From Candidatus Saccharimonadota bacterium (lineage in GTDB: Bacteria > Patescibacteriota > Saccharimonadia > Saccharimonadales > UBA4665), in contig CP064992.1 of the NCBI GenBank assembly GCA_016699935.1, positions 1,080,001 through 1,112,000 of the forward strand: a DNA stretch of 32,000 nucleotides, read 5' to 3'. Shown one piece after another: positions 1-32,000 of this stretch; the stretch's first letter is position 1, and the number at the start of each line of letters is the position of its first letter. The position numbers were made by a program, and so were the translations under genes. The notes under the pieces were generated by a model that was given only the letters and a program-made list of their open reading frames with translations, ran no database searches and was not told where the DNA came from.

Positions 1-13
1 TCAGAAAACGGCG

Positions 14-430
14 ATGTCTAGCGACGGAGTAGTCCAAAAGGCTGGTGGCATAGTCAGGCACCAAACGACTCATAAGATTGCTGTTGTGACTAATGAATTG
101 GGGAAATGCGTGCTGCCAAAAGGCAGTATTGAGTCAGGAGAGTCCGTTGAAGCCGCCGCTAGGCGCGAGATTTACGAAGAAACTGGGCTTGAAGATCTGA
201 TGCTTGTGCGTGAGCTTGGCGTGCTCATGCGTCCAGGTCATGAATCGGCTCACTCGCAAGACGTCGATGTGGTCAAGCATATTCATCTGTATCTATTTTC
301 AACGACTAGCGATTCACTTAAGCCCGTTCAGAATGACAGTGTTTCAGCAAATTGGATTGCGCCAGATGAGCTTGCATCTACTTTGAGCTGGCTCGAAGAA
401 TACGACTTCATCAGAGGACACTGTCCGTAA
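14..430 (+). CDS. NUDIX-family hydrolase
   Basis: Intact 138-aa ORF. A Nudix box is visible (GSIESGESVEAAARREIYEETGL). Confidence 0.8.
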   Translation: MSSDGVVQKAGGIVRHQTTHKIAVVTNELGKCVLPKGSIESGESVEAAARREIYEETGLEDLMLVRELGVLMRPGHESAHSQDVDVVKHIHLYLFSTTSDSLKPVQNDSVSANWIAPDELASTLSWLEEYDFIRGHCP

Positions 431-443
431 CTGTTCCCCGGTG

Positions 444-1118
444 CTAAATAACAACTCTGCGGGGGCGAAGGATGCGGCGGGGCTTACCAGATGGCACAAT
501 GAGCGTCTTTAGCTTTTCTTCTATAACCTCCGCTTCGGCGTCCATACCGTGTTCTAAGTACGCTCGTTGCAAGAGAGCGTATGTTTCGTGGTTTGGCTCA
601 AGCTCGACTGCCCTCATGAGTGACGCGAACATTAGCTTTTCGTTGCCAAGTTTTTCATTTACCTTCGCATAGGCCACATGACGAGCGGCTAGGTCTTCCT
701 CTAGTTTCAGGGCTTGTTCAAAAGCTATGCCAGCTTTTTCGTAATTTTCCGTTTCATAGTAAATGAGCCCCAGATTATGGAGGCTCGACGGTGTCGCTTC
801 AATGCTGCTGGCAATTTCGAAACAGTCTATGGCATCACGGTATTCCTTTTGTTTGGCATAAAGTATACCAAGGCGGTTGTAGGCGGCCGCGTTTTTTTCG
901 TCAATCTTTAGGATGGTCAGGAGGGCTTTTTCGGCACGCAAAAACCTATTTTCGCGCATGCCCTGGTGTGCTATGTCCCATAGCTTCCCTATGCGGTCGC
1001 CAACCTTCCGCGAAATATCTGACTCTTCATCAGAACGCTTCCGCGTGTGAAGCAAACCCATAAACCCAAAGGCACCGACTACCAATAGTTCGTACATATC
1101 GTTCCAGTAGTATAACAC
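444..1118 (-). CDS. TPR-repeat protein with N-terminal membrane anchor
   Basis: Intact 224-aa ORF. Hydrophobic N-terminus (LLVVGAFGFMGLL) followed by TPR-like units (AAAYNRLGILYAKQKEYRDAIDCFEIA; HNLGLIYYETENYEKAGIAFEQAL). It starts right after the holB stop. Confidence 0.7.
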   Translation of the reverse strand: MLYYWNDMYELLVVGAFGFMGLLHTRKRSDEESDISRKVGDRIGKLWDIAHQGMRENRFLRAEKALLTILKIDEKNAAAYNRLGILYAKQKEYRDAIDCFEIASSIEATPSSLHNLGLIYYETENYEKAGIAFEQALKLEEDLAARHVAYAKVNEKLGNEKLMFASLMRAVELEPNHETYALLQRAYLEHGMDAEAEVIEEKLKTLIVPSGKPRRILRPRRVVI

Positions 1119-1120
1119 AT

Positions 1121-1991
1121 CTAGAGGGCGAGCATGAGCTCGGTCAAGACAATTTTTTGATTGCCACTACGAGCGAGCGACTGAGCGGCAGTATCACTCG
1201 CAGCTACTATGCCATGCCAGCGGCGGAGCGCTTCTATGTCTCCTCTGTCTGCGACACGGTATGCGCTAGACGAAGCTACAGTACTGAGCGTACTTACGAA
1301 ATCGCGGGCGATAGTTTTATCCTTGAGGTCTCTGTCGACCATGACGAGTCGTTCGAATGGTTCTGCAACCAAGGCCTGCTTGACTAGTTGAATCGTTTGA
1401 TCAGTATCTGCGCTCCCAGATTCAAGTAAACGAGCTGTTTCGGCGATGTTTTGGCTAGTTACCAGGAGCAATTGGGTAACTTTATTATGCTCATAGCCGG
1501 TATTAGTAAAATATTTGATGATTTCAGACTCATCTGGGCGTGTGGCACGCAGTTGCTGCACGCGGGAGATTATGGTTGGTAGCAAAAGACGGGGGTGCGA
1601 AGAAACGAGCAATATAACTGTTTGCTTGGGTGGCTCCTCCAGTAGCCTTAAGAGGGCGTTCTGAGCCTCTCTCGTCATGGTGTGCGCATCATCTATAAGG
1701 ATAGCTCGCCCAACCGGAGCTTTGAGATGGCACTTGCAGGCTGACGAAGTTTTGCAAGTCACGTATATGCGCTATGCCGATTGTTCCATTTTCAGGAGTA
1801 ATGATACGCACATATGGGTGCTCGTGCAGCTTATCTTCCCGAGTAACAAGCAGAGTTGCGGTGATATCTCTAGCCAGCGTCGACAACCCTGAACCAGACG
1901 CGCCGGTCACCAAGAGAGATTGCACTGGTCGAGCGAGATATCGATCTACCGCCTCCCGTGTGCTGGGATGTAATACCAAATTGTGGCTCAT
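1121..1991 (-). CDS. holB: DNA polymerase III delta-prime (AAA+ clamp-loader subunit), frame broken once
   Basis: ORF 1689..1991 ([16 protein letters not shown]-loop-like) and ORF 1121..1762 ([25 protein letters not shown]) join into one protein of about 290 aa if a 1-nt shift near 1725-1740 is bridged. Confidence 0.75.
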
Positions 1992-2907
1992 GCTTCCGCA
2001 AGCTCCTGAAAACTCGTTGGCGCATCAGCACGAAACACTTTCCGTTCATGCCCAGCCAGTACGGTGAGCTCAAGCTCCGCCGCATGGAGATACAGACGAT
2101 CCGCTTGCTTGCCCGCATAGAACGTATCGCCGACGATAGGGTGACCTTGGTGAGCCAGATGAACTCGCAACTGGTGCGTCCGTCCAGTTTCTGGTTTCAG
2201 CTCAGGAGGCTATATGCGCTGTTTGAAGAAAGTGTACGATAGGTAGTTTTTGCATGCTTACCCTGCGGCCCAACTCGAAATGTTGCCGGAGCTTTGGGGT
2301 TTCGTTCAATGGGCATGTCGATGATTGCCGCACCAGGTTTCATATGCCCTTCTATGACGGCCAGGTACGTTTTTGGTGCGGCGCTGTGCAAATTGCCTTT
2401 GCAACCAGCTGAGCGCTTCCGGTGTCTTGGCGCAAATCATCACCCCGCTCGTTGCCCTATCTAACCGATGCACAATCCCCGCCCGCTGCCCACCGTGAAA
2501 GCTCCGACCTTCACGTTTGGTTGGACTTCGTCTGGGCGTGAAAGGTCGGAGCTTTCACGTTTTGAGAGTCGGGAACGGAGCCAGGTGGCGACGGTTGCTT
2601 CCGGGTTGAAGGCGCCTTTGCTGTGCGTGAGGATACCTTCGGGCTTATAGATAACCACACAGTCATCGTCTTCGTAAAGCACCTTAAGTTCGATATCTGG
2701 AATCTGTGCCTCCTGGGCTTCGTCATAGTCGACAATAACTACATCGTTTGACCTCATTTTGTAGCCCGGTTTCACCTGGGATAGTCCGTTTACAGAGACG
2801 CGTTTCGTCTCGATGAGTTTTGCAGCAAAGGCACGACTAAGCTGCGGCAGCATTGCCACCACCCGCTGATCCAACCGCTCCGCCCGACTGACTTCAAGAT
2901 TTGCCAT
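1988..2907 (-). CDS. rluD: RluA/RluD-family pseudouridine synthase (S4 domain plus catalytic domain), frame broken about 3 times
   Basis: Four pieces: 2461..2907 (S4-like N-terminus, [11 protein letters not shown]); an unlisted frame around 2400-2470 reading [19 protein letters not shown] (catalytic Asp motif); 2197..2391 (YLAVIEGH); 1988..2170 ([12 protein letters not shown]). Shifts lie near 2475, 2392 and 2195. Confidence 0.8.
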
Positions 2908-2913
2908 AGCACT

Positions 2914-2942
2914 ATTCTAACAGAGGTAGACGCTATTGTCAT
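2914..2942 (-). promoter_or_regulatory. Candidate sigma70-type promoter giving a leaderless rluD mRNA
   Basis: Minus strand reads ATGACA, 17 nt, TAGAAT, 6 nt, then the rluD ATG (2907). No SD lies between them. Confidence 0.4.
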
Positions 2943-3128
2943 CTTAAGCGAATCTCGTTTGAGCGTATTCGAAAGCTCTTCTCGATTCGGATTCGATGTG
3001 TTTATCGGCTGTTCATTTTTCGCCTTCGTCGAAACTTTCAACTGCTTTTCGCGGGCGATTACAACTTCTGACGATTATGACTTCTCGAGAGGATCCTTCG
3101 ACTTCGCTCAGGATGACTTAGCTATATA

Positions 3129-4529
3129 TCACTCAAGTGGTGAACCATTGTCGAGTTGTTTTTCAGGTGTTAGGAAAACCGGACCATCTTCGCCCTGCAG
3201 TGCAAGCAACATTCCCTGGCTGGTCTCACCCATCATTGTTCGTTCCGCCAGATTGACAAGCACCGGAACTTGCTTTCCTACAAAATCCTCTGGTGTATAG
3301 AACTCTTGCATTCCAGTCAATATCTGTCTGCTTTCATTCCCTAAATCAACTTGAAGCTTTATAAGTTTATCGCTTCCTGGCACTTTTTCTGATATCCAAG
3401 AGTTCCTATGAGAGGAACATCCACTTTTGCAAAATGGTCGAAACTGATGACAGATGGTTTAGTACGCGCACCCGCTCTGCTCTCATCTTTTGTTTTTGAG
3501 AACGCAAGCCCAATGCTCTTTGGACACGAGCAAGTGTGGAGTTGGCGATTTCGTTCATCGCGTGTTCGTCGGATTCCAGTTTTTGCTTGAGAGCGGCATC
3601 ATCTACCTGCGCTAGGCGTTCTTGGAAAGCATGCAGGAATTCGGCTACAGCCACTGCTGTATCTATTTTGAGTGGGCCGTATTGTGTTTGGCCGGTGAAG
3701 CGCGCTTTGATTTCATCGTACGGATTACCCGTGGCGAGCGCCAGAATCTGCATGAGGTTGACGATACCTGGCTGGTCTTGGTTATCGACATCAATCTTGC
3801 CGAAGCTATCGGTAGTGGCACTATGAATCTTTTTGGCCGCCGCCTCCGGAGTATCACCCAAGAAGATTATGCCCTTGCCAGATTCGTCACTCTTGCTCAT
3901 CTTTTCGTCGGATCTTGCAGGTCCTTTATGCGGAGTCCTTGTTCTTTCCCAAAAAACTCGTGCTGTTTCGCGACTGGCTCCGGTACCGTAAAGAGTTCTC
4001 GCTCGAACTTGCTATTCATACGTTCCGCAATATCCCGCGCAAACTCGAGGTGCTGGCTCTGATCGTCTCCTACCGGCACATACCGCGCCCCATACAGCAA
4101 AATATCCGCCGCCATCAGAACTGGGTAGTTAAACAACCCCATGCTAATAGTTTCATTACCTAGGCTCGAAGATTTATCTTTAAACTGCGTCATACGTTCC
4201 ATTTGGCCAACACCAGTGAAGCAGTCCAGGATCCAAGTTAGCTCACTATGGGCGGAGATGTAGCTTTGGCGGTAGATGTGAACGCTGGGGTTATCGAGCG
4301 GCAGGCCTGCGGCGACGTACAGACGGAGGTTGTGCATTATTTGGCCCTGTAGCAGGCTGTGATCAATCGGTGTCGTGAAACTATGCAGGTCTGGTACGAA
4401 AAGATTTACTTCGTATTCGTCTGACCGCGTCTTGGCCATATCGACCATAGGTAGCAGCGCCCCAAAGTAGTTGCCGATGTGCAAATCGTTATTGGCCCGT
4501 AGCCCGGTAAGAATGACTGGTTTGTTCAT
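3129..4529 (-). CDS. trpS: Tryptophanyl-tRNA synthetase fused to a C-terminal OB-fold tRNA-binding domain (Trbp111/EMAP/CsaA-like), frame broken about 3 times
   Basis: 3897..4529 carries the HIGH-type motif (LHIGNYFG). 3406..3900 begins inside KMSKS (..DPTKR* then MSKSD); the A-run at 3902-3905 has 4 A where 5 would give KKMSKS. 3129..3383 plus an upstream frame reads ISFDHFAKVD...VPGSDKLIKLQVDLG...SQGMLLA, which is a tRNA-binding domain. Another break sits in the A-run at 3384-3388. Confidence 0.85.
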
Positions 4530-4587
4530 AGTTCTAGTATATCCTATATTAGTACATTTCCCTCTTGGGCTTGTTCAAGCGCGACCA

Positions 4588-5200
4588 TCATTTCCTTAAT
4601 CCGTCCAACCCGTATGGATTTCGCATCAAGGTGTTAATTGTTTCTTGTGTCCAGTTAGATTCTCTATCAACGAGAGCAGCATAATAGCTTTGTGCAGATG
4701 GTGTTAGTATCCGCGGTTCACAATCGCGTAAAAATGGTAAATCTGTTTTGCATAGTAACGCCATCATCATCTGTCAAAGTGCCATATGTAAATCATGTTT
4801 GTCAACACTCATTGCCAGGGGATTGAGACCTATAGCAGATAGATGTCTTCTAACGCGATTGGTGCAATGCCTCTCGCGGTAACTACCGTTTCCTGCCGGT
4901 TCATTAAAGCATGTACAATACTTATGCGAGACCTCGGCTCCATTTGCCTTTTGCTTGTCGGGATAGCCCCATAACGCTTGTTTGGAGTACCACTTCATGA
5001 ACAGCACTAATCCCAATTGCATCAGCTGGAGGCGCACACCAATGAGTAATTTCAGACTGCTCAATAACTTCTTCGGCTGAGACATGAGTATTTATTGCAC
5101 CTCCTGCGATATCGTATGTAGCAACTTTCAAACCTGATTTTTCGATTCTCGTTCTTAGCTGACTCCCAAGGTCACCCTCTGCGCCAATGACACCAATCAC
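4588..5200 (-). CDS. Rossmann-like NAD(P)-binding protein, fragmented over at least 3 frames (prephenate-dehydrogenase-like is only a guess)
   Basis: GTG start at 5200 preceded by AAAAAGGAG. N-terminus VIGVIGAEGDLGSQL looks like a dinucleotide-binding loop. Later pieces are 4774..5085 and 4588..4770. No diagnostic motif was recognised. Confidence 0.3.
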
Positions 5201-5371
5201 TTCTGCGCTCCTTTTTCAGGTATAGTATCTTTTGGTTTACCTTCAAAATCTTCACGAATAACCATTGCTGTCGCAGTGCTTAACACTTCTCGACTCGGTT
5301 TTAGGCCTAGTACAAGGCAATACCGTCTCCTCATCAACACCTGGTGGTCGTAATATTACGTCGACGCTCAT
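5197..5371 (-). CDS. Small hypothetical protein (about 58 aa if one frame shift is bridged)
   Basis: Strong SD (AAAGGAGAG) lies 4 nt before the ATG at 5371. The first frame stops at 5252. A second frame runs to a TGA overlapping the GTG of the next ORF (GTGA at 5197-5200). Confidence 0.3.
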
Positions 5372-5394
5372 ATTTCTCTCCTTTTTCGTATATT

Positions 5395-5417
5395 AAAAAC
5401 CGCCTTTGTGGCGGTTT
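5395..5417 (-). terminator. Intrinsic terminator inside the leader of the 5371 unit (attenuator candidate)
   Basis: Minus strand reads AAACCGCCAC aaa GGCGGTTTTT followed by A/T. Confidence 0.6.
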
Positions 5418-5515
5418 CGTTTTCTGGTTAATTATTTGCTTAACAACGAGAACAGACCGCCACGGAAGTGTCGGTATACCAATATGAGTTGGCCTGTGCT
5501 GTTATCATGACGTGC

Positions 5516-5545
5516 ATAATACTACACATTGGGCTAATTCTGCAA
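5516..5545 (-). promoter_or_regulatory. Candidate promoter downstream of the rpsI terminator
   Basis: Minus strand reads TTGCAG (5540-5545), 18 nt, TATTAT (5516-5521). Confidence 0.45.
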
Positions 5546-5554
5546 CGTTAAAAC

Positions 5555-5582
5555 AAAAACTCCTTTTGTTTAAGGAGTTTTT
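5555..5582 (-). terminator. Intrinsic (bidirectional-looking) terminator after rpsI
   Basis: An 11-bp stem AAAAACTCCTT / AAGGAGTTTTT with a T-run, 20 nt downstream of the rpsI stop. Confidence 0.7.
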
Positions 5583-5601
5583 GTTTTGGCTATTTATATG
5601 T

Positions 5602-6009
5602 TTAGCGTTTAGTGAATTGGCGTTGTTTGCGGGCGCCTTTGAGGCCAAACTTCTTGCGTTCGCGTTCGCGGCTATCGCGGCCGAGCAGTTCAGCGCGGCG
5701 CAATGTTGCCTTGTAGTCCTCATTCTTCTCCACGAGAGCCCTGGCAATCCCAAGACGAATCGCATCGGCTTGACCAGCGTGTCCGCCGCCACTTACAACG
5801 ACAGTTACATCGTAGTCTTTCAGTGGGAGTTCAAGCACAGCAAACGGTTTCTGGATTTCACCTAGCAGCAGTTTGCTCTCGGCAAAATATTCGGCAACTG
5901 GTTTGTTGTTGATAACAACGTTGCCTTTGCCTTTCATGAGTCGCACGCGTGCCGTGGCGCTTTTACGGCGGCCTAGAGCATAGTAGTAGTGTGAGGCTTT
6001 ATCTGCCAT
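5602..6009 (-). CDS. rpsI: 30S ribosomal protein S9
   Basis: Intact 135 aa; YYALGRRKSATARVRL ... ends RKQRQFTKR. Confidence 0.95.
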   Translation of the reverse strand: MADKASHYYYALGRRKSATARVRLMKGKGNVVINNKPVAEYFAESKLLLGEIQKPFAVLELPLKDYDVTVVVSGGGHAGQADAIRLGIARALVEKNEDYKATLRRAELLGRDSRERERKKFGLKGARKQRQFTKR

Positions 6010-6023
6010 TATGCATTCCTTTC

Positions 6024-6160
6024 CTGATTTAGCAGATCACATTGAACAGATGGCAGAAATTGAGCATTTTGCATTTTACATGCACTCGCACCTATGATTC
6101 GCCTGCTACCTGACGTCTGAAAATTTTCTGAAAACTGAAAATTGATACCTGATACCTGCA
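6024..6160 (-). repeat. Heptad-registered intergenic element, copy A (rplM | rpsI)
   Basis: CTGATTTAGCAG...GGCAGAAAT...CTGCTACCTGA...GATACCTGATACCTGCA. It fills the gap between the inferred rplM stop (6161) and the rpsI SD. Confidence 0.85.
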
Positions 6161-6600
6161 TTATTTGCTCCTCTTGAGCGAATAATGCTCTGGTTTTTGG
6201 GGGCGTGGTTATGCTCGGCGCCTGTGTATATTTTCAGGCGAGCGAGACGACCATCGCGCAGTTTATTGCCAGGTAGCATGCCGCGCACAGCTTGCAATAT
6301 TACTTCAGTGCTGTCTTTAGCAACGACGTCTTTGAGCTGTCGCTCACGCAGGCCACCTGGGTAGCCACTGTGGTTGTAATACATTTTATCGGTCATTTTA
6401 GCACCGGTAACCTGAAGCTTGTCGGCGTTAATTACTATGACAAAATCACCACAGTCAATATGACTTGTGAACATCGGCTTACCTTTACCGGTCAGTAGGG
6501 TTGCAACTTGTGTGGCAACTCGACCTAGCGTGGTTTCAGATGCATCCACGACATACCACTTTCGGGTAACCTCGCTTGGTTTTGCAGAATATGTGCTCAT
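6161..6600 (-). CDS. rplM: 50S ribosomal protein L13, C-terminal frame break
   Basis: MSTYSAKPSEVTRKWYVVDA...GYPGG. The listed ORF (6106..6600) reads through into the repeat. Adding one base in the C/A runs near 6178-6186 gives HAPQKPEHYSLKRSK* ending at 6161. Confidence 0.9.
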
Positions 6601-6645
6601 ACTATCTCTCCCCGCTCTTTCTCACTTGTACGGCTGGCTTGTGAC

Positions 6646-7142
6646 TCAGGTGCTTATCGGCTGCCTTTGCAACTCGATTTGCACTTGGGGCTGCCTTTTG
6701 ACAGGGGTGGTTTTAACTTCATCCTGTTCATGACTTTGTTTGACTGGGGCTTTGCTGGCTGCCTTTGCAACCGGTGCTTCCTTAAGATCGTCCACAAAAC
6801 TGACGCGAGCCATTTCAGCATTGTCACCGCGGCGGTTGTCTGTTCGTTCAACGCGTAGGTGGCCGCTACTGCGTCCACTCAACTTCGGGGCAATTTCATC
6901 AAATAGGCGATGTGCTGTTGAAACAGTTTGAAGCAGCAGCAAGTACCTGACGGCGATTATGGAGATCACCTTTTAGCCTTGGTGATGAGTCGCTCGACAT
7001 ACGGTGCAACTGTCTTCGCTTTTGGCAGTGTCGTTACAATTGAGCCATTGATGATGAGCGCCTCAGCGAGACTCTTCACGAGTGCTTCTCGCTGGTCACT
7101 CTCGCGACCAAATTTGGTTCCTTTATATCCGTGACGGTGCAT
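6646..7142 (-). CDS. rplQ: 50S ribosomal protein L17, frame broken twice
   Basis: ATG at 7142 gives [58 protein letters not shown] second frame gives [16 protein letters not shown] 6646..6969 gives [43 protein letters not shown]. Shifts lie near 6970 and 6925-6940. Confidence 0.9.
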
Positions 7143-7143
7143 A

Positions 7144-8083
7144 TTACAACTCCAATTCCGCCAGTTTATCTTTCACTTCGTCGAGTGCCTTGCTGCCAAA
7201 GCCCTTCAGGTCACGAAGTTCGGCATCGCTCAGAGCAAACAAGTCCTGAATGGTGTGAATATCGTTGTTGACGAGAGCGTTAGTTGTCCGGGCAGTAAGG
7301 TTTAGGTCTTCAATACTCGTATTGAGCATGGATCCGTCTTCGACACTTACATCACCGGCTTCATGTACAGCAGCGTTGGCTTCTTGGGCAGGAAGACGAG
7401 TTTTTCCGGCGAGTGCGGCATACTGGTTTACTAAGTATAGCGGCCGCTTCCTCAAACGCATCCCGAGAAGTAATTGTCCCGTCGGTATCAATAGTGAGAC
7501 TCAGTTTGTCGAGATCTATCATCTGGCCTACACGTGTCTTATCAACCTTATAGCGACAACGGACGACCGGACTGAAAATGGTATCAAGCGCAACGAAATC
7601 GCTTTGCTTCTTGGCCGTGCTTTCTTCAATAGTGCGGTAACCGCGACCAGTTTCAACCACGAGGTCAATGATGAGACTTGCCTTGTCGTCGTCTATGGTG
7701 GCAATGACCTGATCGGTACTTACCACCTCTATGTCGGCATTGCCTTGGATATCTTTGCCCGTAATAACACCTTTACCTTTTTTGGTAATCCGAACGGTAT
7801 GGGCATCCTCACCGTAAACACGGAAGCGCAATTGCTTCAGATTAAGCATAATTGCAACCACGTCTTCTTTTACACCTTTAATAGTCGTAAATTCATGGGT
7901 GGCGCCATCAATCTTAAAGCTGGTAATACCAGCACCACTGATACTTGAAAGTAGTACACGGCGAAGACTGTTGCCAAGTGTCATGCCGTAGCCCGTTTGT
8001 AAGGGCTCAATCACAAACGTACTGCTCGTAGCGCTGTGATCGTCGACGGCGACAAGTCCTGGAGTATGAATCATTTTTGACAT
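7144..8083 (-). CDS. rpoA: DNA-directed RNA polymerase alpha subunit, frame broken once
   Basis: N-terminal domain in 7361..8083 ([21 protein letters not shown]). C-terminal domain in 7144..7491 ([25 protein letters not shown]). The junction is near 7432-7442. Confidence 0.93.
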
Positions 8084-8103
8084 ATCTTTGAAATGTCCTT
8101 TCC

Positions 8104-8721
8104 TTAGCGTGAGTAGTACTCAACAATTAGTTGTTCGTTAATTTCTGGTTCAGCATCTTCACGCAGCGGAATGCCGGTAATTTTCAGCTGGACTTTCTTT
8201 CGGTCTACAGTCTCCCAGTTGGGAGTAGTGCTTGGTGCTGGGCTTGTTTCATCGAGTTTCTTGAAATACTCGCTCGACTTACTATGCTCGCGGAGTTCAA
8301 TGACATCGCCTACTCGGAGTCGGATAGATGGTATATCAACGCGTCGTCCGTTCAGCATGAAGTGACCATGTGTCACAAGCTGGCGAGCAGCGCGTCTTGA
8401 TGGGGCAAAACCTGCACGGTAGACTCCATTATCAAGCCTTCTTTCTAGATACTGAAGCAATGTTGCGCCGGATTGACCGGGTGTGCGTGATGCTTCCGCC
8501 ATGAGGTTAGAGAACTGCTTCTCGAGTAGGCCATAGAGCCGCTTAACTTTCTGCTTTTCCCGCAGCTGCAAAGAATATTGGCTCGGTTTGTTCCGGGTGC
8601 GCGCATTGGCTGCCTGACCGGGCATATTTGTTCGCTTTGCAAGTGCCTTGTGTGCCTTCGGGTGCAAGGCATAGCCTTCACGGCGCGACATTTTAACGAT
8701 AGAACCAGTATCACGTGCCAT
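8104..8721 (-). CDS. rpsD: 30S ribosomal protein S4
   Basis: The true start is MARDTGSIVKMSRREG at 8721 (SD AGGAG upstream). The listed ORF start at 8754 is a repeat-borne extension. Confidence 0.93.
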   Translation of the reverse strand: MARDTGSIVKMSRREGYALHPKAHKALAKRTNMPGQAANARTRNKPSQYSLQLREKQKVKRLYGLLEKQFSNLMAEASRTPGQSGATLLQYLERRLDNGVYRAGFAPSRRAARQLVTHGHFMLNGRRVDIPSIRLRVGDVIELREHSKSSEYFKKLDETSPAPSTTPNWETVDRKKVQLKITGIPLREDAEPEINEQLIVEYYSR

Positions 8722-8734
8722 TATGCATCTCCTT

Positions 8735-8870
8735 CTGGATTTAGCAGGGAGCATTGAGCATTTGGCAGAGATTTGACAGATTGCAATTGGCAGATGTTGC
8801 CACGTGCAGCTAATCTGCTACCTGAAACCTGTGATATTTCTGTTACCTGAAAAATGTTACTTGAAGTTTT
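8735..8870 (-). repeat. Heptad-registered intergenic element, copy B (rpsK | rpsD)
   Basis: CTGGATTTAGCAGGGAGCATTGAGCATTTGGCAGAGAT...CTGCTACCTGAAACCTGTGATATTTCTGTTACCTGAAAAATG. Confidence 0.85.
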
Positions 8871-8887
8871 GAGTGGGTTGTTCACGG

Positions 8888-9289
8888 CTAGACCCTCCTT
8901 GCTTTCTTTGGTCGAACGCCGCCGTGCGGCACACCAGTCACGTCTGTGATGCTTTCTATGGCAATGCCCACTGTCTGCATAGCTCGGATTGCTGCATCTC
9001 GGCCAAGGCCAACGCCTTTGACAAAAACGTTTACCTTGCTGAGGCCATAGCCTTGCTTGGCAAGATTGCCGGCTTTTTCTGCCGCAACCTGAGCTGCATA
9101 TGCGGTACCCTTTTTAGAACCGCGGAACCCGCAGGCTCCTGCGCTGGAAGCTGCCAGTGCACCACCACTTGTGTCTGTTAGCGTAACGATTGTGTTGTTG
9201 AATGTAGCCTGAATATGCAATTGTCCAGCCGAAACGCTGCGCTTTGCCTTCTTTTTCTTGGCTACTGTTGCCGTAGGTGTATCTGCCAT
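8888..9289 (-). CDS. rpsK: 30S ribosomal protein S11
   Basis: Intact 133 aa; LHIQATFNNTIVTLTD...GFRGSKKGT. Confidence 0.95.
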   Translation of the reverse strand: MADTPTATVAKKKKAKRSVSAGQLHIQATFNNTIVTLTDTSGGALAASSAGACGFRGSKKGTAYAAQVAAEKAGNLAKQGYGLSKVNVFVKGVGLGRDAAIRAMQTVGIAIESITDVTGVPHGGVRPKKARRV

Positions 9290-9407
9290 TATGCGCTCCT
9301 CTTGGTCACTGTGGGCGAGAGGTTATAGGTTATAGGTGCTAGGTTGTTTGAAGATCCTTGAACCTTCAACATAGAACCATCAACTTGTTGAAATGCGTAG
9401 TAATTCA
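9290..9407 (-). repeat. Heptamer-array spacer (rpsM | rpsK)
   Basis: GGTTATA GGTTATA GGTGCTA GGTTG on the left faces AACC-word units on the right (GAACCTTCAACATAGAACCATCAAC). Confidence 0.6.
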
Positions 9408-9797
9408 TTAGGTCTTACTTGCTACTTTCTTAGCCGTGCCTCCGACAGTTACTTTCTTGCCCCGTCTAGTGCGTGCATTGGTTTTTGTACGCTGCCCGCG
9501 TGATGGCAAACTGTTCTTATGACGCAGACCACGGTAGCTTCCGATGTCTTTCAGACGTTTGATATTACCGCTAACGATACGCTGCAACTCACCTTCTACG
9601 GTGAGGTGTTCATTGATATAATCTTGAACCCGACCAATTTCGGCATCGGTCAAATCTTTGACGCGAACCGTTGGATCGATCTTTGCTGCCGATAGTATGC
9701 CTTCTGCTGTTTTTGGTCCAATGCCATAAACATAGGTAAGCGCGACCCATACTTGCTTTTCGGCGGGTATTGTCACACCAGATATACGTGCTGCCAT
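9408..9797 (-). CDS. rpsM: 30S ribosomal protein S13
   Basis: Intact 129 aa; MAARISGVTIPAEKQVWVALTYVYGIG. Confidence 0.95.
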   Translation of the reverse strand: MAARISGVTIPAEKQVWVALTYVYGIGPKTAEGILSAAKIDPTVRVKDLTDAEIGRVQDYINEHLTVEGELQRIVSGNIKRLKDIGSYRGLRHKNSLPSRGQRTKTNARTRRGKKVTVGGTAKKVASKT

Positions 9798-9800
9798 ATG

Positions 9801-9917
9801 CTACCCCTGCCTCTGCTTATGCTTTGGCTTAAACTTATTGATTACGTAAAGACGGCCTTTCCGACGAACAATCTTGTCGTCGGGGCTGATCTTTTTTACA
9901 CTTGCACGTACTTTCAT
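9801..9917 (-). CDS. rpmJ: 50S ribosomal protein L36
   Basis: This 38-aa ORF is below the track cutoff: [38 protein letters not shown]. An SD (GAAAGGAG) lies upstream. Confidence 0.9.
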
Positions 9918-10029
9918 GTACGGATCATCTCCTTTCAGGACGGTGACTCACTGCATTAATGATATTTTCGGCCGAACTTTCGAAGGATTGATCCGTACAT
10001 CGACCTTCGTAGCTTTACGCGATGAACGG

Positions 10030-10279
10030 TCAGTCGGATGAACCAATCCTAGAAAGTTCAACCTTGCGGTAGGTGATCCTACCTTTGGTCAGGTCGTAAG
10101 GCGTCAACTCTACGGTGACCGCGTCGCCAGGGACAATTCGGATAAAATGCTTCCGCATCTTCCCAGCGACATGCGCAATAATCTGATGGCCATTCTCCAA
10201 GTTCGACACGAAACTGAGTACCCGGCAGGGTCTCGACAATTACGCCGTTCAGTTCGATGACTTCCTTATTACTCGCCAT
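10030..10279 (-). CDS. infA: Translation initiation factor IF-1, frame broken once
   Basis: [27 protein letters not shown] (frame of 10079..10306) then [44 protein letters not shown] (10030..10239). There is an extra G near 10196-10204. Confidence 0.9.
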
Positions 10280-10308
10280 GGTTTTTACGTCTTCGTAGTA
10301 TAGCATTT

Positions 10309-11869
10309 TTACGACGAGCTGTAAAGTGTTTTTAAATTATTACTTCTTATTTTGCGAGATTTTAGTAGGTAATCGACGCGGGGTTTTGGCACGTAGCGGA
10401 GCACCTTTGCACCGCCAGTTGTTGCGCTTAAATCATCTCCACCAAGACTGTCGTAGAAGAAGTCATTACGGCTGTATTGGTCATATGTAATCATAAGTGC
10501 CCGAGACTCAACAGCACGAAGGGTTTCCAACGATACGGCCACAAGTATAAGAACACTGGTGCCGCCTAACGCTAACGCAATGTTTTCTGGGACGAACATT
10601 TGTGCCACAATTGGCATGATTGCTAATATCCCCAAACATATTGCACCAAAGAGTGTTATTTTATTGACGGTTTTAGCTAGGTAGCGTTCTGTCTGGGTAC
10701 CGGATCGCACTCCTTCTAAGAATCCGCCCTGCTTCTGAAGGTTCTCGGCAATTTCTTTGCTATTGAACGTAATACTTGTGTAGAAGAAGGTAAACAGAAA
10801 TACCAGCAAGAAGTACGTCAGTGGGTATATATAGGCCTGCCAGCCACCCGCAGCCAAAGTTTGGGCAGTCGGGTTTTGAAACCACGTTACAAGGTTTTGA
10901 CCAAGCTCAGCCCACTTCGGGTTGCTACTAGAAGTCATGAGCTGACCTGCAAGCTTGGAACACTTAAGAATGCGATGGCAAATATAATAGGCACAACACC
11001 CGCTGTGATGAGCTTTACCGGTAGCGTCGTGGTTACTCCACCGTAGGCACGATTTCCCTGAACGCGTTTGGCGTAGTTGATCGTAAGGCGCCTAGCCGCC
11101 TCGTTCAACATGACAACTATCCACGTCACCAATATGACCACTGCCAAGATGGCGAGCGCATACCAGAACGATCGGGCATTAATGGGTAGCTCGCGTCCGA
11201 AAATCTCCCATTATTGGTCTTATCGTATATAGATGATGCCAATTGGCTAATAGTACCCGGCAAGGCGCTCACAATTCCCACTGTGATTAGGAGCGAAATG
11301 CCGTTGCCAACCGATTTCTCGGTGACAAGTTCACCCATCCACATCAGCAGCATAGAGCCGCCGGTAAGTGCAGCGACCATAAGAACCCATTGCCATAAAG
11401 ACGTATTTGCCGTTATATCGCCTATGCCGCCAACTTGCTGCGCATACTGACGAACGAGGTAGATCGATCCGATAGCCTGTATGATTGCCAGGGAAAGGTA
11501 AGCATCCGCGTATACTGGTTGATTCGCTTCTGTCCGGACTCACCATCTTTACGCATTTTTCAAGCTTTGGAAGAGCCTTGGTGAGTAGCTGCATGATAAT
11601 ACTAGCGTTGATGTACGGGCCAAGTCCGGCAATCATGATAGAGAAATTAGCAAGTGCGCCGCCACTCAGTACGTTTATGAAACTCAGTAGCTGCGGTGTA
11701 TCCTGCGATGAAAACAGGTTTGTCAGCACTTGTTTTAGCGTTTCCGGATCGGCCAAAGGCACTGGTATGTGCGCTAGGATACGAAAAATCAGCAATATTG
11801 CGAGTACGCCAAAAATGCGCTTTCGCATATCACGCGTGTAAATGATGCTCCAATAATTTTCCAGTTCAC
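10309..11869 (-). CDS. secY: Preprotein translocase SecY, frame broken at least 4 times; start uncertain
   Basis: Pieces 11331..11828, an unlisted frame at about 11380-11555 (KMRKDGESGQKRINQYTR..), 11126..11380, 10935..11147 and 10309..10938. Breaks lie near 11556 (A-run), 11490 (C-run), 11211 and 10945. A possible GTG start at 11869 follows AAGAGGGG but is out of frame with the ATG at 11828. Confidence 0.88.
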
Positions 11870-11935
11870 GAAAGCCCCTCTTACATACTAGATTTCTTTA
11901 ACCCTAGTATACCAGCCTCGGTGCAGGAATTAAAC

Positions 11936-11961
11936 AAAAAGCGCTACAAAAAGCGCTTTTT
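11936..11961 (-). terminator. Terminator-like symmetric hairpin between rplO and secY
   Basis: AAAAAGCGC (8-nt loop) GCGCTTTTT. Confidence 0.35.
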
Positions 11962-11996
11962 GCAAAGTCGAGGATTACTCCTCTATTTGTCAGTTT

Positions 11997-12446
11997 TTAG
12001 TTTGGCGGGCGCATGACGCGAGGAACTTGCTTGAATGAACCACCTGCAGTCTGAAGTGCATCAACTGCCTTCGCGCTAGCACCTTGTAGTTCAACGTCAA
12101 CTTTCTTGGTAACTTCGCCGCGGAAAGAAGTTTCACACGAACGAACTCGCCGCTGACTAAGCCGGCAGCGGCCAGAGATGTATTGTCTACTTTGGTGCCA
12201 AGACTATTCAGTTGCTCGGTGTAAACGTTTTCGGCCGCAACTTTAAAGCTACGAAAGCCGCGGAGTTTAGGCAAGCGCTGCATGAGTGGATTTTGTCCAC
12301 CTTCAAAGCCTGGCTTCTTGCTTGAGCCGGTGCGCGCACCTGTCCTTTTGTACCCCGACCAGCGGTTTTACCCTGGCCAGCAGCTATTCCGCGACCAACG
12401 CGTCTACCTGATTTTTGGGCATAGAGGTAAGCTCATGATATTTCAT
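11997..12446 (-). CDS. rplO: 50S ribosomal protein L15, frame broken about 3 times
   Basis: MKYHELTSMPK; then RVGRGIAAGQGKTAGRGTKGQ; then ARTGSSKKPGFEGGQNPLMQRLPKLRGF; the tail GEVTKKVDVELQGASAKAVDALQTAGGSFKQVPRVMRPPN* ends at 11997. Shifts lie near 12410, 12345 and 12115. Confidence 0.9.
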
Positions 12447-12573
12447 TTCTTCGATTCCTTGTAATATATTCAGCAATTTTATCACTAAACGAAGCCACCA
12501 ATATGCCAACGATCGTGGTGACCCACTGTATGTTTCGCCATCCAGCGATGATTGGTACCATCATAACTATCAT
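12433..12573 (-). CDS. Possible 46-aa single-TM peptide overlapping the rplO start
   Basis: MIVMMVPIIAGWRNIQWVTTIVGILVASFSDKIAEYITRNRRNEIS. The SD is weak and no homology was recognised. Confidence 0.2.
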   Translation of the reverse strand: MIVMMVPIIAGWRNIQWVTTIVGILVASFSDKIAEYITRNRRNEIS

Positions 12574-12615
12574 ACCTGCAAAAACTATGTAGGAAGAGAG
12601 ATCTGAATTGGTTTT

Positions 12616-12837
12616 CTACGCGCCATCACTTAGTCTCCTTCTTGGGTGCTGCTTTCTTGGCGGCTGGCTTCTTGGCTGGGGTTGCTTTCTTCGTCTCGGA
12701 TGCTTTTTAACAGGGCAGCTTTCACCTCGGGCTGTTTTTGAAGATTCTTCGCTATCGCTCAGAATGACAGCTGGTTTTGCTACTTTCTTCTCTTGATTCA
12801 TGACTTGTGATTCTTGATTCTTGTGTTTTGTGGTCAC
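12616..12837 (-). CDS. Small basic K/R/P/A-rich ORF in the slot where rpmD (L30) usually sits; frame ambiguous
   Basis: The listed frame ends PRRRKQPQPRSQPPRKQHPRRR. An alternative frame ends ETKKATPAKKPAAKKAAPKKETK*, which resembles the K/A/P tails of L22, L23 and L24 here. It is not L30-like. Confidence 0.3.
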   Translation of the reverse strand: MTTKHKNQESQVMNQEKKVAKPAVILSDSEESSKTARGESCPVKKHPRRRKQPQPRSQPPRKQHPRRRLSDGA

Positions 12838-13428
12838 CCAGTTTTTCTAGGTTCAAGGCTCTCTAGGGCAGCGATAGTGGCGTACGCGATATTGGTCTTG
12901 TTGCTACTACCGAGTGATTTACTCAGTGCGTTGCTGACACCAGCTACCTCTGGGACTGTACGGACAACACCACCGGCGATAAGCCCAGTACCAGGTGCGG
13001 CAGGCATAACTAGAATGCGTGCACCGGCAACTTTACCGTCGACTTCGTGCGGGATTGTCCCTTTGTATAGCACAACTGGTGTGAAGTGCTTCTTAGCGAC
13101 CTCTGTGGCTTTGCTAACGGCGGCCGTCACATCGGCGCCCTTGGCGCTACCAATACCAACCTTGCCTTTGCGGTCTCCGACGACAACAAGGGCACGGAAT
13201 CGAAACCTACGACCACCCTTAACACGAGCAACGCGGTCGATGAACGACCCGCTCATCAAACTGTTTTTCTTCTGGTGGTTGCTGACCCCGATCATTACGT
13301 CGACCCGGTCGACCACCGTCACGGCGACCGCCGCGACCACCGTCTTGACCGCCTCGGTTAGGAGCTGATTGCGGACCCACCTGTGCAGCTTGTTCGGTTG
13401 CAGCTTGCTTGATAGCTTCTTCTGCCAT
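12834..13428 (-). CDS. rpsE: 30S ribosomal protein S5, frame broken once
   Basis: Starts MAEEAIKQAATEQ at 13428. The R/G-rich N-terminus is followed by IDRVARVKGGRRFRFRALVVVGDRKGKVGIGSAKG. The shift is near 13240-13248. Confidence 0.92.
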
Positions 13429-13429
13429 G

Positions 13430-13786
13430 TTAAAACTCCAGTCCTTTCTCCCGTGCCGCATCGGCGAGGGCTTTTACGCAGCCATGGTACTTCTTGCCGC
13501 TGCGATCAAATACGACTTGTGATATTTTTGCCTTTTTGGCTGCCATTGCAATCTCACTACCGACCCATACGGCCTTCTCTGTTAGTGTTCCTTTGGCGGC
13601 ATTGGCATTTGCCGTGCTCACGGCTACGAGGGTGTGTTGTTTGCTGTCGTCAATAATCTGGGCGCTCACATTTGCGTTGCTAATGTGAACACTCAAGCGA
13701 GGTCGCTCAGATGTACCAATGACAGTCGCACGAATACGGTGCTTGCGTTGAACGCGCTGGACGAGTTTGGTGGATAGGTTACTCAT
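13430..13786 (-). CDS. rplR: 50S ribosomal protein L18
   Basis: Starts MSNLSTKLVQRVQRKHRIRATVIGTSERPRLSVHISN at 13786. The listed ORF start at 13900 lies inside rplF. Confidence 0.93.
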   Translation of the reverse strand: MSNLSTKLVQRVQRKHRIRATVIGTSERPRLSVHISNANVSAQIIDDSKQHTLVAVSTANANAAKGTLTEKAVWVGSEIAMAAKKAKISQVVFDRSGKKYHGCVKALADAAREKGLEF

Positions 13787-13787
13787 C

Positions 13788-14327
13788 TTATTTATCCTTT
13801 CCTGACTTACCAGACTTGCGCAGGATGCGTTCGCCTTCGTACTTGATACCCTTGCCCTTGTAAGGCTCCGGTTTCTTGAGGGCACGGATTTCTGCAGCAA
13901 CTTGTCCGACTTGCTGTTTGTCGATACCGCTGACGGTCATTTTATTCTGCTCGACGAGGACTTGTACCCCCAGAGGAATTTTGTAAATGACATCGTGGCT
14001 AAAGCCAATATTAAGCTTAAGGTCAGTGCCCTGCATCGCAACGCGGTAGCCAACACCATTGAGCTCGAGCTGTTTGCTAAAGCCCTGGGTGACACCCTGT
14101 ACCATGTTATTGATAAGTGCCCGCATGAGGCCATGGGCGGCTCGGATCTTTGGCATATCATTCGCCCGGGTTACCGTGAGGACGCCGTCCTCTACTTTGA
14201 CTGTAATACCCTCTAGCTGAGGGGTCTCCAGATTACCTTTGGTCCCAGACACTTTGATAGCGTCTGAGTCGACAGTGATTGTCACACCGCTGGGTATCAA
14301 GATGGGTAGTTTTCCTACTCGACTCAT
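13788..14327 (-). CDS. rplF: 50S ribosomal protein L6
   Basis: Intact 179 aa; MSRVGKLPILIPSGVTITV. Confidence 0.95.
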   Translation of the reverse strand: MSRVGKLPILIPSGVTITVDSDAIKVSGTKGNLETPQLEGITVKVEDGVLTVTRANDMPKIRAAHGLMRALINNMVQGVTQGFSKQLELNGVGYRVAMQGTDLKLNIGFSHDVIYKIPLGVQVLVEQNKMTVSGIDKQQVGQVAAEIRALKKPEPYKGKGIKYEGERILRKSGKSGKDK

Positions 14328-14427
14328 TTCTTTCCTTTCGTATTTAGAATTTCAGAATTACAGAATTGCAGAGGAAAAAACTTTCTAGCGATTCTCGATT
14401 CTGAAATTTCGTAATTCATAATTCTCC
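14328..14427 (-). repeat. Heptamer/octamer-array hairpin spacer (rpsH | rplF)
   Basis: GAATTTCA GAATTACA GAATTGCA on the left faces CGATTCT CGATTCT GAAATTT CGTAATT CATAATT on the right. The arms are approximately reverse-complementary. Confidence 0.65.
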
Positions 14428-14829
14428 TTAGTACACCTGACAGATTAGTTCGCCGCCGACACCTTGGGCTTTGGCTTCTTCGCCAGTCATCAAGCCCTTG
14501 CTGGTGCTGATGATGAGGACGCCACGACCACGTTTTACCTGAGGAACTTCGCGGGCATTGGTATAAGTACGACGACCAGGTTTGCTGAGGCGCTTGATTT
14601 CGGTAATTTTTGCATTTTCACCATCGAGGTTGATAGTGATATGCAGGCGTTTACCGACACTCAGGTCCTCTGTAGTGACATCATGCAAAAAGCCGTTGTT
14701 GCGAAGACTAATTGCAACATTCTCTTTGATTTTGCTATGCGGGAGACTGACTTCGTTTTTGCCAACGGCAATTGCGTTGCGCACACGGGTCAGCATGTCT
14801 GAGATAGGATCAGTAGTGGTTACGCTCAT
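14428..14829 (-). CDS. rpsH: 30S ribosomal protein S8
   Basis: The true start is MSVTTTDPISDMLTRVRNA at 14829. The listed start at 14862 is a repeat-borne extension. Confidence 0.94.
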   Translation of the reverse strand: MSVTTTDPISDMLTRVRNAIAVGKNEVSLPHSKIKENVAISLRNNGFLHDVTTEDLSVGKRLHITINLDGENAKITEIKRLSKPGRRTYTNAREVPQVKRGRGVLIISTSKGLMTGEEAKAQGVGGELICQVY

Positions 14830-14843
14830 ACGCTTACTCCTTT

Positions 14844-14980
14844 CTGATTTAGCAGAGAGCATTGAGCATTTGGCAGAAATGTAGCAGATTTCATGTAGCA
14901 GACAGGACTACATGCAGCAACCTTGCTACCTGACACCTGTGAAATGTGTGCTATGTGAGAAATGATACCTGATACATGGA
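14844..14980 (-). repeat. Heptad-registered intergenic element, copy C (rpsN | rpsH)
   Basis: CTGATTTAGCAGAGAGCATTGAGCATTTGGCAGAAAT...CATGTAGcagacaggaCTACATG...TTGCTACCTGACACCTGTGAAATG. Confidence 0.85.
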
Positions 14981-14995
14981 GTGATGACGACTTCA

Positions 14996-15265
14996 TTACC
15001 AGCTCGCTTTCGTTACACCAGGGATCTCTCCCTTGCTTGCATGTTCGCGGAAAGACAACCGGCTCAGGCCGAATTGGCGCATGTAGGCATGTGGCCTGCC
15101 CGTTTCGATGCAGCGGTTCTTACGGCGTGTTGGTGAAGAATTGCGAGGCAATTTTGCCAAACCTTCGTAGTCACCAAGCTCCTTAAGCTCTTTGCGCTTC
15201 GCGGCGTACTTGTCTATCATCTTGATGCGCTTTTTATCACGCGCGAGGTTCGATTTCCTAGCCAT
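14996..15265 (-). CDS. rpsN: 30S ribosomal protein S14 (long, 89-aa form)
   Basis: Intact; [24 protein letters not shown]...[11 protein letters not shown]. Confidence 0.93.
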
Positions 15266-15362
15266 TATTGTGCTCCTTTCAATCGCGGCATGACGAATGA
15301 CCTATGACCAGAGACGGTTATAACGCCAGCGGATACTTCATTCTTCATACTCCATACATCAT
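15266..15362 (-). repeat. Heptamer-array spacer (rplE | rpsN)
   Basis: CATGACG AATGACC TATGACC on the left faces CTTCATT CTTCATA CTCCATA CATCATT on the right. Confidence 0.6.
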
Positions 15363-15971
15363 TCATTTCGCATTCTCCTTTTCAAACGGCATACCAAATT
15401 TCTGTAATAGCGCCTTGCTATGAGACTTGTCTTCACATTTCACGACGAAAACGGCTTGCATACCGTGAGGTGTCGTGGTTTCTTCGAATGTAAGCTCAGG
15501 AAACACACTTTGGTCGGTCAGACCAAGACTAAAGTTGCCCTGCTTGTCAAAAGCTTTGTTATTCACACCGTGGAAGTCACGCAGCCGTGGCAACACAATA
15601 TTTATGAGGCGATCCATAAACTCATACATTCGCTCGCCGCGCAGGGTCAGCTTGAGGCCGATCATATTTCCTTCACGCAATTTGAATCCAGCGATCGAGT
15701 TCTTTGCAACCGTTTCGACAGGTTCTTGGCCGGTGACTTTACGAAGTGTGTTCTTCGCTGCCTCTATGGTTTTCTTGTCTTCTTTTGCTTTGCCAAGACC
15801 GACGTTTATGACGATCTTTTCAAGCTTTGGCACCTCATGTGCATTGGTAAGGCCTAGTTCCTTTAGGAGCTCAGCTGCAAATTTTTCATTGTATTCTGCC
15901 TTGAGACGTGCAACATATGGAGTTGCTTTTTTCTTTGGGGCTGGCTTCTTGGTTGTAGTCGCTTCTGCCAT
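15363..15971 (-). CDS. rplE: 50S ribosomal protein L5
   Basis: Intact 202 aa; VPKLEKIVINVGLG. Confidence 0.95.
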   Translation of the reverse strand: MAEATTTKKPAPKKKATPYVARLKAEYNEKFAAELLKELGLTNAHEVPKLEKIVINVGLGKAKEDKKTIEAAKNTLRKVTGQEPVETVAKNSIAGFKLREGNMIGLKLTLRGERMYEFMDRLINIVLPRLRDFHGVNNKAFDKQGNFSLGLTDQSVFPELTFEETTTPHGMQAVFVVKCEDKSHSKALLQKFGMPFEKENAK

Positions 15972-16374
15972 TACAGTACCTTCGCTTCCTTCTTCGAATC
16001 AGCCTTTTTGGCTGGCGCTTCGATCTTCACTTCTTTGCCGCTCGCCTTATAGATGCGCTTCTTGCTGCCATCTTTGCCAAGCTCATAACCGATACGGGTT
16101 GGTTTCTTGGTTGTCGGGTCTATGACAGCCACTTTACTGACCCAGATTGGCTTGGTGATTTCGAGGATTCCTCCTGTGGGTGAGCCTGGTTCGGCTTCTG
16201 ATGCTTCTTGACTATGTTGATTCCTTCTACCGTGACTTTATTCTCAGTAGCGTGAGTTGTTAGAACCCGGCCTTGCTTGCCCTTGTATTTGCCACTCAGA
16301 ACCTGCACAAGGTCACCTTTCTTTAGTCTAATCTTCACTCTCTTGTCTCTTGTATCTTGGCTTTTGACTCTCAT
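15971..16374 (-). CDS. rplX: 50S ribosomal protein L24, frame broken once
   Basis: [21 protein letters not shown], then after a shift near 16170-16180 [30 protein letters not shown]...KEAKVL*. The stop overlaps the rplE ATG (TAATG). Confidence 0.92.
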
Positions 16375-16743
16375 TTATAGTACCTCCGGAGCTAGGCTAA
16401 TAATCTTGGCGTAGCCCATATCACGCAGTTCTCTTGGTACGGGTCCGAATATACGCGTTCCTTGGGGTTCTTATCGTCACCAATGATGACTGCGGCATTG
16501 TCATCGAATTTGATAGTGCTGCCGTCTTTGCGCTTGATTTCTTTCTTGGTACGAACGACCACGGCGCGAACGACTGACTTTTTCTTGACGTTACCAGTCG
16601 GGCTGGCTTGCTTGACGGTAGCAGTGATGACATCACCAACCTTAGCGTAGCGCTTGCGGGAAGCCACCAAGAACTCGGATGCAGAGGATTTCCTTGGCAC
16701 CGCTGTTGTCGCAGACGACAAGACGGGTTTCTTGCTGAACCAT
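16375..16743 (-). CDS. rplN: 50S ribosomal protein L14, frame broken twice
   Basis: Starts [27 protein letters not shown] at 16743. The middle piece is [18 protein letters not shown]... The tail is [28 protein letters not shown]. Shifts lie near 16661 and 16460. Confidence 0.92.
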
Positions 16744-16890
16744 TAGAAGGCTCCTTTCAGTCGCGGAAGCATGGAGTATGGAGTATGAATTATGCCAGCA
16801 GCTCCGTAGCTGTTTGTTTTCCATTCATGATTCATGATTCTTTCTCCTTGTCTGTCACCCCAGGAACTTCCACTGCTTTTTCGACGTGCT
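16744..16890 (-). repeat. Heptamer-array hairpin spacer (rpsQ | rplN)
   Basis: CATGGAG TATGGAG TATGAAT TATG on the left faces CCATTCA TGATTCA TGATTC on the right. A small central hairpin is present (CAGCAGCTCCGTAGCTG). Confidence 0.65.
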
Positions 16891-17133
16891 TCACCTCAGC
16901 TTTTCGACAACTGCCTGAAGCGTAAAGCTTTTGCGCTTGCTGATAGGCCGGGTTTCAACGATGACGACTTTGTCGCCAATGTTAGCTTCATTCTGTTCGT
17001 CATGTGCCATAAATTTGGTCGTTGTGGTGTATTGCTTTCGGTAGAGTGGGTGCGTTTTTCGCTCTCGTACGGTAACGACAATGGTCTTGTCGGCCTTGTT
17101 GCTACTGACGACACCAGTAATTGATTTCGCCAT
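16891..17133 (-). CDS. rpsQ: 30S ribosomal protein S17
   Basis: Intact 80 aa; [29 protein letters not shown]. Confidence 0.94.
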
Positions 17134-17333
17134 TACTTGGCCTCCTTAACTAAATATTCGCTTAAAACGGTCAGCATACGCGAAAGGTCTTTGCGCTTGT
17201 TACGTACAGCACGCACGTTCTGATTGTCACCCATGTATATATGACGACGTAGCTCAGCGATTTCGTCCTTAAGCTTCACTGTTTCTTTGGTAAGCTCCGA
17301 AGTAGTGAGCTTGCGGATATCAGCAATTTTCAT
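17133..17333 (-). CDS. rpmC: 50S ribosomal protein L29
   Basis: Intact 66 aa; the stop overlaps the rpsQ ATG. Confidence 0.9.
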
Positions 17334-17452
17334 CTAAAGGCTCCTTTCGGTCGTCACAAGGCTTTGGGCTGAGAGCTGAGACCATAGTTCACTAGAGCCA
17401 ACTCTGCCCTTTGCCCCTTGCCCTTTGCTCTGATAAGATACGAGGTTTTTCA
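17334..17452 (-). repeat. Heptamer-array spacer (rplP | rpmC)
   Basis: GGCTTTG GGCTGAG AGCTGAG on the left faces GCCCTTT GCCCCTT GCCCTTT GCTCTG on the right. Confidence 0.6.
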
Positions 17453-17866
17453 TTACACGCCCTCCTTCACAACAAATTTTGTCTTGACTGGCAGCTTGTG
17501 GCCAGCGAGACGCATTGCTTCTCGAGCAGTTTCCTCGCTAACACCCTGCATTTCAAACATAATGGTGCCAGGTCGGACTTTAGCAACGAAAAACTCAGGG
17601 CTACCTTTGCCACTACCCATTTTGACATCGAGCGGCTTGCGGGTGACTGGCGTATGAGGGAATATGCGGATCCAGATTTTGCCACCACGCTTGATGTAAC
17701 GAGTCATGGCCTGTCTTGAGGCCTCAATCTGTCGGCTTGTAATACGCTCGTGACCTTGTGCTTGGAGCGCGTATTCGCCGTAGGCAATATAGTTCCCGGC
17801 CGTCGCCACGCCACGGATCTTGCCCTTGCGAACTTTCCGGAATTTGGTTCTTTTCGGCAATAATAT
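17453..17866 (-). CDS. rplP: 50S ribosomal protein L16; non-ATG start
   Basis: ..[18 protein letters not shown]. At the position where sister genes have ATG (SD plus 7 nt) the codon is ATA (17866). A TTG follows at 17860. The listed start at 17899 is a repeat-borne ATG. Confidence 0.9.
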
Positions 17867-17880
17867 TAGAAAGCTCCTTT

Positions 17881-18010
17881 CTGATTTAGCAGAAAGCATT
17901 CAGCATTTGGCAGAAATATAGCAGATGGCATGTGGCAGATGTTGCCACGCGCAGCTAACCTGCTACCTGACACCTGTGAAATTTCTGCTACCTGAAAAAT
18001 GATACCTGCA
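17881..18010 (-). repeat. Heptad-registered intergenic element, copy D (rpsC | rplP)
   Basis: CTGATTTAGCAGAAAGCATTCAGCATTTGGCAGAAAT...GTGGCAgatgtTGCCAC...CTGCTACCTGACACCTGTGAAATTTCTGCTACCTGAAAAATGATACCTGCA. Confidence 0.9.
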
Positions 18011-18030
18011 TAGTGGGACGACGCTGTCAT

Positions 18031-18660
18031 TTATTTGTCCCCCTTATATATCCAAACTTTGACACCAATAATGCCTGCACCGGGCCAGTTGGCACGAGCT
18101 GCAGCATAATCAATGTCGGCACGTATGGTATGTAAAGGCACAGAACCAACCGCTTCTTTCTCACGACGGCTCATTTCGGCACCATTTAAGCGCCCAGCAA
18201 CTTCTATACGGACACCTTTTGCACCCGCACGCATCGTTGCAGCGCTGGCGCTCTTGATGGCGCGGCGGAAACTCATGCGACGCTCAAGCTGATGAGCGAT
18301 GTTCTCGGCGACAAGTTTTGCATAGAGGTCAGGTTTTTTGACTTCTTCTATGTTGACGCGGGCTGGTACTCCATAAACCTTTTCAATAGCAGCTTTGAGC
18401 TCCTGCGCTCCTTGACCACCGCGACCGATGACTACGCCAGCCTTAGCCGTTGCAATCGTCACCGTTACGAGGTTTGGTGAGCGCTCAATATCTACTTTGT
18501 TGATAGCGCCGCGAGAGCCAAATTTGTCCTGGATTAGTTTGCGAACTTGCAAGTCCTGCGCAAGATAACCAGCATACTGGCGCTTGCTTACAAACCACTT
18601 GCTCCGCCAATCCTTATTGGCCTGCAGACGCATAGAAATAGGATTTACCTTCTGTCCCAT
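18031..18660 (-). CDS. rpsC: 30S ribosomal protein S3
   Basis: Intact 209 aa; MGQKVNPISMRLQANKDWRSKWF. Confidence 0.95.
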   Translation of the reverse strand: MGQKVNPISMRLQANKDWRSKWFVSKRQYAGYLAQDLQVRKLIQDKFGSRGAINKVDIERSPNLVTVTIATAKAGVVIGRGGQGAQELKAAIEKVYGVPARVNIEEVKKPDLYAKLVAENIAHQLERRMSFRRAIKSASAATMRAGAKGVRIEVAGRLNGAEMSRREKEAVGSVPLHTIRADIDYAAARANWPGAGIIGVKVWIYKGDK

Positions 18661-19049
18661 TACTTTGCCTCCTTCTTATCCGCGGCCTTGGCAGCTGCAG
18701 GTTTTTTAGCAGGACGTTGCTCGCCATCGACGAGTACGCGAATATGTGATGAACGCTTCATGTAAGGCAAGGCGCGGCCCATGGCTGCAGGGCGGAAACG
18801 CTTCATGCGAGGCCCGTGATTGACAGTGATTTCGGTAATGACAAGGGTATCTGCCTTGTAGTTGTGGTTGTGAGCGGCGTTAGCCTGTGCACTCTTGATT
18901 GTTTTGAGAACAGATAGTGCGGAGCGCCGTGGCGTGTGTTCGAGGATAACGATAGCATCGGCGACGGTGCGACCACGCACGAGCGCTGCCACAGCAGCCA
19001 CCTTACGTGGGCTTAATCGAACGCCTTTAGACTCGGCTTTTACAGACAT
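18660..19049 (-). CDS. rplV: 50S ribosomal protein L22
   Basis: The true start is MSVKAESKGVRLSPRKV at 19049. The listed start at 19082 is a repeat-borne extension. Confidence 0.93.
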   Translation of the reverse strand: MSVKAESKGVRLSPRKVAAVAALVRGRTVADAIVILEHTPRRSALSVLKTIKSAQANAAHNHNYKADTLVITEITVNHGPRMKRFRPAAMGRALPYMKRSSHIRVLVDGEQRPAKKPAAAKAADKKEAK

Positions 19050-19063
19050 CAGAAAGCTCCTTT

Positions 19064-19206
19064 CTGATTTAGCAGTGAGCATTGAGCATTTGGCAGAAAT
19101 TTGGCAGGTTGCATTTGGATGGTGACTTCGGTTGCAGCCTGTCTGCTACTTGAAACCTGTAAAATTTCTGCTACCTGAAAAATGCTACCTGAAAAATATG
19201 AAACCT
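19064..19206 (-). repeat. Heptad-registered intergenic element, copy E (rpsS | rplV)
   Basis: CTGATTTAGCAGTGAGCATTGAGCATTTGGCAGAAAT...CTGCTACTTGAAACCTGTAAAATTTCTGCTACCTGAAAAATGCTACCTGAAAAAT. Confidence 0.9.
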
Positions 19207-19214
19207 GTTTCATC

Positions 19215-19487
19215 TTATTTCCCCTTCGCTAACTTACCGCCGTGACTGCGGAACTTACGGGTAGGGCTAAACTCACCCAGTTTATGGCCAACCATGTTTT
19301 CGGTGACAAATACTGGTACGTGCACCTTGCCGTTATGGACAGCAAAGGTTTTACCGACAAAGTCTGGAGCAATCGTACAGCTACGCGCCCAAGTTTTTAT
19401 GATGGTGCGATCCTCTGGGCCTTGGCCAGCGACTTTTTTCGCGAGCTTCGGATCGATAAACGGCCCTTTCTTCAGTGAACGACTCAT
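19215..19487 (-). CDS. rpsS: 30S ribosomal protein S19
   Basis: Intact 90 aa; [15 protein letters not shown]. Confidence 0.95.
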
Positions 19488-19644
19488 CTGACGCTCCTTT
19501 CAGTCGCTTCAATATGCAATTTACAATTCTCAATTTTCATTACATCTGCGACTTGCGATTTGCGGTTTACAGCTGCATTGCTAATTGGTAATTGATAATT
19601 CATTGGTAATTGGTAATTGGTAATTGGTAATTGGAGCATCGCGA
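19488..19644 (-). repeat. Heptamer-array spacer with (TAATTGG)n tandem repeat (rplB | rpsS)
   Basis: CAATATG CAATTTA CAATTCT CAATTTT on the left faces TAATTGG TAATTGA TAATTCA TTGG then 4 x TAATTGG (about 19583-19637) on the right. Confidence 0.8.
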
Positions 19645-20475
19645 CTATTTCCTCTTGGCCGCGTGGCGGCTTCTTACGATCATATTGCTTGTATCTTTGC
19701 GGCGACGGGTCTTGAAGCCAAGGGTCTTCTGACCCCACGGCGTACGTGGCGCTTTGCCCATTCGGTGACGACCACCATCTCCACCACCGTGCGGGTGATC
19801 GACTGCATTCATTACGACACCGCGAACGCTTGGGCGTTTACCCAGGTGACGATTGCGTCCAGCCTTACCGATTTTGACATTCTGATGTTGCTCATTGCCG
19901 ACCACGCCGACACTGGCAGTACAGACGAGGAGGAACTTGCGAACTTCGCCGCTGGGCATACGCACCTGAGCGTAATCGCCTTCTTTGGCCATGAGCATGG
20001 CGCTATTGCCAGCGCTACGCACAGCCTGTGCGCCTCGGCCTGGCTTGAGCTCGAGCGCATGGATGGTTGTGCCGACAGGGATATTGGCTAGTGGCAAACG
20101 GTTACCCATCTCTATAGCAGCTTCTGCGTGCGCAGCTAGTTTCTGCCCTTGTTTCATGCCGCTGGCGGCAAGTACATAGTGGTAGACCCCTTTGTCATCT
20201 TTGACACGGGCTATGCGAGCGCTCCGATTTGGGTCGTATTCGATGTGTTCGATAACGCCTTCGCCTTTGAAGTCAAAGTTCACGAGGCGATAATGCTTAC
20301 GCGCTCCACCACCCTGATGCCTCGTGGTTATGCGACCTTGGTTGTTTCGACCATTGCCACGCCGTTTTGTAACAGTGAGCGAGCGAAGTGGTTTGCGGGT
20401 CGTAACAGCATCAAAATCTTGACTAGACATACCACGTCGGCCGGGAGTTGTTGGATTATACTGCTTAATAGCCAT
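19645..20475 (-). CDS. rplB: 50S ribosomal protein L2
   Basis: Intact 276 aa; VDHPHGGGDG. Confidence 0.96.
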   Translation of the reverse strand: MAIKQYNPTTPGRRGMSSQDFDAVTTRKPLRSLTVTKRRGNGRNNQGRITTRHQGGGARKHYRLVNFDFKGEGVIEHIEYDPNRSARIARVKDDKGVYHYVLAASGMKQGQKLAAHAEAAIEMGNRLPLANIPVGTTIHALELKPGRGAQAVRSAGNSAMLMAKEGDYAQVRMPSGEVRKFLLVCTASVGVVGNEQHQNVKIGKAGRNRHLGKRPSVRGVVMNAVDHPHGGGDGGRHRMGKAPRTPWGQKTLGFKTRRRKDTSNMIVRSRHAAKRK

Positions 20476-20891
20476 TATTTAGCCTCCTTCTTGGCGACGA
20501 GTTTCTTCAAGCCCTTAGGTTTAGCATCGGCTTTAGCTTCCGAAGCCTTCTTGGCTTTTTCAGCAGCTTTGGCTTTTACGGCGATTTCCTCTTCGGCAGC
20601 GGCAAAGAAAGGCAAATGGCTGTCGGCAACCAGAGTCACATAAGCTTTTTTGTAGTCAGCCTGCACACCTTTACGGTTGCTGCTGCGCTTGCCAGTCGTG
20701 TTCATAATGCGTTTGACTTTGCCTTTTCGGTTCACAACTCTGACTGTTTTGACCTTAACATCGAATTGTTTTTCAACCGCATTTGCGATTTCGTATCTGT
20801 TAAGTTCACTTGGGACGTCAATAACAAACGTATTTGTCGTCTGGCTGAGTCCAAAGGCTTTTTCGCTTAAACGAGGTTTCAATGTGTGCAT
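20475..20891 (-). CDS. rplW: 50S ribosomal protein L23 with K/A/E-rich C-terminal extension
   Basis: Intact 138 aa; position and core (FVIDVPSELNRYEIANAVEKQFDVKV) match L23. Confidence 0.9.
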   Translation of the reverse strand: MHTLKPRLSEKAFGLSQTTNTFVIDVPSELNRYEIANAVEKQFDVKVKTVRVVNRKGKVKRIMNTTGKRSSNRKGVQADYKKAYVTLVADSHLPFFAAAEEEIAVKAKAAEKAKKASEAKADAKPKGLKKLVAKKEAK

Positions 20892-20892
20892 G

Positions 20893-21546
20893 TTATTTCA
20901 CCTCCGTTTTGTTAACTGGTTTCAGCCATGTTTCGACAACTTTCAGAGCGTCGACGGTGATGACAATATGGTCGGCATTCATGATATCGAAGACATTCAA
21001 GTATTTGGCGCTGACCAGAATAACATTTTGCAGATTGGCGGTGGAATTTACTAGTTCTAGCGTCTTTTTCTCTACGACAACCAGGGCGTCGCGAGTAACT
21101 CCAACTTTGGCAAGGAGTTTAGCCATGTCGCCCGTTTTGCCGTCTTTGCTAGCTAGTTTTTCCATGACAATCAGCTTTCCGGAAGTGTTGGCGAGGCTGA
21201 GAGCCTGGCGCGTGGCAACTCTTTTGCTAGTTGTCGATATTTTCTTCGTATAATTTTCTTCGCCAGTTGGGCCGAAGACAATACCACCACCACGCCAGAT
21301 GGGGTTGCGTGAGCTACCAAAACGAGCGCGACCAGTACCCTTTTGCTTCCATGGCTTCTTACCACCGCCGCGGACAAGGCCGCGGGTTTTGACGACCGCG
21401 AGATTATCGCGACCATTCGCTAGGTAGGCTTCGTAGGCTTGGCGGAGCAGTTGATGGCTTTTTACTTCGACACCAAAGACTTCTTTGCTGAGTTTAGCAG
21501 CCGTTGTAGCCTTCGTGCCAGCTGCGGTATATGTAGGAACTGCCAT
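20893..21546 (-). CDS. rplD: 50S ribosomal protein L4
   Basis: Intact 217 aa; GGGKKPWKQKGTGRARFGS. Confidence 0.95.
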   Translation of the reverse strand: MAVPTYTAAGTKATTAAKLSKEVFGVEVKSHQLLRQAYEAYLANGRDNLAVVKTRGLVRGGGKKPWKQKGTGRARFGSSRNPIWRGGGIVFGPTGEENYTKKISTTSKRVATRQALSLANTSGKLIVMEKLASKDGKTGDMAKLLAKVGVTRDALVVVEKKTLELVNSTANLQNVILVSAKYLNVFDIMNADHIVITVDALKVVETWLKPVNKTEVK

Positions 21547-21548
21547 GA

Positions 21549-22169
21549 TTATTTGTCCTCCCCGCGGATTATGACAATGCCCTTTCGTGGACCAGGCACA
21601 GCCCCAACAACACCTATGTAACCTTTTTCGACATCAACCAGTGCTACCTTTAGGTTGCGCACGGTGACTTGATCGTGACCAAGGTGTCCGGCCATACGCT
21701 TACCCTTGAGGATATGCTGAGGATACATCGAACCGATTGAGCCTGGGCGACGATAGCTGCGACCACCGTGAGTTTTGCGACCGCGGTGGAAATTGTGACG
21801 GCGAATGGTGCCGGCCCAACCTTTACCCTTGCTGGTACCCGTAACATGGACAGTGTCGCCAACTGAAAAGACCTCGGCGTTGATTTCTGTTCCAACTGCG
21901 AGGTCTTCGGTAATTTCTGGGACGCGGAATTCGCGCATGATACGCACAATTCGCTTGGCACCCTTGAGATGTCCGACTTGCGGTTTTGCTACTTTCTCTT
22001 CGTTGACTTCCTCGCAACCGAGCTGCACAGACGTATAACCGTCAGTGTCATCGGTTTTCACCTGTGTAATCACACAGGGACTAGCGGAAAGCAAGGTTAC
22101 AGCCTGAGTTGTGCCATCTTCTGCGATGGTACTCGTCATGCCAACCTTTCTGGTAATTAGTGCTTTCAT
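21549..22169 (-). CDS. rplC: 50S ribosomal protein L3
   Basis: Intact 206 aa; MKALITRKVGMTS...GKGWAGTIRRHNF. Confidence 0.95.
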   Translation of the reverse strand: MKALITRKVGMTSTIAEDGTTQAVTLLSASPCVITQVKTDDTDGYTSVQLGCEEVNEEKVAKPQVGHLKGAKRIVRIMREFRVPEITEDLAVGTEINAEVFSVGDTVHVTGTSKGKGWAGTIRRHNFHRGRKTHGGRSYRRPGSIGSMYPQHILKGKRMAGHLGHDQVTVRNLKVALVDVEKGYIGVVGAVPGPRKGIVIIRGEDK

Positions 22170-22353
22170 AGTGTTCGCGCGGGTTCATACGAACCCACAC
22201 TCTCCTTTGTTATAAGAGTTATTTGGTATTTATACTCACCCGATCCGTATTAATGCCTTGTACAGTGACATTAAGAAAATGGTGGCCGGGGTTCCCCGCC
22301 TCTGGCGGGGCCTACCTCACATCACCATACGGAAATGTTTGTATGTAAGCATC

Positions 22354-22383
22354 AGATTACCACACAACCCAAACCCCTGTCAA
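22354..22383 (-). promoter_or_regulatory. Candidate strong promoter upstream of rplC
   Basis: Minus strand reads TTGACA (22378-22383), 18 nt, TAATCT (22354-22359), followed by a leader of about 180 nt with GC hairpins. Confidence 0.5.
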
Positions 22384-22422
22384 CCCGTTGCAAATACTAC
22401 ACCACTGGTTAATAGCAGGTGC

Positions 22423-23253
22423 CTATTTGTGCTTCCAGTCCAGTGTTCTATGTATCGTTCGTGAAGCTGAAATTTTCTTCCCAAACTGTTCCGCTCCATT
22501 GGTAGTTTGCTCCGTAAAAACTCTCTTTCCCAGATTGGCTGCCTTGGCTTTAACAGACTGAATCAACGTGGGTCAACCGTATGTTGTAACGGCGCGTTGG
22601 GATCTCTATCCTTTATTCTTTTATCTTCAGAGAAAGCGTTATGATTAGCAAGCCCAACTCTTGCTTCCTGTCGATCTTCTTCGGTTTGAATTGCAAGCTC
22701 AATTGGTATCTCAAGTTTCTTGCCTTCGATTTCTACACACATTATTACTGTTATTTTGCGACATGGAACAATCTATTGTTCGGTTCAAAATTATCCCTTC
22801 ACCGTCTGGTAGCCAGTCTCCAATATTCGGCGGTAACCCTTTTGAAAATTTTGGAAATAGTCAGGTGAGCCCTGCACAATATATGGTGACGTCTTTGATG
22901 GCCCTGGCACAGCATGAATATCACTGCTTTTTGTATTCCTTCAAGTATTTCAGAAAATAGTATGGCAAGATGGCCGACTTCTTTAACGACAAACGTCAAC
23001 CCATATTTATCAGAAATATTGATATCTTCTGCTCGAACATCCTGCCCTTTACTGCGTAATTTTTCTTCAAGCCTTATTCGCTTATCAAATGCACTTGCGT
23101 CAGTTTTCCTCTATACACCACCCTTACGACGTCATTTATAGCGTTGCTATGAACCATCGCAACGCCAAAGACGATATTGTGTGGTGTGTTGCCTTGGATT
23201 GAATGTTCTTGAAGACTATCAATACCGAAAAGTCTATTTAATAAGCCACTCAT
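22423..23253 (-). CDS. Cassette gene B: hypothetical protein (about 275 aa), frame broken at least 4 times
   Basis: The ATG at 23253 overlaps the gene A stop (ATGA). Pieces read MSGLLNRLFGIDSLQEHSIQGNTPHNIVFGVAMVHSN.. / DASAFDKRIRLEEKLRSKGQDVRAEDINISDKYGLTFVVKEVGHLAILFSEILEGIQKAV / ..VEIEGKKLEIPIELAIQTEEDRQEARVGLANHNAF.. / LIQSVKAKAANLGKRVFTEQ..WKHK*. No family was recognised. Confidence 0.45.
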
Positions 23254-24040
23254 ATGGCGAGCTGCTTCATCACGCCCACCAAACTGCTCTGAATATTTTT
23301 TTTTGTCGCTATAAACAAGTCAAGTCGCTCGGGATGTTCAAGTAAGAGCCGCTTTTCATTATTTCGGAGTGCCATCGTAAACGCATCTTTACCAATAAAT
23401 GAAGTTACCTGGGCATAGAATAGGTCACTGAGACGAGCATTGTGGATAATAGATTTTGATGTTTGAGCTTCGGAAACTAGTCCCGTCGCGAGACTACGAG
23501 CAGCCATTATTACCACGGAATCAAGTGTAACCACGTCAAGAATAGCGTCCATCTGCATTGCGTCAATTCGACCAAAACCATGTTCACCCTCTTTCGGAAG
23601 CTTCTTTTTTGTTTTTCGAGATCTTAAACTAGGTTGATCCAATGGAGCTAGAGCTGAAACATGGCTCTCGCCATAGTCACTAACAATCGAGAAATCATGT
23701 AAATACTTCTTAACTTCATCCCAGTGCTCTGGGCTCACATTATTTGAGTATTCTTTTAATAGACCCCTTGCATTTCTACCTAATTGCTCATCTACTGCGT
23801 CAATTCCTAACTTACTTAACAAGGCTGCAGAATAGGCAGCATGAGTCATGGTATCACCGAGAAAATCATACAATACGCGACAAGTAAGCTCAGATTCTTC
23901 TAGGGTACGAGCGTCGTGGCAACGTTGAGCATAATCAGCAACAATGTTTTGTTCTAAACCAAGATCATGCTGCCCAATAGCAAACTCAACCGCCCTACTC
24001 GGCCGCCTTCGTTTGATAACTTTAATTCTTCTCCAGACAT
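23250..24040 (-). CDS. Cassette gene A: hypothetical protein (about 263 aa); N-terminal part weakly MazG/all-alpha NTP-pyrophosphohydrolase-like (tentative)
   Basis: The listed ORF 23250..23873 extends upstream in the same frame (AVEFAIGQHDLGLEQNIVADYAQRCHDARTLEESELTCRVLYDFLGDTM...) to near an ATG at 24040 in another frame (one early shift). The acidic EExE and DxxGD pattern followed by LGID is the only hint of function. Confidence 0.5.
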
Positions 24041-24047
24041 TCTATAT

Positions 24048-24076
24048 ATTCTAGCATATTTGTCATGTTTTGTCTA
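24048..24076 (-). promoter_or_regulatory. Candidate promoter giving a leaderless cassette mRNA
   Basis: Minus strand reads TAGACA (24071-24076), 17 nt, TAGAAT (24048-24053), 7 nt, then the ATG (24040). No SD is present. Confidence 0.4.
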
Positions 24077-24119
24077 TATATGAGGTCTTGCGGTCTTTTT
24101 GATTTGAGCAACTTTGTAA

Positions 24120-24451
24120 CTACATCTTGATTTCGACGTCGCAGCCGGCGGGGAGGGATAGGTTCATCAGGCTGTCGATGGTCTTGGGAGTTGGTTCAAA
24201 TACGTCGATGAGGCGTTTGTGGACGCGCATTTCGAACTGTTCGCGCCCTTTTTGTAGACATGAGGACTTTTCACCACCGTAAAGGTGCTTTTGCGGGTAG
24301 GTAGTGGGATGGGTCCAGCTAGCGTTGCGCCTGTGCGAAGTGCGGTGTCGACTATTTGCTTGGCGGCTTGGTCGATGATTTTGTGGTCGTAAGCCTTTAG
24401 GCGTATACGAATACGCTGTTTGCCTGGTACTGGTTGTTTGGCGTCTGCCAT
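24120..24451 (-). CDS. rpsJ: 30S ribosomal protein S10, frame broken once
   Basis: [57 protein letters not shown], then after a shift near 24246-24249 [41 protein letters not shown] (stop at 24120). Confidence 0.93.
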
Positions 24452-24475
24452 GGTATAAAAACCTCCGGTTTTTAA

Positions 24476-24503
24476 TAGTTAGTAGTTGGTAGTTGGTAGT
24501 TAG
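24476..24503 (-). repeat. Tandem heptamers TAGTTAG TAGTTGG TAGTTGG TAGTTAG in the rpsJ leader
   Basis: Direct reading of the sequence; adjacent to the SD hairpin at 24457-24473. Confidence 0.8.
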
Positions 24504-24658
24504 GAAAGCCTAAAAACAACTCGTGCAAACGGCCGGCTTCACCCGGTTTGGCTTTGTAACACCTTACGAATTCACCTGGGAACGCGCACGGCTTTTATTC
24601 AAAGCTACTGGTTTACAAGAGTAATGGTACCACATAACCAGTACGAGCGCAAAACTAG

Positions 24659-25078
24659 CTACGTTTTCTTCCTGTAAAAACGTAGGGCGGAGGCAACTTT
24701 TTTGTGGATGGGTTCTTTGGGTGGCTTAGTCGCATACTCGGCAAAGACACTATTTACAAAGTCATCTATTTCATCATCGGTCATGCCAGTTAGGGAATCC
24801 CCGTTTACGTCGTTAAGGCCAGATTCGCGGTAGGAAACGGTGCTGGTACCGGTGTGGAACTGGTGGAGAAGGTCGTAGGCTTTGCGACTTTGGCTTCCCT
24901 GCAAGGTCGAATAAGCCTCATTAAGTCGTTGCATATCCTCCAGGGTTCCCCCAGCATCGGGATGCTGCTGCTTTGCCAGCCGGACAAAAGCACTACGTAT
25001 GTCTACAGCTAAAGCATCTGGCTGGATACCAAGCAGCTGGTAGTAGTCGACAAATGAGTTGCTAGTTTCGTGTGTCAT
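24659..25078 (-). CDS. Stand-alone J-domain (DnaJ-like) protein
   Basis: Intact 139 aa; DYYQLLGIQPDA..IRSAFVRLAKQQHPDAGG (HPD motif) ..AYSTLQGSQSRKAYD. No Zn-finger or C-terminal DnaJ domains. Confidence 0.8.
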   Translation of the reverse strand: MTHETSNSFVDYYQLLGIQPDALAVDIRSAFVRLAKQQHPDAGGTLEDMQRLNEAYSTLQGSQSRKAYDLLHQFHTGTSTVSYRESGLNDVNGDSLTGMTDDEIDDFVNSVFAEYATKPPKEPIHKKVASALRFYRKKT

Positions 25079-25290
25079 GGCGTATTACCCTAGTATAACC
25101 TCAAATCGACATACGCATACTACAAAGGCTCTACTCGCCGTCAGCAGCGATGCGAGAGAGCAGCGCCTTTAGAGGTGGGGAACTTTTTGGCTGGACTTAC
25201 TCCAGCCAAAAGTGGGAGGGCGAGCCCTCCACTTCTGAGGTCGACAGTTATGTCGAACTCAGGCTAACATAGCGAATGTTTCAACATACA

Positions 25291-25320
25291 AGAAAAGCGC
25301 CCCAGGTGGAGCGCTTCTCT
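25291..25320 (-). terminator. Intrinsic terminator after tuf
   Basis: Minus strand reads AGAGAAGCGC tccacctggg GCGCTTTTCT, about 25 nt after the tuf stop. Confidence 0.65.
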
Positions 25321-25345
25321 GTTGAGCAAGTAATCCCAGGTGGAA

Positions 25346-26530
25346 TTACTTGGTTATTTTGGTTACCACGCCAGCACCGACGGTGCGGCCGCCTTCGCGG
25401 ATAGCGAAGCGCAGACCCTGCTCCATAGCAATAGGTGCAAGTAGCTTTACCTTAAAGGTGACAGTGTCACCAGGCATAACCATTTCTTTGTCGGCTGGAA
25501 GCTCAACCTCACCAGTCACGTCCGTTGTGCGGAAGTAGAACTGTGGCTTGTAGCCTTTGAAGAATGGCGTATGGCGGCCACCCTCTTCTTTGCTGAGGAT
25601 GTAAACTTCAGCGTCGAACTCGGTGTGAGGTGTGATGGTACCAGGCTTGGCAAGCACCTGACCGCGCTCGATGTCGTCGCGCTCAATACCACGCAGCAGT
25701 ACACCAGCGTTGTCGCCAGCTTGACCTTGGTCGAGGCTCTTTTTGAAAGCTTCGATACCGGTTACAACAGATTTGGCTGTTGGTCGGATACCAACGATCT
25801 CAACTTCTTCGTTGATTTTCACGATACCTTGTTCAATACGACCGGTAGCGACAGTGCCGCGACCCTTGATCGAGAAAACATCTTCGATAGGCATAATGAA
25901 TGGCTTGTCGAGATCACGGACAGGCTCTGGTAGGTAGTCGTCCATAGCTTGGACAAGTTCCATGACGGCGTCTTCGTCGGCAGCAGAACCTTCGAGTGCC
26001 TTGGTAGCAGAACCTTTGATGATTGGGCAGTCACGGTCGAAACCATTCTTTTCCAACAGATCGCGAATTTCTTCTTCGACGAGCTCGACGAGGTCGGCAT
26101 CGGCGAGGTCCATCTTGTTCATAAAGACCAAGATCTTTGGTACACCCACTTGGCGAGCCAAAAGGACGTGCTCGCGTGTTTGTGGCATAGGGCCATCAGC
26201 GGCAGATACGACTAGGATTGCACCGTCGACCTGAGCGGCGCCGGTAATCATGTTTTTGACGTAGTCGGCGTGACCTGGCATGTCGACGTGTGCGTAATGG
26301 CGCTTTTCGCTTTCGTACTCTTGGTGAGAAGTAGCGATGGTTATACCACGTGCTTTTTCCTCGGGAGCGTTATCAATCTGGTCGTAGTCGACCTTTTTGT
26401 TGGTGTCGCTTGGAAGTTTTTTAGCTAGTACGGATGTAATAGCTGCGGTTAGGGTTGTTTTGCCGTGGTCGACGTGGCCCATAGTACCAACGTTGACGTG
26501 AGGCTTAGTTCGGTCAAATACTCCTGCCAT
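25346..26530 (-). CDS. tuf: Elongation factor Tu
   Basis: Intact 394 aa; [22 protein letters not shown]. Confidence 0.98.
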
Positions 26531-26740
26531 AATAGTGCTTCGCTTTGTAATGAGACAAAACCTCGCGGTTTTTTCTCATCGCGCCGGCAAAAAGACGTAA
26601 CTTTTTGTCGGGCTGCTCTTTTTCCTTCGAGCTACTAAAACGAGATCCTTTCTTTGGTTAGGTTAATTGTTAATAGTTGTTCACGCGGTCCATATTACTG
26701 CAACATACTACAGCAACGCCCTCACGCGAGATACACTGTA

Positions 26741-26770
26741 ATTGTACCGTAAACTACGATGTAAAATCAA
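26741..26770 (-). promoter_or_regulatory. Candidate tuf promoter
   Basis: Minus strand reads TTGATT (26765-26770), 18 nt, TACAAT (26741-26746). The leader of about 200 nt ends in a 13-bp hairpin (26540-26570) just before the ATG. Confidence 0.5.
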
Positions 26771-26782
26771 GTAAAACCAATG

Positions 26783-27136
26783 CTATTCGTATTTAAGCTT
26801 TAGATCGAGTTTGTCAGCGATTTGAAAAATCCATTTTTCCATGCGTACTTGTTGGGCGTCGCGAGCCACATTATCTTGTAGGATATCTTCAATGCGTTTC
26901 ATGTGGCCATCCAGTATCTGGAAAATTTTGTTTATTTTTGCATCGATTTCATCAAACCGTTTATCGTGTTCCTCGAGTTTGCTTTCAACGCGGAACAGTC
27001 GAGCATCCATAGCGTCGAACCGTTGATCCATAGCGTCGAACCGTTGATCCATAGCGTCGAACCGCTCGGAAACCATCGTGGTTATATCAGAAATAGCTCC
27101 GATTACATCATCCAGATCGGTTGGCTTCTTGGGCAT
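26783..27136 (-). CDS. Small coiled-coil protein with RFDAMDQ heptad repeats
   Basis: Intact 117 aa; ..SERFDAMDQRFDAMDQRFDAMDARLFRVESKLEEHDKRFDEIDAKI.. Confidence 0.6.
   Translation of the reverse strand: MPKKPTDLDDVIGAISDITTMVSERFDAMDQRFDAMDQRFDAMDARLFRVESKLEEHDKRFDEIDAKINKIFQILDGHMKRIEDILQDNVARDAQQVRMEKWIFQIADKLDLKLKYE
27005..27067. repeat. 3 x 21-bp tandem repeat (ATCCATAGCGTCGAACCGTTG) inside the coiled-coil ORF
   Basis: Two perfect units plus a third that diverges at its end. Confidence 0.9.
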
Positions 27137-27154
27137 AGTAGTCCTATTTTACAC

Positions 27155-29243
27155 CTATTTAGAGTTCTTGGCGATGATGGCTTCGGCGACGTTGTTTGGC
27201 ACGTCGGCGTAGTGGTCTAGTTCCATGCTGGAGCTGGCCCGGCCCTGGCTCATTGAGCGCAAGTTCGTCGTGTAACCAAACATCTCTCCAAGTGGAACGA
27301 ACGCTGTTATTTCCTTGATCCCAGACGAAAGATCTTCCATCGATTCAATCCGACCGCGCTTGCTATTTAGGTCACCTATGACGTCACCCATGAAACTTTC
27401 TGGTGTGACAACGACGACTTTCATAACTGGCTCGAGCAGTACTGGACCGGCTTTTTTGAAGCCATCCTGGAAGCCCATAGAACCAGCGATGCTGAAAGCC
27501 ATTTCAGAGGAGTCAACTTCGTGGTAACTACCATCGTACAACTCAACTTTGACGTCGACGACCGGGTAACCAGCTATCACACCATTGCTCATAGCTTCTT
27601 CTATACCCTTGCGGACGGCTGGGATGTATTCACTCGGCACCACACCACCTTTGATAGAGTTGATCCATTCAAAGCCGGCACCCTGTTCGTTGTGGCTGAG
27701 GCAAGAAGCCAGACGTCACCGTACTGACCGCGGCCACCACTCTGGCGGACAAACTTGCCCTGGGCTTCGACAGCATCTTTGCGGATGGTTTCTCGGTAGG
27801 CCACCTGCGGCTGGCCGATGTTTGCTTCAACGCTAAACTCGCGCTTCATGCGGTCAACCAAAATTTCGAGGTGTAGCTCACCCATACCAGATATAATCGT
27901 CTGGCCAGTTTCATCATCTACGCGCACTCGGAACGTTGGGTCTTCTTCGGCTAGGCGCTGGAGGGCTAGACTCATTTTCTCTTGATCGGCTTTGGTCTTT
28001 GGCTCAATCGCAATCGATACTGGTGGATCTGGGAAAGTAATGTTTTCGAGTTTAATCGGGTGAGCTGGGTCACATAGTGTGTTGCCAGTGGTTGTTCCCT
28101 TGAGCCCGACTATAGCGGCGATGTCGCCCGCCACCACTTCGGTGACGTCTTCGCGCTTGTCGGCTTGCATACGAACGATACGTCCGACGCGTTCTCTTTC
28201 ACCAGTGGAACTATTCAGCACATAGGAACCTGCTTGGAGCGTACCGGAGTAGACACGGAAATACGCGAGCTTACCGACAAATGGGTCGGTCGTGATTTTG
28301 AAAGCTAGACCCGAAAGAGGCTCTGTTTCGCTATGTTTGCGCTCAATTTCTTCGCCAGTTTTGGGGTGTACGCCCCAGGTGTTGCTACAGTCACTTGGTG
28401 CTGGCAGGTAGTCATTGACCATGTCGAGCACTTTTTCGACGATGACTCCGCGGCCATCACCACCGGTGACAGCATAGAACTTGCTACTTAAAACAGCACT
28501 ACGGATGGCTTGTTTGATTTCGTCAACTGAGAGACCTTCTTCGCCGACCTCAAAGTACTTTTCCAGAATAGCTTCGTCTTCGGCAACGGCATTTTCGATG
28601 AGTAGACTGCGATACTTTTTGACCTGCTCCATCATATCGGCTGGGATTTCGCCCTCTACAAGTTCGTGGTCGTGAAATTCGGTGTAGGTGTAGGCCTTCA
28701 TAGTGACAAGGTCGACAACGCCATTGATGCTCTGTTCGAAACCAATTGGTAGGTGAACCGGGAAGGCACGTTTGCTCAAGCGGTGGTGAATGCTGTCGAG
28801 GCTCTTGTAGAAATCGCCACCGGTTTGGTTGATTTTGTTGATGAAACAGATGCGTGGTACGCCGTATTTGTCGGCTTGACGCCAAACAGTTTCACTTTGG
28901 CTTTCGACACCCATCTTGCCGTCGAAGACGACACAGGCACCGTCGAGCACGCGGAGACTGCGTTCCACCTCGGCCGTGAAGTCTATATGGCCGGGAGTGT
29001 CGATGATGTTGATCTGGTGACCTTCCAAAAACAGGTCACAGCAGCCGAAACGATGGTGATGCCACGCTCACGTTCTTGCTCCATCCAGTCGGTGGTCGTG
29101 CCTCCTTCGTGAACAGCACCAATTTTGTGCTTTAGACCCGTACGATACAGAATTCCTTCTGTCGTAGTCGTTTTACCCGCATCGATATGGGCAATAATGC
29201 CGATATTGCGGATGTCTTTCATTAGTACTTTCTTGTCTGCCAT
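27155..29243 (-). CDS. fusA: Elongation factor G, frame broken twice
   Basis: 28983..29243 ([14 protein letters not shown]), 27601..29028 ([10 protein letters not shown]...) and 27155..27643 (C-terminal domains). Shifts lie near 29020-29030 and 27700-27715. Confidence 0.96.
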
Positions 29244-29255
29244 TTTGTCTCCTTA

Positions 29256-29287
29256 GAGTTAAGAGTTATGAGATAAGAGATAAGATC
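29256..29287. repeat. Inverted-repeat arm (downstream side) bracketing the four-helix-bundle gene
   Basis: GAGTTAAGAGTTATGAGATAAGAGATAAGA. This is the reverse complement of 29654-29683 at 28 of 30 positions and is built of GAGNTAA heptads. Confidence 0.9.
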
Positions 29288-29653
29288 TTATTTCGTACCA
29301 TTTGTTTTATTGATTAAACCTGTCAGTAGCTTGTGGCATTCTATGCTTGCATCGTCTAGACTTTGGTGTCTATCTTGCAAAATATAACCAACATCTTTTG
29401 CGACTAAGAGTTGCGCTTGTACTTCGTGCAATGACGCTCGTGCCATATCGTAAAAATGTGCTCGATCAGCCATCGTACGTCGACCAAAACCTTCAGCAAT
29501 ATTTGAAACTAATGAGACTGAAGCTCTTCGTATCTGGTTGGTTAGACCAAAGATTTCATCTCGTGGAAACTCTTTTGTAATCCTATAAATGTCTAGAGTC
29601 AGAGCGTGGGATTTCTGCCAAGCTATGAGGTCGCGAAATGTGTGGATACTCAT
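29288..29653 (-). CDS. Four-helix-bundle protein of the '23S rRNA intervening-sequence protein' family (Avd-like fold)
   Basis: Intact 121 aa; FRDLIAWQKSHALTLDIYRITKEFPRDEIFGLTNQIRRASVSLVSNIAEGFGR...FYDMARASLHEVQAQLLVAKDVGYI is the typical family signature. Confidence 0.85.
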   Translation of the reverse strand: MSIHTFRDLIAWQKSHALTLDIYRITKEFPRDEIFGLTNQIRRASVSLVSNIAEGFGRRTMADRAHFYDMARASLHEVQAQLLVAKDVGYILQDRHQSLDDASIECHKLLTGLINKTNGTK

Positions 29654-29683
29654 TCTTAACTCTTATCTCATATCTCTTAACTC
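29654..29683. repeat. Inverted-repeat arm (upstream side) bracketing the four-helix-bundle gene
   Basis: TCTTAACTCTTATCTCATATCTCTTAACTC, starting immediately after the start codon position. Confidence 0.9.
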
Positions 29684-29696
29684 TACTAAACGTAGT

Positions 29697-30176
29697 TTAG
29701 CCGCGGGCGAAGTGCGCGAAGGCGCGGTTAGCGTCGGCCATGCGGTGCGTATCTTCACGCTTCTTGACGGCTGAACCTTGATTGTTGTAAGCATCCATTA
29801 GCTCGGCAGCGATGCGGTCAGCCATGCTCATGCCCTTGCGGGAACGGCAGGCGGCGACGAACCACATGGTAGTCAGGTGATTTTGGCGCTGGCCTTTGAC
29901 TTCAAATGGAATCTGATAGTTGGCACCACCAACGCGGCGAGAGCGAGTCTCGACGTTCGGGCGTATATTGCCCATGGCTTGGTCAAATACGTCTAGTGGG
30001 TTTTCGACTTTCAGTTTGTCGGCAGCTTTTTGCATACCGGTATAGACTAGCCGCTCGGCGACTTGCTTTTTGCCGTCGCGCATAACGCGGTTGATGAGAC
30101 GCTGCACCGGCACACTGTTGTATATACGGTCAGCTGGTATGTCTCGAACTAGTGAGGCAGTTACTTTCCTAGGCAT
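29697..30176 (-). CDS. rpsG: 30S ribosomal protein S7
   Basis: The true start is MPRKVTASLVRDIPADRIYNS at 30176. The listed start at 30212 is a repeat-borne extension. Confidence 0.94.
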   Translation of the reverse strand: MPRKVTASLVRDIPADRIYNSVPVQRLINRVMRDGKKQVAERLVYTGMQKAADKLKVENPLDVFDQAMGNIRPNVETRSRRVGGANYQIPFEVKGQRQNHLTTMWFVAACRSRKGMSMADRIAAELMDAYNNQGSAVKKREDTHRMADANRAFAHFARG

Positions 30177-30189
30177 TAGAGGCTCCTTT

Positions 30190-30329
30190 CGGAGAGATTT
30201 AGCATTGAGCATTGAGCATTTTGCAGAAATTTAGCAGTTTGCATTTGGCAGAAATTGCTGATTGCGATATGTCTGCTACCTGATACCTGTAAAATTTCTG
30301 CTACCTGAAAATTGCTACCTGAAAAATGG
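30190..30329 (-). repeat. Heptad-registered intergenic element, copy F (rpsL | rpsG)
   Basis: ..GATTTAGCATTGAGCATTGAGCATTTTGCAGAAAT...CTGCTACCTGATACCTGTAAAATTTCTGCTACCTGAAAATTGCTACCTGAAAAATG. Confidence 0.88.
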
Positions 30330-30342
30330 AAGGGCGCAGTCA

Positions 30343-30756
30343 TTACTTGCTCTCCTTTTTGGCGCCGTATTTACTACGACCCTGTTTGCGGTTTTGGACG
30401 CCTTGGAGGTCTAGGGCGCCACGAACGATGTGATAACGCACACCTGGTAAGTCCTTGACACGACCGCCACGGATCATGACGACAGCGTGTTCTTGCAGGT
30501 TATGGCCTTCTCCGCCGATGTAGGCCCAGACTTCATAGCCATTGCCGAGTCGCACACGGGCAACCTTACGCAGAGCGGAGTTTGGTTTCTTTGGTGTTTT
30601 GGTGGTGACCTTGACGCACACGCCGCGCTTGAATGGTGCGGGTTTTTCGTAGTGTTTGGTCTTTAGGTTGTTGGTAACACGCATGAGCGCCGGGCTTTTG
30701 GTCTTCGTTTTGACCTTTGTCCGAGGCTTGCGCACCAGTTGGTCAATGGTAGGCAA
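30343..30756 (-). CDS. rpsL: 30S ribosomal protein S12 (TTG start)
   Basis: Intact 137 aa; (TTG)[11 protein letters not shown]...; SD GAGAAAGGGG upstream. Confidence 0.95.
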
Positions 30757-30903
30757 AATATGCCCCTTTCTCCAGGATTTTACCTGGGATAGCTAATTAC
30801 CGAAGAGAGTCTCACCCTGGATTACTCATGCCAAGGTGTAACATATCTCCTCTCCCGCCAAACCCGACCGTAGCCGGAGGCTCGAATTTGATATAACCCA
30901 TGT

Positions 30904-30932
30904 ATTGTACCAGAAACAACACAGGGTGACAA
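30904..30932 (-). promoter_or_regulatory. Candidate str-operon promoter
   Basis: Minus strand reads TTGTCA (30927-30932), 17 nt, TACAAT (30904-30909), followed by a leader of about 140 nt. Confidence 0.55.
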
Positions 30933-30988
30933 CTGGCTGGTTGTGCGCAATGCGAGTATACTGCTTGCATAAGCAACATGGAGTATGT

Positions 30989-31978
30989 ATGGACAACAAT
31001 GTAACACCGCCAATAAACCCAAATGACCAAAATATACTAGATACGCTTGAATCGGTACGGAGTGAACTCGTGCAAGACAACCCTTCGCCTATGCCCATTG
31101 CTTCACCACCAAAACGCCGCTCAAGAACATGGCTTTATGTAGTAGTAGGACTCGTTTTAATTGCTGGCACCGCTGCGGCTGCCTACAGCCTCACCAGACC
31201 AGAGAAAAAACCTGCGCCACCGAGCAAGGGCATATCTCAAAGCACGGGGAAAAAACAGACTCAAGCGGCAGCAACGACTGATATTTCGGCACTACTCTTG
31301 GCTGCAAAAAATGCTACTACTTCAAGCACACCGAATAGCGAAAATCTTGCACCCGATTATATGGTTGAGGGATACAATTATTACGCCGCGGCTCGCAAAG
31401 ATGATACAAAGGGCTTGGAAGTAAAACAACCGGAGGCAGCTATACAGCAAACCGCAAAAGACCTCGAAGCGTTTTTACTTGCAAAAGGTTTTGCCAAGTC
31501 GACGCAGCAAGTTAAGAACGCCTATTACCCCCTCACAAAATATGAAAATGCAGACACTTTATGCGGCATCAATTACTTCCTTGATCTTGCTGATACTCTT
31601 AAAACACTCTATATCACCTGCGCACTAAAATCTTCCTACCTGGCGACGGCTCAATTACAACAACCATTTTATGATACGTACCGCGCAGCGAACAAAGGCA
31701 GCCAGTACTTAACCGACGATAGTCGCCTCGGCTACCCAACCGTAAAGGACAGCCGGACGTCGGGCTATAAAGTTGCTGAGGCCGCCATATACTCCGAGGC
31801 AAGCCCAGGTGGTGCCATGGGCTTGTTCTATCAGACGCCAGATGGAACCTGGAACTTCTTTAAAGGCACACAGCAGTCTCTGATGTGCAAAGACTTCTCG
31901 TCGCCCGACCTCAAGAAGGCCTATGCTGGTGACCAGTGCTTTTCTGAGAACGGTTCTGCATCGACAGTAAAAGTGTAG
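30989..31978 (+). CDS. Hypothetical single-pass membrane protein with large extracytoplasmic domain
   Basis: The likely start is MDNNVTPP at 30989 (GGAG 5 nt upstream), not the listed 30905. It has a TM helix (WLYVVVGLVLIAGTAAAAYSL) followed by a Cys-containing domain of about 250 aa with no recognised family. Confidence 0.6.
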   Translation: MDNNVTPPINPNDQNILDTLESVRSELVQDNPSPMPIASPPKRRSRTWLYVVVGLVLIAGTAAAAYSLTRPEKKPAPPSKGISQSTGKKQTQAAATTDISALLLAAKNATTSSTPNSENLAPDYMVEGYNYYAAARKDDTKGLEVKQPEAAIQQTAKDLEAFLLAKGFAKSTQQVKNAYYPLTKYENADTLCGINYFLDLADTLKTLYITCALKSSYLATAQLQQPFYDTYRAANKGSQYLTDDSRLGYPTVKDSRTSGYKVAEAAIYSEASPGGAMGLFYQTPDGTWNFFKGTQQSLMCKDFSSPDLKKAYAGDQCFSENGSASTVKV

Positions 31979-32000
31979 ACATGCGACTTTTTTAAGCCTG

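Follow-up and report, generated by a model that had tools for sequence, protein, structure and literature searches.

Heptad-stem cassettes with relay open reading frames at stop-start junctions of ribosomal protein operons in a Saccharimonadales clade, apparent relatives of 23S rRNA intervening sequences

About 14 gene junctions in the window analysed here, a 32,000-nucleotide stretch of a Candidatus Saccharimonadota genome (CP064992.1, 1080001-1112000), are enlarged to 100-166 nt each, as the initial annotation had noted. The same junctions measure a few nucleotides in most Saccharibacteria. What occupies these junctions, and how does the operon bear it? The best reading, to which a probability of roughly 0.6 is given, is that insertion cassettes of 80-170 nt, all from one superfamily, fill the enlarged junctions and spread recently in one Saccharimonadales clade. 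Hairpins resembling the intervening sequences (IVS) of 23S rRNA, presumably mobile and processed by RNase III, would have colonised stop-start junctions and would be tolerated because translation runs through them. The sample consists of the ribosomal operon and its surroundings, with a junction matrix over 70 Saccharibacteria loci (L numbers below); the str, S10, spc, alpha and atp operons carry cassettes.

The positions and repeat words reported earlier for these spacers are reproduced by a tandem-repeat search with TRF, in which 15 of the 39 rows for the window have period 7. Such arrays lie at 9320-9345, 15333-15362, 16771-16787, 16823-16840, 17405-17428, 19547-19568, 19577-19634, 24476-24501, 29255-29285 and 29654-29684, and the single array of 8-nt words is recovered as a period-8 array at 14342-14372. 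Autocorrelation against shuffled controls, a check proposed with the initial annotation, gives a period-7 signal above background in the spacers of both the window and the clade. For 14 window spacers the lag-7 value is 0.376 against 0.258 after shuffling (z 11.6) and the lag-14 value is 0.342 (z 8.6); for 106 spacers of the closest relatives the lag-7 value is 0.400 (z 37). The lag-7 signal is absent from coding sequence and from the spacers of other Saccharibacteria. The closest relatives have 77 strong period-7 arrays in 260 kb, compared with 3 in the 932 kb of other Saccharibacteria and none in the non-Saccharibacteria sampled, and array counts are near zero for every other period from 4 to 12. 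The kinship with STRR-type heptanucleotide repeats that had been suggested is thus upheld as far as tandem 7-nt units at junctions, seen by TRF and autocorrelation, are concerned. The units qualify as STRR or heptamer simple-sequence repeats; the DNA that carries them, however, is spanned by open reading frames (ORFs).

Each cassette has five parts. A start codon lies over or beside the upstream stop, as TAATG or ATGA; there follow an arm of about four 7-nt words, a short loop and an arm of roughly complementary words; and a conserved 3' module, CGACYRAARGGAG, provides a strong Shine-Dalgarno (SD) sequence and then a stop over the ATG of the next gene. The 5' and 3' modules are common to the cassettes and the heptad core between them varies, in keeping with the earlier description of one recurring architecture in differing words (a left array of about four heptads, a loop, a complementary right array and a strong SD end). 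The extended SD context that had also been described is found as GCGAnTGAAAGGAGC at L5>S14, S17>L14 and L2>S19, and as variants of the CGACYRAARGGAG form at other junctions. A six-copy element that had been kept apart from the remaining spacers belongs to the same superfamily; it too has arms of heptads and relay ORFs.

The window copies all lie on the minus strand. The S8>L6 cassette (14324..14427) has its own SD, GGAG, at 14424-14427 and a relay ORF of 31 codons (14419->14324), the TGA of which overlaps the L6 ATG; its left arm is at 14389-14424, its right arm of 8-nt words at 14342-14371 and the SD for L6 at 14330-14339. Among relatives, L002 has no insert here (17 nt), and others have either of two further word families. 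The S14>S8 cassette (14826..14996) is a member of the six-copy family with CAGGTAG-like and CTGCYAN-like heptads in its arms, and its 56-codon ORF overlaps the S14 stop at one end (TAATG) and the S8 start at the other (ATGA). The same family fills S3>L16 (17866..18030; relay ORF of 54 codons), with sister copies at 6009-6161, 8721-8885, 19049-19213 and 30176-30343. At L5>S14 (15265..15366) the relay ORF of 33 codons begins within an ATGA shared with the L5 stop and closes within a TAATG shared with the S14 start; the left arm of GTATGAA-type words occupies 15333-15362, the right arm 15290-15309 and the 3' module GCGATTGAAAGGAGC 15272-15286. This junction is empty (TAATG) in L004-L008, L010, L012 and L015 and holds other families in L001, L003, L009, L011 and L056.

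The spacer reported at 16744-16890 is a cassette only in part: the S17>L14 cassette extends over 16743..16840, and 16841-16890 is the C-terminal tail of S17, put out of frame by a 1-nt deletion. This cassette, which has orthologues in L006 and L007, consists of a 30-codon relay ORF (16835->16743), a left arm of GAATCAT words (16821-16840), a right arm (16766-16790) and a 3' module (16750-16764). The L16>L29 cassette (17334..17453) has a relay ORF of 39 codons, which begins at the L16 stop in a TAATG overlap and closes with a TAG adjoining the L29 ATG, with the 5' module at 17430-17452, the left arm of GCAAAGG words at 17402-17429, the right arm at 17360-17380 and the 3' module at 17340-17353. 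Only the window and L001 have an insert at L16>L29, that of L001 with another core (GGTTAGA) between homologous flanks, and every other locus is empty there; the GCAAAGG family is found also at S17>L14 in L002 and at S13>S11 in L001. The L2>S19 cassette (19484..19644) has a 51-codon relay ORF (19639->19484) with its TGA over the S19 ATG, a left arm of eight CCAATTA words (19576-19634), a right arm (19510-19543) and a 3' module (19493-19507). At S13>S11 (9289..9408) the 39-codon relay ORF runs from TAATG to TAATG, the left arm is at 9356-9381, and the right arm (AACCTAT, of the GGTTAGA family) at 9320-9345.

Nor are the spacers untranslated. In all 12 of the window copies an ORF spans the DNA from the upstream stop to the downstream ATG, starting on or near the former (TAATG/ATGA) and ending on the latter. 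Among 88 cassettes of the clade, 67 are open from boundary to boundary versus 6.5 expected when the interior is shuffled, and a stop-free frame is present on the sense strand in 78 versus 21 on the antisense strand. In three heptad families the differences between copies are flat over codon positions, with nonsynonymous changes outnumbering synonymous ones about 2.5-3.5 to 1. The open frame is kept on the sense strand and the peptide is free to change. In about 10 of the 88 cassettes, of the GAGATAA and GTATCTA families, no frame is free of stops, and translation through the cassette is accordingly not universal. A purpose of the heptads in closing all three frames with stops was rejected, as only some words (GAGATAA, GTATCTA, GTATGAA) do so and open frames are the rule. 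The explanation that the periodic mismatches between the arms come from avoiding stops was likewise discarded, since perfect complements of the words inspected would be stop-free too.

The right word matches the complement of the left word at 5.03 of 7 positions across 19 word families, compared with 3.89 +/- 0.16 for permuted pairings, and none of 709 permutations reaches the observed value. The stems have one or two mismatches per heptad. The initial annotation would have given up the hairpins if they folded no better than shuffled controls, and the window hairpins taken alone are indeed unremarkable (z +0.4 to -2.1 against dinucleotide shuffles, the lowest being that of L2>S19); the copies of many relatives are clearly better, with z below -2 in 52 of 111 and a minimum of -6. 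Two ortholog sets contain no pair of compensatory changes, and too little variation to judge by. Comparison of sense with antisense folding was set aside as a guide to the strand: the antisense is stabler in 80 of 111 copies, but base composition accounts for 2.5 of the 3.8 kcal/mol excess in shuffles, so that no verdict on strand follows. There is no terminator-like site on the minus strand within any cassette and no promoter signal. Rfam covariance models have no match at the gathering score in the whole window, and at E<=1 over 14000-20000 only a chance eukaryotic match within coding sequence.

The view of the initial annotation, that the junctions are untranslated structured spacers selected for the benefit of the host, as sites for RNase III or other processing or as 3'-exonuclease barriers that set the stability of operon segments, survives best among the alternatives but is unlikely. 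The hairpin potential in relatives, the RNase III sensitivity of like arms in Coxiella (PMC4990558) and the strong SD after every hairpin would all suit it, with the open frames being incidental; the frames are, however, strand-specific and far more frequent than expected. The distribution speaks against it as well. In most Saccharibacteria and some close relatives nothing is inserted at these junctions, so that no conserved host need exists, and word families are swapped at one and the same junction. The cassettes are no fixed feature of the operon. They are clade-specific insertions, and close relatives differ in which junctions are filled.

Stop-start junctions acquire cassettes, lose them and exchange one for another: three unrelated word families are found at one junction, one family occupies different junctions in different genomes, and the junction matrix shows a sporadic distribution among close relatives, as for 23S rRNA IVS. 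They are also copied within a genome to new junctions, nearly unchanged. L056 has five near-identical copies, the GAGACAA family fills six junctions across L002, L003 and L009, and the AAACTAC family fills four in L004; in all three cases the identity extends from the upstream stop codon to the next ATG. TAATG is present at the right boundary of 50 and at the left boundary of 28 of the 88 cassettes, which could equally reflect a functional stop-start overlap. In the DNA sampled, the operon and its surroundings, no transposase, clear target-site duplication or RNase III gene is seen, and neither transposase-type terminal repeats nor a RAYT is seen at the cassettes.

Could the ORFs instead be genuine genes for small proteins of 30-56 aa, with functional peptides and incidental repeats? 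ORFs with coupled starts and stops span nearly all cassettes, gene callers already annotate such ORFs in relatives, and a non-heptad family, REKSSQSARIHFATLRDEKNRKVCL, has a third-position excess, with 55 synonymous versus 48 nonsynonymous changes. The three heptad families are flat over codon positions, with the nonsynonymous excess given above; the peptides fall into many unrelated families, present or absent among close relatives, and have no Pfam or NCBIfam match. Their C-termini are merely the translated SD, and the repeats and the complementarity of the arms are features of the nucleotide sequence. This explanation is accordingly a poor one, with a low chance of being right.

The key to the nature of the elements is a gene. 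The inverted repeat noted at 29256-29287 and 29654-29683 is present, but it does not enclose an empty spacer. It lies in a cassette between S7 and EF-G (29250..29690, minus strand) in which a left arm of four GAGWTAA words (29654-29683) adjoins the ATG of a 121-aa gene of the 23S_rRNA_IVP / four-helix-bundle family (29288-29653; Pfam PF05635, E 1e-35), and the right arm (29255-29285) starts 2 nt past the stop of this gene and is followed by an SD and the EF-G ATG. The arms form a duplex of -46.1 kcal/mol, compared with -14.9 +/- 3.7 for shuffles (z -8.5), and are the closing stem when the whole cassette is folded (z -5.3). Site and design are repeated in L201, L203 and L205, and a PF05635 ORF in the loop between heptad arms is found also in L207 and L215.

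This arrangement extends beyond the clade. Period-7 arrays are present at the ends of 16 of 18 IVP-family genes from Saccharibacteria, Cyanobacteriota, Bacteroidota, Alphaproteobacteria and metagenomes, a set biased by two metagenome loci that were found through the heptad pattern, versus 19 of 1321 control genes; the density is 7.9 arrays per kb at IVP gene ends versus 0.26 per kb elsewhere. Inverted heptad arms bracket IVP homologues in four other phyla and also bracket a true 23S rRNA IVS, and IVP genes on cyanobacterial plasmids are bracketed by heptamer arrays. The arm duplexes of nine of the ten cassettes tested, among them the true helix-45 IVS of Azospirillum, have z between -5.6 and -8.7; the tenth (L117) has -2.6. 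A metagenome scan with three GAGAYAA words, set aside as evidence on cassettes of this clade outside ribosomal operons, gave hits on contigs of 23-68% GC, many of them unrelated microsatellites, and three independent IVP genes with flanking arrays.

These data also bear on the possibility that the arrays are simple-sequence repeats grown in place by polymerase slippage, with neither mobility nor a relation to IVS. A heptamer excess in bacteria and slippage as its hypothetical cause have at least been raised in the literature (Mrazek 2007), the repeat copy number varies among Coxiella strains (PMC4990558), and the periodic mismatches suggest that each arm grew from a founder unit. In-place growth is nevertheless improbable as the full explanation: entire cassettes, with their loops and the non-repeat modules at both ends, are near-identical across junctions, arm length is held near four units, and arrays are enriched 30-fold at IVP gene ends. 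Slippage probably shapes the arms and leaves their dispersal unexplained. The many frameshifts in essential genes of the window might suggest artefacts of an error-prone long-read genome, a negligible prospect given cleaner copies of the same families in 14 independent short-read metagenome-assembled genomes (MAGs) from different studies and assemblers.

Under the preferred reading of the junctions as insertion cassettes, the ORF-less copies, those without the IVP gene, are the mRNA counterparts and apparent relatives of 23S rRNA IVS; the kinship of ORF-less and IVP cassettes is suggested by shared architecture, GAGNYAA words and the 3' module, and not by traced ancestry. The IVS of Coxiella, Leptospira, Salmonella and Alphaproteobacteria likewise come in two size classes (about 100 nt and ORF-less, about 430 nt with an IVP ORF), and form extended stem-loops with terminal inverted repeats of about 28 bp. 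They are sporadically distributed, insert in sense orientation into a highly transcribed unit, and have heptamers in their stems, as in Azospirillum and with GACAGAT in Coxiella (PMC4990558). In the latter, three to four GACAGAT units precede the S23p ATG, and RNase III cuts within the 28-bp terminal stem (PMC4990558); for the cassettes such cutting is inferred. A stem-loop closed by terminal inverted repeats is formed by the IVP cassette, strongly by ORF-less copies of relatives and weakly by those of the window. The cassettes differ from IVS in having a start codon, open frame, SD and stop fitted to their neighbours, and in their location at stop-start junctions of protein operons (str, S10, spc, alpha, atp) rather than in helices 9, 25 or 45 of 23S rRNA. 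As all copies lie between protein genes, they are best called IVS-like.

By combining these features it is possible to propose how such an insert would be accommodated. Ribosomes that finish the upstream gene would restart on the cassette ATG, read through the cassette while melting the hairpin, stop on the ATG of the next gene and restart there. Translational coupling would therefore outlive the insertion, and no long untranslated stretch would be exposed. When free of ribosomes, the arms could form a stem of some 28 bp like those that RNase III cuts in true IVS. Such a cut would part the SD from the ATG in the GAGATAA copies at S8>L6, whose SD is on the 5' side of the hairpin. The TAATG/SD microhomology common to all junctions may help the cassettes to spread, perhaps along with a factor such as the IVP protein.

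Other small palindromes offer partial parallels. Rickettsia palindromic elements are reportedly selfish palindromes of 100-150 nt in a reduced genome, tolerated since they are translatable. They are said to be inserted in frame inside genes, joining the host protein, and to have no heptads; the cassettes are separate mini-cistrons. Correia, ERIC and REP/REPIN sequences are small palindromic units dispersed between co-transcribed genes that have spread within a genome, and some are RNase III substrates or affect mRNA stability. The cassettes are likewise small palindromic units dispersed between co-transcribed genes, but differ from such MITE-like repeats in that the arm sequence varies freely and the end modules are conserved.

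A hairpin of heptads had been thought undescribed for ribosomal operons; the design as such has been published for Xanthomonas (PMC4692102) and Coxiella (PMC4990558). The GGGAATC repeats of Xanthomonas are intergenic arrays, mostly of four units, with 70-75 convergent, stem-loop-capable pairs per genome. They lie mostly between co-oriented genes near the upstream ORF, at positions not conserved in sister species (Rehm et al. 2015, PMC4692102). They resemble the cassettes in their convergent four-unit arrays between genes, and a four-unit GGGAATC array extends over the start of XCC0516, an IVP-family gene and the closest homologue with a solved structure. They differ in being a single G-rich word studied as a quadruplex former; a relay ORF, shared end modules and a link to IVS are not described (PMC4692102). 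In Beggiatoaceae, Cyanobacteria and Bacteroidetes, TAACTGA repeats directly precede start codons, some of them within ribosomal protein operons (MacGregor 2015, PMC4679880). They and STRR share with the cassettes the tandem intergenic heptamers, but are mostly one-armed direct arrays of one word for which no hairpin design or ORF is described (PMC4679880).

A wider proposal, tentative and as a joint claim doubtful, is that heptad-stem cassettes form one pan-bacterial class of mobile elements. The complete form would carry the 23S_rRNA_IVP four-helix-bundle gene in its loop, and the pentameric, Avd-like product would recognise the stem and promote copying into heavily transcribed sites (rRNA tetraloops, stop-start junctions). 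STRR, the GGGAATC repeats of Xanthomonas, the TAACTGA repeats of Beggiatoaceae and the repeats of this clade would be ORF-less derivatives, with a relay ORF evolved in compact, tightly coupled operons and making the insertion nearly harmless. The single, testable architecture described here links the 23S rRNA IVS, of unknown origin and mobility since 1990, the PF05635 family of unknown function and the long-noted heptamer excess in some bacteria. The most conserved operon of a 1-Mb genome can be invaded repeatedly, and the present data suggest a route: an insert with its own start, open frame, SD and stop preserves translational coupling. In practice, annotation of Saccharibacteria MAGs now lists the mini-ORFs as hypothetical proteins, and the junction lengths of marker genes are altered by the cassettes.

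Two arrays of the window depart from the cassette design. One, of GAGACAA-type heptads (16339..16359, minus strand), is translated in frame as an N-terminal extension of L24 and is the only one that acts like a Rickettsia palindromic element. The other, correctly described before as a one-armed array at 24476-24503 (24476-24501 in TRF), consists of four CTAACTA/CCAACTA words (24472..24503, minus strand) 21 nt upstream of the S10 ATG, with 6/7 identity between CTAACTA and TAACTGA; the same leader site contains (TAACTAC)x4.5 in L003 and L008.

The long stop-start junctions between the ribosomal-protein genes are best described, with a probability of roughly 0.6, as heptad-hairpin cassettes carrying relay ORFs and resembling the intervening sequences (IVSs) of 23S rRNA. 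Here a cassette is an 80-170-nt insert consisting of a heptad left arm, a loop and a complementary right arm, and a relay ORF is an open frame that bridges it, running from the stop of the preceding gene to the ATG of the following one. The insertion and the open frame are more certain than this, processing and mobility less so. [quoted passage not shown]

All of the tandem heptamer arrays listed in the initial annotation were recovered by Tandem Repeats Finder, which assigned period 7 to 15 of its 39 rows in the window; the sole period-8 array is at 14342-14372. The comparison with shuffled sequence, which had been proposed as a check, gives a signal well above background: the lag-7 base identity is 0.376 in 14 window spacers versus 0.258 after shuffling (z 11.6), and 0.400 (z 37) in 106 spacers of the closest relatives. 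Coding sequence has period 3 only, and lag autocorrelation finds no period 7 in the spacers of other Saccharibacteria. Strong period-7 arrays number 77 per 260 kb in the clade (the window and its closest relatives), 3 per 932 kb in other Saccharibacteria and 0 in non-Saccharibacteria; the same scan found nearly no arrays of other periods between 4 and 12. The left arrays do face complementary right arrays, with arm words of 19 families complementary at 5.0 of 7 positions versus 3.9 +/- 0.16 when permuted, a value reached in 0 of 709 permutations. Folding gave a divided answer: the window copies are no more stable than their dinucleotide shuffles (z +0.4 to -2.1), but 52 of 111 spacers of the relatives have z below -2, the lowest being -6. 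Periodicity and arm complementarity across families, together with the stable folds of the relatives, show that the heptad-arm architecture is real and that the window copies are merely degenerate.

Several essential genes are frameshifted in the window and intact in relatives: EF-G (27155-29243), SecY (10309-11828), L14 (16392-16743), L24 (15972-16374), S5 (12834-13428), IF-1 (10030-10306), RpoA (7144-8083) and S17 (near 16895). These frameshifts indicate indel errors of a long-read assembly as the most likely cause, and such indels probably also erode the repeat arms of the window. Slippage probably shapes the arms as well, as the periodic mismatches suggest that each arm has expanded from one founder unit. 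The usual arm size is four units (28 nt).

The window L5 protein matches 70 Saccharibacteria loci at 93-57% identity, and in a matrix of 28 junctions by 70 loci these junctions are only a few nucleotides long in most Saccharibacteria. Long junctions (80-170 nt) cluster in the window and in 14 close relatives (L001-L011, L015, L056), and within this group their presence or absence varies from junction to junction. L002 and L003 derive from activated sludge. The same junctions, proposed for comparison among related genomes, are filled in several relatives and empty in most Saccharibacteria and in some close relatives. The L16-L29 junction is occupied in the window and L001 only, and reads TAAgATG or TAATG in other loci; the flanks of the two inserts are homologous, and their cores are different (GCAAAGG versus GGTTAGA words). 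At S8-L6 the relatives have three unrelated word families, and L002 is empty. Within the operon neighbourhoods sampled from the clade, one cassette can occupy multiple junctions of a genome, its copies being near-identical over the entire stretch between the flanking genes, stop codon and start codon included; L056 has five such copies, L004 has four and L003 has three. The window L16-L29 word family is also found at S17-L14 in L002 and S13-S11 in L001. Different word families have in common a 5' module (TGAAAnnCTTCGCATCTCATCAG) and a 3' module (CGACYRAARGGAG, 4-6 nt, ATG), and the six-copy element of the window has the same build with longer arms. Judged from these sequence comparisons, the long junctions are insertions; the operon neighbourhoods sampled yielded no mechanism for their mobility. 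Overall, the observation made in the initial annotation is confirmed and its interpretation is partly supported.

The TAATG motif is found at the right boundary of 50 of 88 clade cassettes and at the left boundary of 28, a frequency that prompted a test for open frames. An ORF spans each of the 12 window cassettes, all on the minus strand (6009-6161, 8721-8885, 9289-9408, 14324-14419, 14826-14996, 15265-15366, 16743-16835, 17334-17453, 17866-18030, 19049-19213, 19484-19639 and 30176-30343). These ORFs start with ATG (GTG once), overlapping or shortly following the upstream stop, and their own stops overlap or abut the ATG of the next gene. In the clade, 67 of 88 cassettes have a frame that stays open over their whole length, versus an expectation of 6.5 with shuffled interiors. 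Both counts speak against untranslated spacers. The antisense strand can be used as a control because its repeat structure is the same, and it has a stop-free frame in 21 of 88 cassettes versus 78 of 88 for the sense strand. About ten cassettes have stops in all frames (GAGATAA and GTATCTA words).

Amino-acid conservation is not seen in three heptad families, where differences are spread evenly over the codon positions (0.25/0.24/0.23, 0.31/0.30/0.26 and 0.31/0.27/0.29) and nonsynonymous single changes outnumber synonymous ones by 2.5-3.5 to 1. The relay peptides match none of the protein families searched, and their conserved C-termini (LKGA-, TERS-, EGRNA) are the translated Shine-Dalgarno (SD) sequence. 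The strand-specific open frames and the unconserved peptides argue that the frame, not a peptide product, is what the cassettes maintain. The simplest reading is that the cassettes relay translation between neighbouring genes. Translation would then be carried across the insert, keeping the chain of coupled cistrons unbroken and leaving no long stretch of RNA bare.

Mini-ORFs at the S12-S7 junction are already present in public gene calls as familyless protein genes in two loci with IVS-protein genes (L201, 2146-2476; L205, 2351-2488). A non-heptad junction mini-ORF family (..REKSSQSARIHFATLRDEKNRKVCL..) lies on a GC-rich hairpin in L002, L004, L006, L011 and L015. It has a third-position excess with about equal synonymous and nonsynonymous differences, and may represent either a real small protein or a constraint of RNA structure.

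Between the two arms of the inverted repeat (29256-29287 and 29654-29683) lies a gene for a 121-aa protein of the 23S_rRNA_IVP family (PF05635, E 1e-35). Its ATG directly adjoins the left arm, and its stop is followed 2 nt later by the right arm. The arm duplex has an energy of -46.1 kcal/mol versus -14.9 +/- 3.7 for shuffles, and the arms close both the minimum-energy and the centroid folds of the whole cassette (z -5.3). Homologues in other Saccharibacteria are located at the S7-EF-G site or between atpG and atpD, with the same arms and 3' module. All IVP-family genes recovered elsewhere have such arrays too, among them those on three metagenome contigs and ten plasmid IVP genes (Nostoc, Calothrix, Pseudanabaena, Anabaena, Geminocystis, Stanieria, Riemerella, Gemmatirosa with octamers, and Azospirillum). 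The Azospirillum gene is inside a genuine helix-45 IVS of 23S rRNA, the stem of which has four heptads per arm. With a single detector, 16 of 18 IVP genes show a period-7 array at an end, versus 19 of 1321 control gene ends; per kb there are 7.9 arrays at the ends of IVP genes and 0.26 elsewhere in those loci. ORF-less and IVP-bearing cassettes have their design, GAGNYAA words and the 3' module in common, which argues that they would be related by descent.

On two plasmids (L211 and L212; Pseudanabaena galeata and Anabaena sp. 90), an inserted IVP-family gene with heptad arms separates cas6 from cas4 in a CRISPR operon, and another such gene lies between atpG and atpD in the Saccharibacterium L207. 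In these three loci the gene is always in sense orientation within a conserved operon.

In GAGATAA copies at S8-L6 (six orthologs), the SD lies on the 5' side of the hairpin and the ATG follows the hairpin base by 7-10 nt, so that folding would bring SD and ATG close to each other. Phage T4 gene 38 has a split ribosome-binding site of comparable kind. In the Coxiella IVS, three or four GACAGAT heptamers precede the S23p start, and RNase III cuts inside the 28-bp terminal stem (PMC4990558). By analogy with Coxiella, RNase III may cleave the cassettes too, which would harm the split-site copies.

That report is the only one in the searchable literature to tie heptameric repeats to an IVS. Xanthomonas has heptamer arrays, usually of four units and paired convergently, that lie between co-oriented genes and vary between sister species (PMC4692102). 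Besides Coxiella, a second published case agrees with the IVP link: in X. campestris the XCC0516 start codon is overlapped by a GGGAATC array of four units (supplement of the same paper). XCC0516 is the closest solved homologue of the window IVP protein (2GSC, five chains). A general excess of heptamer repeats and a slippage hypothesis are in the literature, as conveyed by a citing paper, and short non-intron insertions have been reported in Saccharibacteria rRNA genes (PMC11270868). Undescribed in the searchable literature are many word families with one set of end modules, heptad cassettes colonising stop-start junctions, relay ORFs in such cassettes, and PF05635 genes regularly bracketed by heptad arms across phyla.

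Heptad arrays are also found outside the cassettes. A GAGACAA-type array (16339-16371, minus) is translated in the L24 reading frame and lengthens the protein at its N-terminus; this extension is present also in L003, L004, L008 and L009 and lacking in L001 and L002. The S10 leader has a one-armed (CTAACTA/CCAACTA)x4 array (24472-24503, minus) 21 nt upstream of the start, and L003 and L008 have (TAACTAC)x4.5 at this site. The window word is identical at 6 of 7 positions to the TAACTGA of Beggiatoaceae, arrays of which lie directly upstream of start codons, including those of ribosomal operons (PMC4679880). Arrays of (GAGACAA)n and (GAGATAA)n occur on metagenome contigs of 23-68% GC (L081-L200), so the same words recur far beyond the clade; complementary arrays lie downstream in L082, L084 and L110, in-frame arrays lie within genes such as ligA in L166 and L193, and L111 has an array at L2-S19 with a spanning ORF. 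At this junction the window has only a 157-nt CCAATTA cassette, and nine loci (L002, L007, L015, L033, L041, L043, L055, L064, L067) have inserts of 270-500 nt with a sense ORF of 90-164 aa, several of which have an EPPLTE-like motif in common.

Non-ribosomal ORFs also interrupt the translation operons of the window. The S10-L3 gap (22170-24119) holds about 1.95 kb of unknown ORFs, and its size in Saccharibacteria varies between 0.2 and 4 kb. A DnaJ-domain protein (24659-25078) lies between EF-Tu and S10, and a 117-aa coiled-coil ORF (26783-27136), with a perfect 21-nt x2.9 repeat at 27005-27064, between EF-G and EF-Tu. The S5-L15 gap (12433-12573) encodes a 46-aa hydrophobic ORF (MIVMMVPIIAGWRNIQWVTTIVGILVASF...), and at S8-L6 in L001 and L009 unrelated small membrane-like peptides are located directly upstream of the hairpin.

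Follow-up and report, generated by a model that had tools for sequence, protein, structure and literature searches.

The ribosomal-protein operons of this Saccharimonadales bacterium contain six copies of a small palindromic repeat, each placed between the stop codon of one gene and the start codon of the next. The copies probably belong to a family of non-autonomous repeats, built from degenerate 7-nt units, that colonizes stop–start junctions in tight operons. The explanation that we favor is that they are mobile palindromes of a MITE- or RPE-like kind, and that such a repeat would be tolerated in the junctions of essential Saccharimonadales operons because it is translated through, keeping coupling and avoiding polarity. 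Few parts of bacterial genomes are as conserved and compact as the ribosomal-protein operons, and fast-turnover insertions throughout those of a CPR lineage were unexpected. The proposed explanation would provide a specific route by which selfish DNA could become harmless, as a meaningless cistron whose translation keeps ribosomes moving between essential genes.

Architecture of the six copies

A repeat search of the window (the whole 32,000-nt stretch of DNA that was analyzed) reveals a single family, whose six copies of 144 nt align without gaps and have 65–83% identity to the reference; in a MAFFT alignment the mean column identity of the six is 75%. A core pattern of 22 positions matches only these six sites in the window, and finds nothing in 100 shuffles. 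All three analyses place the copies where they had been located in an earlier, sequence-only reading of the DNA, but the extent of ~135 nt given there is too short. The full unit is ~165 nt in length (range 150–171 nt), running from a start codon at the stop of the upstream gene to the start of the downstream gene, and it occurs six times in 32 kb, between ribosomal-protein genes. The tail of the element carries the SD of the downstream gene in all six copies. The outer ~20 nt, comprising the 5′ leader codons and the 3′ SD tail, match loosely only, as CUCC...GGAG.

The elements have a strong period of seven nucleotides. In all 11 family copies examined the identity at lag 7 is 0.39–0.44 and that at lag 14 is 0.35–0.41, against ~0.22 at other lags, while the lag-7 identity of coding genes is 0.22–0.25; this bears out the 7-nt register described earlier. 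The heptads of the six copies are degenerate and are set as two inverted arms, and are not tandem copies of one word. The arms are palindromic, with 91% of cells paired in register compared with 25–39% when slid, and a perfect core of 8–10 bp, GCAGAAAU/AUUUCUGC, is formed between them. The loop is a variable 30–45 nt that contains no gene. The uniform orientation of the copies, their constant distance to GAAAGGAG and the variability of their centers are all as first reported. It had been further claimed that the copies differ by substitution only. This is true of the core, but outside it 3 nt are inserted in frame beside the SD of copy F, and the 5′ ends vary from copy to copy in steps of whole codons. 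In their small size (<~500 bp), their multiplicity and their lack of a transposase gene the elements resemble MITEs.

All six copies are read on the minus strand. Copy A (rplM|rpsI, 6009–6161) contains a mini-ORF of 50 codons bounded on each side by TAATG, and an SD-like GGAAAGGAA at 6016–6024. It is the most diverged of the six, and its overlap with the rplM stop is hidden in the raw ORF list because there is a homopolymer frameshift just upstream in rplM. The 54-codon mini-ORF of copy B (rpsK|rpsD, 8721–8885; SD at 8729–8736) begins with GTG 3 nt past the rpsK stop, and its own stop overlaps the rpsD ATG (TAATG); this junction is empty in the relatives L004 and L007. Copy C (rpsN|rpsH, 14826–14996; SD at 14837–14844) has a 56-codon mini-ORF with a TAATG overlap at its 5′ end and an ATGA overlap at its 3′ end. 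There is an orthologous family copy in L016 (7848–8018), while L007 and L019 have no element at this junction. In copy D (rpsC|rplP, 17866–18030) the mini-ORF ATG lies 1 nt past the rpsC stop (TAAATG), and the stop TAA overlaps the start position of rplP, which is ATA here. Its SD reads CTCCTT(TC) on the plus strand at 17874–17881, and an orthologous copy is found in L018-L024 (P0123). The 54-codon mini-ORF of copy E (rpsS|rplV, 19049–19213) starts with ATG 2 nt past the rpsS stop (TAAGATG), and its TGA stop overlaps the rplV ATG (TGATG). The SD at 19057–19064 lies within a local 9-bp hairpin, UCAGAAAG-GAG-CUUUCUGA, and the junction is empty in L004, L007, L012, L014 and L018. Lastly, in copy F (rpsL|rpsG, 30176–30343) the mini-ORF has 55 codons and a TAATG overlap at either end; the 3-nt insertion lies ahead of the SD at 30183–30190, and the empty site of this junction, AGCAAGTAATG|CCACGG, is present in L034/L036.

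Bridging reading frames and occupancy of the junctions

On the minus, transcribed strand of each copy there is an uninterrupted frame of 50–56 codons that runs from on or beside the upstream stop, where the contact between stop and start is mostly TAATG, to on or beside the downstream start. Exactly one of the six frames is open over this whole distance. The chance of an open frame is 0.02–0.23 per element, and given their common ancestry the six window copies on their own are weak independent evidence for conservation of the frame. The same property is, however, found in several unrelated sequence families. When 42 operon spacers were taken from curated junction lists for the window and seven related Saccharimonadales contigs, 35 were bridged, whereas shuffling of the interiors gave an expectation of 6.5±2.1, with a maximum of 13 in 300 trials. 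The remaining seven are unbridged, as is the metagenomic copy L032. In public assemblies these ~50-aa ORFs have been predicted independently by gene callers, and a profile search of public data gave 39 matches, of which ~35 have 43–68 aa and align end to end. The elements would account for dozens of ~50-aa Saccharimonadales ‘hypothetical proteins’, with ~35 clusters from this family alone. The suggestion of a translation insulator or enhancer in the sequence-only reading comes near in spirit, since the SD of the downstream gene is supplied by the element, but it overlooked the ORF that links the two genes.

How might such an insertion be accommodated? We propose that ribosomes ending the upstream ribosomal-protein gene would re-initiate on the mini-ORF and continue for ~50 sense codons across the two palindromic arms, melting any mRNA structure and covering the RNA. 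Termination would come at the start codon of the next gene, with the SD of the element aiding re-initiation there, and the peptide would be a by-product of translation through the element. Coupling is known to drop sharply with the distance between stop and start, and untranslated RNA invites Rho polarity (PMC12548453). A translated insertion would create neither Rho-type polarity nor an exposed spacer, and by this relay 150–170 nt could be inserted leaving translational coupling and stoichiometric expression intact. The uniform orientation could then be the result of selection, since in reversed copies no frame would be free of stops and the hairpin in the mRNA would be much stronger. The TAATG/ATGA overlaps at the ends of the mini-ORFs, with an SD just before the restart, are those of termination–reinitiation coupling (PMC12548453), but here the relay would pass via an inserted, functionless cistron and not directly from gene to gene. 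The elements offer natural test material for translational coupling, where re-initiation could be set against RNA unfolding and the tolerance of distance explored.

How general is the family? Junctions occupied in the window have no element in L004, L007, L012, L018, L019 and L034, so that filled and empty junctions are polymorphic among related genomes. The genomes compared are 75–83% identical in rpsC, and thus some of these differences could date from old losses and not from recent insertions; three occupancy states are found in three contigs that are ~92% identical in rpsC. Elsewhere the family occurs at rplC|rplD (L003/L016) and rplX|rplE (L028), and at non-ribosomal sites between transketolase subunit genes (L026) and ahead of a VirB4-like gene (L029). 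The orientation is that of the flanking genes in 13 of 13 distinct full-length sites. A strict DNA pattern gave one true extra copy among genome representatives, together with two chance matches in Bacteroidales coding sequence, and no match in JGI metagenomes; relaxing the pattern added four further family sites and three chance or partial matches. In L016 a sister family has two copies at two junctions that are ~99% identical from start codon to SD tail, with unrelated flanks. The varying occupancy, the presence of the family at other junctions and these near-identical sister copies all support the ‘MITE-like repeat’ that had been put forward as one possible identity. Such elements would also account for assembly breaks and chimeras in the marker-gene operons used in CPR phylogenomics.

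The window contains no transposase or other mobility gene, no clean terminal inverted repeats were found on the elements, and searches of plasmid, phage and viral collections gave no similarity to the element. Copies A and F have TAATG repeated at both ends, and for F the empty site ends ...TAATG|. The ends of the other copies share only (A/G)TG or GATG, and no uniform target-site duplication was found, a comparison that is confounded because each end must supply a start codon. From one genome to another, elements occupying the same junction have junction-specific 5′ ends in common, which points to vertical descent with rapid internal turnover, beside or in place of transposition.

Strand asymmetry and alternative explanations

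The complementarity of the arms had suggested a long hairpin in the minus-strand transcript. The arms are indeed complementary in register, but it is on the other strand that they fold well. For the minus-strand transcript the z-scores of copies D and E are −1.6 and −2.8, and over 11 copies the mRNA strand ranges from +1.4 to −2.8 relative to dinucleotide shuffles, most copies being no better than the shuffles. In contrast the antisense strand, which is the plus strand of the window, has z of −2 to −5.7 in 10 of the 11 copies, where it is ~3–22 kcal/mol stabler than the sense strand; a separate fold test gave z of −4.0 for the plus strand. The consensus energy is −8.2 kcal/mol for the mRNA strand and −25.8 kcal/mol for the opposite strand. 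The imperfect pairs are likewise asymmetric, with 40 cells that are G·U on the antisense strand and A·C mismatches on the mRNA, and just 4 that are G·U on the mRNA strand. The covariation score, calculated on the better-folding antisense strand, is 0.147 compared with 0.124±0.012, and was reached by 21 of 500 shuffles. The SD mostly lies within some local structure, with pairing partners that differ among copies. Sequestration of the SD by the 5′ end of the element was considered and dropped, being inconsistent across copies.

The strand asymmetry raises the possibility that the functional entity is the antisense-strand hairpin, either as single-stranded DNA for an HUH-type enzyme in the style of IS200/IS605 or REP-RAYT, or as an antisense RNA. 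Its stability and conserved G·U pairs are as this would require, the uniform orientation would suit strand-specific single-strand transposition, and so would a mobile unit that is sharp-ended with no clear TIRs or TSDs. Yet there is no HUH or RAYT gene within the 32 kb, no direction of replication could be deduced from the GC skew of the window, and neither strand of the element is enriched in promoter- or terminator-like signals. Moreover, selection against structure in a translated mRNA could explain the asymmetry equally well. We regard this hairpin as a possible, though doubtful, basis for the family. It concerns the mode of movement, with the features on the mRNA side being secondary, and is compatible with the translated-through palindrome that we favor.

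A different origin would be in local arrays, each grown from the junction sequence itself through slippage of heptamers and correction of quasi-palindromes, with the similarity between copies due to gene conversion and not to transposition. In many bacteria the long simple repeats found most often are heptanucleotide repeats, which have been ascribed to slippage of the polymerase (PMC4679880). The heptad word is particular to each junction, same-junction elements share their 5′ ends across genomes while differing in their arms, and some copies open with a duplicate of the first 7 nt of the downstream gene, as in ATGAAAA (rpmC) and ATGAGTG (rpsH, L018). Against this, a 150-nt family of fixed architecture is found at at least 10 different junctions, including those of non-ribosomal operons in other genomes, copies that are ~99% identical have unrelated flanks, and slippage alone makes no matched inverted arms with an SD tail. 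We consider this origin improbable.

A third possibility, which had been raised from the sequence, is that the minus-strand hairpin is an element of mRNA processing or stability, cut by RNase III or RNase E or blocking exonucleases, and so segmenting the polycistronic mRNA. In its favor are the complementarity of the arms, with 91% of cells paired, and their perfect 8–10-bp core, the precedent of the Correia and ERIC repeats as known substrates of RNase III/E (PMC10969869), and an adjacent IVP cassette with a near-perfect 32-bp stem of the type excised from 23S rRNA. But a stem in the minus-strand transcript is unsupported by the folding. The mRNA strand folds no better than its shuffled controls in most copies, with a consensus of −8 compared with −26 kcal/mol, and the imperfections are systematically A·C on that strand. 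The covariation is marginal, so that there is essentially no supported covariation for an RNA structure, a result that the sequence-only reading had itself named as one that would count against it. The conserved bridging frames would be left unexplained, and because the same junctions are empty in relatives any processing there must be dispensable. These features are not those of a structured cis-regulatory or processing hairpin, and we think it quite unlikely that the family has this function. Nor does it correspond to a curated RNA family; the sequence-only reading had recognized none. Rfam 15 gave no match at gathering thresholds over the whole window, and between 17700 and 19400 the matches at E≤10 are at chance level (13.9–17.9 bits compared with thresholds of 50–85). 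No tRNA or tmRNA was found.

The peptide is unconstrained. The median dN/dS over 55 pairs is 1.00, equal to that of out-of-frame controls, the variable columns are spread evenly over codon positions 1, 2 and 3 (27/46, 27/46 and 23/46), and the elements have no lag-3 periodicity. A genuine ~50-aa protein family, duplicated between and co-expressed with ribosomal-protein genes, would be consistent with the intact frame of every copy, with its start, SD context and stop, with the motifs QVAEI.QVSGSR and AKFLPNA.CSLLN in ~35 clusters of public data, and with the gene-caller predictions, but it is very improbable and we have rejected it, given the neutral dN/dS, the period of 7 and not 3 nt, motif conservation that mirrors the palindromic nucleotide arms, and the use of unrelated sequences in the same role at other junctions, with presence dispensable in relatives.

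Relation to known repeats, other heptad spacers and the PF05635 cassette

A close parallel is with the Rickettsia palindromic elements (RPEs), summarized in PMC10969869 as palindromes of ~150 bp that survive because they are in frame (Ogata et al. 2000). As described in that summary, both are palindromes of ~100–150 bp in bacteria with reduced genomes, falling into several sequence families, with an open frame through the element and a passenger peptide. By the same description the RPEs sit inside protein-coding genes as in-frame fusions, while the Saccharimonadales elements are separate intergenic mini-cistrons; each carries a start, an SD and a stop of its own, overlapping the stop and start of its neighbors. 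The comparison is one of description; the elements here have a 7-nt period and occur in an unrelated phylum, and homology of sequence with the RPEs is not to be expected across that distance.

The family shares with MITEs and with the Correia/NEMIS, ERIC, BOX, RUP and REP/BIME repeats its small size, multiple copies, imperfect palindromy and co-transcription with flanking sequence; these too vary in presence among relatives, and can affect downstream expression. It differs in showing no clear TIRs, no uniform TSD, no identified parent transposase and no promoter or terminator signal, in being bound to stop–start junctions with strict orientation, a built-in SD and a conserved frame, and in that its mRNA strand is the poor folder. 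The cyanobacterial STRR and the TAACTGA repeats of Beggiatoaceae (PMC4679880) also have a 7-nt period, are intergenic and immediately upstream of start codons, are missing from the orthologous spacers of relatives, and have been suggested to have a role in translation. However, they are tandem arrays of one word with stop codons in the forward orientation, whereas the six copies are degenerate heptads in inverted arms around a variable center, with no in-frame stops.

Heptad-periodic spacers are numerous in these operons, the six copies being just one such family, and different elements are found on the minus strand at six further junctions. That at rplB|rpsS (19484–19639), which is related to the six copies, has CCAATTA / AATTGNA arms and a 51-codon bridging mini-ORF. 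It contains a true tandem array, (CCAATTA)4, its SD tail GACTGAAAGGAGC is the same as that of the six copies, and it has an ortholog in L018. At rplP|rpmC (17334–17453) the arms are AGGGCAA / GCTCTCA with a 39-codon bridging mini-ORF, and related ‘MKNFVF’ copies are present in L016. The rplE|rpsN element (15265–15366; 33-codon bridging mini-ORF) belongs to an ‘MNDVW’ family, with copies in L016 at rplW|rplB and rplE|rpsN. Elements with bridging mini-ORFs of 31 and 39 codons occur at rpsH|rplF (14324–14419; GAATTAn / AATTCTG arms) and rpsM|rpsK (9289–9408; GGTTnnn / AACCTAT arms), respectively. The mini-ORF at rpsQ|rplN (16743–16835) ends in TAATG; a probable frameshift in rpsQ conceals its connection with the upstream stop. 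In relatives, the larger ORFs found as insertions (57–127 aa) matched no Pfam family.

A larger cassette occupies the rpsG|fusA junction (29254–29685, minus strand), and is kept in L034-L039. Here two 32-nt heptad-built inverted repeats, 94% complementary, surround a gene for a 121-aa PF05635 ‘23S rRNA intervening sequence protein’, and the right repeat adjoins the fusA SD. Classical IVSs are located in 23S rRNA and are cut out by RNase III. The layout of heptad-built inverted repeats followed by the SD of the next gene is that of the six copies, and hints at a link between the two. Unlike the cassettes with their four-helix-bundle gene, the six copies have no PF05635 gene in the loop, and hence no inverted repeats around a gene; they use different heptad words and their arms are far less perfect.

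A bolder proposal, which we offer tentatively and regard as unlikely, is that these are an unrecognized class of operon-dwelling mobile elements carrying a ‘coupling relay’, composed of a start codon, stop-free palindromic arms built of heptads, an SD and a stop, and that the hairpin-only copies are miniature derivatives of PF05635 cassettes. If so, the class would be present in Saccharimonadales and perhaps in other bacteria too, and the long-enigmatic PF05635 family would gain a function, in helping heptad-repeat elements to spread or to be maintained. This would give a new angle on two old puzzles, the frequency of 7-nt repeats beside start codons and the role of the PF05635 IVS proteins. 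In L027, an unrelated GC-rich metagenomic contig, tandem GCATTTA/GCATTTG heptads precede an IVP gene, and these are the same words as in the arms of the six copies. Many IVP homologues lie on very short contigs, as is expected of multi-copy DNA flanked by repeats.

The repeat family and its bridging frames

The str, S10, spc and alpha ribosomal-protein operons lie on the minus strand of the window, which has a G+C content of 48.7% and encodes an S3 protein 88–95% identical to proteins labelled Candidatus Saccharimonadales or Saccharibacteria, placing the organism in TM7/CPR. The six elements that the sequence-only reading had placed at rplM-rpsI (copy A), rpsK-rpsD (B), rpsN-rpsH (C), rpsC-rplP (D), rpsS-rplV (E) and rpsL-rpsG (F) are indeed one repeat family at those positions, with 144-nt copies in ungapped register, 65–83% identical to the reference. 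Their MAFFT alignment has a mean column identity of 75%, and a 22-position core pattern matches the six sites, with no match in 100 shuffles. The heptad register is clear in 11 of 11 family copies, identity being 0.39–0.44 at lag 7 and 0.35–0.41 at lag 14 against ~0.22 at other lags; coding genes, taken as a control, have their usual lag-3 signal and a lag-7 identity of 0.22–0.25. The arms are complementary in register, with 91% of cells paired compared with 25–39% when the partner is slid, and the six copies share one orientation and one spacing to GAAAGGAG. The proposal that the copies differ by substitution only needs slight amendment: copy F has the only indel, a gap of 3 nt, and the 5′ ends vary in whole-codon steps. 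The element matches no Rfam family at gathering thresholds or at E ≤ 10, and nothing similar is present in plasmid, phage or viral collections.

What the first reading overlooked is that each of the six copies, translated from the transcribed strand, has just one open frame out of six, running from the stop of the upstream gene to the start of the downstream gene. The remaining five frames always contain stops, and the chance of an open frame is 0.02–0.23 per single element. Copy A is a seeming exception; rplM in its corrected frame ends at the TAA within TAATG. The rplM frameshift (3′ end, 6150–6200) sits in a CCCCCAAAAA run, and frameshifts also split fusA (27155–29243), secY (10309–11828), infA (10079–10306), and rplQ and rpoA (6646–8083). 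At least one lies in a homopolymer run, which suggests that the assembly is noisy here. Intact counterparts are present in relatives (fusA has 695 aa in the related contig L034), and the split essential genes look like homopolymer sequencing errors, not pseudogenes. The start of rplP after copy D is ATA rather than ATG, possibly an error of the same type.

Nearly all the other operon spacers hold distinct 7-nt-periodic two-armed sequences, with an SD tail and bridging frame as in the six copies; they include rplB-rpsS, rplP-rpmC, rpsQ-rplN, rplE-rpsN, rpsH-rplF and rpsM-rpsK. Of 42 spacers in the window and seven related contigs, 35 have a bridging frame, compared with 6.5 ± 2.1 (maximum 13, 300 trials) when spacer ends are kept and only the interiors randomised. 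Since several unrelated sequence families are bridged, the kinship of the six copies does not explain the bridging. Larger ORFs of 57–127 aa, which match no Pfam family and lack the heptad period, are inserted between ribosomal-protein genes of relatives (L010 9828–10001, 11246–11596 and 13298–13558; L015 7222–7539 and 7817–8116; L013 451–630; L016 2905–3699). These likewise have TAATG-type overlaps at both ends, so that the junctions admit many kinds of translated cargo.

It is the openness and location of the frame that are conserved, and not the peptide sequence. Codon positions 1–3 have similar shares of variable alignment columns (27/46, 27/46 and 23/46), the median dN/dS is 1.00 (55 pairs) with similar values of 0.85 and 0.79 in two out-of-frame controls, and lag-3 periodicity is absent from the element copies. 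A ten-peptide profile gave 39 matches among 1.84 billion representative proteins, of which ~35 are 43–68 aa long and align end to end; gene callers thus routinely annotate element frames.

Folding and the nature of the element

The hairpin that had been proposed for the minus-strand transcript is weak. Copies D and E have z of −1.63 and −2.79, the 11 copies range from +1.4 to −2.8, and RNAalifold gives the sense strand a consensus of −8.2 kcal/mol with 23 pairs. The antisense strand folds far better, with −57.4 kcal/mol and z −3.98 for copy D, z of −2 to −5.7 in 10 of 11 copies, and a consensus of −25.8 kcal/mol with 33 pairs. When these 33 pairs are followed through the 11 copies, 291 cells are Watson-Crick, 40 are G·U on the antisense strand (and hence A·C mismatches in the mRNA) and four are the reverse. 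The asymmetry is consistent with selection against mRNA structure in a message that is translated.

The best-supported account, which we hold with moderate confidence, is that the element is a MITE- or RPE-like palindromic repeat, and to this extent the mobile repeat offered among the roles of the sequence-only reading stands. Its members would persist at stop-start junctions alone and in a single orientation, the one in which the frame is open and the mRNA hairpin weak. The efficiency of translational coupling falls steeply with stop-start distance, and untranslated RNA inside operons invites Rho-dependent polarity (PMC12548453). An insert of 150–170 nt between overlapping ribosomal-protein genes would thus be expected to do harm, unless it is translated and passes ribosomes on. 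The anatomy of the element would allow such a hand-over: the frame opens on the old stop, contains sense codons only, includes a strong SD and closes on the new start; from this we infer that the mini-ORFs are translated and affect downstream expression. This bridging-frame architecture raises the interest of the finding.

The strand asymmetry of folding could also mean that a mobility-relevant hairpin forms in single-stranded DNA of the antisense strand, as it does in IS200/IS605 or REP elements; no mobility gene is found within the 32-kb window. The mRNA processing stem of the first reading is not supported, the sense fold being weak and covariation marginal (0.147 against 0.124 ± 0.012, reached in 21 of 500 shuffles). 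The SD often lies within some local structure, with pairing partners inconsistent among copies, and no promoter- or terminator-like signals were found in the elements.

Among known systems the nearest analogue of the palindromic repeat is the RPE, palindromic, ~150 bp long and persisting by being in frame (PMC10969869); RPEs differ in inserting inside genes, where they form fusions. Correia and ERIC elements are palindromes that are transcribed with their neighbours and cleaved by RNase III/E (PMC10969869), but lack the fixed junction position, built-in SD and conserved frame found here. Heptamer direct repeats of unknown function adjoin start codons in cyanobacteria and Beggiatoaceae (PMC4679880), yet these are tandem single-word arrays, unlike the two-armed elements of the window. 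In the literature we found no account of such intercistronic mini-ORF repeats in Patescibacteria.

Occupancy and turnover in relatives

How stable is the occupancy of these junctions? Contigs of relatives were reached through S3 homologues, the compared genomes being 75–83% identical in rpsC. None of four examined junctions is filled in L007, where rpsC-rplP reads, for example, ...GGGGGACAAATAAATGTTG; rpsS-rplV and rpsK-rpsD lack inserts in L004, and L034 and L036 read AGCAAGTAATG/CCACGG at the site of window copy F. Conversely, family copies occupy junctions that are empty in the window or lie outside it, namely rplC-rplD (L003/L016) and rplX-rplE (L028), and extend beyond ribosomal genes, lying between two transketolase subunit genes (L026) and 5′ of a VirB4-like gene (L029). 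At groES-groEL (L030 880–1080) a partial copy scores best antisense and is compounded with a REKSSQS-type element (see below); one frame is open into groEL. Three contigs ~92% identical in rpsC have three different occupancy states, and each of the 13 distinct full-length sites has the orientation of its flanking genes.

In L016 two copies of a sister family are ~99% identical from AAATG to the SD tail while their flanks are unrelated, and thus the moving unit is 'start codon ... SD'. Vertical descent with rapid heptad-wise internal turnover also occurs, since elements at the same junction in different genomes share junction-specific 5′ ends (MTASSH... at rpsC-rplP, MKS.SL... at rpsN-rpsH) and differ in their arms. 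At the copy D and C junctions the heptad words are CATTGAA/CAACGAT in L004 (2313–2471, 5230–5388) and CAATTAA/AATCGCC in L018 (7880–8041), with homologous 5′ ends and SD tails. Parallel change appears to have affected many heptads, implying that the arms evolve in a concerted, unit-wise fashion.

In L025 (357–1296) a family copy stands between rplV and rplP, the essential rpsC being absent. This is probably assembly collapse, or recombination between copies at rplV-rpsC and rpsC-rplP, and is a caution for metagenome bins, whose marker-gene operons the repeats can corrupt.

The IVP cassette and neighbouring elements

The rpsG-fusA spacer contains a gene for a '23S rRNA intervening sequence protein' (IVP; PF05635, 121 aa, E 1e-35; 29254–29685, minus strand), flanked by 32-nt inverted repeats that are 94% complementary and heptad-built (TAGAGTT AAGAGAT ATGAGAT AAGAGTT). 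The right repeat extends as far as the fusA SD. The layout is that of the six copies, plus a gene in the loop. Relatives L034–L039 have the cassette at the same junction, with an 87% identical IVP, an identical right repeat and a left repeat identical except for its first base. In a JGI contig of an unrelated bacterium with 63% G+C (L027, Ga0315268_10051521, 1540–2000) a low-GC IVP (four-helix-bundle) gene follows a liv-type ABC transporter gene and is preceded by tandem GCATTTA GCATTTG GCATTTA GCATTTA GCAG, the heptad words of the arms of the six copies. The shared words suggest that IVP genes and heptad repeats are linked across phyla and, more weakly, that the hairpin-only elements may be miniatures of IVP cassettes.

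A second, non-heptad mini-ORF family has the peptide motif REKSSQSxRIHFAxLRDEKNRxVCL and a hairpin GAGAAAAACC...GGTTTTGTCTC. Copies lie at various junctions of several genomes, one of them 5′ of tuf in the window (26550–26625, minus strand) and others at L004 70–183 and 4854–4961, L016 1408–1521, L010 7836–7940, L014 564–674, and L030. Between fusA and tuf there is a coiled-coil-like ORF of 117 aa (26783–27136, minus strand) with three tandem 21-nt units (27005–27067) encoding the heptapeptide DAMDQRF; L034 has a GIY-YIG gene in its place. Two further minus-strand heptad runs are found away from bridged spacers. CTAACTA CCAACTA CCAACTA CTAACTA (24462–24504) is directly 5′ of the rpsJ SD, in what looks like a 5′ leader, and CAAGAAT CAAGAAT CACAAGT CATGAAT (12787–12823) follows rpsE.

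Follow-up and report, generated by a model that had tools for sequence, protein, structure and literature searches.

A very diverged candidate RelA/SpoT homologue in the rpsJ-rplC interval of Saccharibacteria

RESULTS

Gene content of the rpsJ-rplC interval

We analyzed a 32,000-nucleotide stretch (the window) of contig CP064992.1 from a Candidatus Saccharimonadota bacterium. The genes for ribosomal proteins S10 and L3 are separated in it by 1951 bp (rpsJ stop, 24120; rplC ATG, 22169), as had been stated in an earlier reading made from the letters alone (the sequence-only reading). The interval holds a gene related to RelA/SpoT homologues (RSHs), referred to here as the RSH-like gene, together with the promoter and leader of rplC (Table 1). 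The product of rpsJ, read in two frames, was 99% identical at the amino acid level to that of locus L003.

TABLE 1 Features of the rpsJ-rplC region (window coordinates; slips are single-base frame slips)
Feature	Position	Strand	Remarks
rpsJ (ribosomal protein S10)	24120..24451	-	One -1 slip near 24230-24245; upstream slot edge at the stop codon
Promoter-like site TAGACA-17-TAGAAT	24048..24076	-	10/12 consensus positions; TG before second hexamer
RSH-like gene ("gene A" plus "gene B" of the sequence-only reading)	22423..24040	-	~542 codons, slips corrected
N-terminal all-helical HD-fold (hydrolase-like) domain	23230..23970	-	Roughly residues 25-275
Pyrophosphokinase (SYNTH, RelA_SpoT) domain	22598..23178	-	Roughly residues 289-484
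C-terminal helical tail	22426..22597	-	~60-90 aa, two to three helices
Slip in A	about 24030-23990	-	Bracketed only
A/B frame change	23296..23304	-	A9 run
Slip in B	23107-23104	-	A4
Slip in B	about 22925-22905	-	Approximate position
Slip in B	22843-22837	-	A4G3
Slip in B	22797-22795	-	G3
Slip in B	22757-22754	-	A4
Slip in B	22572-22570	-	C3
rplC promoter block TTGCAAC-N3-TTGACAGGGGT...TGnTAATCT	22354..22393	-	Conserved; downstream edge of the slot
Leader hairpin	22275..22328	-	P1 ATGGTG/CACCAT around a GC-rich apical stem, then UUUUC
rplC (ribosomal protein L3)	21549..22169	-	Intact

The G+C content of the insert (0.41 to 0.42 at 22501-24000) was lower than that of the whole window (~0.49), in agreement with the sequence-only reading. 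Other parts of the window showed comparable dips (0.41 at 26501-27000; 0.43 to 0.44 at 4501-5500 and 29001-29500). As that reading had also reported, there was no transposase, integrase, or meaningful flanking repeat; the repeats in the window were short and of the kind expected by chance. No tRNA or tmRNA was found in the window, and no Rfam family reached its gathering score there, with the matches in the leader being at chance level only. The view that non-ribosomal, fast-evolving content lies within the S10 operon was right.

That rpsJ and rplC lie next to each other in essentially all bacteria, as the sequence-only reading assumed, does not hold in this lineage: the gap was 326 to 5761 bp in each of the 68 Saccharimonadales loci with both genes. 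The insertion is not unique to this genome; the split is universal in the sampled order, and the slot is empty in L040 (326 bp) and occupied by other genes elsewhere. Nucleotide homology between the window and its relatives stops at 24117-24121 and resumes at about 22400-22405, and the exact limits of the slot are the rpsJ stop codon on one side and the conserved rplC promoter and leader on the other. No RSH-like gene is present in the closest relatives (L001, L002, and L004). The G+C content of the slot was below that of its flanks in 62 of the 68 relatives, whatever the occupant. Of all slots checked, only that of L002 had an att-like duplication of the rpsJ 3' end (53 nt), which lay around a different gene.

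One gene interrupted by frame slips

The sequence-only reading had described two translationally coupled genes (A and B) with an ATGA overlap at 23250-23253. In relatives, a single ORF spans both: colinear ORFs of 502 to 615 aa were found at six loci (L003, L005, L006, L011, L016, and L022) and in proteins P0002 to P0009. Homology in the frame of B extends upstream of its ATG (FGGRDEAARH versus FGGRDQFSSY in L003), and the change of frame was located at an A9 run, just upstream of the ATGA. These comparisons indicate that A and B are one gene and that the overlap results from a slip of frame at a same-base run. They also carry a warning for annotation, i.e., that frame slips in long-read assemblies can mimic convincing but false translationally coupled gene pairs.

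Frame breaks were present as previously described, but their counts (one in A and at least four in B) changed to one in A, one at the A/B junction, and six in B. All eight were -1 slips (single-base deletions), and seven were at or adjoining short same-base runs, while the first was only bracketed. In our reading, the addition of one base per site restored both colinearity with relatives and the family motif Y/F-x-V-A-K-x-T. No in-frame nonsense codon was left after this correction.

Dynamic programming gave a minimum of 6 slips in the 1.6 kb, and homology gave 8. The resulting density (~4 per kb) was higher than that in neighboring genes (~1 per kb; fusA, 2 in 2.05 kb; secY, 3 in 1.5 kb; tuf, 0 in 1.2 kb). 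The Poisson probability of this excess was 3e-5 when computed against the first neighbor estimate (5 slips in ~9.4 kb), and we put it at about 0.001 to 0.006, as an uncomputed estimate of our own, against the broader rate of ~1 per kb. Because the density of same-base runs was similar to that of the neighbors, this excess means that the window copy could be decaying. The slips in rpsJ, rplX, and rpsQ were also -1, and rplN had one of each direction. The most likely cause of the eight breaks is the kind of sequencing or assembly error that interrupts these essential neighbors as well.

Assignment to RelA/SpoT homologues

The gene between rpsJ and rplC is very probably a strongly diverged, Saccharibacteria-specific RSH, with HD-fold and synthetase domains, a short tail, and a presumed activity of this class. 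Scans with the single sequences of A, B, and the joined protein gave no match in Pfam, PHROGs, PADLOC, or NCBIfam; because no single-sequence search recognized the window copy, the assignment rests on profiles, motifs, and predicted structure. Word-indexed protein searches returned the window's own ORF alone in one case and 8 and 7 relatives in others. The window copy was tied to the family by an E value of 5.8e-56 (to P0001) and by full-length alignment.

A profile of 13 family sequences searched against PDB sequences gave nine Rel/RelA matches (E values, 2e-4 to 4.5e-3), followed by noise (E >= 1). With 112 sequences, the matches were S. aureus Rel (3.6e-6), RelSeq (1.1e-5), RelA (2.3e-5), FaRel2 (3e-5), and YwaC (0.025). 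The S. aureus Rel alignment, the one inspected, consisted of three colinear segments. Two family members exceeded the gathering score of 27 for Pfam RelA_SpoT (PF04607), i.e., P0060 (33.9 bits) and P0100 (27.9 bits), and the Pfam HD cutoff was reached or exceeded by L005, L011, and P0060.

Structure prediction followed by a Foldseek search, as the sequence-only reading had proposed, was run with AF2 models of the joined window protein and of P0002, and both led to the RSH catalytic core. For the window protein (pLDDT, 69.9; pTM, 0.73), the top 19 PDB matches were all catalytic N-terminal regions of Rel, RelA, or SpoT. For P0002 (pLDDT, 94.1; pTM, 0.94), the top 22 were all SpoT, Rel, or RelA, followed by CapRel. 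The Foldseek probability was 1.00, with low TM-scores (0.26 to 0.39, query normalized; 0.25 to 0.58, target normalized), and what ranked below these matches was noise or CapRel.

A MazG-like pattern had been suggested for A. No such signal was found, and we rejected this identity, with the protein matching the RSH core by profiles, motifs, and fold; A corresponds to the HD-fold domain. Gene B, said to match no recognizable family, corresponds to the synthetase domain according to profiles, motifs, Pfam matches of its relatives, and structure.

Domains and conserved residues

The HD-fold segment was colinear with the Rel helix ...KLADRLHNMR...EIYAPLAHHLG. In the window copy, ESELTCRV and LLSK replace the HPxR and LLHD (catalytic His and His-Asp) of other members. 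Across the family, H50, H77, and D78 were present in 61, 56, and 66 of 112 sequences, respectively. The degenerate residues of the window copy recur in L003, and because L003 has an intact ORF, we regard them as lineage features rather than signs of decay. Since the metal-binding His and His-Asp are replaced, the domain is probably a non-catalytic pseudo-hydrolase, like that of RelA, and is possibly regulatory.

The synthetase domain was recognized by the motifs YRGK(T), D-K-Y-G-L-T-F-V-V, FHVAKIT, and IELAIQTEEDRQEARVGLANH, with FHVAKIT regained through the correction of two slips. Both FHVAKIT and IELAIQTEEDR...H are intact in the corrected window sequence, which keeps the Arg-x-Lys loop, the Mg-binding Asp, Glu-x-Gln, and His. 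The corresponding residues were almost invariant in the family (R345, K347, D384, and H509, each 112/112; E490, 111/112). The window copy and L003 are without the Lys after the AAH-x-x-Y motif, which is otherwise >90% conserved, and their G-loop is atypical.

The C-terminal tail had a mean pairwise identity of 19% and no detectable relative, and the family proteins gave no Pfam TGS or ACT match. The N-terminus and the tail were the most variable parts of the protein, and divergence was evenly spread across the HD and synthetase domains.

Distribution of the family

Clustering at 50% identity divides the family into at least 322 clusters. All records in which it was found were labeled Saccharibacteria or had equivalent contexts, and its named members are "hypothetical proteins" from Saccharibacteria. 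Neither Saccharibacteria nor TM7 is named in the main text of the RSH classification by Jimmy et al. (2020). Of 16 gene contexts examined, 13 had the gene between rpsJ and rplC; placement between S10 and L3 was seen at 6 genome loci and for 6 further metagenome proteins (7 contigs), always in the same orientation as the ribosomal genes. No conserved partner gene was found at the family loci examined, and a scan of viral contigs with a nine-sequence alignment gave no relatives. The L3 proteins of L003 and L005 are 95% identical, versus only 26% for their RSH-like proteins. The identity of RSH-like proteins did not correlate with that of their flanks (Spearman coefficient, -0.09).

Promoters and the rplC leader

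A 79-nt intergenic gap, in which no terminator was found, separates rpsJ from the RSH-like gene. The sequence-only reading had proposed a promoter here that would give a leaderless mRNA. The site is present and ends 7 nt before the ATG at 24040, but it amounts to a consensus match, of which there were 7 in the region versus 4.5 +/- 2.1 in shuffled sequences, and its nucleotide sequence is not conserved in relatives. Transcripts of the gene might start there without a leader, or might equally well come from tuf-rpsJ by read-through.

The claim that rplC has its own promoter (TTGACA...TAATCT, 22383-22354) held, with strong support from conservation in relatives; the 30-mer was matched with <=8 mismatches at 39 of 79 loci. 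Downstream of it, the window leader hairpin (dG, -25.4; z, -1.9) appears, from its sequence and fold, to be a local variant of an order-wide, attenuator-like rplC leader that is absent from Rfam. A covariance model of this leader (R1) was built from a hand-annotated seed alignment; with a plain MAFFT alignment as input, RNAalifold had found no more than the base of P1. R1 gave one match per locus upstream of rplC at 74 of the 89 loci searched. In the R1 alignment, 85.6% of cells were paired (versus 25 to 55% in slid controls) and nine pairs had compensatory changes, with a score reached by none of 500 shuffles, although these pair counts lean toward structure because the alignment was fitted to the model. 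The leader copies of the window, L003, and L004 were not detected by R1, and their homology rests on 83 to 88% nucleotide identity to L001-L004 and on the fold.

DISCUSSION

Alternative explanations

The slips raise the question of whether the window copy is a decaying pseudogene, i.e., a dispensable RSH-like gene with real frameshifts, heading to the empty-slot state of its closest relatives. Its slip density of about four times the local background with no excess of same-base runs, the lack of such a gene in L001, L002, and L004, the lost HD motif, and the differences at some conserved synthetase-side residues would all fit this explanation. We nevertheless regard it as unlikely, given that the slips match most of those in essential genes (rpsJ, rplX, and rpsQ) in type and direction, that correction leaves no in-frame nonsense codon and intact core catalytic motifs, and that the degenerate HD residues also occur in the intact ORF of L003. 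A foreign island (a recently acquired AT-rich segment) or a mis-assembly would account for the low G+C content (0.41 to 0.42 versus 0.49) and the sharp homology breakpoints. Either is highly improbable: the family was found in this slot on 13 independent contigs and is confined to Saccharibacteria-labeled records or equivalent contexts, the slot is lower in G+C than its flanks in 62/68 relatives, equal dips occur elsewhere in the window, and mobility genes and repeats are absent.

The remaining explanations concern toxins. Pairs of small alarmone hydrolases and synthetases (SAH/SAS) of the FaRel-ATfaRel type are known (PMC7229694), and in the assembly as given, the ATG of B overlaps the stop codon of A, so that A might be a hydrolase antitoxin coupled to a synthetase toxin, B. 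We rejected this two-gene module, to which we attach almost no probability, as contradicted by the fused protein of ~500 to 600 aa in 12/12 relatives examined and ~300 family clusters and by the frame change at the A9 run, upstream of which homology in the B frame already begins; A, moreover, could not hydrolyze an alarmone because its HD catalytic residues are absent. The toxin-antitoxin or defense guess of the sequence-only reading thus fails in its two-gene form and had no PADLOC match, whereas the looser idea of a ribosome-associated or conflict module is compatible with the hyperdivergent, polymorphic, flank-decoupled alleles. A conflict module might, in analogy to CapRel or toxSAS enzymes, combine toxin and sensor in one fused RSH, a possibility that we consider quite unlikely. 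Its synthetase would be a growth-arresting toxin acting through (pp)pApp, ppGpp, or tRNA pyrophosphorylation, a role that we find distinctly doubtful, and the pseudo-hydrolase domain and/or variable tail would restrain it until a trigger (e.g., phage or host) appeared, to which we give equally little credence. Allele identity uncorrelated with that of the flanks, presence/absence polymorphism among close relatives, the highest variability in the N-terminus and tail, the appearance of FaRel2 and CapRel among the sequence and fold matches, and the lack of a ribosome-sensing C-terminal region speak for a conflict enzyme. Against it are the lack of PADLOC matches for the window copy and six intact homologues, the lack of relatives in viral contigs, a co-oriented location in a housekeeping operon without a partner gene, stronger matches to long RSHs than to toxSAS enzymes, and the even divergence across both catalytic domains.

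Proposed function and the slot

As an RSH, the enzyme would use ATP as a donor and attach its beta,gamma-pyrophosphate to a purine nucleotide at the 3'-OH. This would yield (p)ppGpp or (pp)pApp; a tRNA with a modified 3' end is a less likely product. Translation and growth would slow down as a consequence. It would probably be expressed as the last gene of a tuf-rpsJ unit, or from its own leaderless promoter, and in both cases its dose would be tied to how strongly translation genes are expressed and not to uncharged tRNA on the ribosome. Little is understood of how growth is regulated in Saccharibacteria, which live as ultra-small epibionts and have minimal genomes. According to one paper (PMC6031116), a gene annotated for (p)ppGpp synthesis is present in most Saccharibacteria and absent from one soil lineage. 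The family, now annotated as "hypothetical protein," is very probably a two-domain RelA/SpoT-type enzyme without ribosome-sensing domains and offers a concrete, testable candidate for alarmone signaling, or a toxic variant thereof, in this phylum.

The "most conserved operon" is systematically broken in this order, at a probably recombination-prone slot adjoining a conserved promoter and an attenuator-like leader. The content of the slot appears to be exchanged, lost, and replaced, with the flanking homology as a plausible route of exchange. One could go further and see an exchangeable "cassette site" whose RSH-like occupants are hyperdiverse pyrophosphokinases that act on nucleotides or tRNA, arrest growth, and serve in conflict, an extension that we hold to be rather improbable. 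The occupants would then serve CapRel-type phage defense or epibiont-host control, with the pseudo-hydrolase domain and variable tail as the trigger sensor, and the place beside rpsJ would guarantee expression and permit allele swapping via ultra-conserved flanks.

Comparison with known systems

Long Rel, SpoT, and RelA enzymes (RelSeq, 1VJ7; T. thermophilus Rel, 6S2T-V; S. aureus Rel, 7OIW; SpoT, 7QPR) have the same domain order as the family, i.e., an HD-fold followed by RelA_SpoT, and were its top and essentially only profile and fold matches. Colinear motifs include the KxAxxLxN helix, (E/D)xFYAPL, RxK(S/T)xxSxxxK, Dx(G/A)xT/R-hhh, Y-x-x-x-(H/K), and E-x-Q-x-x-T...G-x-A-A-H-x-x-Y-K. About half of the family members have a degenerate HD domain, which parallels the pseudo-hydrolase domain of RelA. 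The differences are that long RSHs continue into TGS, helical, ZFD/CC, and ACT/RRM domains, whereas the family proteins (500 to 615 aa) end in a helical tail of 60 to 90 aa; that sequence identity is only ~10 to 15%, with most members below the Pfam and NCBIfam cutoffs; that the HD domain of the family has large insertions; and that, unlike long RSHs, the family consists of extremely divergent alleles that appear to be exchanged between closely related genomes.

SAS and toxSAS enzymes (RelQ/RelP/YwaC; FaRel2 and CapRel) share the synthetase fold and G-loop region with the family and are likewise without ribosome-sensing domains. They have a single catalytic domain (~200 to 370 aa) and no N-terminal HD domain, whereas the family has an HD-fold domain. 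The toxSAS enzymes are accompanied by a partner antitoxin gene or carry a C-terminal pseudo-ZFD antitoxin domain, neither of which was seen at the family loci, but the fast evolution and patchy distribution of toxSAS and defense variants resemble those of the family.

The E. coli S10 operon leader mediates L4-dependent transcription attenuation and translational control. It lies upstream of rpsJ, whereas the leader described here lies upstream of rplC and has no sequence or Rfam match. Both are structured 5' leaders preceding the L3-L4-L23-L2... genes, and the main hairpin of the rplC leader is directly followed by a U-tract, an attenuator-like anatomy as in the E. coli S10 leader.

A variable slot in the ribosomal superoperon

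The window covers part of the str-S10-spc-alpha ribosomal superoperon, which runs on the minus strand in the order fusA, tuf, J-domain protein gene, rpsJ, RSH (RelA/SpoT homologue)-like gene, rplC-rplD-rplW-rplB ... secY, rpoA. The sequence-only reading had the rpsJ stop (24120) and the rplC start (22169) correctly placed 1,951 bp apart; the insert between them is real, and its interpretation was largely wrong. Adjacency of the two genes had been taken as the bacterial norm. A scan with the L3 protein (the rplC product), using one genome per species, yielded 80 loci (L3 identity, ≤95%), mostly labelled Candidatus Saccharibacteria or Saccharimonadales. All 68 loci holding both genes have a gap (326 to 5,761 bp), and adjacency was never seen in the order.

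The insert is AT-rich as described (GC, 0.41 to 0.42 at 22501-24000; ~0.49 overall), but GC drops to a similar extent at 26501-27000, 4501-5500, and 29001-29500. It had also been called a foreign-composition island. Given that 62 of 68 relatives have a slot GC 1 to 10 points below the locus value, irrespective of the occupant, we dismissed low GC as evidence of foreign origin. No mobility genes or meaningful repeats were found in the window, as reported earlier. The proposed promoter-like site of the insert matches at 10 of 12 positions, with TG preceding the second hexamer; seven such sites occur in the region (4.5 ± 2.1 in shuffles), which is not a clear excess.

Slot contents vary among loci (e.g., Idi-like protein, GNAT acetyltransferases, and other genes), and the slot of locus L040 is empty. 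The commonest occupant (60 of 80 relatives), often directly after the RSH-like gene, is a ~95-aa predicted membrane protein (consensus, ...DGVFLLKLVLYVILGSLWLK...HEHFRIDRKIEYAVL...GLYISL) with no family in Pfam; neither the window nor its closest relatives carry it. Six of the 80 loci have the RSH-like gene, in each case within the slot. Gene contexts were retrieved for nine additional metagenome proteins; six are encoded between S10 (rpsJ product) and L3, one in an rplJ-rplL/rplA setting, one outside a ribosomal context, and one on a short contig whose other genes are unannotated. The RSH-like gene sits in a lineage-wide variable slot of a ribosomal operon.

Two other sites were observed. The rplJ-rplL/rplA member (L090), which passes the Pfam RelA_SpoT threshold and is followed by a 102-aa ORF, lies in a ribosomal-protein operon other than that of the window gene. 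At the tuf/rpsJ junction, a 139-aa J-domain (DnaJ) protein is encoded; because it is limited to ~20 relatives (37 to 76% identity), this junction is a second variable slot.

A single gene split by frame slips

The insert had been read as two translationally coupled genes, A and B, with an ATGA overlap. Six relatives (L003, L005, L006, L011, L016, and L022) carry a single ORF of 502 to 615 aa between rpsJ and rplC, and the L003 protein matches the window in three separate frames (residues 25-240, 245-314, and 380-487). The "overlap" is a by-product of a frame slip because similarity in the B frame reaches upstream of the ATG of gene B (window, YSEQFGGRDEAARHMSGLLNRLFG; L003, YMKGFGGRDQFSSYVSGILNRMFG) and the frame changes between A and B at an A9 run. 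Reading the three frames against relatives located eight slips. Correction of those near 22797 and 22757 recovered FHVAKIT, which fits the family motif Y/F-x-V-A-K-x-T (Lys and Thr, >90% conserved).

Slips in essential genes of the window occur at ~1 per kb, and almost all of those whose direction was determined are −1. They split rpsJ, rplN, rplX, rpsQ, secY, fusA, and rpoA; the sequence therefore has indel errors typical of long-read assemblies. This pattern matches systematic under-calling of same-base runs, and ORF-based annotation of this genome will consequently fragment many genes.

The window copy may nevertheless be in decay. A stop-free path through it takes at least six frame changes in 1.6 kb (fusA, two in 2.05 kb; secY, three in 1.5 kb; rpoA, one in 0.94 kb; tuf, none in 1.2 kb), and slips are denser than in its neighbours although the density of same-base runs is similar. 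However, all eight slips are −1 (i.e., one base missing from the assembly), a direction shared with the slips of rpsJ, rplX, and rpsQ and with one of two rplN slips; seven lie at or adjoin short same-base runs, and the corrected frame contains no nonsense codons. With direction and context this uniform and no nonsense codons left, an artefact is more likely than decay.

Positions of features in the window and in relatives' loci (L numbers)
Feature	Sequence	Position (strand)	Remark
First slip, RSH-like gene	Window	~24030-23990	Bracketed
Slip	Window	23296-23304	A9
Slip	Window	23107-23104	A4
Slip	Window	~22925-22905	TT dinucleotide only
Slip	Window	22843-22837	A4G3
Slip	Window	22797-22795	G3
Slip	Window	22757-22754	A4
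Slip	Window	22572-22570	C3
fusA, slip-carrying	Window	27155-29207	
rpsJ, slip-carrying	Window	~24230	
rpsQ, slip-carrying	Window	~16900	
rplN, slip-carrying	Window	16378-16743	
rplX, slip-carrying	Window	15974-16374	
secY, slip-carrying	Window	10309-11828	
rpoA, slip-carrying	Window	~7501	
J-domain protein gene	Window	24659-25078 (-)	
Promoter-like site of insert	Window	24076-24048	TAGACA-17-TAGAAT
rplC promoter block	Window	22393-22354 (-)	
rplC leader copy	Window	22328-22275 (-)	
rplC leader examples	L050; L067	1670-1736; 5853-5919	
SD-like AAAGGAG	Window	22181-22208 (-), with hairpin	
~95-aa membrane protein	L006; L008; L055; L086; L087	5427-5747; 2810-3097; 4876-5154; 6580-6876; 6496-6774	Also ~55 other loci
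RSH-like gene	L090	1715-3331	
rpsJ 3'-end repeat	L002	237-289; 813-865	

An RSH catalytic fold with a conserved synthetase site

The joined window protein can be aligned end to end with 12 relatives. From the N to the C terminus, the motifs are an HPxR...LLHD region, a KAAExLDxL helix, (D/E)AESFYAPLCE, WRxKSxGSLAxK, PxDxxGxTxhh, YxVAKxT, and ExQFxTxxxR...RxGxAAHxxYK. Gene B had been assigned to no recognizable family; profiles, Pfam members, and predicted structures all identify an RSH catalytic core in the joined protein. Among PDB sequences, a 13-sequence profile matched nine Rel/RelA entries (E = 2e-4 to 4.5e-3) and no other below E = 1. A 112-sequence profile matched Staphylococcus aureus Rel (3.6e-6; three colinear segments across the HD [hydrolase-type] and synthetase domains), RelSeq (1.1e-5), Escherichia coli RelA (2.3e-5), toxSAS FaRel2 (3e-5), and YwaC (0.025). 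Two family proteins, P0060 (33.9 bits) and P0100 (27.9 bits), passed the Pfam RelA_SpoT cut-off (27 bits), and some members reached that of Pfam HD. The AlphaFold2 prediction for the corrected window protein (pLDDT, 69.9; pTM, 0.73) retrieved Rel/RelA/SpoT catalytic regions as all of its top 19 Foldseek matches, with noise below them; a model of family member P0002 based on the 112-sequence alignment (pLDDT, 94.1; pTM, 0.94) retrieved 22 consecutive SpoT/Rel/RelA structures and then CapRel. The models show only two or three helices C-terminal to the synthetase domain, and neither Pfam nor the models revealed TGS or ACT domains. The gene thus encodes an RSH catalytic fold without ribosome-sensing domains.

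Synthetase-site residues R345, K347, D384, and H509 (P0002 numbering) are present in all 112 family members and E490 in 111, whereas only 61, 56, and 66 have the HD ligands H50, H77, and D78, respectively, indicating constraint on the pyrophosphokinase site. The window copy (ESELTCRV, LLSK) and L003 (HAELTCRI, LHRL) retain the synthetase residues and lack the HD ligands; the HD domain of the window copy is a predicted pseudo-hydrolase.

When 1.84 billion representatives were searched exhaustively with HMMER, at least 322 clusters had E ≤ 1e-3, of which 277 reached ≤1e-10. Among the 150 matches listed, lengths are almost always 480 to 620 aa (the few shorter ones are apparently partial), and all recorded names read "hypothetical protein", with Candidatus Saccharibacteria as the source. 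A study of soil Saccharibacteria reports an annotated (p)ppGpp synthesis gene in most of the phylum (PMC6031116), and the main text of a 2020 RSH classification does not mention the phylum (PMC7229694). Within a well-known enzyme superfamily, this family forms an apparently new, unannotated branch that is structurally distinct.

Probable allele replacement in the slot

The RSH-like gene is missing in the closest relatives (L001, L002, and L004), with which flanking nucleotide similarity (~76 to 85%) ends at 24117-24121 and resumes at ~22400-22405. Between L003 and the window, the RSH-like proteins are ~35% identical, compared with 90% for L3, 99% for S10, and 88% (nucleotide) for the rplC leader; between L003 and L005, the values are 26% for the RSH-like proteins and 95% for L3. 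Over 12 loci, RSH-like and L3 identities show no relationship (Spearman, −0.09). This pattern indicates that deeply diverged alleles have replaced one another instead of drifting apart in clock-like fashion. These comparisons point to recombination in the slot.

In L002, a 576-bp segment coding for a GNAT acetyltransferase is flanked by two direct copies of the rpsJ 3' end (53 nt, 94% identical). The repeat resembles the att-type footprint that an insertion at the rpsJ stop would leave; among scanned loci with ≥70 nt of rpsJ, L002 alone has it.

Proposed function

The gene occupies a fixed slot, co-oriented with ribosomal genes, and its alleles vary. The enzyme would use ATP as pyrophosphate donor and the 3'-OH of a purine nucleotide as acceptor, yielding (p)ppGpp or (pp)pApp; the tRNA 3' end would be a less likely acceptor. 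Transcription would proceed jointly with tuf-rpsJ (the 79-nt gap after rpsJ has no terminator that we found) or from the gene's own leaderless promoter. Rather than responding to stalled ribosomes, the enzyme would be controlled by its dose or by the pseudo-HD domain and tail. A conflict or defence enzyme, in line with one of the functions suggested earlier for the insert, is a less likely alternative that would considerably raise the importance of the family. The protein had no match in PADLOC or PHROGs, and a scan of viral contigs recovered no relatives.

A candidate attenuator upstream of rplC

In the window's clade, an SD-like AAAGGAG lies ~31 nt 5' of the rplC AUG (likewise in L001-L004, L013, L033, L016, and L006), whereas distant relatives have an SD at normal spacing. 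The intervening hairpin, with varying stems (GGGTTC.../...GAACCC, GTGAGTT.../...CTCAC, and CACGTCAT.../...ATGACGTG), may bring the SD and AUG together.

Farther upstream, a promoter block conserved across the order (TTGCAAC-N3-TTGACAGGGGT...TGnTAATCT) is followed by a long hairpin and a U-tract, which make the leader terminator-like. The hairpin has a P1 stem with compensatory variants (ATGGTG/CACCAT, CTTGGTT/AACCAAG, and CTTGGAT/ATCCAAG); P2 forms an inner stem, the strands AGGUC and GAAACC are conserved, and the apical stem is variable. A covariance model built from 17 sequences gave one match per locus, 5' of rplC, in 74 of 89 loci; it missed the window copy, a variant with a GC-rich apical stem. 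In the model alignment, 85.6% of cells were paired (25 to 55% with slid partners), nine pairs showed double changes, and none of 500 shuffles attained the score, although this alignment was fitted to the model and is thus biased towards structure. Rfam 15 contained no match. The leader is a candidate new ribosomal-protein operon attenuator: its anatomy resembles that of the E. coli S10 leader, a known attenuator.

Follow-up and report, generated by a model that had tools for sequence, protein, structure and literature searches.

A PF05635 gene between rpsG and fusA is framed by inverted heptad arrays

The window, that is, the whole stretch of 32,000 nucleotides analyzed here, covers a ribosomal-protein supercluster of Saccharibacteria (TM7), with all genes on the minus strand and a G+C content of 48.7%. 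Within it, we confirmed the minus-strand gene order rpsL, rpsG, a 121-aa open reading frame (ORF) and fusA. In the order of transcription, the features at this junction are the following:

29697–30176, minus strand: rpsG (ribosomal protein S7), the upstream host gene, with PF00177 in orthologous loci
29685–29701, minus strand: a 7-bp hairpin from the MFE prediction, located between rpsG and the 5' arm and including the rpsG stop codon (29697–29699)
29654–29685, minus strand: the 5' arm, in mRNA sense UAGAGUUAAGAGAUAUGAGAUAAGAGUUAAGA, purine-rich, about 4.4 heptads, directly against the AUG
29288–29653, minus strand: the intact ORF for the 121-aa PF05635/TIGR02436 four-helix-bundle protein (S23p or '23S rRNA IVS protein', Avd-like)
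29254–29285, minus strand: the 3' arm, in mRNA sense UCUUAUCUCUUAUCUCAUAACUCUUAACUCUA, a pyrimidine-rich heptad array that begins 2 nt past the stop codon
29249–29253, minus strand: the fusA Shine-Dalgarno sequence (SD), AGGAG, read from the sequence and adjoining the outer end of the 3' arm
27155–29243, minus strand: fusA (EF-G), the downstream host gene, starting at ATG 29241–29243 and distributed over three frames in the assembly

Each of the three fusA pieces is 95–97% identical to the EF-G of the relative L001, and a T5 run lies within the stretch that holds one of the two frame changes; on both grounds, these frame changes are probably assembly indels. The secY gene is split in the assembly as well. 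Between positions 28900 and 30900, we detected no promoter-like sites and, on the gene (minus) strand, no terminator-like sites. Because there is neither a promoter nor a gene-strand terminator between rpsL and fusA, the ORF and its arms, hereafter the cassette, are most simply considered part of the operon transcript, and cotranscription with the operon, whose genes here all lie on the same strand, is plausible.

The ORF extends from ATG 29651–29653 to TAA 29288–29290. An earlier sequence-only reading had assigned its product to the 23S rRNA IVS protein family, and profile searches bear this out, with matches to PF05635 over model positions 1–106 of 106 (E 9.9e-36; 122.6 bits against a cutoff of 33.8), to TIGR02436 (E 2.2e-34; 117.9 bits against a cutoff of 24) and, among proteins of solved structure, to PDB 2GSC (XCC0516; E 4.1e-19, over residues 9–115) as well as to 2RLD (5e-05). 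The 2GSC protein has been reported to form a homopentameric toroid (PMC4990558). In an alignment with 34 homologues, 40 columns are invariant, including R43, S47, N51 and E54, which correspond to the conserved PF05635 motif GxxRxxxSxxxNxxE (PMC3936711); the first motif position is Q40 rather than G. Searches with Pfam, TIGR02436-type and PADLOC profiles yielded no recognizable nuclease, recombinase or transposase domain in the 121-aa protein, and the PADLOC defense-system models matched it with 0 families. PF05635, a very large family without an assigned function (one search returned 2998 hits among 3044 candidates), owes its name to a rare location in rRNA.

The inverted arms (29254–29285 and 29654–29685) are slightly longer than had been noted initially, spanning 32 nt and being complementary at 30/32 positions. 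Each arm is a period-7 array of 4.4 copies with the heptad type GAGWTAA, and the pattern GAGWTAAGAGWTAWGA occurs six times in the window, exclusively in the arms, against 0.09 occurrences expected. The only SD-like sequence available to the cassette ORF (AAGAG) lies within the 5' arm. In the MFE structure of the mRNA strand 29235–29705, the arms form the basal stem around the cistron (z = -4.67), in agreement with the topology first proposed, in which the cistron is the loop of the stem; the energy of the arm-arm duplex alone is -40.7 kcal/mol.

We considered the possibility that the inverted repeat arose by chance or as an artefact of an assembly that does carry indel errors, as fusA in three frames and the split secY attest. 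However, none of 2000 flank shuffles reached the observed ungapped inverted-repeat score of 27, the highest shuffled score being 13, and the same structure is present in independent assemblies from several samples and species. Such independent loci with identical structure already refute this explanation, to which we assign virtually no weight.

Conservation, loss and decay of the cassette among Saccharibacteria

Relatives were collected by exact-protein look-ups and by an RpsG scan of species-representative genomes. The gene and its heptad arms occupy the rpsG-fusA junction in L001–L006 (87% protein identity), L007–L008 (85%), L009–L010 and L171 (73%), L014 (72%) and L172–L174 (69%); the comparison of this site in relatives, proposed along with the initial reading, thus came out in its favor, the gene at 69–87% protein identity carrying the arms there. 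Synonymous sites are saturated between the window and L001 or L007 (dS at least 2.2; third-position identity of about 50%), and the dN/dS of the cassette protein against its orthologues is 0.03–0.10. Despite this saturation, the arms are 97–100% identical overall to those of L001 and L007, with both mismatched positions kept: the 5' arm is identical at 31–32/32 positions in these two relatives, and the 3' arm at 34/34 in L001 and at 31–34/34 over L001 and L007. Immediately beyond the arms, the short spacer sequences differ among the relatives. The low dN/dS, combined with the identity of the arms at saturated dS, demonstrates that purifying selection acts strongly on the protein as well as on the arms. 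Matched changes in the two arms occur in L009, where heptad 2 is GAGGTAA on both sides, and in L172, where the heptad type is GAGTCAA/GAGTCAT on both sides. An SD-like motif (AGGAG, AGAAG, GGAGG or AAAGGAG) is located at the 3' arm or a few nucleotides past it in L001, L007, L009, L014, L172, L175 and L176, and after a longer gap in L171.

Gain and loss of the cassette are visible at this junction. L011, the closest relative by RpsG (93% identical), has an empty site with a 12-nt junction; L017 retains a decayed remnant consisting only of the last ~19 codons and the 3' arm; and in L012 and L013, unrelated sequence or ORFs are found between rpsG and fusA. In another close relative, L016, a 100-N scaffold gap falls exactly at the junction, making this relative uninformative. 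The sequence-only reading had taken the rpsG-fusA junction to be normally tight, and this part of it has to be abandoned: across 80 Saccharibacteria species, the spacer is mostly 250–430 nt long and tight in only about a dozen, and it usually holds a same-strand ORF of 75–165 aa, without detectable similarity between most species. The ribosomal operons of Saccharibacteria carry variable slots for small accessory genes. Sister cassettes, whose proteins are slightly more distant homologues and whose arms consist of GAGTCAA or CGAGTCA heptads, are present in the atp operon, upstream of atpG and after atpA and an NYN-domain gene in L175, and between atpG and atpD in L176–L178; in these, too, the end of the 3' arm coincides with the SD of the next gene or falls just short of it.

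Could the cassette be a domesticated host device? In that case, the stem would act as a processing or insulation site uncoupling rpsL-rpsG from fusA-tuf, and the protein would serve the cell, for instance in the metabolism of ribosomes or RNA, such that a selfish origin would no longer matter. The strength of purifying selection (dN/dS of 0.03–0.10, 40 invariant columns), retention of the cassette at this junction in lineages whose protein is as little as 69% identical, the location of the cassettes in ribosomal and ATP synthase operons, which are the most highly expressed, and the fusA SD kept free beside the stem are all compatible with such a role. The distribution, however, is patchy even among the closest relatives (empty in L011, unrelated ORFs in L012 and L013, decayed in L017), the slot is filled by unrelated ORFans in most Saccharibacteria, and the same cassette type is found in unrelated operons, plasmids and viral contigs. 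This combination of patchy distribution and disparate settings is the behavior of an accessory element, and we therefore consider domestication rather improbable.

The same packaging in most of the wider PF05635 family

The survey of distant loci included 80 from a metagenome scan (41–60% identity) and 14 from a viral-contig scan. A flank inverted-repeat score of at least 12 was obtained for 55% of 78 metagenomic loci compared with 1.3% of 224 control ORFs drawn from those contigs (Mann-Whitney test on the scores of family loci versus controls, p = 2e-19). Altogether, about two thirds of ~100 distant PF05635 loci possess locus-specific inverted heptad arms, including 13 of the 14 viral-contig loci, and detectable arms are absent in about a quarter to a third of the family loci, for example, in a human-gut group. 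Where arms are present, their median length is 30 nt, the period is 7 in 36 of 43 loci and 8 in six, and the 3' arm begins at the stop codon or a few nucleotides off. The heptads differ in almost every lineage (GAATTAG, AGTAGTA, AGTCGGG, TGGTTAG, GCATCAG and others), but despite this variety, the heptad agrees between the two arms of one locus: when flanks were ranked by ungapped complementarity score, the single top-scoring partner of a 5' flank was the 3' flank of that same locus in 43 of 100 loci, and in most others, this 3' flank ranked among the top four.

The armed cassettes fit tightly between co-oriented genes, with gaps of ~30–60 nt, roughly one arm length, in settings such as atpD-atpC, downstream of pheS, and pilC-pilin. 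Named plasmid examples include Azospirillum lipoferum 4B (GGACGGA/GGACAGA), Riemerella anatipestifer (AAGGTTC) and Nostoc punctiforme pNPUN01, with 44-nt arms of AGGAGTC/AGAATTC. The N-terminal tails of homologues (MRVKSQESRVKS...; 'MRVKSQESR...') and their C-terminal LDS/RDS are translated arms, which explains these recurrent annotation artefacts in database entries. A PF05635 gene, then, normally travels as a package of a purine-rich heptad array, the ORF and a complementary pyrimidine-rich array, squeezed between genes of the same orientation in busy operons. Cases in which a PF05635 gene lies within a cas operon have been described (PMC3936711). We found no statement of the family-wide packaging rule in the literature, although our search was incomplete and an earlier description is possible. 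In our view, this rule is a more interesting result than the single locus from which we started.

The orientation of the arms relative to the gene is also consistent. Among 68 non-redundant loci, 58 have a purine-rich 5' arm and 62 a 5' arm with more G than C, a polarity that points to the transcript. Mismatches between the arms, counted on the sense strand in 43 loci, comprise 36 of the G.U type and 37 of the A.C type; with G.U-compatible mismatches not in excess, these counts reveal no signature specific to RNA pairing and tell little about an RNA-level stem.

Relationship to rRNA intervening sequences and other repeat-flanked genes

[quoted passage not shown] The two elements share a PF05635-family ORF that forms the loop of a ~28–30 bp stem of terminal repeats, tandem heptamers directly upstream of the ORF start, heptamer copy numbers that vary between strains, and an AG-rich ribosome-binding region inside the stem. 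The resemblance to ORF-bearing rRNA intervening sequences pointed out at the outset therefore extends to the anatomy of both elements. They differ in location, the Coxiella IVS residing in rRNA and the cassette between two protein-coding genes of an mRNA operon, and in the state of the ORF, which is decaying in Coxiella but intact and under strong purifying selection here; furthermore, both arms of the cassette are clearly heptad arrays. Stem cleavage by RNase III is an experimental fact for the Coxiella IVS and a prediction by analogy for the cassette. Long vertical retention and a constrained protein, as opposed to the decaying Coxiella S23p, could reflect a host function.

Ralph and McClelland reportedly described, in 1993, 23S intervening sequences encoding S23p homologues (Leptospira/Brucella). 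By description, these resemble the cassette in carrying an ORF of the same family within a stem-bounded insert, excised in their case, of a highly transcribed gene and differ from it in that the host gene is an rRNA gene. The Leptospira and Brucella 23S IVSs are listed as encoding S23p homologues in the part of PMC4990558 that cites them. In the CPR, rRNA inserts encode a PF05635 domain only occasionally, and in Saccharibacteria, they are mostly short and have no ORF. Because it sits between rpsG and fusA, and the entire window gave zero Rfam matches at gathering thresholds, the cassette is not an rRNA IVS in the strict sense. The initial proposal of an IVS-like module inserted in an mRNA operon stands insofar as the analogy is concerned, but not in treating the mRNA setting as an exception: an intercistronic position is the norm for the family loci sampled, with none of ~100 loci near rRNA and only three chance 13-mer hits to 23S/16S signature motifs around them.

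A second parallel comes from heptameric intergenic repeats. Rehm et al. catalogued 186 GGGAATC arrays, usually of four units and including 70 inverted pairs, in Xanthomonas campestris, treated these repeats as G-quadruplex candidates and left their function open; the same paper covers the GGGGAYT repeats of Nostoc (PMC4692102). According to its supplement, an array of four heptads, downstream of bccP, overlaps the start codon of XCC0516 (PMC4692102), whose product is the nearest homologue of the cassette protein with a solved structure (E 4e-19). The Xanthomonas and Nostoc repeats, which are not connected to the PF05635 family in that study, are similar to the cassette arms in being intergenic arrays of about four heptads, often in inverted pairs, whereas the cassette heptads (GAGWTAA) are A/T-rich and, in contrast to the Xanthomonas and Nostoc candidates, cannot form a G-quadruplex. 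Our findings tie the PF05635 family to heptameric repeats that were left unexplained in two independent papers.

The Avd proteins of diversity-generating retroelements (DGRs) are distantly homologous four-helix-bundle proteins of similar size; one of them, bAvd, forms positively charged pentamers that bind both nucleic acid and the RT. The cassette might be viewed as a DGR remnant, that is, an Avd gene left behind after loss of the reverse transcriptase and template repeat, a notion that draws on weak matches to bAvd PF22296 (33.4 bits), NF033474 (Avd; 26.3 bits) and PHROG 3206 'Avd protein of DGR' (3e-12). The scores against the two curated Avd models are nevertheless below their cutoffs of 40 and 80 bits, respectively, RT, TR and VR are absent nearby, the neighbors are ribosomal or ATP synthase genes here and at every orthologous locus, and none of the inspected neighbors of the distant loci, judged by eye, is RT-like. 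We regard a DGR origin of this kind as very improbable.

RAYT transposases are flanked by the REP/REPIN elements that they serve. Like RAYT/REPIN systems and MITEs, the cassette combines a lone protein gene with inverted short repeats, which in those systems are also found without the ORF elsewhere. It differs from them in that PF05635 has no known catalytic domain, the repeats are tandem heptads rather than REP palindromes, and the ORF-less hairpins of the window do not contain the cassette arm sequence. Of the hallmarks of MITEs and IS elements, the cassette has inverted repeats; its arms lack flanking direct repeats, the profile searches returned no transposase domain, and the window contains a single copy. 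A target-site duplication was neither seen by eye at the arm ends nor shared in the comparison with the empty site of L011.

A proposed looped-out passenger cistron and possible recognition of the heptads

Taken together, these observations are best explained by a promoterless PF05635 (S23p/IVP) gene lying between inverted heptad arrays, in sense orientation, in the rpsG-fusA slot, and we would classify the element as a PF05635 cassette of the IVS type, carried by an mRNA operon. The reading we prefer, and consider somewhat better than evenly probable, is that of a selfish IVS-type cassette that rides the operon mRNA, looped out by its arms. The cassette would be transcribed within the operon mRNA; once the 3' arm has been made, the arms would pair into a ~30-bp duplex, looping out the whole cistron. 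This duplex would bury the weak ribosome-binding region of the cassette itself and leave the fusA SD free, immediately 3' of the stem. RNase III probably acts on this duplex, by analogy with the Coxiella 23S IVS, and cleavage at the cassette stem, which we infer from this parallel, would separate the rpsL-rpsG, cassette and fusA-tuf RNAs and limit translation of the cassette protein. The element would then ride highly expressed operons at low cost, as a selfish or semi-domesticated passenger.

There are mechanistic precedents for both halves of this scheme. In hok-type mRNAs, fold-back inhibition involves long-range 5'-3' pairing that encloses the cistron and hides the ribosome-binding site, and among the early cistrons of phage T7, intercistronic dsRNA stems are cut by RNase III, with downstream translation unharmed. 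Both are analogies of mechanism only, with no sequence or family relationship to the cassette. The scheme gives the PF05635 family a testable mechanism, that of a looped-out and probably RNase III-processed passenger cistron.

Nucleotide by nucleotide, conservation of the arms, including the two mismatches, far exceeds what pairing alone would require and accords no worse with sequence-specific recognition of DNA or RNA than with a simple stem. The base-by-base conservation suggests that a factor, possibly the PF05635 protein itself, reads the heptads, and the absence of a G.U signature may point in the same direction. The main rival to a looped-out passenger is thus that the arms serve mainly as recognition sites for a trans-acting factor, most attractively the toroidal PF05635 pentamer, with the RNA stem being secondary; such a factor would mobilize or copy the cassette or maintain it, and might do the same for ORF-less heptad arrays at other genomic sites, in analogy to RAYT transposases and their REP/REPIN elements. 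Several observations fit this possibility beyond the identity of the arms and their conserved mismatches at saturated synonymous sites. Cassettes occur at several operon junctions and in viral contigs, and presence, absence and a remnant are found among close relatives. The window contains 16 period-7 arrays, compared with 0–1 for each other period from 4 to 12, and only two such arrays were detected in 405 kb of sequence around the str loci of 78 Saccharibacteria that lack the cassette. The Xanthomonas genome, with its 186 arrays, 70 inverted pairs and the array overlapping the XCC0516 start (PMC4692102), offers a similar picture, and the reported homopentameric toroid of 2GSC is set beside arms of ~4–5 heptads. 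On the other hand, no domain typical of nucleases, recombinases or transposases is recognizable in the protein, the ends of the arms show no target-site duplication, the cassette has been kept at one site through deep divergence, and the other heptad arrays and hairpins of the window do not contain the heptad sequence of the cassette. Protein binding alone, moreover, leaves unexplained why the arms are inverted and have a fixed purine/pyrimidine polarity. We consider recognition as the main role of the arms unlikely, though deserving of serious attention, and retain the looped-out passenger as the preferred explanation.

A broader and more speculative possibility, which we entertain only tentatively, is that PF05635 genes with inverted heptad arms constitute a widespread, unrecognized class of 'operon IVS', spanning Patescibacteria, Cyanobacteriota, Pseudomonadota, Bacteroidota and phage contigs, in which the pentamer would read about one heptad per subunit. 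The pentamer might then be the trans-acting partner of the excess heptameric repeats seen in Xanthomonas, Nostoc, Coxiella and here. If so, it would control the excision, silencing or spread of heptad hairpins, both ORF-bearing and ORF-less. Within this proposal, the packaging is an observation, and the speculation concerns the pairing of protein and heptads as partners.

Other heptad arrays and hairpins in the window

The only pairing among the other period-7 arrays of the window involves 15333–15360 and 16766–16793, with a score of 15.5 and with the opposite purine/pyrimidine polarity. An ORF-less hairpin element of ~140 nt is present in six copies at other ribosomal-protein junctions, where it ends at the SD of the next gene. 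The sequence-only reading had suggested that the cassette might be the ORF-containing counterpart of such hairpins, and we accordingly considered derivation of the six copies from the cassette; we dropped this idea because the hairpin arms are unrelated in sequence to the cassette arms and the antisense strand folds better in five of the six copies. Some relationship between the ORF-less hairpins and the cassette is possible.

A minor feature of the junction is the short hairpin at the rpsG stop codon (29685–29701), in which the window has CTAAAC...GTTTAG and L001 has CTAGAC...GTCTAG, both sides being changed.

Excess of heptad arrays between genes of the ribosomal operons

Among the tandem arrays of the window, period 7 alone is in excess: 16 arrays have this period, whereas periods 4-6 and 8-12 have 0-1 apiece, and shuffled sequence gave no heptad arrays. 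The arrays occupy the spacers between genes in the ribosomal operons, and the heptad sequence differs from array to array. By comparison, 405 kb of str-operon loci from 78 other Saccharibacteria contained only 2 heptad arrays.

Heptad arrays in the window
6127-6159
9314-9348
12805-12835
15333-15366
16332-16369
16765-16796
16822-16850
17400-17433
19067-19096
19508-19641
24468-24507
30193-30228

The arrays at 15333-15360 and 16766-16793, which lie 1405 nt apart, have 82% complementarity to each other and enclose rplN-rplX-rplE (L14, L24, L5). This pair differs from the inverted heptad arms of the cassette, the PF05635 gene between rpsG and fusA, in that its purine/pyrimidine polarity is reversed.

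Arms translated as protein tails

Gene callers overextended PF05635 ORFs into the arms in multiple database homologues of the window protein (P0054, P0069, P0074, P0084, P0092, P0102 and others), and the ORF calls likewise run into the arms in L172, a related rpsG-fusA locus, and in the sister cassettes of atp operons, L175 and L176. When translated, GAGTCAA-type heptads yield the N-terminal MRVKSQESRVKS-type tails and the C-terminal LDS/RDS of PF05635 proteins; these arm-derived tails are a systematic annotation artefact of the family. In Xanthomonas campestris, a four-heptad array of the GGGAATC type at 622956-622983, downstream of bccP, is listed with an overlap onto the start codon of XCC0516, the PF05635 protein of PDB 2GSC and the closest homologue of the window protein with a solved structure (PMC4692102 supplement). 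Therefore, the published repeats already include a PF05635 5' arm, although it is not named as such (PMC4692102).

Other hairpins in the window

An imperfect-hairpin repeat family of ~140 nt is represented by six copies, each flanked by two ribosomal protein genes.

Copies of the ~140-nt hairpin repeat in the window
30176-30343
19049-19213
17866-18030
14826-14996
8721-8885
6009-6161

The conserved terminal CTGCTAAATCAGAAAGGAG of this repeat constitutes the SD for the following gene, and the repeat translates as a spurious ORF of ~54 aa (...FQVAEILQVSGSR...LPNAQCSLLN). In five of the six copies, the more stable fold is on the gene-antisense strand; Rfam gave no match to the repeat.

A separate small hairpin at 29685-29701 contains the rpsG stop codon. 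Its stem reads CTAAAC/GTTTAG in the window versus CTAGAC/GTCTAG in L001, a related locus with the cassette at the same junction, so that both sides are altered. The equivalent in a further such locus, L009, is a different hairpin of 7 bp, with the rpsG stop codon in the loop.

Accessory genes within the ribosomal cluster

The rpsG-fusA spacer is hypervariable across 80 Saccharibacteria species (L011-L090), most of which carry there a same-strand ORF of 75-165 aa that does not resemble its counterparts in most of the other species. In L016, a close relative (RpsG 91%), a 100-N scaffold gap (2971-3070) falls precisely at this junction, an outcome to be expected had an inverted-repeat cassette broken a short-read assembly, although the gap gives no direct information on the site. 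The fusA-tuf spacer is also variable: L001 has GIY-YIG there, and the ORFs of L007 (another cassette-bearing relative), L009 and the window are unrelated. The ORFs in the fusA-tuf, tuf-rpsJ and rpsJ-rplC spacers are further accessory genes within the ribosomal cluster.

26783-27136, minus strand, 117-aa coiled-coil protein, between fusA and tuf
24659-25078, minus strand, 139-aa DnaJ-domain protein, between tuf and rpsJ
22170-24166, insert of ~2 kb, between rpsJ and rplC

The coiled-coil gene contains a perfect 21-nt repeat in 2.9 copies (27005-27064; DAMDQRF), and the 207-aa ORF in the rpsJ-rplC insert had no match in Pfam.

Frame changes in essential genes

The fusA gene (27155-29243) is distributed over three reading frames, and each piece shares 95-97% identity with the EF-G of L001. 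Of the two frame switches, one lies within a stretch holding a T5 run. Similarly, secY (10309-11828) is broken into four ORFs, and the Pfam models for S10 and L14 are only partially covered by the window genes. The splits in fusA, secY and other essential genes are most likely assembly indel errors rather than marks of pseudogenes.
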